Source of the DNA: a virus
Direction: 5' to 3' (one strand)
IMG/VR virus record: IMGVR_UViG_3300008050_000019
Length of the DNA: 24,883 nucleotides
Positions 1-24,883 of the stretch are shown here, piece by piece. Numbering within the stretch: position 1 is the stretch's first letter; every line of letters begins with the position of its first letter. The position numbers and the translations under genes were made by a program. The notes beneath the pieces are model-generated. The model was not told the DNA's origin and did no database searches. It saw nothing but the letters and a program-made list of their open reading frames with translations.

Positions 1-238
1 TCATCATCCTCTTCCTCATCTTTATCACCAGGAGCTTCACGTAAGATAGATTCTGCAAAACTCATTGTTTCATCATCACCAAGCTCTTCGCTGCCCCCAG
101 ATTCTTGATCGATGCAATCAGTTTCGAATCTAAGCAAAATTGCGTCAACCTGATCATCAAGTGAATCTTTTGACAACCGAATCTCTTCATTCAATAAAGT
201 TTCAAAAATAAGCTTTCTTAAAATAGTGATTTTGTTCA
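1..238 (-). CDS. Hypothetical acidic protein (3'-truncated by the window edge). ATG at 238..236 overlaps the stop of the next gene. N-term reads MNKITILRKLIFETLLNEEIRLSKDSLDDQVD...
   Basis: Open minus-strand frame running off the window start. The start codon sits 1 nt from the TAA of 239..919 (coupled arrangement). It is absent from the ORF track only because no stop falls inside the window. Confidence 0.45.
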
Positions 239-919
239 TTATTTAACTACCTGTGCTATCATTTCAGCGCGTTGGACGCGCTCTTCAATAACATCCCACC
301 TTAATTCACGCATCATGTTCTCTATATAACCGTTCTTGTTGTCGAGATAGTCTTTGTAATATGAATGTGCCCAAACATCTAATACTACGATCGGAAAGCA
401 CCCTACGGGAATATGTTTACTATCACCATCAATCATAACATTGATGTATCTCCTAAGAAATGTATCATAAACTGTTACTGCCCAACCTTCGTCTGCTGAG
501 GCAGCGCATGCCATAAAGTCCCACTGCCAATCATCGAATGTGCCGAAACTAGCTGCCAGCTTCATGTATGTGATTGAATCGTATGAAATTTCACTTCTAA
601 TGTCACTTATGTTAGAGAAATACATTTCATGCAGCATAACAGAATTTCTATGTCTCATTTCTAGTGCTTTTAACGTTCGAAACTCAGACATGTTATGGTT
701 GGCAGCTTCTCTATCAGCAGTGTCAAGTTCAGCACTAACTTCATTTAAAGCCTGTATCCGCTCTTTATATAACTTAATATGCGTCTGCTTAGTTTTTGCG
801 CTTAGCAACTCTGTATTTAGATCATATGACTTTTCTGACGCGACATACGATTCACTTAAAGGCTTATCAATCTTTAGGTCTTTTTTAATGCCTGCTAATA
901 TATCTTTTCTTGTTACCAT
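239..919 (-). CDS. Fe/Mn superoxide dismutase-like protein
   Basis: C-terminal LDVWAHSYYKDYLDNKNGYIENMMRELRWDV matches the SOD DVWEHAYYLDY..RP.Y...W..V.W motif, including the Asp/His metal ligands. KLAASFGTFDDWQWDFMACAASADEGWAVTV matches SOD AASFGSFADFK..F...A...FGSGW.WLV. ANHNMSEF matches the NH..FW His-ligand region. The N-terminal HH..HH motif is degenerate (single His). Confidence 0.55.
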   Translation of the reverse strand: MVTRKDILAGIKKDLKIDKPLSESYVASEKSYDLNTELLSAKTKQTHIKLYKERIQALNEVSAELDTADREAANHNMSEFRTLKALEMRHRNSVMLHEMYFSNISDIRSEISYDSITYMKLAASFGTFDDWQWDFMACAASADEGWAVTVYDTFLRRYINVMIDGDSKHIPVGCFPIVVLDVWAHSYYKDYLDNKNGYIENMMRELRWDVIEERVQRAEMIAQVVK

Positions 920-928
920 CTGTTATCC

Positions 929-1207
929 TTAGTCTAGCTCGTAGTCTTCTTCAAAATCTTTGTCACTTACTGGGAATAATTTATTCTCTGGTGTTCTAAG
1001 GATAATTGAGTCAGGTTTGATAGAGTCGACAGTATAGAGAAGTTGCGAACCCTTATGTCTTACCTTCGTGTCAACGCCGATTAAACCTTTTCGCTCAGAC
1101 GGGTCATGTTTTAGGAACTCAAAAAGGCCACGTTCAAGGTTAGCTGCCTTCTTATTCCAGCCTTCACGTATAGCTCTGATGGCGTCTTCTTCAGTTAATT
1201 TTGTCAT
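929..1207 (-). CDS. Hypothetical protein (92 aa)
   Basis: ATG-initiated ORF on the same strand as its neighbours. It lies close to the flanking genes. No recognisable motif. Confidence 0.45.
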   Translation of the reverse strand: MTKLTEEDAIRAIREGWNKKAANLERGLFEFLKHDPSERKGLIGVDTKVRHKGSQLLYTVDSIKPDSIILRTPENKLFPVSDKDFEEDYELD

Positions 1208-1264
1208 AGTCCTAATCTTAATTATTGTAGTAAGAAAAGTAAAGCCAAAATTATGGCTATGTCA

Positions 1265-1846
1265 TTAAAGTTTATAATTCGTACGTTTCTGCCATTCTCT
1301 AAATTCACTTCCCTCTATTGTGCTTGGGATAGTATAAATTCCGTGGATGTTCTCTAGTAATGATTGAGGTAAAATATTTAGTTTCTGTGCGGTCCCCGGT
1401 ATAAAGATAGGCTCTAAATTATCTGGGCCATAAATTCTATCAATAAAAGGGCGAATTGACATCGGTGCACTTTCTCTAATTAACTCGCCCATAGAAAAAC
1501 ATTCATCAACAGATAGTTTTCTATCAGTAGAAACGTACATATGTATATTTCCTGTGGCTGACTTTATCGCAGCATAGCTGCCGCCAGTAATAGGAAATGC
1601 TTCTGATTGCTCCCATAATTTAAAAGCTTTATAATTAGGCGTGTCAATATCAACCCACATTATATTTTTCTTTCCGGCATGTTCTAATAGCTCGCATGCT
1701 GGGACGCCTGTTAAAATGCCTTTTGCTGAACATTCTTGTAGGAATTCGAATTTTTCGTCAAGTGAAGAAAAAGAAATGTTATGTGTTTTTGCTCTTTCTT
1801 TTGAACCATCAGGCAAAAGCTTAGAATATATAAACCCGTATGTCAT
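1265..1846 (-). CDS. Hypothetical protein (193 aa)
   Basis: ORF overlaps the upstream gene's stop by 4 nt (ATGA). No recognisable motif. Confidence 0.5.
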   Translation of the reverse strand: MTYGFIYSKLLPDGSKERAKTHNISFSSLDEKFEFLQECSAKGILTGVPACELLEHAGKKNIMWVDIDTPNYKAFKLWEQSEAFPITGGSYAAIKSATGNIHMYVSTDRKLSVDECFSMGELIRESAPMSIRPFIDRIYGPDNLEPIFIPGTAQKLNILPQSLLENIHGIYTIPSTIEGSEFREWQKRTNYKL

Positions 1847-3633
1847 TTTAATACCTTATCAATCTCTGATGTCCAGCCCTTTCTATCATTTGGCCATGCC
1901 TTCTTTAAATGACGAACAGACGGGATCGCAATCCTGAACTGTTTTGCTTCATCAATGAAATCATCTTCACCTTTCCATTGCTTTCTGTCGCCCATTCTTG
2001 TTGCACTCCAGGGAGTGCTAATGAGGTCTTCGTCACCTGGGTCTACGTTGGATATATAATTGTCATCATCTGGTGGTTGGAAACTATCATCATACTCATC
2101 ATCCTCCACAGGCCGTAATTCCTCAGGAACGTCCTTATATAATTCAGGAAACTCAGCTCGATGCCATGTATGGTCAACATCACTGCTTATTTGTCTTGTT
2201 GCTTCATCCCATCCACCGGTTCCGTGACCTGCTAATTTTTCGAATGCTGCAGATTTCAACTCAAGAGCGTCTGCTGCTGTATCACTCATGCTACCGTAAT
2301 TCATGCCATTTGGGCCGTTGGCGAAGTCTTTTGTAGCATCAGCGAGAATATTCTCTAATTTAGAAATCTCTGCTTTTTTCATCGTAGGGTCAAGCTTAAA
2401 AGCAATTTCTTTTGATTTTTTGAAGCGATCATATAAGGCAGCTTTTGAAGCAGCATATATAAGCTCTCCTGCGATTGTCGACGCAAGTGCTTTAGCACCT
2501 GGGCTTGTTATAGCAACCGAAGCTGGTTTCATTGCTGCCTTTGCTACACCTGCCAATTTTGCTGGATTTGCTGTCGCTGCAGTGCCCATGGCTGCAGCCA
2601 TACTTTTCAAGAAGCTTCTTCTTGTCGTGCCCTTGGCTTCATCAATGAAATCATCTTCACCTTTCCATTGCTTTCTGTCGCCCATTCTTGTCGCACTCCA
2701 GGGTGTGTCTGTGATGTCTTCGTCACCTGGATCTGTGCTGTGATGATTGTCGGTAGCTTTATCAGCTTGTTGATCATTACGCTCAGTTTCTTTTTCAAAA
2801 TCTTCTGGAAATTCTTCTTTGTACCATTCCCGATTTGCGTCATCAGATATTTTTGCCGCCTGATCAGTCCACGCAGGGGTGCCAAAGCCTGATAAATTGT
2901 CGAATAACTCCATATTGGCATCGAAGGCATCCAACACTTCATCACTATGTAATCCCTCAATACCACCTTCAGGAAAACTCTTCATAGTGTCATTTAGAGC
3001 ATTTTCCAGTTTAGCAACCTCTGCTTTTCTCATCTTAGGATCCAATACACCAATGTGCTTTTTCATTTTGGCCCAGCGATTGTACACCTCAGCTTTCGAC
3101 CAAGCATAACCAAGTTCATTTGCTACAAAGAATGAAAGAGCCCTAGCGCCTGGACTTGTTATCGTTGTTGCCGCAGGCGTCATCGCAGTCTTAGCTACAC
3201 CTGCCAATTTTGCTGGATTTGCTGTCGCTGCAGTGCCCATGGCTGCAGCCATGGACTTTAAGAAGCTTCTTCTTGTTGTGCCTTTTGCTTCGGTGATATT
3301 TTGTGTTTTAAACAAATCACTGTATGTTTGGCCCTCAGATAAACCAAATAAATAACGAAGCAATAATTTCGCTTCCACACTTTCAGGAATTATTGCGTGA
3401 CTATAGGGAAAATCAACACCCACTTCAAGTAGCCCATGGGGAGGTAGAAACCTTCTATCATTGATTGATTCTTCAAGTGAATTTTGTGATTTAACTGTCC
3501 AGTGAAGAGGGTGATAAACCAAGACATCGTAAGTGCCCTCTACAATTTTGAAGCCTTTATCTCTAATTCTTTTGTGTGTTTGCTTATCAGCATCTTTACC
3601 TAAAAAGAATGCTATGGGAGAATCATATTGCAT
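1843..3633 (-). CDS. Large internally duplicated protein (596 aa). Each of the two ~220-aa repeat units begins with a twin-arginine (Tat)-like motif TTRRSFLKSMAAAMGTAATANPA and ends with PWSATRMGDRKQWKGEDDFIDEAK.
   Basis: Long ATG-initiated ORF. The two protein repeat units show mosaic nucleotide conservation (see the repeat features). The N-terminal ~135-aa unique domain has no recognisable family. Confidence 0.6.
   Translation of the reverse strand: MQYDSPIAFFLGKDADKQTHKRIRDKGFKIVEGTYDVLVYHPLHWTVKSQNSLEESINDRRFLPPHGLLEVGVDFPYSHAIIPESVEAKLLLRYLFGLSEGQTYSDLFKTQNITEAKGTTRRSFLKSMAAAMGTAATANPAKLAGVAKTAMTPAATTITSPGARALSFFVANELGYAWSKAEVYNRWAKMKKHIGVLDPKMRKAEVAKLENALNDTMKSFPEGGIEGLHSDEVLDAFDANMELFDNLSGFGTPAWTDQAAKISDDANREWYKEEFPEDFEKETERNDQQADKATDNHHSTDPGDEDITDTPWSATRMGDRKQWKGEDDFIDEAKGTTRRSFLKSMAAAMGTAATANPAKLAGVAKAAMKPASVAITSPGAKALASTIAGELIYAASKAALYDRFKKSKEIAFKLDPTMKKAEISKLENILADATKDFANGPNGMNYGSMSDTAADALELKSAAFEKLAGHGTGGWDEATRQISSDVDHTWHRAEFPELYKDVPEELRPVEDDEYDDSFQPPDDDNYISNVDPGDEDLISTPWSATRMGDRKQWKGEDDFIDEAKQFRIAIPSVRHLKKAWPNDRKGWTSEIDKVLK
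1945..2039. repeat. Intragenic direct repeat R1, copy A (~95 nt). Nearly identical to 2636..2730. Encodes PWSATRMGDRKQWKGEDDFIDEAK on the minus strand.
   Basis: Direct nucleotide comparison: gcttcatcaatgaaatcatcttcacctttccattgctttctgtcgcccattcttgt(t/c)gcactccaggg... is shared with only a few substitutions. Confidence 0.8.
2543..2640. repeat. Intragenic direct repeat R2, copy A (~98 nt). Nearly identical to 3194..3290. Encodes the Tat-like segment GTTRRSFLKSMAAAMGTAATANPAKLAGVA.
   Basis: gctacacctgccaattttgctggatttgctgtcgctgcagtgcccatggctgcagccat...gaagcttcttcttgt.gtgcc is shared with about 6 mismatches, synonymous sites included. Confidence 0.8.
2636..2730. repeat. Intragenic direct repeat R1, copy B. 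Abuts R2 copy A.
   Basis: Near-identical to 1945..2039. Confidence 0.8.
3194..3290. repeat. Intragenic direct repeat R2, copy B
   Basis: Near-identical to 2543..2640. Confidence 0.8.
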
Positions 3634-3666
3634 TATCTATTATATATAATCCCCTCTCTTTTTTAT

Positions 3667-3933
3667 TCATTTGTACAATAATAAAGTCTCCTTGATACGA
3701 GACTCCCTCGTCCTCACGTAGGGTAAAGCATTCATTAAAAAAATCCCGGTCAAGGGTAATAATTGTACTGCTGCCACCGTCGAAGGTAACCTCTTTGCAA
3801 CAATTAACACTTCTGTTGCGACGTTTTTAGGCCAATCTATTATAAGATCTCTACGCAAAATCATGTCGCCTTCGCACAATTGCGAAAACTTATTTTTAAA
3901 GAAGTTTTCTTGCGTGATAAAGTATCTATTCAT
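3667..3933 (-). CDS. Hypothetical small protein (88 aa)
   Basis: ATG at 3933 overlaps the dCMP deaminase stop by 8 nt (ATGAATAG), so it looks translationally coupled. It fills an otherwise 290-nt gap. No motif. The region is locally GC-richer. Confidence 0.3.
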   Translation of the reverse strand: MNRYFITQENFFKNKFSQLCEGDMILRRDLIIDWPKNVATEVLIVAKRLPSTVAAVQLLPLTGIFLMNALPYVRTRESRIKETLLLYK

Positions 3934-4321
3934 TTGTTTTAAACTTTCTTACAAAGATACCAGCAGCCTCTAGTCTATCAATACCATCCGTAATTCTGTA
4001 TTCGACATCATAAACAACTTCATCAATCTCTGCATTTATAATTTTCTTTGCACATTGATCACATGGACTGACTGTAAGATACATAATCTTCTCTTTATGA
4101 CTAGAAAAATCGCATTTGATTAGTGCATTCTCCTCAGCGTGTATTGTGCCGCTCTTGCCAGGTTCATCAGATTCGACCATGTTTGTTCCGCCCTTCTGAT
4201 CACCATTGTATCCAACTGCTAAGACTTGTGAATTATCGCCAGTAACGATAACACACCCAACCTTTGTTCTTGGATCAATTGATCTACTTGCCAAAAGACG
4301 AGCTGTCGACATCCAGATCAT
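3926..4321 (-). CDS. dCMP deaminase (zinc-dependent cytidine/deoxycytidylate deaminase family). Start placed at the internal ATG (M73 of the track ORF).
   Basis: HAEENAL and SPCDQCAKKI zinc-binding motifs (H[AC]E...PC..C). N-term RPSWDMIWMSTARLLASRS matches the canonical dCMP deaminase N-terminus. The longer track ORF (to 4537) would overlap the DHH gene by 250 nt, so an internal start at 4321 (or 4312) is preferred. Confidence 0.7.
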   Translation of the reverse strand: MIWMSTARLLASRSIDPRTKVGCVIVTGDNSQVLAVGYNGDQKGGTNMVESDEPGKSGTIHAEENALIKCDFSSHKEKIMYLTVSPCDQCAKKIINAEIDEVVYDVEYRITDGIDRLEAAGIFVRKFKTNE

Positions 4322-5222
4322 ATCCCAACTCGGACGAGCCGGTAAGTTGCTGTGCTCCTGAATCCTTAGTTTCAATTCGGAGGGTTTTAATTTGCTTTTT
4401 AAACAAGTCTTCGATGTTTCCTGAGTATTCAAAGCCTGCGATCTCCGCATGCCCTCCGCCTCCGAATCGCTTAGCGATCGAACCGCAGTCAATATGATCG
4501 TGGAAAGATCGTAAGCTAACTTTCGCATATTTCTCATTATGATCCCAATACCACACTATTGCATAATCGCAATCAGGCGCTAATCTCATGCCGACCTCAG
4601 ATATCCACTGAGTCGAGTTAACAACAAGAACACAATGCTCTTGCAGCTTACGCTTAACTGCCTTTGAGCATACTTTATCAATAGCAGCATCTGCGTAAGG
4701 TAAAATGTGTGAACCCTTTCTAATACAATCATCTACAACAGATGCATTCATCATTCTGTCATACGCTGGAAATTCTAGCGGGATCATATCAAAGGCTGTC
4801 GAGAATTCTTTTGAGTATTCCATATAGGGTTTCCAGCCCATATCTCTGTTTTCTATGAACTGCAGAAACCTTGGCGCAGGTATCCCTCGATGAAAATATT
4901 CCCATGCTAAAATTGCTCCGCTGTTGCCCAACTGAAACCAGTCTGGTTTAGCTATTCCATCTAGCATCATCATTGCTGACTTGTGGTGATCTCTCATTTC
5001 GAAATCTTCGGCAGTCGCAATTAAATGTTTTGTTATTTTTTTGTCATATGCAAAATCAAGAACGACGACACGCTTACCAGTCACGTCAGGTGGCGCTTTT
5101 CCATGAAAGGCTGCATGATATTCAGCCTTATTGCCAAGGACTTTCCATGCTGCCCATGCTGCGCCAAAACCATCAGAACAATTTCCATGATAAATAACGC
5201 AGTTGACAGATTTAGGGTCCAT
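4284..5222 (-). CDS. DHH-DHHA1 family phosphoesterase (NrnA/RecJ-like)
   Basis: Motif I YHGNCSDGFGAAWAAW (H.N.D.D..GA). DHH motif in FEMRDHHKSAM. DHHA1 GGGH motif in RFGGGGHAEIAGF. Confidence 0.65.
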   Translation of the reverse strand: MDPKSVNCVIYHGNCSDGFGAAWAAWKVLGNKAEYHAAFHGKAPPDVTGKRVVVLDFAYDKKITKHLIATAEDFEMRDHHKSAMMMLDGIAKPDWFQLGNSGAILAWEYFHRGIPAPRFLQFIENRDMGWKPYMEYSKEFSTAFDMIPLEFPAYDRMMNASVVDDCIRKGSHILPYADAAIDKVCSKAVKRKLQEHCVLVVNSTQWISEVGMRLAPDCDYAIVWYWDHNEKYAKVSLRSFHDHIDCGSIAKRFGGGGHAEIAGFEYSGNIEDLFKKQIKTLRIETKDSGAQQLTGSSELGYDLDVDSSSFGK

Positions 5223-5223
5223 A

Positions 5224-5805
5224 TTAGCCTACCTTCTTTAACAAGCCATTGACTGCTGTAATGTTACGCTTCCACATTTCATGATTTTTTTGCCAAGGGC
5301 TTGATTTAGTAGCTTTAATATCGGCATCAATCTCGTCCTTATAGTGTATATTCCTTGCATAGAATGCATCTGCAATCTCACGCTCAAGACCAAACTCTTT
5401 TTTAACGAATTGCGCAAAGCACATCATATTCACTCTGCGATAACTATCGCGAGCCTCTTGCCGCCACTTTTCGACTGTGTCAAGATACTCAGCCATTCTA
5501 TCTCTATTATAATGTGTGACAGTAACAGGTAGCTCAGTATCATTACACAATGCATCTTCAATAGACAACGTATGAATTATAACTTTTTCTCCGGCGGTAG
5601 TGATTTCAGCTCCAGTAACGTTGTAACATGCTTTGGAGTCATCTCTTTTTAAACGCTCATATGGGCCGTCATAATAGCCGTACTCATGTTGAACGAAGTA
5701 TATATCTGCCCCATTACAGTTACAATCTAGCTCACCTGATGGGTCTGCTTCTTGAAGTTGCTTATAAGCTCTTTTGTCTTCATCTAAAACCAATTCTTTT
5801 GCCAC
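5224..5805 (-). CDS. Hypothetical protein (193 aa)
   Basis: ORF tightly packed between the DHH gene and the endolysin. Cys pair CNCNG near the N-terminus. No family recognised. Confidence 0.5.
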   Translation of the reverse strand: MAKELVLDEDKRAYKQLQEADPSGELDCNCNGADIYFVQHEYGYYDGPYERLKRDDSKACYNVTGAEITTAGEKVIIHTLSIEDALCNDTELPVTVTHYNRDRMAEYLDTVEKWRQEARDSYRRVNMMCFAQFVKKEFGLEREIADAFYARNIHYKDEIDADIKATKSSPWQKNHEMWKRNITAVNGLLKKVG

Positions 5806-6632
5806 TTGACACCATTACGTTTCCATAACGGATATGATTTTAATTTTTTCAATTTATATGATTTTATCAATTCTGAGCCGAAAGTTACACCCTTTTTTAA
5901 GACATCTTCATTTTGGAAATGCCACCACTCTGCTGCCAGCGTATTTCCTTTCGAGAAAAATGACTTTCTTGCGCGGATACTCTTCCAGCCATTTTCTGCC
6001 ATAAGCTCAGTGATGTTAATATAATTTCCTGCAACGGAGATTTTTTTGTGTTCATAGGTGTACGCCTCCAGCTCTAAATATGTGCCTATAGGGTAATCAA
6101 CCCTAGCGTATACAGTCCACCTCCGGTGATCCTCGAGACTCTGGACAACAACATAAGGATCATTGTAAGGATCAACCATACCTGATTTTGTATGAAGATC
6201 ATGAGCAAGACCAAGATAATGAAGGCTCGTTTTACTTCTATTTTTGCCTACTGATGCACTTAGAAGTCTCCTTCCGCCATGAGATGTAAATAGCGCGCCT
6301 GCGCTCTGGATCGTGTCTCTTACTTTTGCTAATGAAGAAACTGCATCTTCCCTTATCCAGGTTTGATTTGCTCCAGATACTATTCCGCCAAGAACAAAAT
6401 CGTCGCATACAATTTTTTTGAACTTTAGCTTCTTCGAACTGGCCGGAGATTTACGTAATGCTCTAATAGTTAATGAACCAACAATACCATCAGCAACAAG
6501 CTTGTGCTTTCTTTGAAAGGCTCGAACTGCTGACTTTGTCGTAGGCCCCATTTGGTCGTCTAAGCGTAGCCGGTGGCCATGCTTATTCAACAATAATTGA
6601 ATCTCTCTTGTCTTCATTTTTCTACCAACCAT
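5784..6632 (-). CDS. Endolysin: N-terminal peptidoglycan-binding domain plus C-terminal M15 (VanY-like) zinc peptidase
   Basis: PG_binding_1-like LQ..LN..G..L..DG..G..T..AVRAFQ....L..DGIVG..T. M15 zinc-ligand motifs SLHYLGLAHDL (S.H..G.A.D) and AAEWWHFQ (EWWHF). Confidence 0.7.
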   Translation of the reverse strand: MVGRKMKTREIQLLLNKHGHRLRLDDQMGPTTKSAVRAFQRKHKLVADGIVGSLTIRALRKSPASSKKLKFKKIVCDDFVLGGIVSGANQTWIREDAVSSLAKVRDTIQSAGALFTSHGGRRLLSASVGKNRSKTSLHYLGLAHDLHTKSGMVDPYNDPYVVVQSLEDHRRWTVYARVDYPIGTYLELEAYTYEHKKISVAGNYINITELMAENGWKSIRARKSFFSKGNTLAAEWWHFQNEDVLKKGVTFGSELIKSYKLKKLKSYPLWKRNGVKWQKNWF

Positions 6633-7477
6633 TTAGTAAATTTAAAAGGCTCAGGTATGACAGAAAAATCAAGTTTCCTTAAAAACCTGACCTCATTTGG
6701 ACCTGATATCTTTGGACAATTTTCTACCACATAGACAGATTTTTTGTGTCTATGCAAAGGCCTTTCCTTAGTATCTCTTTCGATAAGCCTCTTTCCAGTA
6801 AGTTTTTGCAGCATATCAAAATGACGCTCGTAGACGTGAAATGAATCTGCTATATGAAAATAATCACCATACTCTAAACTTGGATAATACTCATGCAGTG
6901 CACATAACATCATTTCATGGATTATGCTGAATGTTGGAGCGTCATTGCCCATTCCGAAAATAGCATCTTGACTCCGCATATGAACAGACATATTCAGCTT
7001 GTTTTCTCTAATCCTGAAGTTCATTGAGTATGTACAAGGAACGTCCTTAGTTTCAGAAAAGAGATGCTTTTTATTTAACAAGACGATGCTTGCACGTCTT
7101 GAATCCCTATCACTCTTAAGTAAATTTAAAACATTATCAAACTGGTTTGTTTTCCCGAAAATGTATTGCCCATAATTCGAATTAATTGTACCATCATCAT
7201 TAACGATGTCACCCCAAATTTTTGCACTATCGATGATGCTTAAATCTCGTTTATCGCCCTTTAAATACCATTGCAGTTCCGTCTTAATATACTTAAGGCT
7301 GAGCTTTCTGTGCTCGAAGTTTTGAAACCTAACCCATGGGGGAAGTGTATAAGAATAGTTCTCTATTTCTAATACCTTCTGGCCTCGTGGTGAACAATAT
7401 TTTCCGTTCTTGTGAAGATCTTTGAAAATCTTTCTAAATGGTTTGCTGTGATAATTCTCTTCTTTTATTTTATTCAT
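6614..7477 (-). CDS. Thymidylate synthase-family enzyme, predicted deoxycytidylate 5-hydroxymethylase (Asp at the dUMP/dCMP specificity position)
   Basis: VPCTYSMNFRIRENKLNMSVHMRSQDAIFGMGNDAPTFSIIHEMM aligns without gaps to ThyA [41 protein letters not shown]. The catalytic Cys and Asp169 are conserved. Asn177 is replaced by Asp, exactly 31 residues after the Cys. Confidence 0.65.
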   Translation of the reverse strand: MNKIKEENYHSKPFRKIFKDLHKNGKYCSPRGQKVLEIENYSYTLPPWVRFQNFEHRKLSLKYIKTELQWYLKGDKRDLSIIDSAKIWGDIVNDDGTINSNYGQYIFGKTNQFDNVLNLLKSDRDSRRASIVLLNKKHLFSETKDVPCTYSMNFRIRENKLNMSVHMRSQDAIFGMGNDAPTFSIIHEMMLCALHEYYPSLEYGDYFHIADSFHVYERHFDMLQKLTGKRLIERDTKERPLHRHKKSVYVVENCPKISGPNEVRFLRKLDFSVIPEPFKFTKWLVEK

Positions 7478-8007
7478 TAATCTTCGCTGCCTTCTAAAAA
7501 TGGCATAATTTCGCTCAATTCTCTTTCTAGATCTTCATCGTCGACGTTAATTCTTTTAGTTTCACATGACGTCCAGGACTCAAAATCCGTATATAAACCA
7601 TCAAGCTTGACAAGCATTTCTTTATCAATTTCTTCGAATTGATCGGGACTGCATAATGCGTAGTCTTTCCTAGTGGGAATAATAATCTTTGCGCCGATTC
7701 CAGCATAGAGCCCATCAACCATGCGTAGAATATCTAGGTTTGTTTCCCTATTAAATGCTTGGCTATAGACCCACTCAGATGGGAATGAGCGATCTAAGAT
7801 TATTGATGCCTTTGTTTGCTGCAAGTAGCTTATAAAATATGGATCAGCATACTTTAATGCTTTCACAAAATAACCAGGATCAGCTTTAAAAAACTTTGAC
7901 TCTCTCTTATTCTTAAAATAGGGAATATCCAGCCTTTTTGATAGTTCTTGTGCGATGTTTGATTTACCGCATCTATCTGGGCCTTCGAATATTATTATAC
8001 GCTGCAT
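7477..8007 (-). CDS. dNMP kinase, thymidylate kinase-like (candidate 5-hm-dNMP kinase)
   Basis: P-loop FEGPDRCGKS. DRS(F) motif corresponding to the TMPK DRY motif. Start overlaps the hydroxymethylase stop (ATGA coupling). Confidence 0.6.
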   Translation of the reverse strand: MQRIIIFEGPDRCGKSNIAQELSKRLDIPYFKNKRESKFFKADPGYFVKALKYADPYFISYLQQTKASIILDRSFPSEWVYSQAFNRETNLDILRMVDGLYAGIGAKIIIPTRKDYALCSPDQFEEIDKEMLVKLDGLYTDFESWTSCETKRINVDDEDLERELSEIMPFLEGSED

Positions 8008-8039
8008 AAAGAATTATACACTATAATGTAATAAGTTAT

Positions 8040-9032
8040 CTATGTGTTACTTAGCTTTAGTATTTGTGCTAATTTCATATAAGCGACCTGTCGTGCTATA
8101 CCCACGTCTAAAGTGACTTTAGGTCTCCACTCCAATAATTCCTCCGCCTTTAATGGATTTGCTACGCTATATGACATTACGCCCTTCGGATAGCCATAAT
8201 CTGGATCGCCTGCATCAAGAAGGATATTTTTACCCACATTTTTTTCGATACAACACCGTAAATTAAATAACTTTGTGCTTTTTCCAGTGCCGACGTCGAT
8301 ATATTCATACCCAGAAACTGGTAGTTTGATGTCAAGTGCTGCACTTAGCGCATCGACACAGTCAGTGATGTAGATATAATCACGAACAGAGCCACCGTAA
8401 CATAATCCCTTAACAGGTATTTGCTCGATAGCTGACTCAATGAACTTTGACATGACCATATCACATCTCGACCTGGGACCATACACATTAAAGAGTCTTA
8501 GTGAAATAAACTCTATTCCGAAATTTGTGTTGTAAGTACGACCTAAAAGTTCACCTGACATCTTCGTCATAGCGAATACGCTTTCTGGGCGTGGTCTTAA
8601 TGATGGAAATGTTGTATCAGATCCCAGTACTGACGCATCAGAAGCAAAAATAACTCTCTTAACCGACGCTTCGCGACAAAATTCAAGGATGTTGTTGGTT
8701 CCTTCCACATTCACGCTTTGATATTCTAGCGGATAATCAAATGACTTACTCAAGCTTGCTTGTGCAGCAAGATGATAAACAACATCTACATCACTGAAGA
8801 GTTCTTTGATGTCGTCGTTTCTGATGTCTGCTGTATAAAGAGACATTCTATCTCGCTCAACCCCAGAAAGCCCAAGGTGAATATGTTTCTCGTTCAGTGT
8901 TTGTTCTGCAGTTCTGCCACCCAGAGTATCGTTAAAATTATCGATGCCAATAACTTCGTGCCCGGCCTCTAGTAGGGCTCTACATAAATGTGATCCTATA
9001 AACCCAGCATGCCCAGTTACGATTATTTTCAT
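8040..9032 (-). CDS. NAD-dependent epimerase/dehydratase (extended SDR, GalE-like). The catalytic Tyr of YxxxK appears replaced by Phe (FAMTK).
   Basis: N-terminal Rossmann motif MKIIVTGHAGFIGSHL. LRLFNVYGP matches GalE LRYFNPVGA. The segment aligned to PYGKSK reads VFAMTK. Confidence 0.65.
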   Translation of the reverse strand: MKIIVTGHAGFIGSHLCRALLEAGHEVIGIDNFNDTLGGRTAEQTLNEKHIHLGLSGVERDRMSLYTADIRNDDIKELFSDVDVVYHLAAQASLSKSFDYPLEYQSVNVEGTNNILEFCREASVKRVIFASDASVLGSDTTFPSLRPRPESVFAMTKMSGELLGRTYNTNFGIEFISLRLFNVYGPRSRCDMVMSKFIESAIEQIPVKGLCYGGSVRDYIYITDCVDALSAALDIKLPVSGYEYIDVGTGKSTKLFNLRCCIEKNVGKNILLDAGDPDYGYPKGVMSYSVANPLKAEELLEWRPKVTLDVGIARQVAYMKLAQILKLSNT

Positions 9033-10138
9033 AATGAATGACCTTCAGTTATAAACTCAACGACAGAGTCGACATGAAAATCATGCTGTCTTTGCAGGTG
9101 ATACCGTTGCTCTTCGACAATTTCCTGCCTATTAGCAAGTGACATGTTACGAAGAAGTCTGATTCTATCCATGACGTCAGATGTTTTTTCCACAGTCCAC
9201 AGTGCGCCAAGTAAATTACTTTCTTTAAAAGTATGCGGAACCATCGCGGGACAGTTTACTGCAAGTGCTTCTAAATATCTCGGTGACATAAAACCCACCT
9301 CATAATATCTGGGCTTCGAGATGTGTGTAGTACAAATAAATTTATTTAACATTTTCATAGAATCAAAGAAGTTCATCCTATGATTAAACGCAACTTCTCG
9401 ATGTGTTGATATTAATGCTGTTGGCCGAGGGCGCTCGGGTGATGACTGTAGCCAGTTGCCATACATCGCAGTCTGAATGCCAGCTATCCGTGTACTTTGT
9501 TTTAAGTTAAAGAAATAATTTTCAAACTCATCGTCTCTTTCGTAATTATTTCCAATATATCCATATATCGGATATGGATCTGCAGTAGGCAACATTTCTT
9601 TCCAGTCTGTCCAGAATGGTAGCGAGACCCTATCCCGCGTTAAACGATTCGTCTCAAATGACGGGTCAGCGATGATAAGATTTGGCCACTTTTCTTCGTC
9701 TTTTGCCGTCAGCTTCAAGTCTGTATCCCAAACGATAATGGGGATTTTATCATGATAGTATGCTAGCAGGGCACACTGTCTATCAAGATCGGCCTCATAC
9801 TTGAGGGGATCATACTTCGGGTGAGTTTTGTCATTTTTGTATGTGGACCATCTCCACTCCATAAAGATGACATCAAGGTCAGGATAGTATTCTTTCTTAA
9901 TGGCAACTTCATTTCCATTTTTCTGGACGTGCACATTCGGGAAACCTTCTAATGGATAAATAGCACCAGCGAAGTGCGTTTCTTCTCTTCTTGGTTGCAG
10001 CAAATATAACATGTTACCTTGATCAACAACTTCTTGCATGAACAGCTTACGACCATATCGGTGCCCATCAGGAGTGTCTAATTGGTGACCAGGACGCATT
10101 GCATCCCAAACGCCATGGTAAGAAAATCCGACTTTCAT
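9029..10138 (-). CDS. Hypothetical protein (369 aa), possibly a transferase. Contains VWDTDLK (DxD-like) but no confident family assignment.
   Basis: Long ATG ORF coupled to its neighbours within the sugar/nucleotide gene block. Confidence 0.5.
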   Translation of the reverse strand: MKVGFSYHGVWDAMRPGHQLDTPDGHRYGRKLFMQEVVDQGNMLYLLQPRREETHFAGAIYPLEGFPNVHVQKNGNEVAIKKEYYPDLDVIFMEWRWSTYKNDKTHPKYDPLKYEADLDRQCALLAYYHDKIPIIVWDTDLKLTAKDEEKWPNLIIADPSFETNRLTRDRVSLPFWTDWKEMLPTADPYPIYGYIGNNYERDDEFENYFFNLKQSTRIAGIQTAMYGNWLQSSPERPRPTALISTHREVAFNHRMNFFDSMKMLNKFICTTHISKPRYYEVGFMSPRYLEALAVNCPAMVPHTFKESNLLGALWTVEKTSDVMDRIRLLRNMSLANRQEIVEEQRYHLQRQHDFHVDSVVEFITEGHSL

Positions 10139-10530
10139 AGTTTACCTTCTATCATGCTAATTGTGTCCTCAAAAATGGGTGATGGCCAATTACCTGGTGT
10201 AATCCACTCCCATTCACCATCGACTTTTTCTGGTTCCATGACTCTTGGAATTCCTTCCCGATTATAACACCTGTAGTATATAGTAACATACTCTTTTTGA
10301 ATCTCTTCAAAAAAATGTAAATTTATCCCTACACGCTTTAGATCTGTAACAATAAGCCCAGTCTCTTCGTATACTTCACGAATTGCTGCAGCACAAGCAA
10401 ACTCGTCAGGATCAACTGAGCCGCCGGGTAAGGCCCATTCACTTGACCCATGTGAACCTTTACGCTTATGCATTAATACTTGTCCAGAGCTATTAACAAT
10501 TGCAATTGCCGTGCCGACGGCGACTTTCAT
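10135..10530 (-). CDS. Nudix hydrolase. Start set at the in-frame ATG (M4 of the TTG-initiated track ORF).
   Basis: Nudix box GGSVDPDEFACAAAIREVYEETGL matches G.5E.7REU.EE.GU. Confidence 0.7.
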   Translation of the reverse strand: MKVAVGTAIAIVNSSGQVLMHKRKGSHGSSEWALPGGSVDPDEFACAAAIREVYEETGLIVTDLKRVGINLHFFEEIQKEYVTIYYRCYNREGIPRVMEPEKVDGEWEWITPGNWPSPIFEDTISMIEGKL

Positions 10531-10535
10531 TTGAC

Positions 10536-11051
10536 TCAAAATACTTTTACCCCAGTTAGATCATACGAGCTAAATACAGATTTGCGTGACGATGGTGGCT
10601 TCCGCCTAATCTGCCTGGGTTTCGGGAGTGTAAACTCTACACCTCTGCCGACCCTTCCCCCTTGGCCAAAATAATTAAGCCAATATCTACCTTTTCGCAC
10701 TGGAATTCCCTGGCTAGTAAGTATCGCAACATCAAGCCAGTGTAGTTCTCTATTGTTAACTATTACGCCAGTATTTCCTGAGGAGGCATTTCTATGCAGG
10801 CGCGCAGACGAAAGCCCAGGCCTAATGAACCCTATCGTTGGACCTCCTGAGTGGCCCCATGCACCAGTCATGCTATCATACCAGACTTCGCCACAAGCGA
10901 GCTTCATACTAAGCTGTTTTTCTAATGACGAAATCTGTCGCTGGCTAAGTCTTACTTTATTGACTATTACATGACAATTTTCACATGCTGCATATAACGG
11001 GCTTAAAAGAAGGGCGGCGCCAAGTGTTGCACTTAACAGTATTTTATTCAT
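10536..11051 (-). CDS. Secreted or lipoprotein-like protein with a GHSGGP motif. Start at the ATG (M8 of the GTG-initiated track ORF). Signal peptide MNKILLSATLGAALLLSPLYAAC.
   Basis: N-terminal hydrophobic signal sequence ending AAC. GHSGGPT resembles the serine-protease GDSGGP motif. The gene is visibly GC-richer than the rest of the window. Confidence 0.5.
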   Translation of the reverse strand: MNKILLSATLGAALLLSPLYAACENCHVIVNKVRLSQRQISSLEKQLSMKLACGEVWYDSMTGAWGHSGGPTIGFIRPGLSSARLHRNASSGNTGVIVNNRELHWLDVAILTSQGIPVRKGRYWLNYFGQGGRVGRGVEFTLPKPRQIRRKPPSSRKSVFSSYDLTGVKVF

Positions 11052-11421
11052 TATCCATAAACTCTCTGGCACGACTCAGCTCAGTAATCGTGCCTTTCCA
11101 AAAGCGCCCACAACAACTACAAAAAAGATCCATATCTTCTTTGTGCCATCGTGCGGCGACATCTTCGCGATGGCACTCAGCAATAGGCATTAAACAAGTT
11201 GAACAACATTCAGCCTCATCCTGTGATTGCTTAAGCCCTGATTTCATTGTGGACTGTTTTAGTATATTCAGCGTTTCTCCTGATAAACCCATGAGAACAT
11301 CATGTATCCTGGCTTCAAGTTTGTCCAAAGGCAGCGCTTCATAGTCTACGTCATTTCTCTGTTTACTTAATTTTAGGAGCTCATGTGATATTGCAGTAAC
11401 TGCATCATCTAAAGCGTTCAT
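11044..11421 (-). CDS. Cysteine-rich zinc-finger protein (possibly DksA/TraR-like). Start at the ATG overlapping the upstream stop (ATGA).
   Basis: CCSTC...CH...CSCC cluster near the C-terminus, preceded by a helical region (LDKLEARIHDVLMGL). Confidence 0.45.
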   Translation of the reverse strand: MNALDDAVTAISHELLKLSKQRNDVDYEALPLDKLEARIHDVLMGLSGETLNILKQSTMKSGLKQSQDEAECCSTCLMPIAECHREDVAARWHKEDMDLFCSCCGRFWKGTITELSRAREFMDNE

Positions 11422-12431
11422 CAGAAAAGCCTTTCTTTCCACGTTCGTGGCAATTGTGCATTATGAATCTCAATAGGCAAGTGATATTTAAATTTTTGTG
11501 TGCCTCGTTGCTTAACATAGTTAACAATTGATTCTAAACCCTCATTTAATGTTGTCTTTGTTTCATATCCGAACCTTTCTCTAATTTTGTTTGCTGAGCA
11601 TGTTGCTAGCATAACTTCACAGGGTCGTGCTTTATGATACTCGATATCAAGCTTAAAATCTAGTATGGAGGCGATCCTATCGGCTAATTCATTAATAGTA
11701 ACAAACTCTTCGTCTGGGCCGATATTAAACTTCTCACCATGAACTTTTAAATCACAATCAATCAGCCTTGTTAAAACGAACAAATCATCGTTAACAAAAC
11801 TAAAGCATCTTTTTTGGTTTCCATCGCCGTAAACGATTGGCTGACGCCCTTGAAGCATTAAATTAGTCATTATGGATGCCACATTTCTGAAGGGATCATC
11901 ATACTTTTGGCGTGGACCAATAATATTATGGGGAATGGCATGGACAACTTCAAAGCCATGAATTCTACCCAGCAGATCAAGCTGCATCTCAGCTGCATAT
12001 TTCGCAACGCCATAAGGGTCTTCAGGAGATGGCTGCATTGATTCAGTAAATGGAACTTTATTCGCACCGTATCTTGCCATCGAAGAGCAATTAATGAACC
12101 TTTTTACCCCTGAGTTTATCCCAGCTGTCGCTAATGTAACAGTCCCGGTAACGATGTTGTCAGTAATTAATGCTGGACTAAAAACTGACAGCCCTTCATA
12201 TGCTAACGCTGCTGTGTGGAAAATAACATCACATCCAGCAGTCAGCTCCGTCATTAGCTCTAAATCTCTTACATCGCCCGTATGAAACTCATGCTTGCTA
12301 TTTTGTATGATATTATCATCATACCCGCCTATCATACTATCTACACTAACTACACTATGTCCTAAAGACAATAGTTCCTCAATTAGCCATGAACCAAGGA
12401 AGCCTGCGCCTCCAGAAACCATAATTTTCAT
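11421..12431 (-). CDS. NAD-dependent epimerase/dehydratase (extended SDR; sugar-nucleotide dehydratase or decarboxylase-like)
   Basis: MKIMVSGGAGFLGSWL Rossmann motif. Intact catalytic PYGVAKYAAE (YxxxK). The track ORF starts 6 codons earlier (12449); the MKIMVSGG start is preferred. Confidence 0.65.
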   Translation of the reverse strand: MKIMVSGGAGFLGSWLIEELLSLGHSVVSVDSMIGGYDDNIIQNSKHEFHTGDVRDLELMTELTAGCDVIFHTAALAYEGLSVFSPALITDNIVTGTVTLATAGINSGVKRFINCSSMARYGANKVPFTESMQPSPEDPYGVAKYAAEMQLDLLGRIHGFEVVHAIPHNIIGPRQKYDDPFRNVASIMTNLMLQGRQPIVYGDGNQKRCFSFVNDDLFVLTRLIDCDLKVHGEKFNIGPDEEFVTINELADRIASILDFKLDIEYHKARPCEVMLATCSANKIRERFGYETKTTLNEGLESIVNYVKQRGTQKFKYHLPIEIHNAQLPRTWKERLF

Positions 12432-12489
12432 ATTTATATTATACCACATATGTGAATGCAGTTTACAATAAGTTATATAAAATTTATTC

Positions 12490-13218
12490 TTACTGTGGAA
12501 GACGAGCTGATAGCTTCATACACTTAATTGACGTTTTTTCGTCGAAATAAACTTTAGCTTTGTACGTACGATATTGCCATTGGAGTCTATTTCGAGTGCG
12601 ATACCATTCACTTCCCTCTATTTCAAAACTAAGCTCAATTTTTATTTTTCTTACAAAATCAGGACCATCCCTATATTTTGGCCCATAGAATGCACCAAGT
12701 TCAAAACGAGGAGGTACGACACCCACAGCTCTTTGAAGCATACATTCATCAGCTACCCTAATTTCATTTACGCAGTCGATGAATTTATCTTTATGGGAGT
12801 GCATCAAGCCTGCTCGCAGAATGTCACACTCAATTTTTGATGCTGCTCTGTCAGCAGGGGTCTTTGCTCCTTTTTTTGGGACTGCTGTGACCTTCACAGC
12901 CTCGAGGCCATCAACGTCACAAAGAGATACCCAGAATCTAACATCAGCAACAGGCTCACCGGGGTAAGAGACGAGCCTGAATGTGATTGAATCAAATTCT
13001 TCTGCATTTTTCCTGATATAATACCTATCGAATACAAGCACACTGTCTGCTAGCAATTTTACTGTTTGTGGTTTATCTCGGTGTGGCCATGCAAGAAATG
13101 GATTCTTTGTTTTAAGAAAATCCCATAAGGTTGCATTTCTGTTCTCATTATGAAGTGAAAAAAACCAATCATACCTTAACTTGATATTAGTTCCGAGCTT
13201 CGGAACACAAATCTTCAT
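12490..13218 (-). CDS. Hypothetical protein (242 aa)
   Basis: ATG ORF. No family recognised. Confidence 0.5.
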   Translation of the reverse strand: MKICVPKLGTNIKLRYDWFFSLHNENRNATLWDFLKTKNPFLAWPHRDKPQTVKLLADSVLVFDRYYIRKNAEEFDSITFRLVSYPGEPVADVRFWVSLCDVDGLEAVKVTAVPKKGAKTPADRAASKIECDILRAGLMHSHKDKFIDCVNEIRVADECMLQRAVGVVPPRFELGAFYGPKYRDGPDFVRKIKIELSFEIEGSEWYRTRNRLQWQYRTYKAKVYFDEKTSIKCMKLSARLPQ

Positions 13219-13224
13219 ATCTAT

Positions 13225-13482
13225 CTACCTTTCTTCACGGTATTTTTTGAGCCGCTGACGTACACAAACTGCCATTTCTTTTTCTTTTTCAAGAACTGGA
13301 GCAGCGTCATGAACATAATCACATTTCATACATACCCACGAAAAATCATTCTGGTCCGTAATTAATGCTAGTCCATGGTGAATACCATTCTCAGAAACTT
13401 TGTCATGCCCAAATTTGCAAGGGTGCTTAAGCCACATAACTAAGATCTTAAATGGCTTTAATAAAAATTCTAGTTTAGTCAT
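13225..13482 (-). CDS. Small zinc-ribbon-like protein (85 aa), paralog of 13534..13740
   Basis: Shares W(L/W)x(H/D)PCKFGH...W.C..C.Y.H with the adjacent gene. Confidence 0.5.
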   Translation of the reverse strand: MTKLEFLLKPFKILVMWLKHPCKFGHDKVSENGIHHGLALITDQNDFSWVCMKCDYVHDAAPVLEKEKEMAVCVRQRLKKYREER

Positions 13483-13533
13483 TAGACTTTCTCTCTGCTG
13501 CTCTTTCTGCTATTCTTCTCTTTAATAGATCAT

Positions 13534-13740
13534 TTACAAACCGCTTATGATCATCTTTTTGTGTAAAAAAAGATCAGGTGAATGCAAGTAGTTGCATGTT
13601 TTGCATGCCCATGTATAATTAGCCTTGCTGCGGCTTGGAGTCCAGGGTTCAACATTACCTGACCTATCAAATGCATTATGGCCAAACTTACAAGGGTCAT
13701 CCCACCACTGCTGTAAATAATGAAACAACCTTTTTAGCAT
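13534..13740 (-). CDS. Small zinc-ribbon-like protein (68 aa), paralog of 13225..13482. Start at the ATG overlapping the upstream TAA (TAATG).
   Basis: QQWWDDPCKFGHNAF...WACKTCNYLHSPD. The track ORF begins at an upstream TTG. Confidence 0.45.
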   Translation of the reverse strand: MLKRLFHYLQQWWDDPCKFGHNAFDRSGNVEPWTPSRSKANYTWACKTCNYLHSPDLFLHKKMIISGL

Positions 13741-14579
13741 TAGACTTTTGAAAATAACCAAGGACGTGCATTCCAACCATGGCCAAGGTTATTCCACCCT
13801 CTCTTGTTTAGTCCATCTCTAAATGGCTTACCTACGCGTGTATTCTTGACAATTTTTCCGTCGACATCGGATGTCAGGAAATGGCCGAGTGTAAAGTATC
13901 TATTTTCTGCAGACCAGCAGCTTGCATGCAACAACTTGGCATCGTCTGTGGCATGAGCAAGAACCTTATCAAGCTCAGTAAATACATCACCTACGCCTTT
14001 ATGGCCCACTTTAGCGATATGTTCAACGATTTCGTAGGCTTGAATAACGTCGTATTTACCCTCAGCAGAAGGAACATGTTTCAGGTTAGTTAATCCTGAT
14101 AGATTTTTAAAATATTTAAAAATTTCAACTAGCTCCGCATTGATTTCGCAGTAGTGTACTTCGGCATTAGGGAAGTTTTTAGCCAAAATTATTGAAGAAA
14201 ACCCGGGGCCTGCACCCCAGTCGAAGATTCTCTTAGGATCATTAAACCCATTATCTCTTAACAGCTTAATCCCCCCACATGTAGTTGCGTGAGTCTGGCA
14301 TGTTGAAACCCCCAAAGAATCCCACTTGTAATTCGGGTGTGAATACAGCCACGCAGGATCACGTGTAGTTTTCCATTGCTCAAATAAAGCTTCTGCTGAG
14401 GGCTGCATATACTGCCGAAGTGTACTAAGATCGTCTGGATTCTTAAGTCGCCAATGTTTGGCGAACTCAGCTTCTGACATACCAAGTTTTGTTTTAGCAT
14501 ATTCACTAATTGCACCTTGCAAACCCGCATTGTTATTAACACCGAGTGATTTACATAAGCCGATCGTCTTTATTTTCAT
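13740..14579 (-). CDS. Class I SAM-dependent methyltransferase (not a DPPY/NPPF-type DNA amino-methyltransferase)
   Basis: Motif I IFDWGAGPGFSS followed by the acidic motif II (HYCEIN). Confidence 0.6.
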   Translation of the reverse strand: MKIKTIGLCKSLGVNNNAGLQGAISEYAKTKLGMSEAEFAKHWRLKNPDDLSTLRQYMQPSAEALFEQWKTTRDPAWLYSHPNYKWDSLGVSTCQTHATTCGGIKLLRDNGFNDPKRIFDWGAGPGFSSIILAKNFPNAEVHYCEINAELVEIFKYFKNLSGLTNLKHVPSAEGKYDVIQAYEIVEHIAKVGHKGVGDVFTELDKVLAHATDDAKLLHASCWSAENRYFTLGHFLTSDVDGKIVKNTRVGKPFRDGLNKRGWNNLGHGWNARPWLFSKV

Positions 14580-14619
14580 ATAAGAAATTATACTACAAAT
14601 CGAGTATAATTTACACGTT

Positions 14620-15594
14620 TTAATTACTTAAAAATCGCCTGGGCTTCATTCCCTGGATTTTCTTTAACAGTGCGACATCTCTCGTCCAGGGCACTGCACA
14701 TTCTTTTGCACAGAGAAAGTCTTTTTTAGTCATACTACCAACGTCATCGAACTTTTTTAAATCCAAGATCTTTACTGGAATATCATATAATGATAATAAT
14801 TTCGCAATTCTTTGCCACTCTTTCTCTTGCATGTCACTATCAAGTGCCAGAATAATGGGGGTTTTGTGCTTGTAAATTTGAAAAAATAATCTAGAATCCT
14901 CAGCCAAACTTGAACCAAGTAATGTTGTTGCGTTATCATCACATTTCGTTAAGTCAAATGGTCCTTCAACAAGCGTTAGCTCTTTACTCCAGTCAATATT
15001 AATCTCATTGAAAATTATTGCCTTTTTTTGCTGATCACAATTCATATATTTACGAAATGGCTTTTTCTCAAGTGATCTTGCTGTATAGAAGTTAAGTGAG
15101 CCCTCTGAGGAGTATGACAGCATGATCACTCTATCTTTTAGATCTGGATCAGATGAGATTCCGAATTTGAAATACCAAAGATCTCTCTCTGTTAAACCAC
15201 GCCGCTTTAAATATGTAATCGCTCTCTGTATTCTCGGGTCAACAGAGTTGCTCCTAATTGCGAGCATTCTATACCCTTCTGGCATTTGAAGTTGTTTTTC
15301 TACTTCTTGTTCGTCTATCAACGTAGAAAAGTTCTGGCTTGAAAATTTCGTTATATATTCATGAATGTGCTGCTGTGAGCGGTACATTTTAAGTACCTTA
15401 ATCAGCTTTCCCCGCATGCCGCAAACCCAACAATTGATGCGATCGTCACTAACTCTTATTGCAAGCTTCTTTTTTCCTGAGCCTCTACACTTTTCTGATG
15501 GGCACTTAATCGCTATATTTTTTCCATCTCTAGAAAACTCAGTAGCACCAAAAACTTTTTTTATGAATCTAATTTTCTCGTCGAGAATTGACAT
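14620..15594 (-). CDS. DNA primase (T4 gp61/DnaG-like): N-terminal zinc ribbon plus TOPRIM domain
   Basis: Zinc ribbon CPSEKC...CWVCG. TOPRIM motifs LVEGPFD (E.G..D) and LALDSDMQ (DxD). Confidence 0.7.
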   Translation of the reverse strand: MSILDEKIRFIKKVFGATEFSRDGKNIAIKCPSEKCRGSGKKKLAIRVSDDRINCWVCGMRGKLIKVLKMYRSQQHIHEYITKFSSQNFSTLIDEQEVEKQLQMPEGYRMLAIRSNSVDPRIQRAITYLKRRGLTERDLWYFKFGISSDPDLKDRVIMLSYSSEGSLNFYTARSLEKKPFRKYMNCDQQKKAIIFNEINIDWSKELTLVEGPFDLTKCDDNATTLLGSSLAEDSRLFFQIYKHKTPIILALDSDMQEKEWQRIAKLLSLYDIPVKILDLKKFDDVGSMTKKDFLCAKECAVPWTRDVALLKKIQGMKPRRFLSN

Positions 15595-15623
15595 ATTATA
15601 TTATACACGAGTCATGAAATAAT

Positions 15624-17246
15624 TTATCTCATTTTGTCTTTTACTTTTTTGAGTACTGTGGCCCTGTCTTGCCTGTACTTCTCCTTGTTTTTTAATGTTT
15701 TGCTAGCTCTTAATTCAAGCTGTGATCGTGGAAATTCTGTTGTCCACCGTTTTAGGATGTCATCTGGAGTATCTCTTTTGCCAGCCAGCGTCATTTGAAT
15801 CATGGAGTCTTTACTAGCGTCTGCTTTATCAGCTAAAACACGTATAACATCAGGTGTTAAACTTAGATTATATACTACGCTCATTCTCACTTCCCTAGAA
15901 TGATCACCTGCTAAAGCGAGAAGTATAGATTCAGATGCTAAATTATTTGCTGCTACTTTTCTTCTAACAAGCTCTGATGAATCACTTGCTAAAGTGTTAA
16001 GTATCTCTAAAGAGACTTTCTGATTACTTGCAGTCGTGGCTCTAACTATTTCATCTTCAGCCGTCGAAAGGCTTTCCAGCACGTCAATAGGCGTGTTGAT
16101 ATTTATTGCGAGATGATCTTTTACATAAGTGTTATCAGATGATAACGCACGAAGAGTAGATTGCCCCGTCCGATGATTAAGCGCGACCATGGCTCGGACG
16201 TCGTCCGAATCATCATTTTTAAGCATATCGAGTACCTCAGGAGAAGCATTCCAGCTATCTGCTACGGCCCGTCTAACTTCTTCGTCTGTAGAACTAGCAG
16301 CTTTAACAAGACGCTCATGTGAAGATACTTTAACGTAATCGGTGACTTCTGGCGAAAACTTATACTCTTTCTTGCCCTCTAATGTATCAAGCAGATCAAA
16401 AAATGCATCATATCGAAGCCCGCTGGTAAACTTTTTGAACCTTGGAACAGACGTAATCGCTTTCTTAACGTCTCTTAAAGCAGGATGCTCATGATTCTTT
16501 TTTGTATGATTTTTAATCGCAGTACTAATCTCATCCCAATCGTCACCAAAAGCATCATAAAATTTAAACTTCTTATTGTTATGATCAACTGTTGTTTCAT
16601 TCGGCGCGGATGGTTGAATAACTCCGCCCTTAACGCCAATTGACCACTTCTTCTTCGTATTGTGTTTATCAATTACATAGAAAAGAATTGTATTGTTTAA
16701 AATGTAACTATAAAATAGATTCTCGCCCTTTGTTCTTGCAGTACACCAAACCGTACCACGTCCAATAGAGCATGATGCGTCAACACTTCTTGGCATAAAT
16801 ACAACAAAGTCCTCGGATTCATAAATGTTATCCGCGTCCTTGGCTGCAGCATCATGATCTATCTTAGAGTCTCCAGGAAGCTCTTCAAGCTTCCGGTGGA
16901 GATCGCCAGGTGTCTTATAATTGTTAATATCAGCGTCTTTACCTTTAAGTTTCTGCTTGTTTTTAGCCTTATCAAATGAAATAATGAGAGGTGAAATGTC
17001 TCTGAGAGGTTCATTATTTGAACGTGAAACACGTTCAAGCCACATAAGATATTGCTTTAATTTAGCTTGAGGAAGAACTTGAAGTTTTCCGAAGACTTCA
17101 TCCCATTCTTCTGGAGCCCTGTTAGACTTTTCTTTGATATCATCAATGGTACCCTCACTAAGAAGCTTAATTGCATATTCTAAAAGTTTGTTTTCGCTAG
17201 AGGCACCAGAGATCATCTCTCTAAGTTCAGAAATTTTGACAAGCAT
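15624..17246 (-). CDS. Leucine-rich-repeat-variant (LRV)/HEAT-like repeat protein (540 aa). Its N-terminal ~85-aa domain is duplicated at 24361..24690.
   Basis: C-terminal ~23-aa repeats of the form D...VR..VA.N......L..LA.D. N-terminus MLVKISELRE...EEWDEVFGKLQVLPQAKLKQYLMWLERVSRSNNEPLRD is ~70% identical to the upstream fragment. Confidence 0.6.
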   Translation of the reverse strand: MLVKISELREMISGASSENKLLEYAIKLLSEGTIDDIKEKSNRAPEEWDEVFGKLQVLPQAKLKQYLMWLERVSRSNNEPLRDISPLIISFDKAKNKQKLKGKDADINNYKTPGDLHRKLEELPGDSKIDHDAAAKDADNIYESEDFVVFMPRSVDASCSIGRGTVWCTARTKGENLFYSYILNNTILFYVIDKHNTKKKWSIGVKGGVIQPSAPNETTVDHNNKKFKFYDAFGDDWDEISTAIKNHTKKNHEHPALRDVKKAITSVPRFKKFTSGLRYDAFFDLLDTLEGKKEYKFSPEVTDYVKVSSHERLVKAASSTDEEVRRAVADSWNASPEVLDMLKNDDSDDVRAMVALNHRTGQSTLRALSSDNTYVKDHLAININTPIDVLESLSTAEDEIVRATTASNQKVSLEILNTLASDSSELVRRKVAANNLASESILLALAGDHSREVRMSVVYNLSLTPDVIRVLADKADASKDSMIQMTLAGKRDTPDDILKRWTTEFPRSQLELRASKTLKNKEKYRQDRATVLKKVKDKMR

Positions 17247-17273
17247 TTTAATATAAATATAGACTAAATGCTA

Positions 17274-18329
17274 TTATGACAGTTCTGTCATTGACTTAAT
17301 TTTCCAAATTGTCGTAGCAAAACCAAAATCACTTTTATCAATTTCACCCATGTATGCCGTATTAAGCTCTGGCATCGGATGCTTATCAGGATGCCATCCC
17401 CAGCAATAACATCTGTGTTTTTTGCCAGTTGGTCCCATGATATTAAGCAACAAATAAGGCTTCTTCGTCTTTGTTACTTTTTTAATAGCTTCATCTAAAA
17501 TAAACCAGTGCAGCCCTTTCTTCTTATAGTCATCGATAGTAGGAACGCCGATTTTATCTAACCTTGTTCTGACTTTATCTGAAATTATTAGACTGAGATC
17601 GGTTGACCCAACAAGCTCCTTCAGTTGTCTAATCCATGTAGGCTTATCCCACTCAACAACACCTTGAGACTCTTGTAGGCGACGTTCAAAAACATCACGC
17701 CCTTTCTTTACAGATTTAAGCTTGTGAAGCTGTAAATCAGAATCTTCATAGTCATTGCCCGTCAACACATCAAACATCTGATGATAGTTAGAAAATGTCT
17801 TTCCTTCGCCCACAATACCTGTCGAGTCAAATGCACCTATCTGGATCAGATGTTGCATGGCGCGTTTGTTAAATTTTGAATGTTTCCAGCTTCCGTCTTC
17901 ATTCCATAACAAATCATGAACAGAGTTATAGGGCCTGTTTTCTATAATTTCGTCAACAGCCGCTTCACCCACTGCCTTCACAGTCAAAAATGACGGCATG
18001 AACTTTTTGCCAGGCATTATAGTCCATTTTTTTGTTGCGTGGTTAATATCGACCTTCGTTATTTCATAGCCGAATGCACGTAGTTCACCAATTGCCTTCG
18101 ATCGCTTATCAGGATGGCTAGATTGAGTCTCCATATATGCACATAGCCACTCTGATTCAAAGTGCGTAAGAAGCCAGGCGCACATATACGAATCGATTGC
18201 GTAAGATACAGCATGTGAATTAGACGTTAACAATCCATTGGCAAGATAGAATTGATGATCTGGGTGGTCAACTTCAAGATCATATGCTTGATGTTTTCCG
18301 ATGGATTTAAATGATTTAATTTTAGGCAT
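17274..18329 (-). CDS. dnaE: DnaE-type (Pol III alpha) polymerase C-terminal fragment, preceded by a split-intein C-half (intein-C, 37 aa)
   Basis: N-term MPKIKSFKSIGKHQAYDLEVDHPDHQFYLANGLLTSN matches the Ssp DnaE-c [36 protein letters not shown] (blocks F/G; terminal Asn; +1 Ser). The following SHAVSYAIDSYMCAWL..GYEITKVDIN...VKAVGEAAVDEIIENR...IQIGAFD matches DnaE KSHAAAYALVSYQTAWLK...ILPPDIN...AIKGVGEGPIEAI...SGAFD. Confidence 0.8.
   Translation of the reverse strand: MPKIKSFKSIGKHQAYDLEVDHPDHQFYLANGLLTSNSHAVSYAIDSYMCAWLLTHFESEWLCAYMETQSSHPDKRSKAIGELRAFGYEITKVDINHATKKWTIMPGKKFMPSFLTVKAVGEAAVDEIIENRPYNSVHDLLWNEDGSWKHSKFNKRAMQHLIQIGAFDSTGIVGEGKTFSNYHQMFDVLTGNDYEDSDLQLHKLKSVKKGRDVFERRLQESQGVVEWDKPTWIRQLKELVGSTDLSLIISDKVRTRLDKIGVPTIDDYKKKGLHWFILDEAIKKVTKTKKPYLLLNIMGPTGKKHRCYCWGWHPDKHPMPELNTAYMGEIDKSDFGFATTIWKIKSMTELS
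18219..18329 (-). mobile_element. Split intein, C-terminal half (intein-C) of the DnaE intein
   Basis: See the parent CDS: block F DLEVDHPDHQFYLANG, terminal ..TSN, +1 Ser. Confidence 0.75.
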
Positions 18330-18720
18330 TGCGTTTCCAAATATCTCGAGCCCTTAGCTCAGTTTCTAAAAGCTTGAATTTCTTGTCATATTGGATATAT
18401 GAGTTTATGACATAGCCGCTTGATCCTGCGGCCATCACGTCATTAAGTAGTCCGGATAGCTTCTTTTCGCTCAAGTTGTCCAATTGAGCGCAAGCTGTTG
18501 CATAATTCATAGCGAACTCATGAAACTCAATTTCATTGTCAGGAAGATGAAATTCCCATTTTCGTAATGTAAAGATTATATTACGAATCTTACGTAGACG
18601 CTCTTGTTTACGATGGTCAGCAAATAAAGCTAACGCTAATCCAGAAATTGCTGGCACACCAATAAGCATAATAATATCCATTATTATAATATTAACGCAG
18701 GTATGAAAAAATATACACAT
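18322..18720 (-). CDS. Membrane protein (N-terminal TM segment IIMLIGVPAISGLALALFA plus cytoplasmic domain)
   Basis: ATG ORF overlapping the DnaE-C start by 8 nt. Hydrophobic N-terminus. Confidence 0.5.
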   Translation of the reverse strand: MCIFFHTCVNIIIMDIIMLIGVPAISGLALALFADHRKQERLRKIRNIIFTLRKWEFHLPDNEIEFHEFAMNYATACAQLDNLSEKKLSGLLNDVMAAGSSGYVINSYIQYDKKFKLLETELRARDIWKRNA

Positions 18721-19032
18721 TTATGAATCATACGTTTTATCAAATGCTGCCCAACGATCAGTCATAATAAGATAGATGCGGTATCGCTCTACTGTGTACT
18801 GCTGATTTTTTAAATAGTACATCACAGAAATCTCTGATTGGCCATCATAATATACTGCTGCGGGACCATCTTCCCTATGCAAGTTATCATACACGTAATA
18901 GAACTCTGATATTTTGTCACCGTTTCTTTCGAAAAACGTAGTTGCAGGGCCATCTACCCTATGCAAATCGTCTTGCTCATAATGCTTTAAACTGTATAAT
19001 GAGCCATCATACCAGTATTTTCTAATAATCAT
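18721..19032 (-). CDS. MORN-like repeat protein (HRxDGPA repeats), family member 1
   Basis: Repeats LHRVDGPATTFFERNG / LHREDGPAAVYYDGQ. C-terminal YRIYLIMTD...KTY motif shared with the family. Confidence 0.6.
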   Translation of the reverse strand: MIIRKYWYDGSLYSLKHYEQDDLHRVDGPATTFFERNGDKISEFYYVYDNLHREDGPAAVYYDGQSEISVMYYLKNQQYTVERYRIYLIMTDRWAAFDKTYDS

Positions 19033-19369
19033 AGGTTGACTCCAAACCTTTCATATTATCCATTACAAGGCAATAGATCCTGAAGTCAGATTCTGGCATC
19101 TCAACGTCCTGGATGCTATACCGCTTCTTAATTGGGCCACAAAGATCATACTCTATCATAGCTGGGCCATCTTCTCTGTGCAGTTGACCCTTTATATAAA
19201 AAGCAACAACCTCTATCTTACCGCCGAAATCATAGGTAACGTAGGCAGGTCCAGATAACCTATGATAAGTGCCGTCCTGGATCCATGCACATATTGAGGG
19301 TCGGTGATTATAATGTTTTACTATGTGAAGCTCGCTCATAAGTTCACCACTCTTAAAATAATGTATCAT
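19022..19369 (-). CDS. MORN-like repeat protein, family member 2
   Basis: YHRLSGPAYVTYDFGGK / LHREDGPAMIEYD. C-terminal DFRIYCLVMDNMKGLESTYDY. Confidence 0.6.
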   Translation of the reverse strand: MIHYFKSGELMSELHIVKHYNHRPSICAWIQDGTYHRLSGPAYVTYDFGGKIEVVAFYIKGQLHREDGPAMIEYDLCGPIKKRYSIQDVEMPESDFRIYCLVMDNMKGLESTYDY

Positions 19370-19400
19370 GCTATGAATTTCACCTTTATCATGATAAAGA

Positions 19401-19430
19401 ATATTAGGGCTCTGTGCCGCATATTGATAA
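19401..19430 (-). promoter_or_regulatory. Candidate sigma70-like promoter for 19022..19369: TTATCA-N18-TAATAT (minus strand), followed by an AGGTGA RBS
   Basis: Minus-strand reading of the 182-nt intergenic region: ttatcaatatgcggcacagagccctaatattc...aaaggtgaaattcatagcATG. Confidence 0.3.
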
Positions 19431-19460
19431 TATCACATTCTAACCGCTGATATCAATTGC

Positions 19461-19482
19461 GCATACGCAAGCATACGCAAGC
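19461..19482. repeat. Tandem direct repeat (gcatacgcaa)x2 in the largest intergenic region
   Basis: gcatacgcaagcatacgcaagc read directly. Confidence 0.6.
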
Positions 19483-19551
19483 TCTTTTCTAGTATATTTT
19501 AATAGGTATAGCATATGGTTACCATAGAAAATAATCTGCGTTCTAGAAATG

Positions 19552-19857
19552 CTAGCGCTCTAACCAAGATTTTGCATAGGAGAGATACTCAGCATCTTTC
19601 TTGATTCTTTTCTCTGTTATATAAATGCTATACGCAGAAGCAAGTGATATGTTCTTCCACATTTTAAATGTGGTACCTGTGTGTGTATTTGTATAGCTTT
19701 TACGTGACCATAAATTGTAGAATGGTGATGTACAAAAAAACCCTGCTTCTTTGATTTTGCGGATGGCATGGTACTTTTTTATTAAGTATGATGTTGTGAT
19801 GATAGCGGTACCTACACATACTACCACCACACAAGAAGCTATTATTGGATCAATCAT
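19552..19857 (-). CDS. Membrane protein (101 aa, N-terminal TM segment)
   Basis: MIDPIIASCVVVVCVGTAIITTSYLI hydrophobic N-terminus. Confidence 0.5.
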   Translation of the reverse strand: MIDPIIASCVVVVCVGTAIITTSYLIKKYHAIRKIKEAGFFCTSPFYNLWSRKSYTNTHTGTTFKMWKNISLASAYSIYITEKRIKKDAEYLSYAKSWLER

Positions 19858-19963
19858 TATTCTCTCTTACTCTTTTTTCCCACTCTTCTACCGGGTTAGG
19901 GATAACTGCTGCGAATATAAACGCCCCAATCAGTAAAAGTGTTATTAATGTAAATCTAAACAT
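19850..19963 (-). CDS. Small single-pass membrane peptide (37 aa), not in the ORF track: MFRFTLITLLLIGAFIFAAVIPNPVEEWEKRVRENND
   Basis: ATG at 19963. Its TGA stop overlaps the ATG of 19552..19857 (ATGATTGA). It fills the gap between flanking genes. Confidence 0.35.
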   Translation of the reverse strand: MFRFTLITLLLIGAFIFAAVIPNPVEEWEKRVRENND

Positions 19964-20225
19964 ATGAATCCTCTAACCCTTTAAAATTTCCAACCATGAG
20001 ACAATGTAAGCGAAACTCATATGGCGACAAAGCATGCCCGCGGTAATAGTAACCAATGTCTCCAAGTGCTCCATTAAAATGAAATATTTTAACTGCCGGT
20101 CCATCTTCTCTGTGTATGATACCATCTATCATATAAGTATGAGAATACACAGGGCCAAAGTCCCTGTTCACAGGTGTGGTATTCCAATAATTGATAGTTA
20201 ACGTCTTCACAAATGTGTTATCCAT
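19956..20225 (-). CDS. MORN-like repeat protein, family member 3. Start at ATG 20225 (the track ORF begins at an upstream GTG).
   Basis: MDNTFVKTLTINYWN N-terminus parallels MLNTFTRTLTINYWH of member 4. IHREDGPAVKIFHFNG. C-terminal EFRLHCLMVGNFKGLEDSY. GGGTGG RBS 7 nt upstream. Confidence 0.6.
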   Translation of the reverse strand: MDNTFVKTLTINYWNTTPVNRDFGPVYSHTYMIDGIIHREDGPAVKIFHFNGALGDIGYYYRGHALSPYEFRLHCLMVGNFKGLEDSYV

Positions 20226-20285
20226 ATGTACCACCCATTATAAATTATAATACTATTAATTTCATTTTATCACATATTAGTAAAT

Positions 20286-20639
20286 TCATGTATATGTTTC
20301 ATATAAACCTTCTTCCCATGAATTTACTAAGCATAAAATTCTATAGGTTTTTTTTGATATTCTATGGCCGTTGATATAATATACCTTACTTGCAGGTAAC
20401 ACATTACCGCTAAGATCAAAAGTAAGTGAAGCGGGGCCACATTCGTTATGAAGGCCGCCGTGCCTATAAAATTTTTCTTGATGAACAGCCCCGGTAGTAT
20501 AATAACTGACTTGGGCAGGACCTGTAGTACGATGTATGATTGCATCAAGCCAATACTCTTTGGTGCAAACTTTGTTAAAGTTTCTGGAGTGGGGATGCCA
20601 GTAATTTATTGTTAATGTGCGTGTAAATGTGTTTAGCAT
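20286..20639 (-). CDS. MORN-like repeat protein, family member 4
   Basis: IHRTTGPAQVSYYTTG / HNECGPASLTFDLSGN. C-terminal YRILCLVNSWEEGLYETY. Confidence 0.6.
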   Translation of the reverse strand: MLNTFTRTLTINYWHPHSRNFNKVCTKEYWLDAIIHRTTGPAQVSYYTTGAVHQEKFYRHGGLHNECGPASLTFDLSGNVLPASKVYYINGHRISKKTYRILCLVNSWEEGLYETYT

Positions 20640-20851
20640 GGCACATCACAAATAAGAATATCGGAATTAATCGTACTCGAAGAAACAATGTACTTATCAA
20701 TTTTATTTTGTGTAACACTCCAAACTACAACATCTCCAAGTGAATGTGGGTCCCTGAGATCATTGTTGGATAAGAAGCTCAGAGGAATGTAGTATTCTTT
20801 GAGGAACGTTTCGTAAATAAGCTGGCCAATTTTAAATTCTGATACTAACAT
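20633..20851 (-). CDS. Small paralog family protein 1 of 6 (MLxSEFKIGQLIYD...YYIPL N-terminus)
   Basis: MLVSEFKIGQLIYETFLKEYYIPLSF. Confidence 0.55.
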   Translation of the reverse strand: MLVSEFKIGQLIYETFLKEYYIPLSFLSNNDLRDPHSLGDVVVWSVTQNKIDKYIVSSSTINSDILICDVPC

Positions 20852-20872
20852 AATGCCTCACAAATGATAACA

Positions 20873-21061
20873 TCATTCCTTACAGATAGATTGTTGATTT
20901 CGTATATCAGTTGCCTGAGCGTTTACGACCCAAACTGTCACAGTGTATGACTCTATGAAGTGGGTCATAAGCAGTGATGGCTTAAAAGTCAGAGGAATGT
21001 AGTAGGAATCATCGGGTTTGTCATAAATAAGCTGTCCAACTTTAAGTTCTGATGTTAACAT
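20873..21061 (-). CDS. Small paralog family protein 2 of 6
   Basis: MLTSELKVGQLIYDKPDDSYYIPLTF. Confidence 0.55.
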   Translation of the reverse strand: MLTSELKVGQLIYDKPDDSYYIPLTFKPSLLMTHFIESYTVTVWVVNAQATDIRNQQSICKE

Positions 21062-21267
21062 AATGTCTCACAAACTACATAATCTCTTTCAACAACGTGG
21101 TCCGCTATATTATAGTGTTCAGTGCGGAACCTTGTGATATTAAATACCACCACCTCAAAAACAGGTCCGTGGGGCAGGCTGATTGGTTTGATCTCCACTG
21201 GAACGTAATAAAACTTGCCGATTGAATCATAAATGAGCTGCCCGATCTTGAATTCTGATGCTAGCAT
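21055..21267 (-). CDS. Small paralog family protein 3 of 6 (start at the ATG; the track begins at an upstream TTG)
   Basis: MLASEFKIGQLIYDSIGKFYYVPVEI. Confidence 0.55.
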   Translation of the reverse strand: MLASEFKIGQLIYDSIGKFYYVPVEIKPISLPHGPVFEVVVFNITRFRTEHYNIADHVVERDYVVCETLC

Positions 21268-21482
21268 GTTGCACCGCAAATCACTTGATCATCTTCGACA
21301 GCAACTGGCGTTATATAATAACTTTCAATACTAAGATTTGTAACATTTAATACTGTCGCGCTAAAAGATTCTATGTAGTGTGTAACACACTCAGCCCTGT
21401 CGCCAATAAATAACGGAATATAATAGCATTCATTATACCCGTCATAAATAAGCTGCCCGATCTTGAATTCTGCTACTAGCAT
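21261..21482 (-). CDS. Small paralog family protein 4 of 6
   Basis: MLVAEFKIGQLIYDGYNECYYIPLFI. Confidence 0.55.
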   Translation of the reverse strand: MLVAEFKIGQLIYDGYNECYYIPLFIGDRAECVTHYIESFSATVLNVTNLSIESYYITPVAVEDDQVICGATC

Positions 21483-21709
21483 TAGGATGCCACTCTTAGT
21501 TCTGCTATGACAGTGTCATGTTTTAGCGTTACGTTAGTCATCGTGTAGGTTTGTGCGCCATTTTCCAAAGTTTTTATGGGACTCCGAAATACCCATACAC
21601 TCGCAACAAAAAAGCCCATATCATCGTAATAAGTCTCCAGCGGAATGTAGAAACATTTAAGAGCCCTATCGTAGATAAGCTGTCCAATGTTAAGTTCAGA
21701 TGTTAACAT
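21482..21709 (-). CDS. Small paralog family protein 5 of 6
   Basis: MLTSELNIGQLIYDRALKCFYIPLET. Shares the C-terminal DTVIAEL with member 6. Confidence 0.55.
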   Translation of the reverse strand: MLTSELNIGQLIYDRALKCFYIPLETYYDDMGFFVASVWVFRSPIKTLENGAQTYTMTNVTLKHDTVIAELRVAS

Positions 21710-21921
21710 TATATTACTACTAACTCCGCTATGACAGTGTCATTTCTTAATGATAGGTTAGTTATATTAAATATTACCGCCCTATTATCTGCAATTCTCC
21801 ATGCTGTTACAACATAGGCTGTCTCAGAGGAGTTAGTAGTATCAACTGATATAGGAATATAACAAAACTTGTGGACGCGATCATAGATAAGCTGATGGAC
21901 TTTGAATTCAGATAGCAGCAT
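21709..21921 (-). CDS. Small paralog family protein 6 of 6 (start at the ATG; the track begins at an upstream TTG)
   Basis: MLLSEFKVHQLIYDRVHKFCYIPISV...NDTVIAELVVI. Confidence 0.55.
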   Translation of the reverse strand: MLLSEFKVHQLIYDRVHKFCYIPISVDTTNSSETAYVVTAWRIADNRAVIFNITNLSLRNDTVIAELVVI

Positions 21922-21995
21922 ATTATTAAATGGCCTATTCAATTATAGGACATCTAATTTCATTTTAGCACGCTGTATAAAAATAATATAACTTA

Positions 21996-22235
21996 TCATT
22001 TTTTTCGTGTCCAATATCTATACGCACCAGGAAACGTAAGTATCATTCCAGCTACACTTAGTATAATCGATGCTATAATCAGTGCAATGAATAGCTCAGC
22101 TGTCATCGAGGGGCTCATTACTGATGTTCCGGCTACGCAGAACCCGCTTACATAAAAACCTGATGATGTCTGTGGTCGCTGCCACGATAGCCACACATAT
22201 CCATGCGAACGTAACAAGCATAGAAAGTGCGACAA
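21996..22235 (-). CDS. Small membrane protein. The track start is TTG at 22235. An alternative ATG at 22118 gives a 40-aa peptide MSPSMTAELFIALIIASIILSVAGMILTF...
   Basis: Hydrophobic TM segment. The start is ambiguous because the first in-frame ATG is at codon 40. Confidence 0.35.
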   Translation of the reverse strand: MSHFLCLLRSHGYVWLSWQRPQTSSGFYVSGFCVAGTSVMSPSMTAELFIALIIASIILSVAGMILTFPGAYRYWTRKK

Positions 22236-22252
22236 ATATTGCTAAAATCCCT

Positions 22253-22498
22253 TTAAGCATGGTTAACCTCGGTTTGCTCTATGTGATCAATAACATCATT
22301 AACGTGAACAAATTTTTTATCAAACTTTTCATGTGAATAATATTCCCCGTGATGCATATTAGCTGGATTCCACGCCCATCCGGCACGCTTAATCTTACGC
22401 TTTTTCATTTGAAGTGAATAGGCTGGCAAATTGCCTATGACGGTGACAACTCCTGTAATAGCAGCTATTGCACTTAATATTATACCTAATTCAACCAT
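22253..22498 (-). CDS. Small membrane protein (81 aa, N-terminal TM segment)
   Basis: MVELGIILSAIAAITGVVTVIGNLPAY. ATG start overlaps the upstream gene's end. Confidence 0.5.
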   Translation of the reverse strand: MVELGIILSAIAAITGVVTVIGNLPAYSLQMKKRKIKRAGWAWNPANMHHGEYYSHEKFDKKFVHVNDVIDHIEQTEVNHA

Positions 22499-23513
22499 TA
22501 TACATTTTCCCTATCCTTGTAACCCCAGGTTGTGGGTTTTTTAAACTTTCAAAGAGCTGTTCAAGACATTCTTTTTTAAATTCTTTTTTATTCCACTGAT
22601 CATACGAAATTCTAATTAACGTCCAGTTATGTTTCTCTATATGTTCATCGAGTAATTTATCCTTAAGCTGGATTTCGTCTAAATCTTGCGACTCAAATTT
22701 CTTTTGAAAATGTAAATCTCCATCAAATTCAAGATACACTCGAAGCTTGATATCACCGATGTCAACTTGTCTAAATTTAGACTTTGTAGGGAAAGTAACA
22801 CTTTTGACTCGCTGGCTGCGCTTAAAGCTATAACCCTCAATGCTGCTTACAATTTCGAATAAAGCAGTTTCTGGACGCGAAGTCCACCCGTTTATATATT
22901 TAACAACACACTTTTCATAAAACTCTTCCCAATTTTCTTCCCGCCACTTACGAAGCTGTTCTGTTCTTCTCTTTAAAATTTCTGGACGAGCAGATGTAAT
23001 CTTTGCTGTTTCCGATGATTTTTTTCTAAACTTCTCTGTTTTATTTAATGTGCCAAGAAGATCACTTCTACGCTGGCGTTCTTTATCATTTGACATAATA
23101 GAAGCAGAGACAGCTTTGCCCATTTTTTGTTTGTATTCTGACAAATCTGTACCAGCGTCATTTGCGCGCTGAATCCAGTCGCCATTCTTTTTATTTTGCT
23201 TGCTATAAGCATCAAATGAGCTGCTACATTTAACTGGCCCATGCTTTTCTATATACTCTGGTGCTGTCAAACCATGCTCCACCCTAATGTGGCGTGTTAG
23301 ACTCTTACATCTCCAACCGCATAATGCGCACATGACATATCCGACATTTAAAACAAGCTCTGAGTAGCATTCTACTTCATGAGCTTCTACAAGATCTGGA
23401 GTTCTTCCCCCCTTCCCACATTTCCCGCAACGATTTCTAGGTCGTTTTCTATTATTTTGTGCATTGGAAGCATTCTCCCGTCCATTACCCTGAATTTGTG
23501 ATCCATCGTGCAT
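22491..23513 (-). CDS. Candidate free-standing homing endonuclease: N-terminal Cys/His zinc-binding region plus C-terminal DUF559/Vsr-like (PD-(D/E)xK) nuclease domain
   Basis: CGKCGK...HEVEC...CALCGWRC zinc-finger-like N-terminus. C-terminal VDIGDIKLRVYLEFDGDLHFQ...DKLLDEHIEKHNWTLIRISYDQW resembles the DUF559/Vsr core (D...E.DG..H...D...L...GW.VIR). Its start overlaps the last 127 nt of the intein-N ORF. Confidence 0.5.
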   Translation of the reverse strand: MHDGSQIQGNGRENASNAQNNRKRPRNRCGKCGKGGRTPDLVEAHEVECYSELVLNVGYVMCALCGWRCKSLTRHIRVEHGLTAPEYIEKHGPVKCSSSFDAYSKQNKKNGDWIQRANDAGTDLSEYKQKMGKAVSASIMSNDKERQRRSDLLGTLNKTEKFRKKSSETAKITSARPEILKRRTEQLRKWREENWEEFYEKCVVKYINGWTSRPETALFEIVSSIEGYSFKRSQRVKSVTFPTKSKFRQVDIGDIKLRVYLEFDGDLHFQKKFESQDLDEIQLKDKLLDEHIEKHNWTLIRISYDQWNKKEFKKECLEQLFESLKNPQPGVTRIGKMYNG

Positions 23514-24349
23514 CTTACCTTTTGCCCTTCCTCTAGCTCGAACTCATATAGCTCGAGCATGCCGTGATCATGTCTTTGTAGTACTTCCACAAAGATGTCA
23601 CTCTTATTTCGCTCATCACGCGATTTAATATAGTCACCCGGCTTAATATCGCCGACGGTCGTCGTTTTAATGAGTTCTCCCTCATTTGTATATGTATTTA
23701 TACACTCAGAATGTAACAGAGTTTTATTAAAGCCGTACCCAGAAAATGCTGCAACTCTATCGAACAGACTCTCTGCGTCTGCTTTGCGAATTCCTCTTTC
23801 AACTGCGCCCTCGATAAATTGCTTTTCAAGTTTCTTAGCTTCTTCTTTCGCCTTTGACTTTCCAGACATTGACCTTTTTGTGATAACTTTTCTTAGCTTA
23901 TCACAATCGTCAAGATTCAGTCCACCTACAACATGACCAAGCTTCATTAGCTGTTCTTGGAAGATTACGTGACCGAATGTTTCTTCAAGAACCTCTTTAA
24001 CTAAAGGGTGCTCATACTCAACAGACGCTGGATCATTCTTTGCAGTAATGTATGTCTTATCAACCTTTCCTGTCAATGGGCCCGGGCGATAAATCGATGT
24101 TGCCGTTGCAATCTCAACGATATTCTTCGGTTCTAGATTAGAGAAAAACATCTGGGCGCCTTTGGCTGTGCATTGAAAAACACCACCCCAGTTACCTTCT
24201 TTGTAGATTTTATCGTAAACTGTTTTGTCTTGAAGATCTAAAACGTCAGGATGAAGATTGCTTTCGTACCAATTTTTAATGTCATTAAAAGCTGGATCAT
24301 TGATGGGCTCAGCTTTTTTGAGTATAGTTTTCTTTCTTAATTTAACCAC
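23387..24349 (-). CDS. dnaE: DnaE-type (Pol III alpha) polymerase internal fragment (fingers region) fused to a split-intein N-half. The fragment begins at GTG immediately after an in-frame TAA.
   Basis: GGVFQ...IYRPGPL...FGHVIFQEQLMKLG...FSGYGFNK matches DnaE AVFQLES...LFRPGPL...YGIILYQEQVMQIA...FAGYGFNKSH. After ...TLLHSE the sequence CINTYTNEGELIKTTTVGDIKPGDYI...RCTMDHKFRVMDGRML matches the Ssp DnaE-n intein blocks A/B, then a stop. Confidence 0.8.
   Translation of the reverse strand: MVKLRKKTILKKAEPINDPAFNDIKNWYESNLHPDVLDLQDKTVYDKIYKEGNWGGVFQCTAKGAQMFFSNLEPKNIVEIATATSIYRPGPLTGKVDKTYITAKNDPASVEYEHPLVKEVLEETFGHVIFQEQLMKLGHVVGGLNLDDCDKLRKVITKRSMSGKSKAKEEAKKLEKQFIEGAVERGIRKADAESLFDRVAAFSGYGFNKTLLHSECINTYTNEGELIKTTTVGDIKPGDYIKSRDERNKSDIFVEVLQRHDHGMLELYEFELEEGQKVRCTMDHKFRVMDGRMLPMHKIIENDLEIVAGNVGRGEELQIL
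23390..23704 (-). mobile_element. Split intein, N-terminal half (intein-N, 105 aa) of the DnaE intein
   Basis: Begins with Cys (CINTYT). Block B TMDHKF. Length and sequence parallel cyanobacterial DnaE-n split inteins. Terminates with a stop codon rather than continuing into an endonuclease domain. Confidence 0.75.
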
Positions 24350-24360
24350 ATTTTATTTTA

Positions 24361-24690
24361 TCACATTTCGTGGCCGAATTGAATATAAAGTGAAAACAAA
24401 TATAAAATCTCTAAAGGTCTCTTGCGCTCATTCAATACATAATCTCTTAAGGGTTCTTGATTTGAACGTGAAACACGTTCAAGCCACGTAAGATACTGCT
24501 TTAGCTTAGCCTGAGGGAGAACTTGAAGTTTCTCAAAAACTTCATCCCACTCTTCAGGGTGCCTATTAGATTTTGCTTTGACATCATCAATAACAGTCTC
24601 TTGTAAAAGATGGCCAATTAAGCTTCTTAAGTTACTTTCTACAATACAATTTGAAATAGCTTCTCTAAGGAACTTAACTTTAACCAGCAT
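24361..24690 (-). CDS. Truncated paralog of the N-terminal domain of the LRV-repeat protein 15624..17246 (109 aa; possible gene remnant or stand-alone domain protein)
   Basis: MLVKVKFLRE...DDVKAKSNRHPEEWDEVFEKLQVLPQAKLKQYLTWLERVSRSNQEPLRD. About 85% nt identity to 17020..17125 over the core, then it diverges and stops. Confidence 0.45.
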   Translation of the reverse strand: MLVKVKFLREAISNCIVESNLRSLIGHLLQETVIDDVKAKSNRHPEEWDEVFEKLQVLPQAKLKQYLTWLERVSRSNQEPLRDYVLNERKRPLEILYLFSLYIQFGHEM

Positions 24691-24735
24691 TGTCAATAAC
24701 TATTTTCATAGAAAGTTTCTTTCATCTCAGGTTTT

Positions 24736-24883
24736 TCATTTTTCATAAGTTGATTTTAAGCCTTTCATGTTTCCAATCAACAAACAATGAAGTCTAAATT
24801 CTTCTTTGGAAAGTTCTTTGTCATGAATCGAGAACTCCCTGTATTTAACATCCCCATTTTCACAGAAAGTTTCATAAGCTGGA
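24736..24883 (-). CDS. MORN-like family protein, C-terminal part (5'-truncated by the window edge)
   Basis: The minus-strand frame reads ...EEFRLHCLLIGNMKGLKSTYEK*, matching the family C-terminal motif ([DE]FR[IL].CL....KGLE..Y). Confidence 0.5.
   Translation of the reverse strand, partial: PAYETFCENGDVKYREFSIHDKELSKEEFRLHCLLIGNMKGLKSTYEK

What the first reader, a model, noticed from the sequence alone, without database searches (positions are those of the whole stretch)
1843..3633. 596-aa protein with two internal textbook twin-arginine motifs and mosaic, near-identical nucleotide patches between diverged repeat units
The protein consists of an N-terminal unique domain, two ~220-aa repeat units and a C-terminal tail. 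Each unit begins with TTRRSFLKSMAAAMGTAATANPA, which is an exact S/T-R-R-x-F-L-K Tat consensus followed by an Ala-rich h-region and an AxA site, but here the motif is internal and has no Met. Each unit ends with PWSATRMGDRKQWKGEDDFIDEAK. Those two segments are ~95% identical at the nucleotide level between units (1945..2039 vs 2636..2730; 2543..2640 vs 3194..3290). The ~450 nt between them has drifted to about 50% aa identity. Such patchy identity points to ongoing gene conversion or strong nucleotide-level constraint at the unit boundaries. Candidate explanations are processing or cleavage sites, internal initiation, or recombination cassettes.
Basis: seen in the sequence. Interest (0 to 1): 0.7.

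Follow-up and report, generated by a model that had tools for sequence, protein, structure and literature searches.

The report
Duplicated internal Tat-like signal, phage protein
A gene of an uncultured ~300-kb phage encodes a protein from a tiny, undescribed family that always carries a textbook "twin-arginine export signal" in the middle of the protein instead of at its start, and in this phage the module carrying it has been duplicated in tandem and its ends kept nearly identical; what the signal does there is unknown.

Summary
The 596-aa ORF (1843..3633, minus strand) has a 117-aa N-domain, two modules (217 and 230 aa) and a 32-aa tail.

It is not an assembly artefact. Two assemblies give the identical gene, and four other contigs break inside the repeated patch.

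Five relatives exist, all from uncultured phage-like contigs and all with one module. Each has [ST]-R-R-x-F-[LM] at residue 123-130, behind the same N-domain. So the internal Tat-like motif defines the family.

The two modules are each other's closest relatives. The duplication junction is a 9-nt microhomology (GAAGCAAAA).

Module ends have dS 0.25-0.40 and no amino-acid change in 56 aligned codons. They contain perfect 59- and 56-nt tracts. The middle has dS about 2 and dN 0.55. This indicates purifying selection plus short gene-conversion tracts. No RNA structure was found.

Function is inferred only. The most likely role is a Tat-receptor-directed peptide read from an internal position, and duplication doubles it. 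A Tat-unrelated docking motif and polyprotein cleavage at the E-A-K junctions remain open. Internal initiation is excluded for this gene. No known fold or family matches.

The parts
1843..3633 (-). Complete ORF, 596 aa plus stop (P0001). It overlaps the start of the partner gene by 4 nt (ATGA).
   Evidence: The identical gene occurs in a second assembly.
3283..3633 (-). N-terminal alpha/beta domain, aa 1-117. Family-conserved motifs: FFLGxDAD, GYxVVEGxYDxxVYHxxHW, GLLExG, PYSHxIxPKS.
2632..3282 (-). Module (unit) 1, aa 118-334.
1942..2631 (-). Module (unit) 2, aa 335-564.
1846..1941 (-). Conserved basic C-terminal tail, aa 565-596 (QFRIAIPSVRHLKKAWPNDRKGWTSEIDKVLK).
   Evidence: 48-57% identity to the tails of all five relatives.
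3208..3279 (-). Tat-signal-like peptide 1, aa 119-142. TTRRSFLK, then a 15-residue uncharged A/G/T-rich stretch with Pro near its end, then A-T-A, then Lys.
   Evidence: PF10518 match at aa 120-138. Uncharged run of 15 residues.
2557..2628 (-). Tat-signal-like peptide 2, aa 336-359, with the same amino-acid sequence.
   Evidence: TIGR01409 match at aa 336-359, 16.1 bits against a cutoff of 16.7.
3194..3252 (-). 59-nt tract identical to 2543-2601 (encodes MAAAMGTAATANPAKLAGV). Putative gene-conversion tract. It contains the 16-nt palindrome CCATGGCTGCAGCCAT.
2543..2601 (-). Second copy of the 59-nt identical tract.
2636..2691 (-). 56-nt tract identical to 1946-2001 (encodes TRMGDRKQWKGEDDFIDE). 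Putative gene-conversion tract.
1946..2001 (-). Second copy of the 56-nt identical tract. Four independent contigs begin inside it.
3283..3291 (-). GAAGCAAAA (E-A-K) at the N-domain/unit 1 junction. The same 9-mer lies at the unit 2/tail junction.
2632..2640 (-). GAAGCCAAG (E-A-K) at the unit 1/unit 2 junction. This is the duplication joint.
1942..1950 (-). GAAGCAAAA (E-A-K) at the unit 2/tail junction.
1265..1846 (-). Conserved partner gene, 193 aa (P0010). It directly follows the homologue in 3 of 5 related loci and follows after a 70-aa ORF in a fourth. Invariant W-x-D-I-D, N-x-H and D136.

Best explanation
Shown:
- This is a real gene of an uncultured phage, on a 308.6-kb contig.
- It belongs to a very small, undescribed protein family of six full-length members.
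- The family architecture is a conserved alpha/beta N-domain, then a module, then a conserved basic 30-aa tail. The module starts with an internal twin-arginine, Tat-signal-like peptide. It continues as a helical and acidic region and ends in a P-W-(x)-M-G-[DE] motif.
- All five relatives have one module. In this phage the module is present twice.

Inferred with good support:
- The duplication arose within this lineage by unequal exchange or slippage between two 9-nt GAAGCAAAA (E-A-K) repeats that flanked the ancestral module.
- The two copies then diverged to synonymous saturation in the middle, which is still under moderate purifying selection (dN/dS about 0.3).
- Both ends of both copies are kept by two forces. 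One is strong selection on the family's conserved linear motifs. The other is short gene-conversion tracts (59 and 56 nt perfectly identical).

Inferred, not shown:
- The conserved [ST]RRxF[LM]K peptide is predicted disordered and lies behind a folded soluble domain. I propose it works as a Tat-receptor (TatBC)-directed targeting or docking peptide recognised from an internal position.
- On this reading it tethers the protein to, or passes the downstream module(s) through, the host Tat translocase while the N-domain stays in the cytoplasm.
- Duplication gives two independently selected copies of that peptide.

Confidence by part: anatomy and evolutionary history about 0.85; any involvement of the host Tat system about 0.4. 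The single figure given for this explanation (0.45) is for the whole statement, including the Tat part.
For: The gene is real. An identical 1,791-nt gene and 12,582/12,582 identical flanking bases occur in a second assembly. Four contigs start inside the 56-nt identical tract, and the Logan contig starts exactly 30 nt before its end, as expected at a repeat branch.

Family. An exhaustive phmmer search of 1.84 billion representatives gave only P0002-P0006. A profile search added P0008 and P0009. The motif [ST]RRxF[LM] is present in all 7 instances at residues 120-130 or 337. Arg codons differ between relatives (AGA, AGG, CGT), so selection acts on the protein.

Duplication in this lineage. U1 and U2 are 59% identical, against 23-29% to any other unit. 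Junction microhomology is shown.

Selection and conversion. Patches have dS 0.25-0.40 and dN 0-0.03. The middle has dS about 2.0 and dN 0.55. Fisher P = 0.003. Codon-identity P = 1e-11. Beside the RRSF codons, 5 of 9 nucleotides differ and all changes are synonymous.

Tat-likeness.
- PF10518 scores 21.1 bits (GA 22.7) and TIGR01409 scores 16.1 (cutoff 16.7) in this protein.
- P0002 passes TIGR01409 (18.7).
- 5 of 6 members hit both models.
- The TatP expression RR.[FGAVML][LITMVF] fits all 7 instances (PMC1182353).
- In this protein the peptide has every textbook element listed in PMC7317946: SRRxFLK, an uncharged stretch of at least 12 residues (15 here), a helix-breaker near its end, AxA, and a basic residue after it.
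- Internal Tat signals are known to work in dual Sec/Tat membrane proteins (PMC3471235, PMC5449189).

Both patches have pLDDT of 25-40, which is typical of linear docking motifs.
Against: A Tat signal is by definition N-terminal (PMC7317946). Here it follows 117-130 residues of folded soluble domain with no membrane helix. The maximum Kyte-Doolittle 19-residue score is 1.1-1.5 in all members.

In 4 of 5 relatives the stretch right after the motif is interrupted by Lys, leaving uncharged runs of 0-6 residues. The canonical h-region is therefore not a family feature.

The HMM scores for this protein are just below both curated cutoffs.

The gene lies among nucleotide-metabolism and replication genes. 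In three relatives it lies next to split DNA Pol III alpha. That context suggests a cytoplasmic role.

If the first signal drove export of everything downstream, the second signal would be a passenger. Yet it is under equally strong selection.

The host, and whether it has Tat, is unknown. There is no experimental or structural evidence of any kind. Replacement of one copy's middle by recombination with an unsampled relative would mimic gene conversion.
Confidence: 0.45

Rival explanations
1. The RRxFLK peptide has nothing to do with Tat. The protein is a cytoplasmic scaffold or adaptor of the phage replication and nucleotide-metabolism module. Its conserved disordered motifs are RRxF[LM]K, an acidic G-x-D-[DE]-[IL] motif, P-W-M-G-E and the basic tail. 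They would dock other proteins, for example the co-translated 193-aa partner. Duplication simply doubles the valency or length of the scaffold.
For: The genomic context is cytoplasmic: dCMP deaminase, thymidylate synthase, DHH, NUDIX, primase and Pol III alpha. The pair lies between Pol III alpha fragments in L006 and next to them in L003 and L004.

A translationally coupled partner is conserved in 4 of 5 related loci.

No member has a segment of membrane-helix hydrophobicity. The h-region is broken by Lys in 4 of 5 relatives. The motif is internal in every member. The patches are predicted disordered.
Against: An unrelated motif would have to match the Tat consensus at 6 of 7 positions in every member. 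It would also have to be followed by an A/G-rich stretch and attract two independent Tat-signal HMMs in 5 of 6 members, one above cutoff. That would be a striking coincidence. No binding partner or known cytoplasmic motif of this form was identified.
Confidence: 0.3
2. The product is a polyprotein. It is cut after E-A-K at the three junctions, by the N-domain, another phage protease or a host protease. This releases the N-domain, two modules that then each carry a genuinely N-terminal Tat signal (GTTRRSFLK...) and are exported, and the tail peptide.
For: I-[TD]-E-A-K precedes both GTTRR and QFRIAIPS in this protein. P0009 has E-A-K at both of its junctions. Other relatives have K, R or Q at the equivalent positions.

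This model explains why both ends of both copies are under equal selection and why no Met is needed. The N-domain has invariant Asp, His and Ser residues (D14, D36, H44, S78, H79, S85). I/L-x-E is the T4 prohead-protease site type (my own knowledge).
Confidence: 0.15
3. The near-identical patches are maintained for a nucleic-acid-level function, such as an RNA structure, an internal promoter or start, or recombination cassettes for module shuffling, rather than for the protein.
For: Synonymous sites are more alike in the patches than codon usage predicts. Each copy contains a 16-nt perfect palindrome. In 4 of 5 relatives an ATG precedes the motif.
Against: The junction RNA is no more stable than shuffles (z = -0.54). 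There is no Rfam family. Promoter-like sites are not enriched: 10 found against 7.3 +/- 2.9 expected.

There is no start codon at the motif in this gene (ACA/ACG). The RRSFLKS codons themselves differ at 6 positions between copies while the peptide is unchanged. Relatives conserve the peptide with different codons. No length variants were found.
Confidence: 0.05
4. The tandem repeat is an assembly artefact.
For: Four contigs end at the repeated patch.
Against: The copies are only 59% identical in protein and are saturated at synonymous sites in the middle. An artefact would produce identical copies. The identical tracts (56-59 nt) are shorter than the k=141 in the name of the 308-kb contig (k141_306648), so that path would be unambiguous if k=141 was indeed its final k-mer size. 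A second assembly gives the identical sequence over 12.6 kb. The reading frame is intact through both copies.
Confidence: 0.01

Closest known systems
Canonical N-terminal twin-arginine (Tat) signal peptides, e.g. TorA and SufI (PF10518, TIGR01409)
   Same: The S/T-R-R-x-F-L-K motif is present. In this protein it is followed by a weakly hydrophobic A/G/T-rich stretch of 15 uncharged residues, Pro near its end, A-x-A, and a Lys after it. The HMMs match at or near cutoff.
   Different: The peptide is internal, behind a 117-aa folded soluble domain, with no Met, and occurs twice in one chain. In most relatives the h-region is interrupted by Lys. Export is untested.
Internal Tat signals of dual Sec/Tat-integrated membrane proteins (actinobacterial Rieske protein and others; PMC3471235, PMC5449189)
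   Same: A functional twin-arginine motif can lie far from the N-terminus and be recognised after upstream parts of the protein have been dealt with.
   Different: In those proteins the upstream part is a set of Sec-inserted membrane helices and the exported domain binds a cofactor. Here the upstream part is a soluble domain. There are no membrane helices and no Cys at all in the protein.
Bipartite chloroplast transit peptides of thylakoid Tat substrates (own knowledge)
   Same: A Tat signal starts out internal and becomes N-terminal after proteolytic removal of the upstream segment. This is the logic of the polyprotein rival.
   Different: The upstream segment there is a short unstructured transit peptide removed by a known peptidase. 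Here it is a conserved folded domain, and no protease is identified.
Multi-cassette precursors with conserved flanks and fast-evolving cores, e.g. cyanobactin PatE-type precursors (own knowledge)
   Same: The mosaic pattern is similar: near-identical nucleotide flanks around diverged cores within one ORF.
   Different: The cores there are 6-8 residues, with dedicated proteases nearby. Here the cores are about 160-175 residues of helical and acidic protein under purifying selection (dN/dS about 0.3).
T4-type prohead-protease substrates (cut after I/L-x-E; own knowledge)
   Same: I-T-E and I-D-E lie at all three junctions of this protein.
   Different: These sites are not conserved in relatives. 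The gene sits among early and replication genes, not head genes.

Membership tests
Tat (twin-arginine) signal peptide | Twin-arginine consensus S/T-R-R-x-F-L-K (TatP expression RR.[FGAVML][LITMVF]) | tested here: met
   TTRRSFLK occurs at aa 119-126 and 336-343. All 7 family instances fit (the expression is from PMC1182353).
Tat (twin-arginine) signal peptide | Score at or above the curated cutoff of the signal HMMs (PF10518 GA 22.7; TIGR01409 cutoff 16.7) | tested here: not met
   This protein scores 21.1 and 16.1 bits, just below both cutoffs. Relative P0002 passes TIGR01409 with 18.7. Five of 6 members hit at E of 1 or less.
Tat (twin-arginine) signal peptide | Hydrophobic or uncharged h-region of at least 12 residues directly after the motif, then a polar c-region with AxA and often a basic residue (PMC7317946) | tested here: inconclusive
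   Met in this protein: 15 uncharged residues, A-T-A, then Lys. P0002 has 11 uncharged residues. Not met in P0003, P0004, P0008 and P0009, which have runs of 0-6 before a Lys.
Tat (twin-arginine) signal peptide | Located at the N-terminus of the precursor | tested here: not met
   The motif starts at residues 120 and 337 here and at 123-130 in all relatives. There is no start codon here (ACA/ACG).
Tat (twin-arginine) signal peptide | Tat-dependent translocation of the attached domain | not testable with these tools
   This needs expression in tat+ and tat- hosts. The host of this phage is unknown.
Dual Sec/Tat-integrated membrane proteins with an internal Tat signal | Sec-inserted transmembrane helices upstream of the internal RR motif | tested here: not met
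   No segment reaches membrane-helix hydrophobicity. The maximum 19-residue Kyte-Doolittle mean is 1.14 here and at most 1.49 in relatives. The N-domain is modelled as a soluble alpha/beta fold.
Dual Sec/Tat-integrated membrane proteins with an internal Tat signal | Cofactor-binding globular domain downstream of the signal | tested here: not met
   The protein has no Cys, and the units have few His (4 and 3). The modules are helical and acidic. There is no Pfam domain.
Phage polyprotein or prohead-protease substrate | Conserved cleavage motif at the domain junctions across the family | tested here: inconclusive
   E-A-K is at 3 of 3 junctions here and 2 of 2 in P0009. The other four relatives differ: EKKG, EASG, NRQ and NKK upstream; ENR, ESR, DKR and KFD downstream.
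Phage polyprotein or prohead-protease substrate | A protease (in cis or nearby) and detectable processed products | not testable with these tools
   The N-domain has no protease-like structural match. Only about 35 kb of the 308-kb contig could be read. There are no proteomics data.
Any curated protein family (Pfam, PHROGs, NCBIfam, PADLOC, PDB sequences or folds) | Significant match of the N-domain, module or tail | tested here: not met

The most novel reading that the evidence does not exclude
A jumbo-phage protein uses tandem, internal mimics of the Tat signal peptide to engage the host TatBC receptor from the cytoplasmic side. It might plug or commandeer the translocase. Alternatively it might anchor a cytoplasmic phage domain and its partner enzyme at the membrane while threading a helical module into the periplasm. 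Duplication of the module would give bivalent binding to the multivalent receptor. This would be the first phage factor aimed at the Tat pathway, and the first Tat signal read from behind a soluble folded domain.
Probability: 0.2. Interest if true: 0.8.

Novelty: new variant of a known kind. Interest (0 to 1): 0.5.

Why it matters
If the peptide really engages Tat, it would show two things. A twin-arginine signal can be read from the interior of a soluble protein. Phages target or exploit the Tat translocase. Neither is established.

It would also supply a natural two-signal substrate for probing how the multivalent TatBC receptor handles signals.

Whatever the function, the gene is a clean natural example of several processes: intragenic tandem duplication through 9-nt microhomology, short gene-conversion tracts (56-59 nt) in a phage genome, and selection acting separately on linear motifs and on the domain between them. 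It also defines a new two-gene module (this protein plus a 190-aa partner) in large uncultured phages.

If the motif is a coincidental docking peptide, the finding is an ordinary orphan protein with an internal duplication.

Tried and rejected
Homology searches:
- tblastn of the protein, of relative P0009 and of the partner against 50,697 phage records found no match.
- IMG/VR scans with the protein, with the family alignment and with a degenerate DNA pattern found nothing.
- The JGI metagenome scan returned only the already known contig.
- GTDB genomes gave nothing.
- One phmmer hit, P0007 (a 3,095-aa repetitive protein, E = 3e-5 to the acidic stretch 501-543), was dismissed as low-complexity.

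Family and structure searches:
- Pfam, PHROGs, NCBIfam and PADLOC on the whole protein, the N-domain set and the partner set gave only Tat-signal models. The rest were isolated weak hits: NodB-like 7bly E = 0.047; Prim-Pol E = 0.11 in 1 of 5 partners; TubZ E = 0.015. None is accepted.
- The NCBIfam 'TatB_1' hits (E 4e-4 to 0.02) cover the RR motif itself, so they add nothing.
- The full-length AlphaFold model is poor (pLDDT 49), and its Foldseek PDB search is meaningless.

Ideas rejected or left untested:
- A Toprim-like reading of VVEGxYD and FFLGSDAD was rejected. The motif order is reversed and there is no HMM or fold support.
- A resemblance of the post-motif stretch to the TatA/TatB hinge was rejected for lack of any Pfam hit.
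- RNA structure at the junction, promoter and terminator scans, Rfam and tRNAs gave nothing relevant.
- No other Tat-like signals were found in 60 kb of six-frame ORFs from this phage and its relatives.
- Literature searches for phage proteins with Tat signals or internal Tat signals found no precedent beyond the dual Sec/Tat proteins.
- TatP, TATFIND and SignalP could not be run.
Full report
**1. The observation**

The minus-strand ORF 1843..3633 encodes 596 aa. It consists of:
- an N-terminal region, aa 1-117;
- unit 1, aa 118-334 (217 aa);
- unit 2, aa 335-564 (230 aa);
- a 32-aa tail.

Both units begin GTTRRSFLKSMAAAMGTAATANPAKLAGVAK and end TPWSATRMGDRKQWKGEDDFIDEAK. The repeat finder reports the same pairs.

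Both patches are 92% identical, not 95% (87/95 and 90/98). Inside them lie perfect tracts of 59 nt (3194-3252 = 2543-2601) and 56 nt (2636-2691 = 1946-2001). The 161 aligned codons between the patches are 44% identical in protein. The residue before T-R-R is Thr (ACA, ACG), so there is no Met.

**2. Not an artefact**

The window is the last 24.9 kb of a 308,593-bp ENA contig. A 61.7-kb JGI contig from another dataset carries the identical gene and is identical over all 12,582 compared bases.

Four further contigs, from JGI, ENA and Logan, carry the downstream genes. All of them begin inside the 56-nt identical tract. The Logan contig begins exactly 30 nt before its end. Assembly graphs behave this way at a true repeat.

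The copies are far too diverged in the middle to be a duplication error.

**3. What the protein belongs to**

No Pfam, PHROG, NCBIfam or PADLOC family matches except the Tat-signal models. No sequenced phage, IMG/VR contig or GTDB genome has a relative.

An exhaustive phmmer scan of 1.84 billion representative proteins found only five relatives. A profile search added two more. The full-length relatives are P0002, P0003, P0004, P0008 and P0009, of 349-400 aa. P0005 and P0006 are N-terminal fragments.

All five full-length relatives share the same architecture, with one module:
- a conserved N-domain (46-55% identical) with motifs FFLGxDAD, GYxVVEGxYDxxVYHxxHW, GLLExG and PYSHxIxPKS;
- [ST]-R-R-x-F-[LM]-[KS] at residue 123-130;
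- an A/G/K-rich stretch;
- a helical region and an acidic region with G-x-D-[DE]-[IL];
- P-W-M-G-E;
- a conserved basic tail, IAIPSxxHLxKAWPxxxxWxxEIDKIL.

So the internal twin-arginine motif is a defining, always-internal feature of the family. It is not an accident of the duplication. In four relatives the residue before the motif is Met (ATG), in one it is Phe, and here it is Thr.

**4. How the two-module gene arose and why it is patchy**

U1 and U2 are 59% identical to each other and only 23-29% identical to any other member's module. The duplication therefore happened in this lineage.

The same 9-mer GAAGCAAAA (E-A-K) lies at the N-domain/U1 junction and at the U2/tail junction. The U1/U2 joint reads GAAGCCAAG. 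Unequal exchange or slippage between two 9-nt repeats flanking a single ancestral module explains the joint exactly. This step is inference.

Nei-Gojobori estimates:

| Region | dS | dN |
|---|---|---|
| 5' patch | 0.25 | 0.03 |
| 3' patch | 0.40 | 0 |
| Middle | about 2.0 (saturated) | 0.55 |

Among codons for identical residues, 9 of 51 differ in the patches and 30 of 67 differ in the middle (Fisher P = 0.003).

Using this phage's own codon usage, 47 of 56 identical codons in the patches compare with 23.9 expected at saturation (P = 1e-11). The 19- and 18-codon perfect runs have P = 8e-9 and 1e-6. Protein constraint alone therefore does not explain the nucleotide identity. Short conversion tracts are the simplest account. 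Replacement of one core from an unsampled relative is an alternative.

Protein-level selection is also unmistakable:
- Immediately beside the 59-nt tract, L-K-S is encoded TTAAAGTCC in one copy and TTGAAAAGT in the other. That is five differences, all silent.
- With 9 silent changes in the patches, about 33 replacement changes would be expected under neutrality. At the amino-acid level none is seen.
- Relatives keep the RR motif with different Arg codons.

Nothing supports an RNA-level role. The junction folds no better than shuffles (z = -0.54). There is no Rfam hit and no enrichment of promoter-like sites. The middle is not junk either, with dN/dS about 0.3.

**5. How Tat-like is the peptide?**

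Textbook criteria come from PMC7317946. In this protein the peptide meets all of them except position:
- SRRxFLK-type motif;
- 15 uncharged A/G/T-rich residues;
- Pro near the end of that stretch;
- A-T-A;
- a following Lys.

PF10518 gives 21.1 bits (gathering 22.7) and TIGR01409 gives 16.1 (cutoff 16.7). P0002 passes TIGR01409 at 18.7. Five of six members hit both models. The default TatP expression fits all seven instances (PMC1182353), although that paper shows the expression alone has a 15% false-positive rate on cytoplasmic RR proteins.

Several points count against a canonical signal:
- It is internal.
- No member has a membrane-grade hydrophobic segment.
- In four relatives Lys residues interrupt the stretch right after the motif.

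AlphaFold places both patches in low-confidence, probably disordered, regions (pLDDT 25-40). The module cores are helical.

**6. Surroundings**

The neighbours are nucleotide-metabolism and replication genes: an Fe/Mn-SOD-like protein, dCMP deaminase, a DHH/DHHA1 protein, thymidylate synthase, a kinase-like protein, two epimerases, NUDIX, primase, and split Pol III alpha with an HNH gene.

A 193-aa gene overlaps the stop codon (ATGA). Its homologue directly follows the homologous gene in L002, L004 and L006. In L005 it follows after a 70-aa ORF. It is absent from L003. Its invariant W-x-D-I-D, N-x-H and Asp residues recall primase-polymerase motifs, but the only hit is E = 0.11 in one of five members. 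This remains a lead only.

In L006 the pair lies on the opposite strand between two Pol III alpha fragments. In L003 and L004 it abuts the finger fragment, which carries an intein.

**7. Mechanism**

*Shown.* The anatomy, the family, the in-lineage duplication, the selection on both ends of both copies, and the excess nucleotide identity.

*Inferred, main reading.* A conserved match to six of the seven Tat consensus positions, an A/G-rich follower, and hits to two independent signal HMMs in five of six members are unlikely for an unrelated motif. I therefore rank first the reading that the peptide addresses the host Tat receptor from an internal position. Internal Tat signals are known to function in dual Sec/Tat membrane proteins (PMC3471235, PMC5449189). 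The twin arginines stay at the cytoplasmic face of TatC during transport (PMC7317946), so an upstream cytoplasmic domain is topologically acceptable. The N-domain would remain cytoplasmic, and the module(s) would be tethered to or passed through the translocase. Two independently selected copies suggest that each peptide acts on its own, either as alternative entry points or as bivalent binding. I give Tat involvement about 0.4.

*Rivals.*
- (a) A cytoplasmic scaffold whose RRxFLK is a Tat-unrelated docking motif (0.3). The replication context and the non-canonical h-regions of relatives favour it.
- (b) Polyprotein cleavage at the E-A-K junctions, producing truly N-terminal signals (0.15). 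It is attractive because E-A-K recurs at every junction here and in P0009. However, the site is not conserved family-wide and no protease is evident.
- (c) A nucleic-acid-level function (0.05).
- (d) An artefact (0.01).

Internal initiation cannot apply to this gene. It might apply to the relatives that have ATG.

**8. Comparison with known systems**

The protein works like, at most, a Tat signal. It is not a member of that class, because the defining N-terminal position is tested and not met. It also lacks the upstream membrane helices and the cofactor domain of the dual Sec/Tat proteins.

The flank-conserved, core-diverged layout recalls multi-cassette peptide precursors, but at a 20-fold larger scale and with constrained cores. 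No literature precedent was found for a phage protein with internal or tandem Tat signals.

**9. Verdict**

This is a real, well-defined and unusual gene in a previously undescribed, very rare phage protein family. The evolutionary story is solid. The function is open.

I rate it a new variant of a known kind: a Tat-type targeting peptide in a new position and copy number, in a new family. Interest is 0.5. It would be considerably higher if Tat engagement were demonstrated.

Noticed in passing
window 20633..21942 (minus strand): A tandem array of six paralogous small ORFs (62-77 aa). Each starts ML(V/T/A/L)SEFK(I/V)GQLIYD...YYIP. Locus L003 likewise has more than 20 consecutive ORFs of 59-89 aa after the homologous gene.
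   Followed up: no
window 17274..18329 and 22491..24349; L003 267-947; L004 2604-3926; L006 5771-12760: DNA polymerase III alpha is split into separate ORFs. In the window the fragments are separated by an HNH-endonuclease gene and about 4 kb of small ORFs. In relatives the finger fragment carries intein-splicing domains. In L006 the studied gene pair lies on the opposite strand between two Pol III alpha fragments.
   Followed up: partly
window 1265..1846 (minus strand); L002 5354-5938; L004 5089-5658; L005 1541-2125; L006 10001-10582: A conserved 189-194-aa partner protein with no family assignment. Invariant W-x-D-I-D, N-x-H-x-[YF]-V and I-D-R-[IV]-Y-G motifs resemble primase-polymerase catalytic motifs. 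The only support is a Prim-Pol hit of E = 0.11 in one of five members.
   Followed up: partly
window 2586-2601 and 3239-3254; also 2609-2626 and 3260-3277: Each unit contains a perfect 16-nt palindrome, CCATGGCTGCAGCCAT(GG), which encodes MAAAMG. Each also has AAGAAGCTTCTT from the RRSFL codons. These are probably by-products of codon choice. Relatives do not share them.
   Followed up: partly
window 239..919 (minus strand): A 226-aa protein matches only the C-terminal domain of Fe/Mn superoxide dismutase (E = 9e-17). The N-terminal SOD domain is not detected.
   Followed up: no
window 3926..4537 against 4284..5222 (minus strand): The longest dCMP-deaminase ORF (203 aa) overlaps the DHH/DHHA1 gene by about 250 nt. 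The public gene call uses a later start (131 aa), which is probably the true one.
   Followed up: no
L002-L006, 30 nt upstream of the homologous genes; window 3634-3666: The homologous genes have no Shine-Dalgarno-like sequence. They share A/T-rich upstream sequences of the type CATA(T/C)TTAAC...CAT that end a few bases before the start codon. In the window, TATATATAAT ends 7 nt before the ATG. This may be a promoter giving a leaderless or short-leader transcript, or it may reflect a host that does not use SD.
   Followed up: no
L001 14333-15503 (beyond the window's low-coordinate end, same contig): A cluster of three small ORFs: two hydrophobic, membrane-protein-like ORFs (112 and 131 aa), then a 147-aa ORF with a signal-peptide-like N-terminus and a hydrophobic C-terminus. 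This is lysis-cassette-like. A peptidoglycan-binding-domain protein is at window 5784..6632.
   Followed up: no
window 15624..17246 (minus strand): A 540-aa protein with LRV/HEAT repeats sits between the primase and a Pol III alpha fragment.
   Followed up: no

Follow-up and report, generated by a model that had tools for sequence, protein, structure and literature searches.

A thymidylate synthase-fold protein encoded near a GT-B glycosyltransferase gene of a jumbo-phage-sized metagenomic virus is a predicted deoxycytidylate 5-hydroxymethylase

The 24,883-nucleotide stretch of viral DNA analysed here (IMG/VR record IMGVR_UViG_3300008050_000019; termed the window) contains, at positions 6614..7477 of the minus strand, a gene for a thymidylate synthase (TS)-family protein that, as judged from its sequence, is probably a folate-dependent deoxycytidylate 5-hydroxymethylase carrying out the same reaction as gp42 of phage T4 (EC 2.1.2.8). 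The predicted product, 5hmdCMP, most likely enters the phage DNA and is glycosylated thereafter, and each of these downstream steps is put forward as a proposal. The source genome is about 300 kb in size (308-kb contig), which is in the range of jumbo phages, and encodes DNA polymerase III alpha-type domains. The neighbourhood of the TS homologue is composed of genes for DNA replication and dNMP metabolism. Hydroxymethylation of cytosine combined with the attachment of a sugar is a known anti-restriction strategy, which is probably present here in a new phage lineage.

The gene corresponds exactly to an open reading frame of 287 codons with an ATG start. The deduced protein matched the Pfam family Thymidylat_synt (PF00303) with an E-value of 3e-24 and 86 bits (cutoff 24.3), which confirmed the family assignment made in the earlier note. 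Its best sequence match in the PDB was the T4 dCMP hydroxymethylase (dCH; E 3.5e-19). The AF2 model of the protein reached a pLDDT of 93, and the best Foldseek matches of this model were cytosine hydroxymethylases, namely MilA (E 9e-19) and T4 dCH (TM 0.75-0.78). These data clearly identify the gene product as a thymidylate synthase-fold protein.

The register of the active site was gapless in a phmmer comparison with the PDB, in a MAFFT alignment with seven reference sequences and in a MAFFT alignment supplemented with 119 homologues, and a single register was obtained consistently with HMMER, MAFFT and Foldseek. Cys148 (codon at 7036-7034, minus strand) aligns with Cys148 of T4 gp42 and Cys146 of E. 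coli ThyA, and the distance from this cysteine to the Asp or Asn residue at the base-recognition site amounts to 31 residues in all three proteins (148-179 in the query and in T4 gp42, 146-177 in E. coli ThyA). Asp179 (6943-6941, minus) is thus located at the site of ThyA Asn177 and matches Asp179 of T4 gp42, and Thr149 (7033-7031, minus) occupies the site of ThyA His147. The segment specified by positions 6941-7045 of the minus strand reads DVPCTYSMNFRIRENKLNMSVHMRSQDAIFGMGND. The gapless alignment described in the earlier note, with Asp at the Asn177 site, was thereby reproduced in three independent alignments, and the inclusion of the 119 homologues neither shifted the register nor revealed a residue other than Asp at this position. 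The change from PCH to PCT noticed at the same time was also recovered, and T4 gp42 likewise reads MCT.

Asp145 (7045-7043, minus), Cys148, Thr149, Asp171 (6967-6965, minus) and Asp179 were invariant in the MAFFT alignment of the homologues (119/119), and the Asp at the ThyA-177 site is therefore no chance substitution. According to the mutagenesis work as it is summarised in PMC8670742 and PMC6400193, Asp at this position is an established determinant of cytosine specificity, in agreement with the role that the earlier note had assigned to it. In the MetaGPA study, cytosine-modified contigs were best discriminated by positions 177 and 147 (PMC8670742); the same pair had been singled out in the earlier note. 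In the ternary complex of T4 dCH, the hydroxymethylase signature consists of an Asp three residues before the Cys and a Ser-x-Tyr motif (PMC6400193). This signature is complete in the query protein and invariant in the 119 homologues, comprising Asp145 at position -3 relative to Cys148, Ser100-Asn101-Tyr102 (Ser100 codon at 7180-7178, minus), which corresponds to Ser94-Asn95-Tyr96 of T4 gp42, and Asp179. The exchanges D145N, S94A/N and Y96F in T4 dCH impair the formation of 5hm-dCMP, which is abolished in D145N, and the exchange D179N lowers kcat approximately 3600-fold and weakens the binding of dCMP (PMC6400193).

The folate site is also intact, since T4 gp42 has the same residues at the sites of Tyr63, Glu67, Trp88, Asp171, Phe174, Tyr216 and Arg218. 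An alignment with PDB sequences moreover revealed Ser169 and Arg127 at the sites where the CMP-specific enzyme MilA carries Ala176 and Lys133. The MilA residues favour CMP and the exchanges A176S and K133R shift the preference to dCMP, as cited in PMC6400193, and the query protein thus contains the deoxyribonucleotide-type residues at both sites. From the thymidylate synthase fold, the common register, the invariant signature and the gene linkage we infer dCMP as the substrate, 5hmdCMP as the product and 5,10-methylene-tetrahydrofolate as the cofactor.

The comparison with T4 gp42 (PDB 1B5D, 1B5E, 6A9A) showed the same fold, a gapless Cys148-Asp179 segment and identical residue numbers from 145 to 179, with Ser-x-Tyr, Asp145, Cys148, Thr149, Arg168-Ser169, Asp171 and Asp179 being shared. 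Outside this segment the numbering of equivalent residues differs (Glu67 versus Glu60, His214/Tyr216 versus 216/218), the aromatic residues of the folate site being the same, whereas contacts to the folate tail are altered, with Asn53, Arg59 and Arg177 of T4 gp42 replaced by Ser60, Thr66 and Gly177. Residues 228-287 of the query protein form a C-terminal extension (about 60 residues) that is conserved in its clade and absent from T4 gp42.

With respect to overall similarity, the BLAST scores of the protein were 88 bits with SPO1 gp29, 84 with T4 gp42, 66 with E. coli ThyA, 53 with RB69 gp48 and 47 with the XP12 enzyme, and the two nearest characterised enzymes are accordingly both hydroxymethylases. 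The identity to T4 gp42 (27-32%) is about equal to that with SPO1 gp29, a dUMP hydroxymethylase, so that the functional call rests on the signature residues and the genomic context, and the predicted product depends on a few diagnostic residues known from a small number of characterised enzymes. The PHROG profiles did not separate the functional classes, as ThyA, gp42, the XP12 enzyme and RB69 gp48 all belong to phrog_160; the query scored 144 bits with this general profile and 129 bits with the gp29-type PHROG 5131. A canonical ThyA/Td was rejected, since the best NCBIfam equivalog reached 75.5 bits at a cutoff of 327 and the sites of Asn177, Leu143 and His147 are occupied by Asp, Asp and Thr.

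Two further types of cytosine chemistry that were absent from the earlier note, the recently discovered formation of 5-hydroxy-dC and that of 5-methyl-dC, were considered and both are disfavoured. Flavin- and O2-dependent 5-hydroxy-dCMP synthases such as RB69 gp48, DLP3 gp80 and RL38J1 gp216 provide 5-hydroxycytosine for the attachment of sugars and are marked by the D169N signature (PMC13326640). They share with the query the TS fold, Asp177, an acidic residue at position 143 and Thr147, and their genes are part of modules with a kinase, GT-B glycosyltransferases and sugar-nucleotide enzymes. Since the phages DLP3, RB69 and RL38J1 contain the same kind of module, composed of a YorR-like kinase, a BshA/tll1591-like GT-B and a TS homologue, the context alone cannot separate hydroxymethylcytosine from hydroxycytosine. 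The glycosyltransferase of the window (9029..10138) even matched the PDB templates of the DNA glycosyltransferases of 5-hydroxy-C phages (3mbo, 7fg9, 8x3q, 6kih and 5ze7). That the query belongs to these enzymes is nevertheless unlikely, since Asn169 is missing: it reads RSQD, with Asp171 invariant among the homologues, whereas RB69 gp48 reads RSQN. Additionally, RB69 gp48 has lost the folate aromatics, with Ala, Val, Phe and Asn replacing Trp82, Phe174, Tyr218 and Asp171 of T4, whereas the query keeps Trp88, Phe174, Tyr216 and Asp171, and the BLAST score of the query with RB69 gp48 is below those with T4 gp42 and SPO1 gp29. The D169N rule was validated on enzymes carrying Asn, and its reverse, by which Asp denotes a non-hydroxylase, rests mainly on T4 gp42 (PMC13326640). 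The retention of Asp169 and the folate aromatics thus predicts a hydroxymethyl rather than a hydroxyl product. A slightly smaller probability is attached to a dCMP methyltransferase that yields 5-methyl-dCMP with hydride from tetrahydrofolate and without hydration, as in Xanthomonas phage XP12. Asp177 alone suffices for ThyA to methylate dCMP, as cited in PMC8670742, and the XP12 enzyme also has Ser-x-Tyr and Asp169, but this most distant of the references carries Asn143 and Pro147 where the query, like T4 gp42, has Asp145 and Thr149, a comparison in which the XP12 class is represented by one sequence. Asp145 is tied to hydration by the effect of D145N in T4 dCH (PMC6400193), the site of Trp83, the solvent shield of the active site in ThyA, is occupied by Ile91 (query) or Val85 (T4 gp42), and the conserved glycosyltransferase encoded nearby requires a hydroxyl acceptor, which 5-methylcytosine does not offer.

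The use of another cytosine nucleotide, such as CMP in the case of MilA, or an undescribed C5 chemistry has a slim chance of being correct. The top structural match is indeed the CMP hydroxymethylase MilA, and the clade is uncharacterised and distinguished from T4 gp42 by the conserved C-terminal extension; Ser169 and Arg127 correspond, however, to the MilA exchanges that shift the preference toward dCMP (as cited in PMC6400193), and the genomic setting is one of DNA replication and dNMP metabolism. Least probable of all, and very improbable in itself, is the use of a uracil nucleotide, either by a divergent thymidylate synthase or by a dUMP hydroxymethylase that resembles SPO1 gp29 and yields 5hmdUMP. 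SPO1 gp29 gave the top BLAST score among the characterised enzymes, the gp29-type PHROG profile scored near the general one, gp29 shares with the query Asp143, the hydroxymethylase activity class and part of the C-terminal extension, and the nearby dCMP deaminase could supply dUMP. Both SPO1 gp29 and ThyA, however, contain Asn177, which is uracil-specific, whereas the query and its homologues contain Asp throughout, and the corresponding exchange D179N is severely detrimental to T4 dCH (PMC6400193). SPO1 gp29 furthermore has Asn147 and one extra residue inserted ahead of position 177, all ThyA equivalog cutoffs were missed by more than 250 bits, and the closest isolate, RsoM2USA, has a separate canonical Td. 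The assignment as a dCMP-specific hydroxymethylase, which the earlier note had proposed, is consistent with all available computational tests and stands as a prediction.

Directly upstream of the hydroxymethylase gene, positions 7477..8007 (minus strand) encode a P-loop nucleotide-kinase-like protein of 176 amino acids. The kinase stop codon and the start codon of the TS homologue share 1 nt (TAATG), and the two genes are translationally coupled. The protein matched PHROG 761 ('thymidylate kinase', E 8e-12) and the YorR structures 2axp/3kb2 (E 6e-4), and it is 34% identical to RB69p045, the nucleotide kinase of the RB69 cytosine-modification cluster. Orthologues with 40-58% identity are located beside or near the TS homologue on the large phage contigs L011, L014, L015, L016 and L017. 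The kinase adjacent to the TS homologue, which the earlier note had used as an argument for hydroxymethyl-dC, is thus present as a tightly linked gene, whereas its assignment is weak; the protein may phosphorylate 5hmdCMP. The kinase of T4 differs in being of the gp1 type.

The dCMP deaminase, to which the earlier note had also appealed, is genuine, but it is encoded three genes (about 2.1 kb) downstream of the TS homologue. Its longest reading frame comprises 203 amino acids (3926..4537, minus) and matched Pfam dCMP_cyt_deam_1 (E 1e-21) and PHROG 174 (E 1e-43); the enzyme is zinc-dependent. The deaminase domain begins near residue 68, so that the real start is probably located downstream of position 4537, and the protein has been called with 128-131 amino acids on near-identical contigs. 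Orthologues with about 50% identity were detected on L011 and L014-L016, and a dCMP deaminase gene was called by Pfam downstream of the module on L017. Deaminase genes are also present in the records of XP12, a phage with 5-methylcytosine, and Xp15, and T4, with its hydroxymethylcytosine, also carries one. Since T4, XP12 and Xp15 combine a dCMP deaminase with TS homologues of differing product, this gene provides no evidence for hydroxymethylcytosine.

The region upstream of the kinase gene encodes enzymes of nucleotide-sugar and glycosyl metabolism. The gene at 8040..9032 (minus) specifies an SDR-family NAD-dependent nucleotide-sugar epimerase/dehydratase of 330 amino acids (SDR1; Pfam Epimerase, E 3.5e-50) with a match to the nucleotide-sugar epimerase profile PHROG 540 (E 1e-64); its best NCBIfam match was GalE with 128 bits, which is below the cutoff of 262. 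It overlaps by 4 nt the gene at 9029..10138 (minus), which encodes a GT-B-fold glycosyltransferase of 369 amino acids. The AF2 model of this protein (pLDDT 90) gave Foldseek matches in the PDB to tll1591, BshA, MshA and T4 beta-glucosyltransferase (1C3J, E 4.6e-9), whereas the Pfam match to Glyco_trans_1_2 was weak. BLASTP detected no significant similarity between the glycosyltransferase and T4 beta-glucosyltransferase, so that this likeness exists at the level of the fold only. A tblastn search with the 369-residue sequence against 50,697 isolated phage genomes yielded no homologue. By contrast, 181 homologues were collected from metagenomes, at least 11 of which share contigs with TS homologues, and the glycosyltransferase homologue adjoins the TS homologue or is located within about 3 kb of it on L014, L015 and L017, being adjacent on L017. 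This uncharacterised family has so far been seen only in metagenomes and forms the most novel element of the locus; its modelled fold and its linkage to the TS homologue suggest a function as a DNA 5hmC glycosyltransferase. A linkage to a GT-B glycosyltransferase gene, with a dCMP deaminase gene alongside, is likewise found for T4 gene 42.

The glycosyltransferase gene overlaps by 4 nt a gene for a Nudix hydrolase of 134 amino acids (10135..10539, minus; Pfam NUDIX, E 2.3e-18), the PDB matches of which were the MutT-type structure 4kyx (E 1e-18) and NUDT15 (E 5e-10). The protein is possibly a (d)NTP pyrophosphatase that would remove dCTP and supply dCMP; no orthologue was found by tblastn on L011 or L014-L016. 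A second SDR nucleotide-sugar epimerase/dehydratase of 342 amino acids (SDR2; 11421..12449, minus; Pfam Epimerase, E 5.7e-41) matched LegB and dTDP-glucose 4,6-dehydratase-like NCBIfam models, both below cutoff. With orthologues of 71-73% identity on L014 and L015, SDR2 constitutes the sugar-tailoring partner that is conserved in the module. On the other side of the TS homologue, positions 4284..5222 (minus) encode a DHH/DHHA1 phosphoesterase of 312 amino acids (PHROG 4771 DHH phosphoesterase, E 9e-55; Pfam DHHA1, E 1e-6), which possibly participates in nucleotide or oligonucleotide salvage. Its orthologues are 65-67% identical on L014 and L015 and 37% identical on L017; on L016, a gene with a DHHA1 domain according to Pfam is located directly upstream of the TS homologue, yet it gave no tblastn match to the protein of the window. 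With NCBIfam, none of four proteins (the kinase, the glycosyltransferase, the DHH protein and a 242-residue protein) could be assigned specifically. PADLOC returned nothing meaningful for nine neighbourhood proteins, with weak P-loop and Nudix matches only, and neither a tRNA scan nor an Rfam scan of the window gave a hit.

The module consisting of the kinase, GT-B, SDR, TS homologue, DHHA1 and deaminase genes recurs on L014, L015 and L017 and is present in rearranged form on L011 and L016, with the TS homologue of L017 being 38% identical to the query and retaining the signature. A megablast search with positions 3900-11100 against the 50,697 phage genomes gave no match, and at the nucleotide level the locus thus has no close relative among the sequenced phages. 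The closest isolate is the soil Ralstonia jumbo phage RsoM2USA, whose ORF10, annotated as 'putative thymidylate synthase', is 60% identical to the query, has an identical signature and is located two genes away from a dCMP deaminase gene. RsoM2USA also encodes a separate canonical Td (ORF473) and DHFR. Homologues of the 369-residue glycosyltransferase and the kinase were not detected in the 16-kb neighbourhood examined in RsoM2USA, and the paper describing this phage reports neither DNA modification nor a hydroxymethylase annotation.

Among isolated phages outside the jumbo-phage clade, the TS homologues closest to the query (39-41% identity) are those of Xanthomonas phage Xp15 and the Acinetobacter phages HHU4 and MD-2021a. 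The Asp/Cys/Thr/Asp/Asp signature is unchanged in them, the C-terminal extension is similar, and a dCMP deaminase gene adjoins the gene of the TS homologue. The tailoring gene near the TS homologue of these phages encodes a putative carbamoyltransferase, in place of the GT-B and SDR sugar-nucleotide enzymes found here. In the MetaGPA study, a carbamoyltransferase was shown to convert 5hmC to 5-carbamoyloxymethylcytosine, and the only assayed enzyme of this kind is 5hmC-specific and is encoded on a metagenomic contig that also contains a TS homologue (PMC8670742). A literature search on Xp15, 5-carbamoyloxymethylcytosine and 5hmdCMP synthase retrieved nothing beyond PMC8670742.

By analogy with T4 gp42 and ThyA, a pathway can be proposed in which Cys148 would attack C6 of dCMP while Asp179 would recognise and protonate the N3/N4 face of cytosine. 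Glu67 would open 5,10-methylene-tetrahydrofolate, held by Tyr63, Trp88, Asp171, Phe174 and Tyr216, and the one-carbon unit would be joined to C5 of dCMP. The resulting exocyclic methylene intermediate would not be reduced but hydrated, the water molecule being positioned by Asp145 and Ser100, which would yield 5hmdCMP. The YorR-like kinase would convert 5hmdCMP to the diphosphate, and 5hmdCTP would be incorporated by the phage DNA polymerase. The GT-B glycosyltransferase would then transfer a sugar to 5hmC in the DNA from a nucleotide-sugar donor, which the SDR epimerase/dehydratases encoded nearby would tailor. A lowering of the dCTP pool may be the task of the Nudix hydrolase, and the dCMP deaminase might keep the supply of dCMP in balance with that of dUMP, the latter being required by a separate thymidylate synthase.

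If this prediction is correct, phages resembling RsoM2USA and related uncultured phages of about 150-310 kb replace cytosine by (glycosyl-)5-hydroxymethylcytosine, which would explain a resistance to restriction enzymes and CRISPR and would imply a bias in the sequencing and assembly of these phages. The label 'thymidylate synthase' would then have to be corrected for RsoM2USA ORF10 and for hundreds of metagenomic proteins. The locus moreover represents a natural contrast to the 5-hydroxy-C pathway, with a shared architecture but differences in residue 169 and the cofactor site, and is useful for gauging the diagnostic value of these residues.

It has been documented that glycosyltransferases and epimerases work as partners on 5hmC and that GT-B enzymes are associated with ThyS (bioRxiv 2023.12.21.572611). 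Rather tentatively, the GT-B enzyme and one or two dedicated SDR proteins may place a non-glucose sugar (epimerised, 6-deoxy or otherwise tailored) on 5hmC, which would constitute an undescribed hypermodification. With the same reservation, the lineage concerned may be one of widespread large metagenomic phages, including those of Tara Oceans, with DNA polymerase III alpha-type replication. The glycosyltransferase family represented at 9029..10138 is a candidate group of DNA-modifying enzymes.

The TS-family protein proposed as a dCMP hydroxymethylase of the T4 gp42 type is encoded on the minus strand at positions 6614..7477, exactly where the earlier note had placed it. It comprises 287 amino acids, starts with ATG and matches Pfam PF00303 (E 3e-24). 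The register of its active site was derived from three independent alignments, namely a phmmer search against PDB sequences, a MAFFT alignment with seven reference enzymes and a MAFFT alignment with 119 more homologues. The translation of 6941-7045 (minus strand), DVPCTYSMNFRIRENKLNMSVHMRSQDAIFGMGND, aligned without gaps to T4 gp42 (MSDFMCT...RSNDVVFGFRND) and E. coli ThyA (MALAPCH...) in all three, and this placed Asp179 at the position of ThyA Asn177 and T4 Asp179, and Thr149 at that of ThyA His147. Both the Asn-to-Asp substitution and the reading of the PCH motif as PCT, claimed previously from the sequence, were thereby upheld. Asp179, Thr149, Asp145, Cys148 and Asp171 are invariant in 119 of 119 homologues, and the substitution is not a one-off.

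Mutagenesis of ThyA and of the T4 enzyme, summarised in PMC8670742 and PMC6400193, assigned uracil specificity to Asn and cytosine specificity to Asp at position 177. Positions 177 and 147, the same two that the earlier note had chosen, were identified by MetaGPA as the residues most associated with cytosine-modified contigs (PMC8670742). According to the T4 ternary complex, the hydroxymethylase signature consists of an Asp or Glu located three positions ahead of the catalytic Cys (Leu143 in ThyA) and a Ser-x-Tyr motif, and the T4 variants D145N, S94A/N and Y96F are impaired in 5hm-dCMP formation (PMC6400193). The signature found here (Asp145 and Ser100-Asn-Tyr102) is identical to that of T4, and the T4 folate contacts Tyr63, Trp88, Phe174, Tyr216 and Arg218 are kept. 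Ser169 and Arg127, which are of the deoxy type, occupy the positions of Ala176 and Lys133, to which the CMP preference of the CMP hydroxymethylase MilA is due (PMC6400193). By every published criterion, the protein is predicted to be a folate-dependent dCMP 5-hydroxymethylase; the proposal of dCMP rather than dUMP as substrate, with hydroxymethylation as the chemistry, is supported by Asp179, Asp145, Ser100-Asn-Tyr102 and Asp171, the product assignment being a residue-based prediction.

The best PDB structure matches of the AlphaFold2 model (pLDDT 93) were cytosine hydroxymethylases, with MilA at E 9e-19 and the T4 enzyme at TM 0.75-0.78 and 26-28% identity. Overall sequence identity to T4 gp42 was 27-32%, and BLAST comparison with characterised enzymes yielded 88 bits for the dUMP hydroxymethylase SPO1 gp29, 84 for T4 gp42, 66 for E. 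coli ThyA, 53 for RB69 gp48 and 47 for the XP12 enzyme. The two nearest are both hydroxymethylases, which fits the proposed function. Scores were nearly equal on the general phrog_160 and the gp29-type phrog_5131, PHROG profiles putting all functional classes of TS homologues together. A canonical ThyA was rejected, as the best NCBIfam equivalog score, 75 bits, fell short of the cutoff of 327. The protein belongs to a well-known kind of enzyme, as a new and divergent member.

Two other cytosine chemistries, both absent from the earlier note, had to be weighed. RB69 gp48, DLP3 gp80, RL38J1 gp216 and other TS homologues are flavin- and O2-dependent 5-hydroxy-dCMP synthases, for which Asn at ThyA position 169 is diagnostic (2026 NAR paper, PMC13326640). 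The protein described here reads RSQD with the invariant Asp171 instead of this Asn, and it carries the T4-type residues at the positions of Trp82, Phe174, Tyr218 and Asp171, which are Ala, Val, Phe and Asn in RB69 gp48; a synthase of this type is thus disfavoured. Formation of 5-methyl-dC by a dCMP methylase, as in phage XP12 with its 5-methylcytosine DNA, is likewise disfavoured, since Asp and Thr stand where the XP12 enzyme has Asn143 and Pro147. The reading as a dCMP hydroxymethylase is supported over both.

The genes of the region are tightly packed on the minus strand. The neighbouring kinase gene reported before was recovered at 7477-8007; it ends in TAATG, overlapping the TS start codon, and specifies a P-loop nucleotide-kinase-like protein (PHROG 761, E 8e-12; best PDB match YorR; 34% identity to RB69p045). 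YorR-like 'nucleotide kinases' occur within the cytosine-modification clusters of DLP3, RB69 and RL38J1 (PMC13326640). Further upstream follow an SDR nucleotide-sugar epimerase/dehydratase (8040-9032, SDR1), a glycosyltransferase of 369 amino acids with a predicted GT-B fold (9029-10138; pLDDT 90) and a Nudix hydrolase (10135-10539), with 4-nt overlaps among the three genes, and a second SDR (11421-12449, SDR2). Structure matches of the glycosyltransferase include tll1591, BshA, MshA and T4 beta-glucosyltransferase (1C3J, E 4.6e-9), and the same templates were reported for the DNA glycosyltransferases of DLP3 and RL38J1 (PMC13326640). Phage pairs of glycosyltransferase and epimerase glycosylate 5hmC, and linkage of GT-B enzymes to ThyS is frequent (bioRxiv 2023.12.21.572611). 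On the other side, downstream of the TS gene, the previously noted dCMP deaminase gene was confirmed by its Pfam domain (3926-4537), along with genes for a peptidoglycan-binding protein, a protein of 186-193 amino acids without assigned function and a DHH/DHHA1 phosphoesterase (4284-5222).

By inference from T4 gp42 and ThyA, dCMP would be bound via Asp179, Arg168/Ser169 and Arg127/Arg128, with Cys148 adding to its C6, while methylene-THF would be held by Tyr63, Trp88, Asp171, Phe174 and Tyr216 and activated by Glu67. Alkylation of C5 and elimination of THF would then leave an exocyclic methylene, to be hydrated by water oriented by Asp145 and Ser100, yielding 5hmdCMP. hmC would enter DNA by way of the coupled kinase, the NDP kinase of the host and the polymerase of the phage; there the GT-B enzyme, supplied by one or both SDRs, may glycosylate it. 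More speculatively, the Nudix enzyme might remove dCTP and the deaminase might supply dUMP to a separate TS. Novelty lies more in the uncharacterised glycosyltransferase family linked to the enzyme and in the sugar that this family possibly adds.

The closest cultured relative, ORF10 of Ralstonia jumbo phage RsoM2USA (60% identity), has no annotation beyond 'putative thymidylate synthase'. This phage encodes a separate canonical Td (ORF473), DHFR and NTP-PPase, and it shares with T4 the arrangement of two TS paralogues. In Xp15 and Acinetobacter phage HHU4, which come next in relatedness, the TS homologue lies near a carbamoyltransferase gene; the one carbamoyltransferase of this kind to have been assayed, from a metagenomic contig also carrying a TS homologue, acts specifically on 5hmC (PMC8670742).

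The exact protein is also encoded on a metagenomic contig of 308,593 bp and on shorter contigs. At least 900 proteins belong to its family, and many of them come from contigs of 100-300 kb. Contigs L014 and L015 share a syntenic block of TS, lysozyme/PG-binding protein, DHHA1, dCMP deaminase and then SOD, preceded by the kinase (56-58% identity), glycosyltransferase (49-52%) and SDR2 (71-73%), whereas L011 and L016 retain kinase, TS and deaminase with different tailoring genes. The most compact module, on the 201-kb Tara Oceans contig L017, reads DNA polymerase III alpha, kinase (51%), glycosyltransferase (46%), SDR, TS homologue, SDR, TK and DHHA1 (37%), with the deaminase farther on; its TS homologue (38% identity) retains the signature residues Asp/Cys/Thr/Asp/Asp and Ser-x-Tyr. 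At least 11 homologues of the glycosyltransferase lie on contigs that also carry a TS homologue, and no member of the glycosyltransferase family was detected in 50,697 isolated phage genomes. Extra sugar-nucleotide genes lie near the module: L014 (16805-19467) and L015 (18210-20801) carry those for an SDR, a DegT aminotransferase and a GNAT acetyltransferase, and L016 (16067-17218) that for an RGP/GT75-like protein. These differences suggest that the sugar being tailored varies from one member of the lineage to another.

Within the putative modification operon, a 178-aa protein with a hydrophobic, signal-peptide-like N-terminus and no family match (10536-11072, minus strand) is translationally coupled to the Nudix gene by a 4-nt overlap. 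Just past SDR2 lie genes for a 242-aa protein to which no annotation could be assigned (12490-13218, minus strand) and a weakly matching SAM-methyltransferase-like protein (279 aa, 13740-14579, minus strand; Pfam E about 1e-4); both could be part of the set of sugar-tailoring genes or have no connection with it.

At its C-terminus the TS homologue is extended by about 60 residues (228-287), which are conserved in its clade and lacking in T4 gp42, RB69 gp48 and ThyA. This extension carries the motif CPxISGPxEV...F.F..WL (window 6614-7300, minus strand), reaches pLDDT 95-98 from about residue 250 and is common to RsoM2USA, Xp15 and partly SPO1 gp29. At least nine close homologues (P0002, P0004, P0006, P0012, P0013, P0018, P0024, P0030 and P0036; 59-71% identity, 413-470 aa) have an in-frame N-terminal extension of about 125-180 amino acids, several with a Pfam NUMOD3 domain. 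That of P0002, the one sequence read ('GFVYRWTN..GKWYIGSH'), resembles a GIY-YIG/NUMOD3 homing endonuclease. The extensions may be true fusions or homing-endonuclease genes inserted directly upstream and joined by gene calling, and they recall T4 td, a target of mobile elements.

The TS gene overlaps at its 3' end, by 19 nt, with the gene for an endolysin-like PG_binding_1 protein (282 aa, 5784-6632, minus strand). A Phage_lysozyme gene takes the place of the latter in L014 and L015, so that a lysis-type gene is stably embedded in the nucleotide-metabolism block. The longest deaminase ORF, of 203 aa, shares 254 nt with the 3' end of the DHH gene. In near-identical contigs its start is called at Met73 or Met76, which excludes 'RPSWD' (residues 68-72), the motif in which the Pfam match begins (residue 70). 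Translation probably starts from a non-ATG codon within the DHH gene, which would make the overlap real. In L015, a 151-aa version overlaps DHHA1 by 38 nt. A 226-aa protein whose C-terminal domain is of the Fe/Mn superoxide dismutase type (239-919, minus strand) is conserved in L011, L014 and L015 (43-55% identity), with its gene downstream of that for the deaminase.

The 351-aa ORF at 17274-18329 (minus strand) has HHH_6 as its sole DNA polymerase III alpha domain; in L011, L014, L016 and L017, the PHP, pol3_alpha and finger regions lie on separate neighbouring genes or in one protein of 1149-1199 amino acids, with a weak intein match among the split genes of L011. The replicase of this lineage is a Pol III alpha of bacterial type that is sometimes split. 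Unusual for phage genomes are a 340-aa protein with a ROS/MucR-type zinc-finger DNA-binding region and a RAP domain (22491-23513, minus strand) and a 540-aa protein with HEAT/LRV repeats (15624-17246, minus strand).

What the first reader, a model, noticed from the sequence alone, without database searches (positions are those of the whole stretch)
17274..24349. Fractured DnaE-type polymerase gene joined by a cyanobacterial-DnaE-like split intein, with ~5 kb of unrelated genes between the halves
The ORF at 23387..24349 encodes Pol III alpha fingers-region motifs (RPGPL, FQEQ, GYGFNK). It then runs directly into an intein N-half and stops: the intein segment starts CINTYT..., carries block B TMDHKF, and is 105 aa long. 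The ORF at 17274..18329 opens with a 37-aa intein C-half (..DLEVDHPDHQFYLANGLLTSN, then +1 Ser) and continues with the next DnaE segment (SHAVSYA...). Both halves resemble the naturally split Ssp DnaE intein, and the insertion point lies at or near the same GYGFNK|SH motif. A DUF559-like nuclease gene, six small paralogs, membrane proteins and MORN-like genes sit between the halves. This matches the 'fractured gene' arrangement (split intein halves flanking a free-standing endonuclease) reported from marine metagenomes, here in a phage replisome gene. The polymerase would have to be reconstituted by protein trans-splicing.
Basis: partly seen in the sequence, partly recalled or inferred. Interest (0 to 1): 0.85.

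Follow-up and report, generated by a model that had tools for sequence, protein, structure and literature searches.

The report
Split-intein-fractured phage DNA polymerase gene
A giant marine phage encodes its replicative DnaE polymerase in three separate genes, two of which end and begin with the halves of a split intein that should stitch them together; this layout was described in 2009, but this copy appears to use threonine instead of cysteine for the first splicing step.

Summary
ORF 24349..23387 (-) encodes the DnaE fingers domain plus an intein N-half. ORF 18329..17274 (-) encodes a 37-aa intein C-half plus the rest of DnaE. A Vsr-like homing endonuclease gene follows the N-half, and about 4.1 kb of unrelated small genes lie before the C-half.

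Three corrections:
- The intein starts at Thr210, directly after GYGFNK, not at the Cys of CINTYT. It is 111 aa, and the spliced junction should read GYGFNK-SHAVSYA.
- The gene is in three pieces. The PHP+palm piece (727 aa) lies 3.6 kb upstream, across the closure of the same 308.6-kb contig. It is separated by a second homing endonuclease gene and has no intein.
- The insertion site is three residues from the cyanobacterial DnaE site, not identical to it.

This is the "fractured gene" arrangement of Dassa et al. 2009, who already reported three DnaE cases, so it is a new member of a known kind.

One further result concerns the intein allele family at this site. Across 47 alleles, residue 1 is Ser in 19, Thr in 14 and Cys in 14, with about 11 switches on a tree. 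It co-varies with residue 53, which is His with Ser/Thr and Asn with Cys. All other catalytic residues are conserved. Splicing activity itself is untested.

The parts
23723..24349 (-). DnaE piece 2, N-extein (M1-K209): fingers domain. It starts about 4 residues after the KFDLLGL palm motif and ends ...AAFSGYGFNK. GTG start.
   Evidence: Pfam PF17657 E 7e-33. Aligns to E. coli DnaE 588-761 and Taq DnaE 642-819. 66 homologues, many with the same roughly 310-320 aa architecture.
23390..23722 (-). Split-intein N-half, 111 aa (T210-L320). Residue 1 is Thr (codon ACT, 23722..23720). Block B is T72-M-D-H75. R50-H51-D52-H53 motif. Stop codon TAG at 23389..23387.
   Evidence: PDB Npu/Ssp DnaE inteins E 2e-11; profile E 1e-18. 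40% identity to Npu DnaE intein over 111 aligned residues. Register of residue 1 set by 47 aligned alleles and 102 intein-less relatives.
22491..23513 (-). Free-standing homing endonuclease gene, 340 aa. N-terminal C2H2-like finger (residues 28-45), Ros/MucR-type zinc finger (56-105), helical region, C-terminal Vsr-like nuclease (about 225-340). The long ORF overlaps the intein N-half by 127 nt in another frame. An alternative start at 23333 gives 280 aa, as called in the source assembly.
   Evidence: Pfam ROS_MUCR E 4e-7, RAP 3e-4. PDB 2jsp Ros E 0.002 / profile 3.7e-6. 13 of 60 homologues hit DUF559. AF2 model pLDDT 90.9, whose best PDB matches are E. coli Vsr 1VSR/1CW0, prob 0.99. Invariant D251, D264, G265, H268, F269, D285, R301. 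Homologues align from query residues 1-29, which supports the long form.
21996..22498 (-). Two small predicted membrane ORFs (22498..22253, 81 aa; 22235..21996, 79 aa, or 22260..22096, 54 aa). Cargo unrelated to DnaE.
   Evidence: ORF list and hydrophobic segments read from the translations. No Pfam or PHROG hit.
20633..21942 (-). Six tandem small paralogous ORFs (62-77 aa; consensus MLxSEFKIGQLIYD...YYIPL). Cargo of unknown function.
   Evidence: Alignment A1: 28-44% identity to the first copy, 9 invariant columns. No family hit.
18721..20639 (-). Four MORN-like small ORFs with the (L/I)HREDGPA motif (20639..20286, 20234..19956, 19369..19022, 19032..18721), plus a 101-aa membrane ORF (19857..19552). 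Cargo.
   Evidence: Translations. A paralogue upstream of piece 2 hits Pfam MORN_2 only weakly, E 0.003.
18322..18720 (-). 132-aa ORF with an N-terminal hydrophobic segment. Its stop codon overlaps the ATG of the intein C-half gene by 8 nt (aATGCCTAAa), which suggests translational coupling.
   Evidence: Sequence read; ORF list.
18219..18329 (-). Split-intein C-half, 37 aa: MPKIKSFKSIGKHQAYDLEVDHPDHQFYLANGLLTSN. Block F Asp and His are present; the terminal residue is Asn37.
   Evidence: Aligns over its full length with Npu DnaE IntC 4lx3_B, E 0.002. About 90 of 100 homologous C-pieces carry a 36-38 aa head ending TSN before Ser+1.
17274..18218 (-). DnaE piece 3, C-extein (S38-S351, plus the stop codon). 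Ser+1, then HAVSYAIDSY..., the end of the fingers, the HhH domain and the C-terminal region.
   Evidence: Pfam HHH_6 E 7e-12. Aligns to E. coli DnaE 757-892. The in-silico spliced product aligns without a gap across the junction to the naturally contiguous relative P0035, 57% identity.
24361..24696 (-). 111-aa ORF directly upstream of piece 2. It is a truncated paralogue (70% identity over 83 aa) of the N-terminus of the 540-aa HEAT/LRV protein at 17246..15624. It forms part of the 3.6-kb gap between DnaE pieces 1 and 2.
   Evidence: BLASTP E 4e-35.
24736..24883 (-). 3' end of a five-repeat MORN-like gene that spans the closure of the contig. Upstream of it, outside the window, lie three more MORN-like ORFs, a 531-aa homing endonuclease gene, and DnaE piece 1 (727 aa, PHP+palm).
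   Evidence: The contig ends overlap by 129 nt, 127 identical, and the overlap is unique. Piece 1 is P0080 on the same contig. The 531-aa ORF hits PHROG 3339 'homing endonuclease' at E 7e-74.

Best explanation
The locus is a 'fractured' replicative polymerase gene of an uncultivated phage of about 308 kb. DnaE is encoded in three co-oriented genes.

- Piece 1 (PHP+palm, 727 aa) lies off-window.
- Piece 2 (fingers, 209 aa) is fused to a 111-aa intein N-half.
- Piece 3 (314 aa) is preceded by a 37-aa intein C-half.

Each break has a free-standing homing endonuclease gene immediately downstream of the upstream piece. Invasion by these endonuclease genes is the inferred cause of the fracturing.

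After translation, the two intein halves are expected to associate and carry out class-1 protein trans-splicing. Thr1 would perform the N-O acyl shift at FNK|T. The acyl group would transfer to Ser+1. Asn37 would then cyclise. The product would be a 523-aa fingers-to-C-terminus polypeptide with the native GYGFNK-SHAVSYA motif.

That product would then work with piece 1 as a non-covalent two-subunit polymerase. Relatives exist that encode exactly these two proteins with no intein.

The roughly 4.1 kb of small genes between the endonuclease gene and the intein C-half is variable cargo. It has accumulated in the gap that trans-splicing makes harmless.

Shown: gene anatomy, homology, the conserved catalytic residues, and the existence of the contiguous form in relatives. 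Inferred: splicing activity, the use of Thr1, endonuclease activity, and association of piece 1.
For: - DnaE and intein homology.
- Splice-site register: 102 intein-less relatives read FNK|SHA, and 47 alleles have C, S or T directly after FNx.
- The in-silico spliced product aligns gap-free with the contiguous relative P0035.
- Catalytic residues are retained in all 14 Thr1 alleles. Block B (T/S)xxH is present in 47 of 47 alleles. The IntC ends TSN|S in about 90 of 100.
- Residue 1 switched about 11 times on a neighbour-joining tree. It co-varies with residue 53: His in 30 of 33 Ser/Thr alleles, Asn in 14 of 14 Cys alleles. This includes two Cys alleles nested among Ser/Thr ones. The pattern points to selection on the chemistry, and it echoes the His-containing NX motif reported for Ser1 inteins (PMC10189870).
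- Piece 1 is on the same contig, which closes on itself.
- Endonuclease genes sit at both breaks.
- Relatives show the compact form, IntN piece then endonuclease then IntC piece (L059), as well as forms with different cargo (L060, L065).
- The same arrangement appears in three independent assemblies.
- The arrangement, including DnaE hosts and Vsr-like endonucleases, is described in PMC2677866.
Against: - No experiment shows splicing.
- The papers read here name only Cys1 and Ser1 examples; Thr1 appears only in the definition of class 1. A Thr1 allele could therefore be slow or inactive.
- The window allele also has a Cys six residues downstream, at intein position 7.
- Three Thr1 alleles lack His53.
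- A single-sequence AlphaFold model of the fused intein was unusable, pLDDT 40, so the active-site geometry was not checked.
- How piece 1 joins the rest is unknown.
Confidence: 0.75

Rival explanations
1. The intein starts at Cys216 (CINTYT). Splicing would then leave six extra residues (TLLHSE) inside the GYGFNK-SH motif.
For: Cys is the commonest intein nucleophile. The window allele does have a Cys there. Distances to block B are compatible with either start: 3 residues shorter or 3 residues longer than Npu.
Against: That column reads K, G, L, E, V and other residues in relatives. Cys1 alleles have their Cys directly after FNx, in register with the window's Thr. Intein-less relatives have no six-residue insert. 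TLLHSECINT aligns position by position with the block A pattern C-x-x-[YF]-x-T-E-I-x-T of the Cys1 alleles.
Confidence: 0.06
2. The Thr1 intein no longer splices. The two halves only hold pieces 2 and 3 together non-covalently, as a domesticated dimerisation module.
For: No characterised Thr1 intein was found in the papers read. The first break in the same gene works without any intein, so this polymerase tolerates non-covalent assembly. Fragmented phage enzymes assembled by interaction domains are known (PMC3045599, listed).
Against: Every residue needed only for chemistry is conserved in Thr1 alleles: block B Thr/His, the block F Asp/His, the terminal Asn, and Ser+1. Residue 53 tracks the type of nucleophile. 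That tracking would not be maintained in a dead intein.
Confidence: 0.12
3. The pieces are remnants of a decaying DnaE gene, or an assembly artefact, and the phage replicates with another polymerase.
For: The gene is interrupted twice, and the window ends at a contig end inside a repeat family.
Against: All three ORFs are intact and carry the catalytic motifs (PDIDSD and KFDLLGL in piece 1; RPGPL, FQEQ and GYGFNK in piece 2). Dozens of relatives at 45-66% identity keep the same piece boundaries. The identical locus occurs in three independent assemblies. The contig ends overlap uniquely, 127 of 129 nt.
Confidence: 0.03

Closest known systems
Fractured genes of Dassa, London, Stoddard, Schueler-Furman & Pietrokovski 2009 (PMC2677866), in particular their DnaE-1, DnaE-2 and DnaE-3 loci from GOS metagenomes
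   Same: The host gene is split into co-oriented ORFs that end and begin with split-intein halves. A free-standing Vsr-like endonuclease gene sits after the N-half. The source is marine or aquatic and probably phage. DnaE is one of the hosts, with insertion points different from the cyanobacterial one.
   Different: Here about 4.1 kb carrying at least 13 unrelated small ORFs lies between the endonuclease gene and the C-half, rather than the C-half following directly. The endonuclease ORF probably overlaps the N-half instead of following a 27-51 nt spacer. A second, intein-less break exists. The N-terminal nucleophile is Thr. Whether the site equals one of DnaE-1, -2 or -3 could not be checked, because the supplement is not held.
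Cyanobacterial naturally split DnaE inteins (Ssp, Npu DnaE-n/DnaE-c)
   Same: Same host protein and the same conserved motif region. They are the closest solved relatives: profile E 1e-17 to 1e-18, 40% identity, and a similar split point (IntN about 102-111 aa, IntC 36-37 aa).
   Different: The insertion site is three residues downstream (GYGFNK|SH versus AEY|CFNK). The nucleophiles are Thr1/Ser+1 instead of Cys1/Cys+1. The halves are 5 kb apart in one co-oriented gene run with an endonuclease gene, rather than at distant loci without one.
Cysteine-independent split inteins and the NX motif (PolB16 OarG intein; Hoffmann et al. 2023, PMC10189870)
   Same: Hydroxyl nucleophiles at both junctions. 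A histidine about 22 residues before the block B His is present when residue 1 is Ser or Thr and absent when it is Cys.
   Different: The co-varying His53 is preceded by Asp, not Arg/Lys. The Arg/Lys-His pair is at positions 50-51 and is also kept in Cys1 alleles, so equivalence with the NX motif is unproven. This intein is split at the canonical position, not atypically. It uses Thr1 rather than Ser1.
Vsr-like 'EDxHD' homing endonucleases (I-Bth0305I; Taylor et al. 2011, PMC3239194)
   Same: A C-terminal Vsr-like nuclease fold with invariant Asp/His residues, and an association with fractured genes.
   Different: The N-terminal DNA-binding part is a Ros/MucR-type zinc finger preceded by a C2H2-like finger, not NUMOD/HTH motifs. 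No sequence-level hit to 3R3P was obtained.
Intein-less genes split by free-standing endonuclease genes (the SbcD-like locus in Dassa 2009; Aeromonas phage gp43 and nrdA cases cited there and in PMC3045599)
   Same: The first break of this DnaE is piece 1, then an endonuclease gene, then piece 2, with no intein. Short non-homologous tails flank the break.
   Different: Here this break coexists with a split-intein break in the same gene. The tails of relatives resemble intein block A, so the break may be a decayed split intein rather than a primary intein-less invasion. This is an inference.

Membership tests
Fractured gene (Dassa et al. 2009) | One conserved enzyme encoded by two same-strand ORFs, the first ending in-frame with an intein N-half and the second starting with the intein C-half | tested here: met
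Fractured gene (Dassa et al. 2009) | Free-standing endonuclease gene (GIY-YIG or Vsr-like) on the same strand, between the two intein halves | tested here: met
   ORF 23513..22491. Vsr-like fold; DUF559 hits in 13 of 60 homologues.
Fractured gene (Dassa et al. 2009) | Compact layout: a short non-coding spacer (27-51 nt), then the endonuclease gene, then the C-half directly | tested here: not met
   The endonuclease ORF overlaps the N-half by 127 nt (or starts 53 nt after it). About 4.1 kb of other ORFs precede the C-half. The compact layout is present in relative L059.
Class 1 intein (HINT domain, split) | Nucleophile (Cys, Ser or Thr) at intein residue 1 | tested here: met
   Thr210 (ACT), in register with C or S in 33 other alleles. 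Class 1 is defined as having Ser1, Thr1 or Cys1 in PMC5222942.
Class 1 intein (HINT domain, split) | Block B TxxH; block F Asp/His; C-terminal Asn followed by Cys, Ser or Thr at +1 | tested here: met
   T72-M-D-H75; YDLEVDHPDH...TSN37|S.
Class 1 intein (HINT domain, split) | Protein (trans-)splicing activity | not testable with these tools
   Indirect evidence only: conservation of the catalytic residues and co-variation of residues 1 and 53.
Cyanobacterial DnaE split-intein allele | Same insertion point in DnaE (AEY|CFNK) | tested here: not met
   The window site is GYGFNK|SH, three residues downstream.
Cyanobacterial DnaE split-intein allele | Cys1 and Cys+1 | tested here: not met
   Thr1 and Ser+1.
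Vsr-like / EDxHD homing endonuclease | Vsr-like nuclease fold with conserved acidic and His catalytic residues | tested here: met
   The top Foldseek hits are 1VSR and 1CW0, prob 0.99, TM(target) 0.54. Invariant D251, D264, H268, D285; E262 conserved at 90% or more.
Vsr-like / EDxHD homing endonuclease | Site-specific cleavage of the endonuclease-less or intein-less allele | not testable with these tools
Candidate target: the GYGFNK-SHAVSYA coding region of alleles like P0035.
NX-motif Ser1 inteins (Hoffmann et al. 2023) | Conserved His preceded by Arg/Lys upstream of block B, specific to inteins with a hydroxyl nucleophile at residue 1 | tested here: inconclusive
   His53 is specific to Ser/Thr1 alleles (30 of 33, against 0 of 14 Cys1 alleles) but follows Asp. 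R/K-His51 is present in both groups. Structural equivalence was not established (one search failed).

The most novel reading that the evidence does not exclude
The window carries a functional, naturally split Thr1/Ser+1 intein, cysteine-independent at both junctions, that is a close relative of the Npu DnaE intein. It belongs to an allele family in which the first nucleophile has switched among Cys, Ser and Thr about a dozen times, each time with a matching Asn/His change at intein residue 53. If so, this family would be a natural series for working out how an intein active site is retuned from thioester to oxyester chemistry. It could also give the first characterised Thr1 intein and a source of redox-insensitive, canonically split inteins for protein engineering.
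Probability: 0.3. Interest if true: 0.7.

Novelty: new member of a known kind. Interest (0 to 1): 0.5.

Why it matters
As a genomic arrangement this is a textbook-like example of something already described. It does add a complete view that the 2009 read-level data could not give: all pieces of one gene in one closed phage genome of about 308 kb.

The locus shows two stages of the published gene-breaking model side by side. One break is intein-mediated and one is intein-less. It also shows the predicted drift towards uncoupled halves, with variable cargo filling the gap.

The more useful result concerns the allele family. It contains dozens of natural Ser1 and Thr1 variants of a DnaE-type split intein, with a co-varying active-site residue. 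This makes the question 'what lets an intein use a hydroxyl instead of a thiol at position 1' directly testable by swapping two residues. It may also supply cysteine-independent split inteins, which protein chemists are actively seeking (PMC10189870; PMC13014065, listed).

Tried and rejected
- Megablast of 17000-24883 against isolated phages gave no match. tblastn found only distant DnaE genes at 37% identity or less, so no cultured relative or host could be named.
- AlphaFold on the fused intein without an alignment gave pLDDT 40 and was unusable. The second structure job went to the endonuclease.
- Sequence and profile searches of the endonuclease against PDB found only the Ros zinc finger, not Vsr or I-Bth0305I. 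The Vsr link came only from the fold search and from DUF559 hits in homologues.
- A hairpin follows the intein N-half stop codon, as reported upstream of endonuclease genes in 2009. It is present (AAGCUC...GAGCUU) but no better than shuffled sequence, z -1.3.
- Promoter and terminator scans found 37 promoter-like sites against 28 +/- 5.6 expected, and 3 terminator-like sites against 4.5 expected. None was informative.
- A Pfam scan of the 50-aa tail of piece 1 found nothing. Its resemblance to intein block A rests on reading relatives' tails only.
- I considered the idea that VFQ-C in piece 2 is the footprint of a lost intein, because a relative has a split intein at VFQ|C. I dropped it because Cys is the commonest residue there in the family, 44 of 130.
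- The supplement of Dassa 2009, needed to compare insertion sites and sequences of DnaE-1, -2 and -3, is not held.
- Literature searches for a statement on how rare Thr1 is found only generic definitions, 'Ser1, Thr1 or Cys1'.

Full report
**1. What is in the sequence**

All long ORFs in the window lie on the - strand.

ORF 24349..23387 (320 aa, GTG start) matches the Pfam DnaE finger domain at E 7e-33. It aligns to E. coli DnaE residues 588-761 and to Thermus aquaticus DnaE 642-819. Its last roughly 100 residues match Npu and Ssp DnaE intein chains at E 2e-11 to 1e-6.

ORF 18329..17274 (351 aa) matches HHH_6 at E 7e-12 and aligns to E. coli DnaE from residue 757 onward. Its first 37 residues align end to end with the Npu DnaE C-intein chain 4lx3_B at E 0.002 when queried alone.

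A profile of 24 alleles of the N-half hits Npu-type DnaE inteins at E 1e-17 to 1e-18. It hits the gp41-1 intein at 6.5e-9. The joined halves are 40% identical to the Npu DnaE intein over 111 aligned residues. The rest agrees with the PDB alignments.

**2. Correction of the N-terminal splice junction**

Searches of the large protein collection returned 102 relatives with no intein at this site. All of them read ...GYGFN(K)|SHA(V)SYA....

The same searches returned 47 alleles that carry an intein N-half there. In all 47 the residue directly after FNx is C (14), S (19) or T (14). The distance from that residue to the next conserved positions is the same in all.

The window reads GYGFNK-TLLHSECINTY. 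Cys1 alleles read, for example, GYGFNA-CVHFSTEIDTY and GYGFNK-CLAFSELVNIY. The column holding the window's Cys carries K, G, L, E, V and other residues elsewhere.

The intein therefore begins at Thr210 (codon ACT, 23722..23720) and is 111 aa long. An in-silico spliced product made with this junction (523 aa) aligns without any gap across FSGYGFNKSHAVSYAIDSYMCAWLLT to P0035. P0035 is a relative that encodes fingers-to-C-terminus as one 510-aa protein (57% identity). The junction peptide to look for is GYGFNK-SHAVSYA, not HSE-SHAVSYA.

**3. Is a Thr1 intein likely to work?**

The other residues needed for class-1 splicing are all present in the window:
- block B, T72-M-D-H75;
- the block F Asp and His, in YDLEVDHPDH;
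- the terminal Asn37;
- Ser+1.

Across the family, block B (T/S)xxH is present in 47 of 47 N-halves. About 90 of 100 C-pieces carry a 36-38 aa head ending TSN before Ser.

On a neighbour-joining tree of the N-halves, residue 1 changes at least 11 times by Fitch parsimony. It co-varies with intein residue 53. His is there in 30 of 33 Ser/Thr alleles (motif HDH). Asn is there in 14 of 14 Cys alleles (motif HxN). Two of the Cys/Asn alleles, P0002 and P0026, are nested among Ser/Thr/His alleles.

Three Thr alleles in a basal clade have Asn and are exceptions.

This pattern is what one expects if the active site is retuned whenever the nucleophile changes. It recalls the histidine-containing NX motif reported as a signature of Ser1 inteins (PMC10189870). 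However, the flanking residues differ: Asp precedes His53, and the Arg/Lys-His pair is at positions 50-51 in both groups. I therefore do not claim identity with that motif.

Definitions of class 1 inteins include Thr1 (PMC5222942, PMC7765530). I found no characterised Thr1 example in the papers read. Activity remains an inference. I put it at about 0.7-0.75.

**4. The gene is in three pieces**

Piece 2 starts about four residues after the position of the palm motif KFDLLGL, and it has no intein C-half at its start. The window is the end of ENA contig k141_306648 (308,593 bp).

Using the PHP+palm protein of relative L059 as a query, I found P0080 (727 aa; PHP + DNA_pol3_alpha) at the other end of the same contig, on the same strand. 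The two contig ends overlap uniquely by 129 nt, with 127 identical. The assembly therefore closes on itself. Piece 1 lies 3,611 nt upstream of piece 2.

Piece 1 ends ...KFDLLGLETLRIIQRCIELILQR, followed by a 50-aa tail that is not DnaE. Piece 2 begins with an 18-aa head that is not DnaE.

A 531-aa ORF overlaps the stop codon of piece 1 by 4 nt. It hits PHROG 3339 'homing endonuclease' at E 7e-74. In the closest relative (L065), that endonuclease gene lies directly between piece 1 and piece 2. In L059, two unrelated reverse-strand genes lie there instead.

Relatives P0075 and P0035 share a longest-contig length (66,112 bp), so are probably from one contig. They encode exactly 'piece 1' and 'fingers-to-C-terminus' with no intein. 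A two-subunit DnaE therefore appears to be the working state of this clade.

The tails of piece 1 in relatives (...ECFENEEVLLTNGSWKRVGDL...TCYENDQILLSDGSYKRINDL) resemble intein block A. This break may be a decayed split intein whose remnants still mediate association. That is speculation; a Pfam scan of the tail found nothing.

**5. The endonuclease between the intein halves**

ORF 23513..22491 (340 aa) overlaps the intein N-half by 127 nt in another frame, and has AAAGGTAAG upstream of its ATG. The source assemblies call a 280-aa form starting at 23333. Many homologues align from query residues 1-29, which includes a C2H2-like finger. The long form is therefore probably real.

Residues 56-105 are a Ros/MucR-type zinc finger (Pfam E 4e-7; PDB 2jsp profile E 3.7e-6). 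Of 60 aligned homologues, 30 hit ROS_MUCR and 13 hit DUF559. D251, D264, G265, H268, F269, D285 and R301 are invariant.

An AlphaFold model built on that alignment has pLDDT 90.9. Its best PDB matches are E. coli Vsr endonuclease, 1VSR and 1CW0. Probability is 0.99 and TM-score 0.54 on the target, although E is only about 0.01.

This agrees with the 'Vsr-like' or EDxHD homing endonucleases described for fractured genes (PMC2677866, PMC3239194). The DNA-binding part differs from that of I-Bth0305I.

**6. The intervening genes**

Between the endonuclease gene and the intein C-half lie:
- two small membrane ORFs;
- six tandem paralogues of 62-77 aa;
- four MORN-like ORFs;
- two more membrane ORFs.

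The last of these overlaps the ATG of the C-half gene by 8 nt. None has a family assignment.

Relatives differ at this position. L059 has nothing between the endonuclease gene and the C-half. L060 has five other small genes. L065 has at least seven. So this is variable cargo, not part of the mechanism.

It fits the step in the published model in which the two host-gene parts drift apart once trans-splicing makes their linkage unnecessary (PMC2677866).

**7. Relation to the cyanobacterial intein**

The native junction of the Npu DnaE intein is AEY|CFNK (PMC3759424). That site lies between Tyr and the Gly-to-Cys position of the same motif. The window's site is GYGFNK|SH, three residues downstream.

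The inteins are each other's closest characterised relatives, but they are not alleles in the strict sense. Dassa et al. made the same point for their three DnaE loci.

**8. Family context**

Against a full-length relative (P0104), the collected proteins show the following:
- recurrent break points near reference position 697, with no intein;
- about 59 N-halves and 104 C-halves near positions 888-895;
- further split-intein sites near 210, 480, 500-510, 630, 740-750 and 810.

The sample is biased by my queries, but this DnaE lineage is clearly a hot spot for such elements. Contigs carrying these genes are often 130-308 kb, consistent with jumbo phages. No cultured relative was found.

**9. 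Verdict**

The finding is correct in substance and is a clean, complete example of a known arrangement, so it is a new member of a known kind. The parts worth follow-up are the Thr1/Ser+1 chemistry, the co-variation of residue 1 with residue 53 across a large natural allele series, and the coexistence of an intein-mediated and an intein-less break in one essential gene.

Noticed in passing
window 24736..24883 (-) and L062 12900-13390: The two ends of the 308,593-bp source contig overlap by 129 nt (127 identical, unique match), so the genome assembly closes on itself. A MORN-like gene with five near-identical repeats (YENGNV.YR.FYLH..HREDGPAYE) spans the junction.
   Followed up: yes
L062 8001-10184 and 10181-11776 (same contig, off-window): DnaE piece 1 (727 aa) carries a 50-aa C-terminal tail unrelated to DnaE. 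It is followed, with a 4-nt overlap, by a 531-aa homing endonuclease gene (PHROG 3339, E 7e-74). In relatives the tail looks like intein block A, so this break may be a decayed split intein.
   Followed up: partly
window 24361..24696 (-) versus 15624..17246 (-): A 111-aa ORF upstream of DnaE piece 2 is a 70%-identical copy of the first 83 residues of the 540-aa HEAT/LRV-repeat protein that follows DnaE piece 3. Relatives have full-length PcfJ/HEAT paralogues at both positions (L060, L061). The duplication brackets the fractured region and could promote rearrangement or confuse assembly.
   Followed up: partly
window 23387..23513 (-): The endonuclease ORF and the intein N-half ORF overlap by 127 nt in different frames. 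A similar overlap of 118 nt is seen in relative L060.
   Followed up: partly
window 1843..3633 (-): The 596-aa ORF contains a long internal duplication. Each copy starts with a twin-arginine-like segment (TTRRSFLKSMAAAMGTAATANPAKLAGVAK) and ends with ...TPWSATRMGDRKQWKGEDDFIDEAK. A homologue sits, inverted, between DnaE pieces 1 and 2 in relative L059.
   Followed up: no
window 13225..13482 (-) and 13534..13776 (-): Two adjacent small ORFs (85 and 80 aa) are paralogues. They share a ...PCKFGH... motif and a C-terminal Cys pair (W.C..C.Y.H).
   Followed up: no
window 20633..21942 (-): Six tandem paralogous ORFs of 62-77 aa with an invariant N-terminal ML..E....QLIY motif and no detectable family. 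They lie inside the gap of the fractured gene.
   Followed up: partly
relatives P0015, P0049, P0084, P0088: The same DnaE lineage carries split or contiguous inteins at several other sites: GRGS|AAGS in the palm, VFQ|C in the fingers, FINPLR|C, and others. One protein may carry an intein C-half at its start and an intein N-half at its end.
   Followed up: partly
window 239..15594 (-): The rest of the window encodes nucleotide-metabolism and sugar-modification genes. By reading the translations, these include a thymidylate-synthase-like protein, a dCMP-deaminase-like protein, a DHH/DHHA1-like protein, two NAD-dependent epimerase-like proteins and a Nudix-like protein. A DnaG-type primase at 15594..14620 was confirmed by search (PHROG 47, E 6e-29). 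All are on one strand, consistent with a large phage replication and nucleotide module.
   Followed up: no

Follow-up and report, generated by a model that had tools for sequence, protein, structure and literature searches.

The DnaE split-intein locus

The window, by which we mean the whole 24,883-nt stretch of IMG/VR record IMGVR_UViG_3300008050_000019 that was analyzed, encodes DnaE in two separate minus-strand ORFs with complementary split-intein halves (Table 1). The first, 23387-24349, consists of the DNA_pol3_finger domain followed by the intein N-half (intein-N), and the second, 17274-18329, carries the C-half (intein-C). The exteins join as GYGFNK-SHAVSYA, which matches uninterrupted homologues, and the nucleophiles are Thr1 and Ser+1. 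Intein position 1 is T, T, S, T, T, C, and T in 7 loci. Cys217 (in CINTYT) was rejected as the intein start because the other loci have K, G, L, S, L, and L at this position, while residue 211 is always T, S, or C. The read-through tails of intein-N differ between loci. No unsplit intein was found at the GYGFNK/SH site, and the joined intein, used as a query for homologous proteins, brought up 3 intein-C fragments and nothing else. Rfam and tRNA scans were empty.

Next to intein-N is an ATG-initiated ORF encoding a candidate endonuclease. The original prediction had placed this ORF at 22491-23513 with its first 127 nt overlapping the end of the intein-N ORF in another frame, and this arrangement is what we find: the gene is on the minus strand in the -1 frame, and 23387-23513 is shared by both ORFs. 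When the intein-N tail was recoded synonymously in 50,000 trials, the -1 frame was open across the 42 overlapping codons common to the two ORFs in 0.3% of recodings and was both open and ATG-initiated in 0.15%. The same recoding in four other loci left the endonuclease frame open in 0.2% to 4%. With 59 homologues (E values down to 1e-114) and a -1 frame that is rarely open on recoding, the endonuclease ORF is beyond what chance would produce.

Table 1. Features of the split dnaE locus and the endonuclease gene, in order along the minus strand
Feature	Coordinates	Strand	Basis and remarks
DnaE N-extein piece, finger domain, residues 1-210, ends ...GYGFNK	23723..24349	-	DNA_pol3_finger E 7e-33; PRK05673 569-752
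Intein-N half, starts Thr211 (TLLHSE...)	23387..23722	-	Conserved part to about ...DLEIVA (23423), then unconserved read-through tail and stop
Purine-rich Shine-Dalgarno-like stretch (GGAAGGG...AAGG)	23518..23531	-	Direct reading; 5-18 nt upstream of ATG
Predicted free-standing homing-endonuclease gene	22491..23513	-	340 aa, longest ORF; 59 homologues; model pLDDT 88.6
Overlap of intein-N ORF and endonuclease ORF	23387..23513	-	127 nt, endonuclease frame = -1
Predicted disordered leader, residues 1-28	23430..23513	-	Overprints conserved intein-N end (block B to '...DLEIV')
Zinc finger 1, C2HC (C29-x2-C32-x12-H45-x3-C49)	23367..23429	-	Ligand conservation; pLDDT 60-83
Zinc finger 2, Ros/MucR-type C2H2 (C62, C65, H75, H80)	23238..23348	-	Pfam ROS_MUCR E 4e-7
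Helical middle region, residues 97-223	22845..23225	-	Helices H97-H223, pLDDT >84
Predicted Vsr-like/EDxHD nuclease domain, residues 225-340	22494..22841	-	D251, E262-x-D264-G265, H268, D285; E215 just upstream
Insert between endonuclease and intein-C	18330..22490	-	4,161 nt; approximately 14 small ORFs in the same orientation, none with a family match
Intein-C half, 37 aa (...GLLTSN), then Ser+1	18219..18329	-	TIGR01443; PRK07373 positions 1-36
DnaE C-extein (SHAVSYA..., HhH/OB part)	17274..18218	-	PRK05673 752-1016; phrog_405

Domain architecture of the endonuclease

The Cys/His-rich N-terminus that had been claimed for this protein is borne out, with C29, C32, H45, and C49 followed by C62, C65, H75, and H80, and these residues form two zinc fingers. 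The ligands of the first are retained in 20/20, 21/21, 22/26 (the other 4 have Cys), and 25/26 of the homologues covering the region, and its CxxC is encoded where the gene overlaps the unconserved end of the intein-N ORF. The second finger is matched by ROS_MUCR (PF05443) at residues 56-92, with 30.5 bits against a cut-off of 25.4. This model matches 18/41 family members, a profile of the family finds Ros87 (2jsp) in the PDB with an E value of 1.2e-5, and the four ligands are kept in 31/32 to 35/35 sequences. The C-x2-C-x9-H-x4-H finger and conserved flanking residues are those of Ros/MucR regulators such as Ros87, but only this approximately 40-aa finger is common to both, and here it would be one DNA-binding module of a nuclease rather than a stand-alone regulator. 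The helical middle region has the conserved motifs AVSxxIMSNPxERxRR and SSxTAKxTSARPEI. Full-length BFVD matches are phage proteins named "endonuclease", "NUMOD3", and "ROS/MUCR", and a Pfam search gave no NUMOD match in the middle region. This region is probably a DNA-binding or linker module.

The C-terminal VDIGDIKLRVYLEFDGDLHF...IRISY segment, which had been taken as typical of DUF559/Vsr-like PD-(D/E)xK nucleases, is present at residues 250-304. That assignment stands as regards the conserved acidic and His residues, but the classical PD-(D/E)xK Lys is replaced, as in Vsr-like enzymes, and we refine it to Vsr-like/EDxHD. Absence of a nuclease-fold match or of the catalytic residues on alignment had been named as evidence against a nuclease, and neither applies: the C-terminal domain has the characters of the Vsr-type restriction-endonuclease-like fold, D251, E262, D264, G265, H268, and D285 are present in 41/41 homologues, and E215 is present in 40/41. 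These residues make up the composite EDxHD motif (E...D...x...H...D), in which the invariant E262 is the Glu at the position of Vsr Phe62.

The EDxHD prototype is I-Bth0305I (PDB 3r3p), in which catalytic roles are described for E170, D196, N208, H213, and D222 (Taylor et al. 2011, PMC3239194). Alignment by hhalign pairs E215/E170, D251/D196, E262/E206, D264/N208, and D285/D222, with H268 one residue off H213, and the similarity is not significant (E 0.11), nor is that to gp36 (E 0.43). The I-Bth0305I motif is E-V-N-G-x-x-W-H, while here it is E-F-D-G-x-x-H-F; the His lies 3 residues after the conserved Gly, like in DUF559, rather than 4 as in Vsr and I-Bth0305I, and E-x-D-G-x-x-H is a DUF559-like motif. 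I-Bth0305I additionally differs in being encoded in a group I intron and in having NUMOD/HTH motifs where this protein has zinc fingers.

PHROG 7140, "intron encoded nuclease", is a weak match (E 3.7e-4), and sequence and profile searches of the PDB returned only the Ros finger and no nuclease. In Pfam, the window protein matches RAP (PF08373) with 21.2 bits, below the cut-off of 24.2, and has no match to DUF559 (PF04480); DUF559 and RAP are matched by 8 and 6 of the 41 members at E<=0.01. Pfam Vsr matches none of the 41. The Vsr mismatch-repair enzyme is a stand-alone protein of approximately 150 aa from cellular genomes. An identity with Vsr proper was rejected given the lack of a Vsr match, the 340-aa length with DNA-binding modules, and the lack of relatives in cellular species genomes. 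From its sequence, the protein is predicted to be an intact Vsr-like/EDxHD homing endonuclease.

A predicted start codon inside intein block B

The endonuclease ATG (23513-23511) begins 1 nt ahead of the Cys codon in block B of the intein. The start codon is at the identical nucleotide in 16 loci, being ATG except in L020 and L024, which have GTG. The Shine-Dalgarno-like stretch upstream is composed of intein codons, those of the conserved block-B Gly and the residues that follow, and comparable GGAG/GGGAG stretches are found at L001, L003, L004, L007, and L008. The stretch has a putative ribosome-binding role. The gene has no 5' UTR. Control by a hairpin or a TATAAATA late promoter, as in the 5' UTRs of the loci of Dassa et al. 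2009 (PMC2677866), was rejected because both signals are at chance level or marginal: the hairpin upstream of the start has a z of -2.1, with the purine-rich stretch almost wholly unpaired in the predicted fold, and the sole TATAAATA, at 23695-23702, occurs at the frequency expected by chance. We propose that translation of the endonuclease would begin at the block-B ATG by way of the purine-rich stretch. Since these start signals lie within intein codons, expression of the endonuclease would depend on translation of the DnaE/intein-N message, which would probably damp it.

The 127-nt overlap could instead be an artefact of ORF calling, with the true start at M61 (23333) or V78 and the 60 upstream codons open by accident. 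Two gene callers used elsewhere do pick these later starts, giving products of 280 and 263 aa, leader residues 1-24 have a pLDDT below 50 and are predicted to be disordered, and the conservation of the leader does no more than follow the intein-N codons. Yet the ligands C29, C32, H45, and C49 are kept wherever the region exists and are modelled as a folded finger, and there is no ATG, GTG, or TTG between M1 and C29. A start at V78 would cut the Ros/MucR finger. The rarity of the open frame on synonymous recoding, here and in the 4 other loci, and the use of exactly one nucleotide position for ATG/GTG in 16 loci are also at odds with accident, and we regard this explanation as very improbable.

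A second alternative is that -1 ribosomal frameshifting fuses the endonuclease to DnaE-finger/intein-N, so that the intein released by trans-splicing would carry an endonuclease domain. The two frames in the window do differ by -1, and in P0182/L014 intein-N and the endonuclease occupy a single frame in a 779-aa ORF, which indicates that such a fusion is tolerated. However, direct reading of the overlap found no X XXY YYZ slippery heptamer, on which ground programmed frameshifting was rejected. The conserved ATG/GTG with its upstream purine-rich stretch favors independent initiation, and at L001 and L003 there is a stop in the endonuclease frame 5-6 codons upstream of the ATG. We give frameshifting almost no credence compared with initiation at the block-B start codon.

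Distribution of the family and the spacing of the intein halves

The endonuclease family comprises 163 clusters at 50% identity (E<=1e-30). In all of the approximately 22 homologue loci examined, the gene directly follows a DnaE intein-N half inserted at GYGFNK/SH, and among these loci homologues are found only in this setting. In tblastn searches of deposited phages the full protein had no match at 1e-5, and the nuclease domain alone gave weak matches (E approximately 5e-4 to 10), a few of them annotated homing/HNH endonucleases. A search for related loci in viral contigs with the single protein as query gave none. No relative was found among 185,579 cellular species genomes. The empty site, a contiguous GYGFNK-SHA, is present in 90/120 of the best DnaE homologues, including P0063/L013, where the flanking protein sequence is identical. 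L010 and L011 are 100% identical to the window by BLAST; hypervariable gap content among them was rejected, as the differences in their gene lists reflect gene calling only.

The position of the gene had been read as that expected of an endonuclease whose invasion split the intein. It does adjoin intein-N, but intein-C begins 4,161 nt past its stop, so that the layout in which the endonuclease gene alone separates the halves, and its 3' end abuts or overlaps intein-C, is that of relatives and not of the window. The intervening DNA includes a six-member paralogue array (20633-21942) and a four-member array (18721-20639). This insert is missing from most relatives, where the endonuclease and intein-C adjoin; the gap between them is -32 to +201 nt in L003, L004, L007-L009, and L015-L029. 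L001 has a 2-kb insert that is not homologous to that of the window, and in L014, which has the in-frame fusion of intein-N and endonuclease, the halves are more than 5 kb apart. In the window, the insertion of approximately 14 small genes has moved the two halves 5 kb from each other.

We consider it likely that the window gene is a free-standing Vsr-like (EDxHD) homing endonuclease at the break of a split intein in the DnaE of an uncultured jumbo phage (contig of at least 308 kb), a "fractured gene" arrangement. Invasion by the endonuclease may have split the intein. Around the insertion site, DNA would be bound by the zinc fingers and helical module; the nuclease domain, which is dimeric in I-Bth0305I, would, during co-infection, cut a dnaE allele that lacks the intein. 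Repair by recombination would then transfer both intein halves to the broken allele along with the endonuclease and any cargo, and protein trans-splicing through Thr1 and Ser+1 would restore DnaE, with the result that the insertion is tolerated. Homing of the window copy would require co-conversion of the 4.16-kb insert, so this copy may be immobile.

It is possible, though unlikely, that the endonuclease has stayed intact but lost its mobility. On this view a former homing endonuclease would be retained in another role, such as DNA-binding regulation through its Ros/MucR-type finger or DNA repair, or solely because the coding of intein-N fixes its 5' end. The Ros/MucR finger is a transcription-factor domain, and some family members are named "very-short-patch-repair endonuclease" by JGI. 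The uncoupling of the halves, by 4.16 kb here and more than 5 kb in L014, should hinder homing, and decay does happen, since L009 has a shortened copy without zinc fingers. In contrast, the 41 diverged sequences conserve every catalytic and zinc ligand, and the confinement of the family to a single DnaE site, left empty in most relatives, is the mark of a mobile element. The lack of cellular relatives and of any Pfam Vsr match also speaks against this reading.

Comparison with known fractured genes and inteins

Vsr-like endonucleases between split-intein halves have already been described, including three DnaE loci (Dassa et al. 2009, PMC2677866). The window shares with these fractured genes a phage-borne element in which a host replication gene is divided into two ORFs, each with a split-intein half, and a Vsr-like endonuclease sits at the break, with the invariant Glu at the Vsr Phe62 position. 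As in their DnaE-2, the protein exceeds 315 aa and has its catalytic domain at the C-terminus. The described loci have 5' UTRs, and the endonuclease 3' end overlaps intein-C by 6-69 bp, whereas here the start is inside block B and intein-C is 4.16 kb off. NUMOD-3 motifs were described in two of their members and zinc fingers were not reported (PMC2677866). In actinophage inteins, out-of-frame or antisense endonucleases have been read as intein invasion by a free-standing endonuclease (bioRxiv 10.1101/2025.01.02.630785). The endonuclease frame likewise differs from that of the splicing domains, but those inteins are contiguous and their endonuclease genes are EndoVII-like (in frame 3) or Vsr-like/LAGLIDADG (antisense). 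In the window, by comparison, a Vsr-like gene lies on the strand of a split intein and has only its first 42 codons in common with intein-N.

Among solved structures, the joined intein best matches the Npu DnaE intein (E 5e-19, both halves), with gp41-1 at E 3e-3, and the isolated halves are matched by the cyanobacterial half-gene models PRK09532 and PRK07373. The split inteins of Dassa et al. were stated to be not closely related to the cyanobacterial ones (PMC2677866). The host protein and the split point (approximately 100 + 36-37 residues) are those of the cyanobacterial DnaE split inteins (Npu, Ssp; PDB 4kl6, 2keq, 1zd7). The cyanobacterial insertion site, however, is AEY/CFNK (PMC3759424), in which FNK follows the intein in Npu, while here it precedes it (GYGFNK/T...N/SH); with the sites 4 residues apart, identity between them was rejected. 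The cyanobacterial nucleophiles are Cys1 and Cys+1 rather than Thr1 and Ser+1, and the cyanobacterial halves are far apart without an endonuclease, which is still present here.

The spacing of the halves is graded among the phage loci: they are adjacent in most, 2 kb apart in L001, 4.2 kb apart in the window, and more than 5 kb apart in L014. One might see in the phage element a survivor related to the ancestral form of the cyanobacterial split DnaE intein, and in the start codon embedded in block B a new, previously undescribed way to tie expression of an endonuclease to its intein. Taken jointly, we hold these two ideas as doubtful.

Implications

As this kind of element is known, the main value of the locus is in confirmation and detail. 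The family is a large, unannotated EDxHD branch, absent from deposited phages at E<=1e-5 and from cellular species genomes, and since it would recognize DNA by zinc fingers, it may represent a natural zinc-finger-plus-dimeric-nuclease design. The overlap is a conserved solution in which the endonuclease start signals are made from the most conserved intein codons. No known intein is closer to the widely used cyanobacterial DnaE split inteins than this one, and a Cys-free split intein using Thr1 and Ser+1 could interest protein engineers. The series of loci is a concrete case of split-intein halves drifting apart. If the tentative link to the cyanobacterial ancestor were true, the route from endonuclease invasion through a split intein to genomic uncoupling would turn from a model into something observable, and phages would be indicated as the source of the cyanobacterial arrangement.

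Domain architecture of the endonuclease

The original prediction placed a Vsr-like nuclease gene with a Cys/His-rich N-terminus directly after intein-N, overlapping it by 127 nt in another frame. The minus-strand ORF is real, both the quoted C-terminal segment and the Cys/His-rich N-terminus are found in it, and the overlap was recovered exactly. We found 59 homologues in a collection of 5.8 billion proteins, with best E-values down to 1e-114. Searching 1.84 billion cluster representatives with a profile gave 163 clusters at E<=1e-30, rising to 384 at E<=1e-10 and to 4,908 at E<=1e-3. Further matches included RAP domains and other restriction-endonuclease-fold proteins.

Features of the split DnaE locus
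Feature	Position	Strand	Details
Intein-C and C-extein ORF	17274-18329	-	37-residue intein-C (...GLLTSN), then SHAVSYA
Intein-C	18219-18329
Four-member paralogue array	18721-20639		ORFs of 92-117 aa; repeated 'HREDGPA'-like motifs
Six-member paralogue array	20633-21942		ORFs of 62-77 aa; start ML.SEFKIGQLIYD
Endonuclease ORF	22491-23513	-	ATG start, 340 aa
Shared stretch of both ORFs	23387-23513	-	127 nt
Intein-N	23387-23722
DnaE finger domain and intein-N ORF	23387-24349	-	directly upstream of endonuclease; finger Pfam E 7e-33
Zinc finger 1	C29-x2-C32-x12-H45-x3-C49		N-terminal part of endonuclease
Zinc finger 2, Ros/MucR-type	C62-x2-C65-x9-H75-x4-H80		Pfam match above gathering score

The zinc ligands of both fingers are all kept wherever homologues span the region, and for the second finger the family profile hits Ros87 (2jsp, E 1.2e-5). 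Residues 97-223 are confidently predicted to be helical and matched no family. Full-length structural matches in BFVD included phage proteins annotated as endonuclease, ROS/MUCR, DUF559, NUMOD3 or homing endonuclease.

The acidic and histidine positions of the nuclease domain proved conserved across a 41-sequence alignment, with D251, E262, D264, G265, H268, D285 and R301 invariant and E215 present in 40. Profile-sequence alignment of the family with I-Bth0305I, the characterised EDxHD prototype, gave a statistically non-significant E of 0.11, despite which the residue register is sensible (E215/E170, D251/D196, E262-x-D264-G/E206-x-N208-G, D285/D222). Taylor et al. defined the EDxHD motif through these I-Bth0305I residues (PMC3239194). 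E262 is the Glu at the Vsr Phe62 position whose invariance Dassa et al. pointed out (PMC2677866). The His lies 3 residues past the Gly, as in DUF559, whereas in Vsr and I-Bth0305I this spacing is 4.

A start codon conserved inside intein block B

At 16 loci, the endonuclease frame has its first start codon exactly 1 nt before the Cys codon of intein block B (R/K-C-T-x-[DN]-H-K-F), so that endonuclease codons are read in the -1 frame relative to those of the intein. Fourteen of these loci use ATG and the other two (L020 and L024) have GTG; the overlaps span 97-142 nt. A purine-rich stretch 5-18 nt upstream derives from the codon for the block-B Gly. Initiation further along, at M61, is less well supported. 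Conservation of intein-N runs to ...L-x-I-V, followed by tails of 3-19 residues that are not conserved; the opening ~28 codons of the endonuclease, predicted to encode a disordered leader, are therefore overprinted on constrained intein codons, and the first CxxC of finger 1 falls over the unconstrained tail. A second subfamily (loci L021, L023 and L029) has an additional N-terminal Cys-rich domain and starts just beyond intein-N, and locus L009 holds a truncated copy without fingers, with no start codon at the block-B position.

When the last 42 intein-N codons were replaced by synonymous ones following the window's own codon usage (50,000 trials), 0.3% of the recodings left the -1 frame open, and 0.15% left it open and ATG-initiated. 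The frame was open in 0.2% for L001, 1.2% for L003, 4% for L004, and 0.5% for L008. Because the frame is so rarely open after synonymous recoding, we conclude that the overlap is kept by selection. Production of the endonuclease as a frameshift fusion is less well supported than initiation in block B.

Two other candidate signals were rejected: a T4-type late-promoter consensus (TATAAATA, 23695-23702(-), within intein-N and 182 nt 5' of the start) occurs at chance level and is not kept in relatives, and a perfect 9-bp hairpin from the LELYEFELE codons (23535-23557(-)) is neither above chance nor conserved. At the other end of the gene, the stop shares 8 nt (22491-22498, AATGGTTGA) with the start of an ORF for an 81-aa predicted membrane protein; a junction of this type joins the endonuclease to intein-C in relatives.

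A polymorphic DnaE insertion site

The N-extein ends in ...FSGYGFNK, and the joined exteins read GYGFNK-SHAVSYA, a motif that is contiguous and free of an intein in 90 of the best 120 DnaE homologues. In one such empty site (protein P0063, locus L013) the flanking protein sequence is identical, with 48/72 nucleotides identical. The intein begins at Thr211, where seven loci read T, T, S, T, T, C and T; the Cys of 'CINTYT' was rejected as the intein start since, unlike position 211, it is not conserved across loci. The split intein lacks a catalytic Cys, having Thr1 (Ser or Cys in some relatives) and Ser+1, and ends in Ser-Asn in place of His-Asn.

When joined, the intein scores best against the DnaE inteins of Npu (E 5e-19) and Ssp (2e-12), with DnaX (1e-5) and gp41-1 (3e-3) next, and the isolated halves match PRK09532 and PRK07373, which are models of the cyanobacterial half-genes. 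By sequence, the Npu and Ssp DnaE inteins are its nearest relatives. Their split point is homologous to that of the phage intein, but since Npu natively has the junction AEY|CFNK (PMC3759424), insertion in the phage is four residues further downstream than in cyanobacteria.

In all of the ~22 homologue loci examined, the endonuclease directly follows the DnaE finger/intein-N ORF at this same site, and in none of them does it reside elsewhere. Intein-C lies -32 to +201 nt past the endonuclease in L003, L004, L007-L009 and 14 of 15 full-length IMG/VR loci; the fifteenth (L022) is on a contig that stops 2.5 kb beyond the endonuclease. Five unrelated small genes intervene in L001. In L014 (6001-8340) the DnaE finger, intein-N and endonuclease form a single in-frame 779-aa ORF (P0182), with no intein-C found within 5 kb, an arrangement that is a half-integrated endonuclease. 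That the endonuclease is a domesticated or immobile copy is less well supported than a mobile element at a polymorphic site.

DnaE is also interrupted elsewhere. At the FQ|C site the P0182 finger holds a further, contiguous mini-intein, and many DnaE homologues start with an intein-C at ...THN|SFPDID. Other jumbo-phage contigs (L007 5501-9999; L009 3617-9837) have DnaE broken at two or three different intein sites, each break containing a different Cys-rich nuclease gene; one in L007 is a second Vsr-like gene (ELDGDYWHG), and one in L009 is of the D...ExK type.

Genomic context

Between the endonuclease stop and intein-C lie 4,161 nt with about 14 small ORFs in the same orientation, none with a family match. 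They include two tandem paralogue arrays, which have no Pfam match and are unrelated to the genes of the L001 gap. No ORF in the window reaches 600 aa, which places the PHP/palm part of DnaE (~730 aa in relatives) outside it.

A 540-aa LRV/HEAT-repeat protein (15624-17246) follows the DnaE C-part, and a 111-aa ORF just 5' of the DnaE-finger gene (24361-24696) is a truncated paralogue of its N-terminus, with 85% nucleotide identity over 140 nt (24452-24591 versus 17008-17147). In L001, related genes likewise lie on both sides. The arrangement suggests that sequence around the DnaE pieces was once duplicated or rearranged. A 596-aa ORF (1843-3633) is an internal tandem duplication, each copy having a twin-arginine-signal-like motif (TRRSFLKSMAAAMGTAATANPAKLAGVAK) and ending in ...STPWSATRMGDRKQWKGEDDFIDEAK.

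Over 9,883 nt the window matches the end of a metagenomic contig of 308,593 bp at 100% identity, which identifies the source as a jumbo phage; no close relative was found among deposited phages. Two independent ENA contigs that carry the identical sequence (L010 and L012; 308,593 bp and 1,733 bp) end no more than 1-3 nt from the window end (24883), which is either a genome terminus or a common assembly break.

Relation to known elements and proposed mobility

Dassa et al. 2009 (PMC2677866) reported free-standing endonucleases of the Vsr-like type between the halves of split inteins, three DnaE loci among them, and Taylor et al. 2011 named the family EDxHD and showed it to be active (PMC3239194). 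Judged against these precedents, the homing-endonuclease interpretation appears right and this kind of element is already known. Compared by description, the Dassa DnaE-2 locus may represent the same allele. Other out-of-frame endonucleases, in contiguous actinophage inteins, are reported in a 2025 preprint (bioRxiv 10.1101/2025.01.02.630785). The texts consulted contain no description of a conserved block-B start without a 5' UTR, of zinc-finger recognition modules in such endonucleases, or of multi-kb cargo between intein halves.

We propose that translation would start at 23513 and that the fingers and helical module would bind DNA, with a dimeric nuclease domain cutting the empty allele by analogy with I-Bth0305I. 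Repair would then copy the whole cassette, and Thr1/Ser+1 trans-splicing would rescue DnaE.
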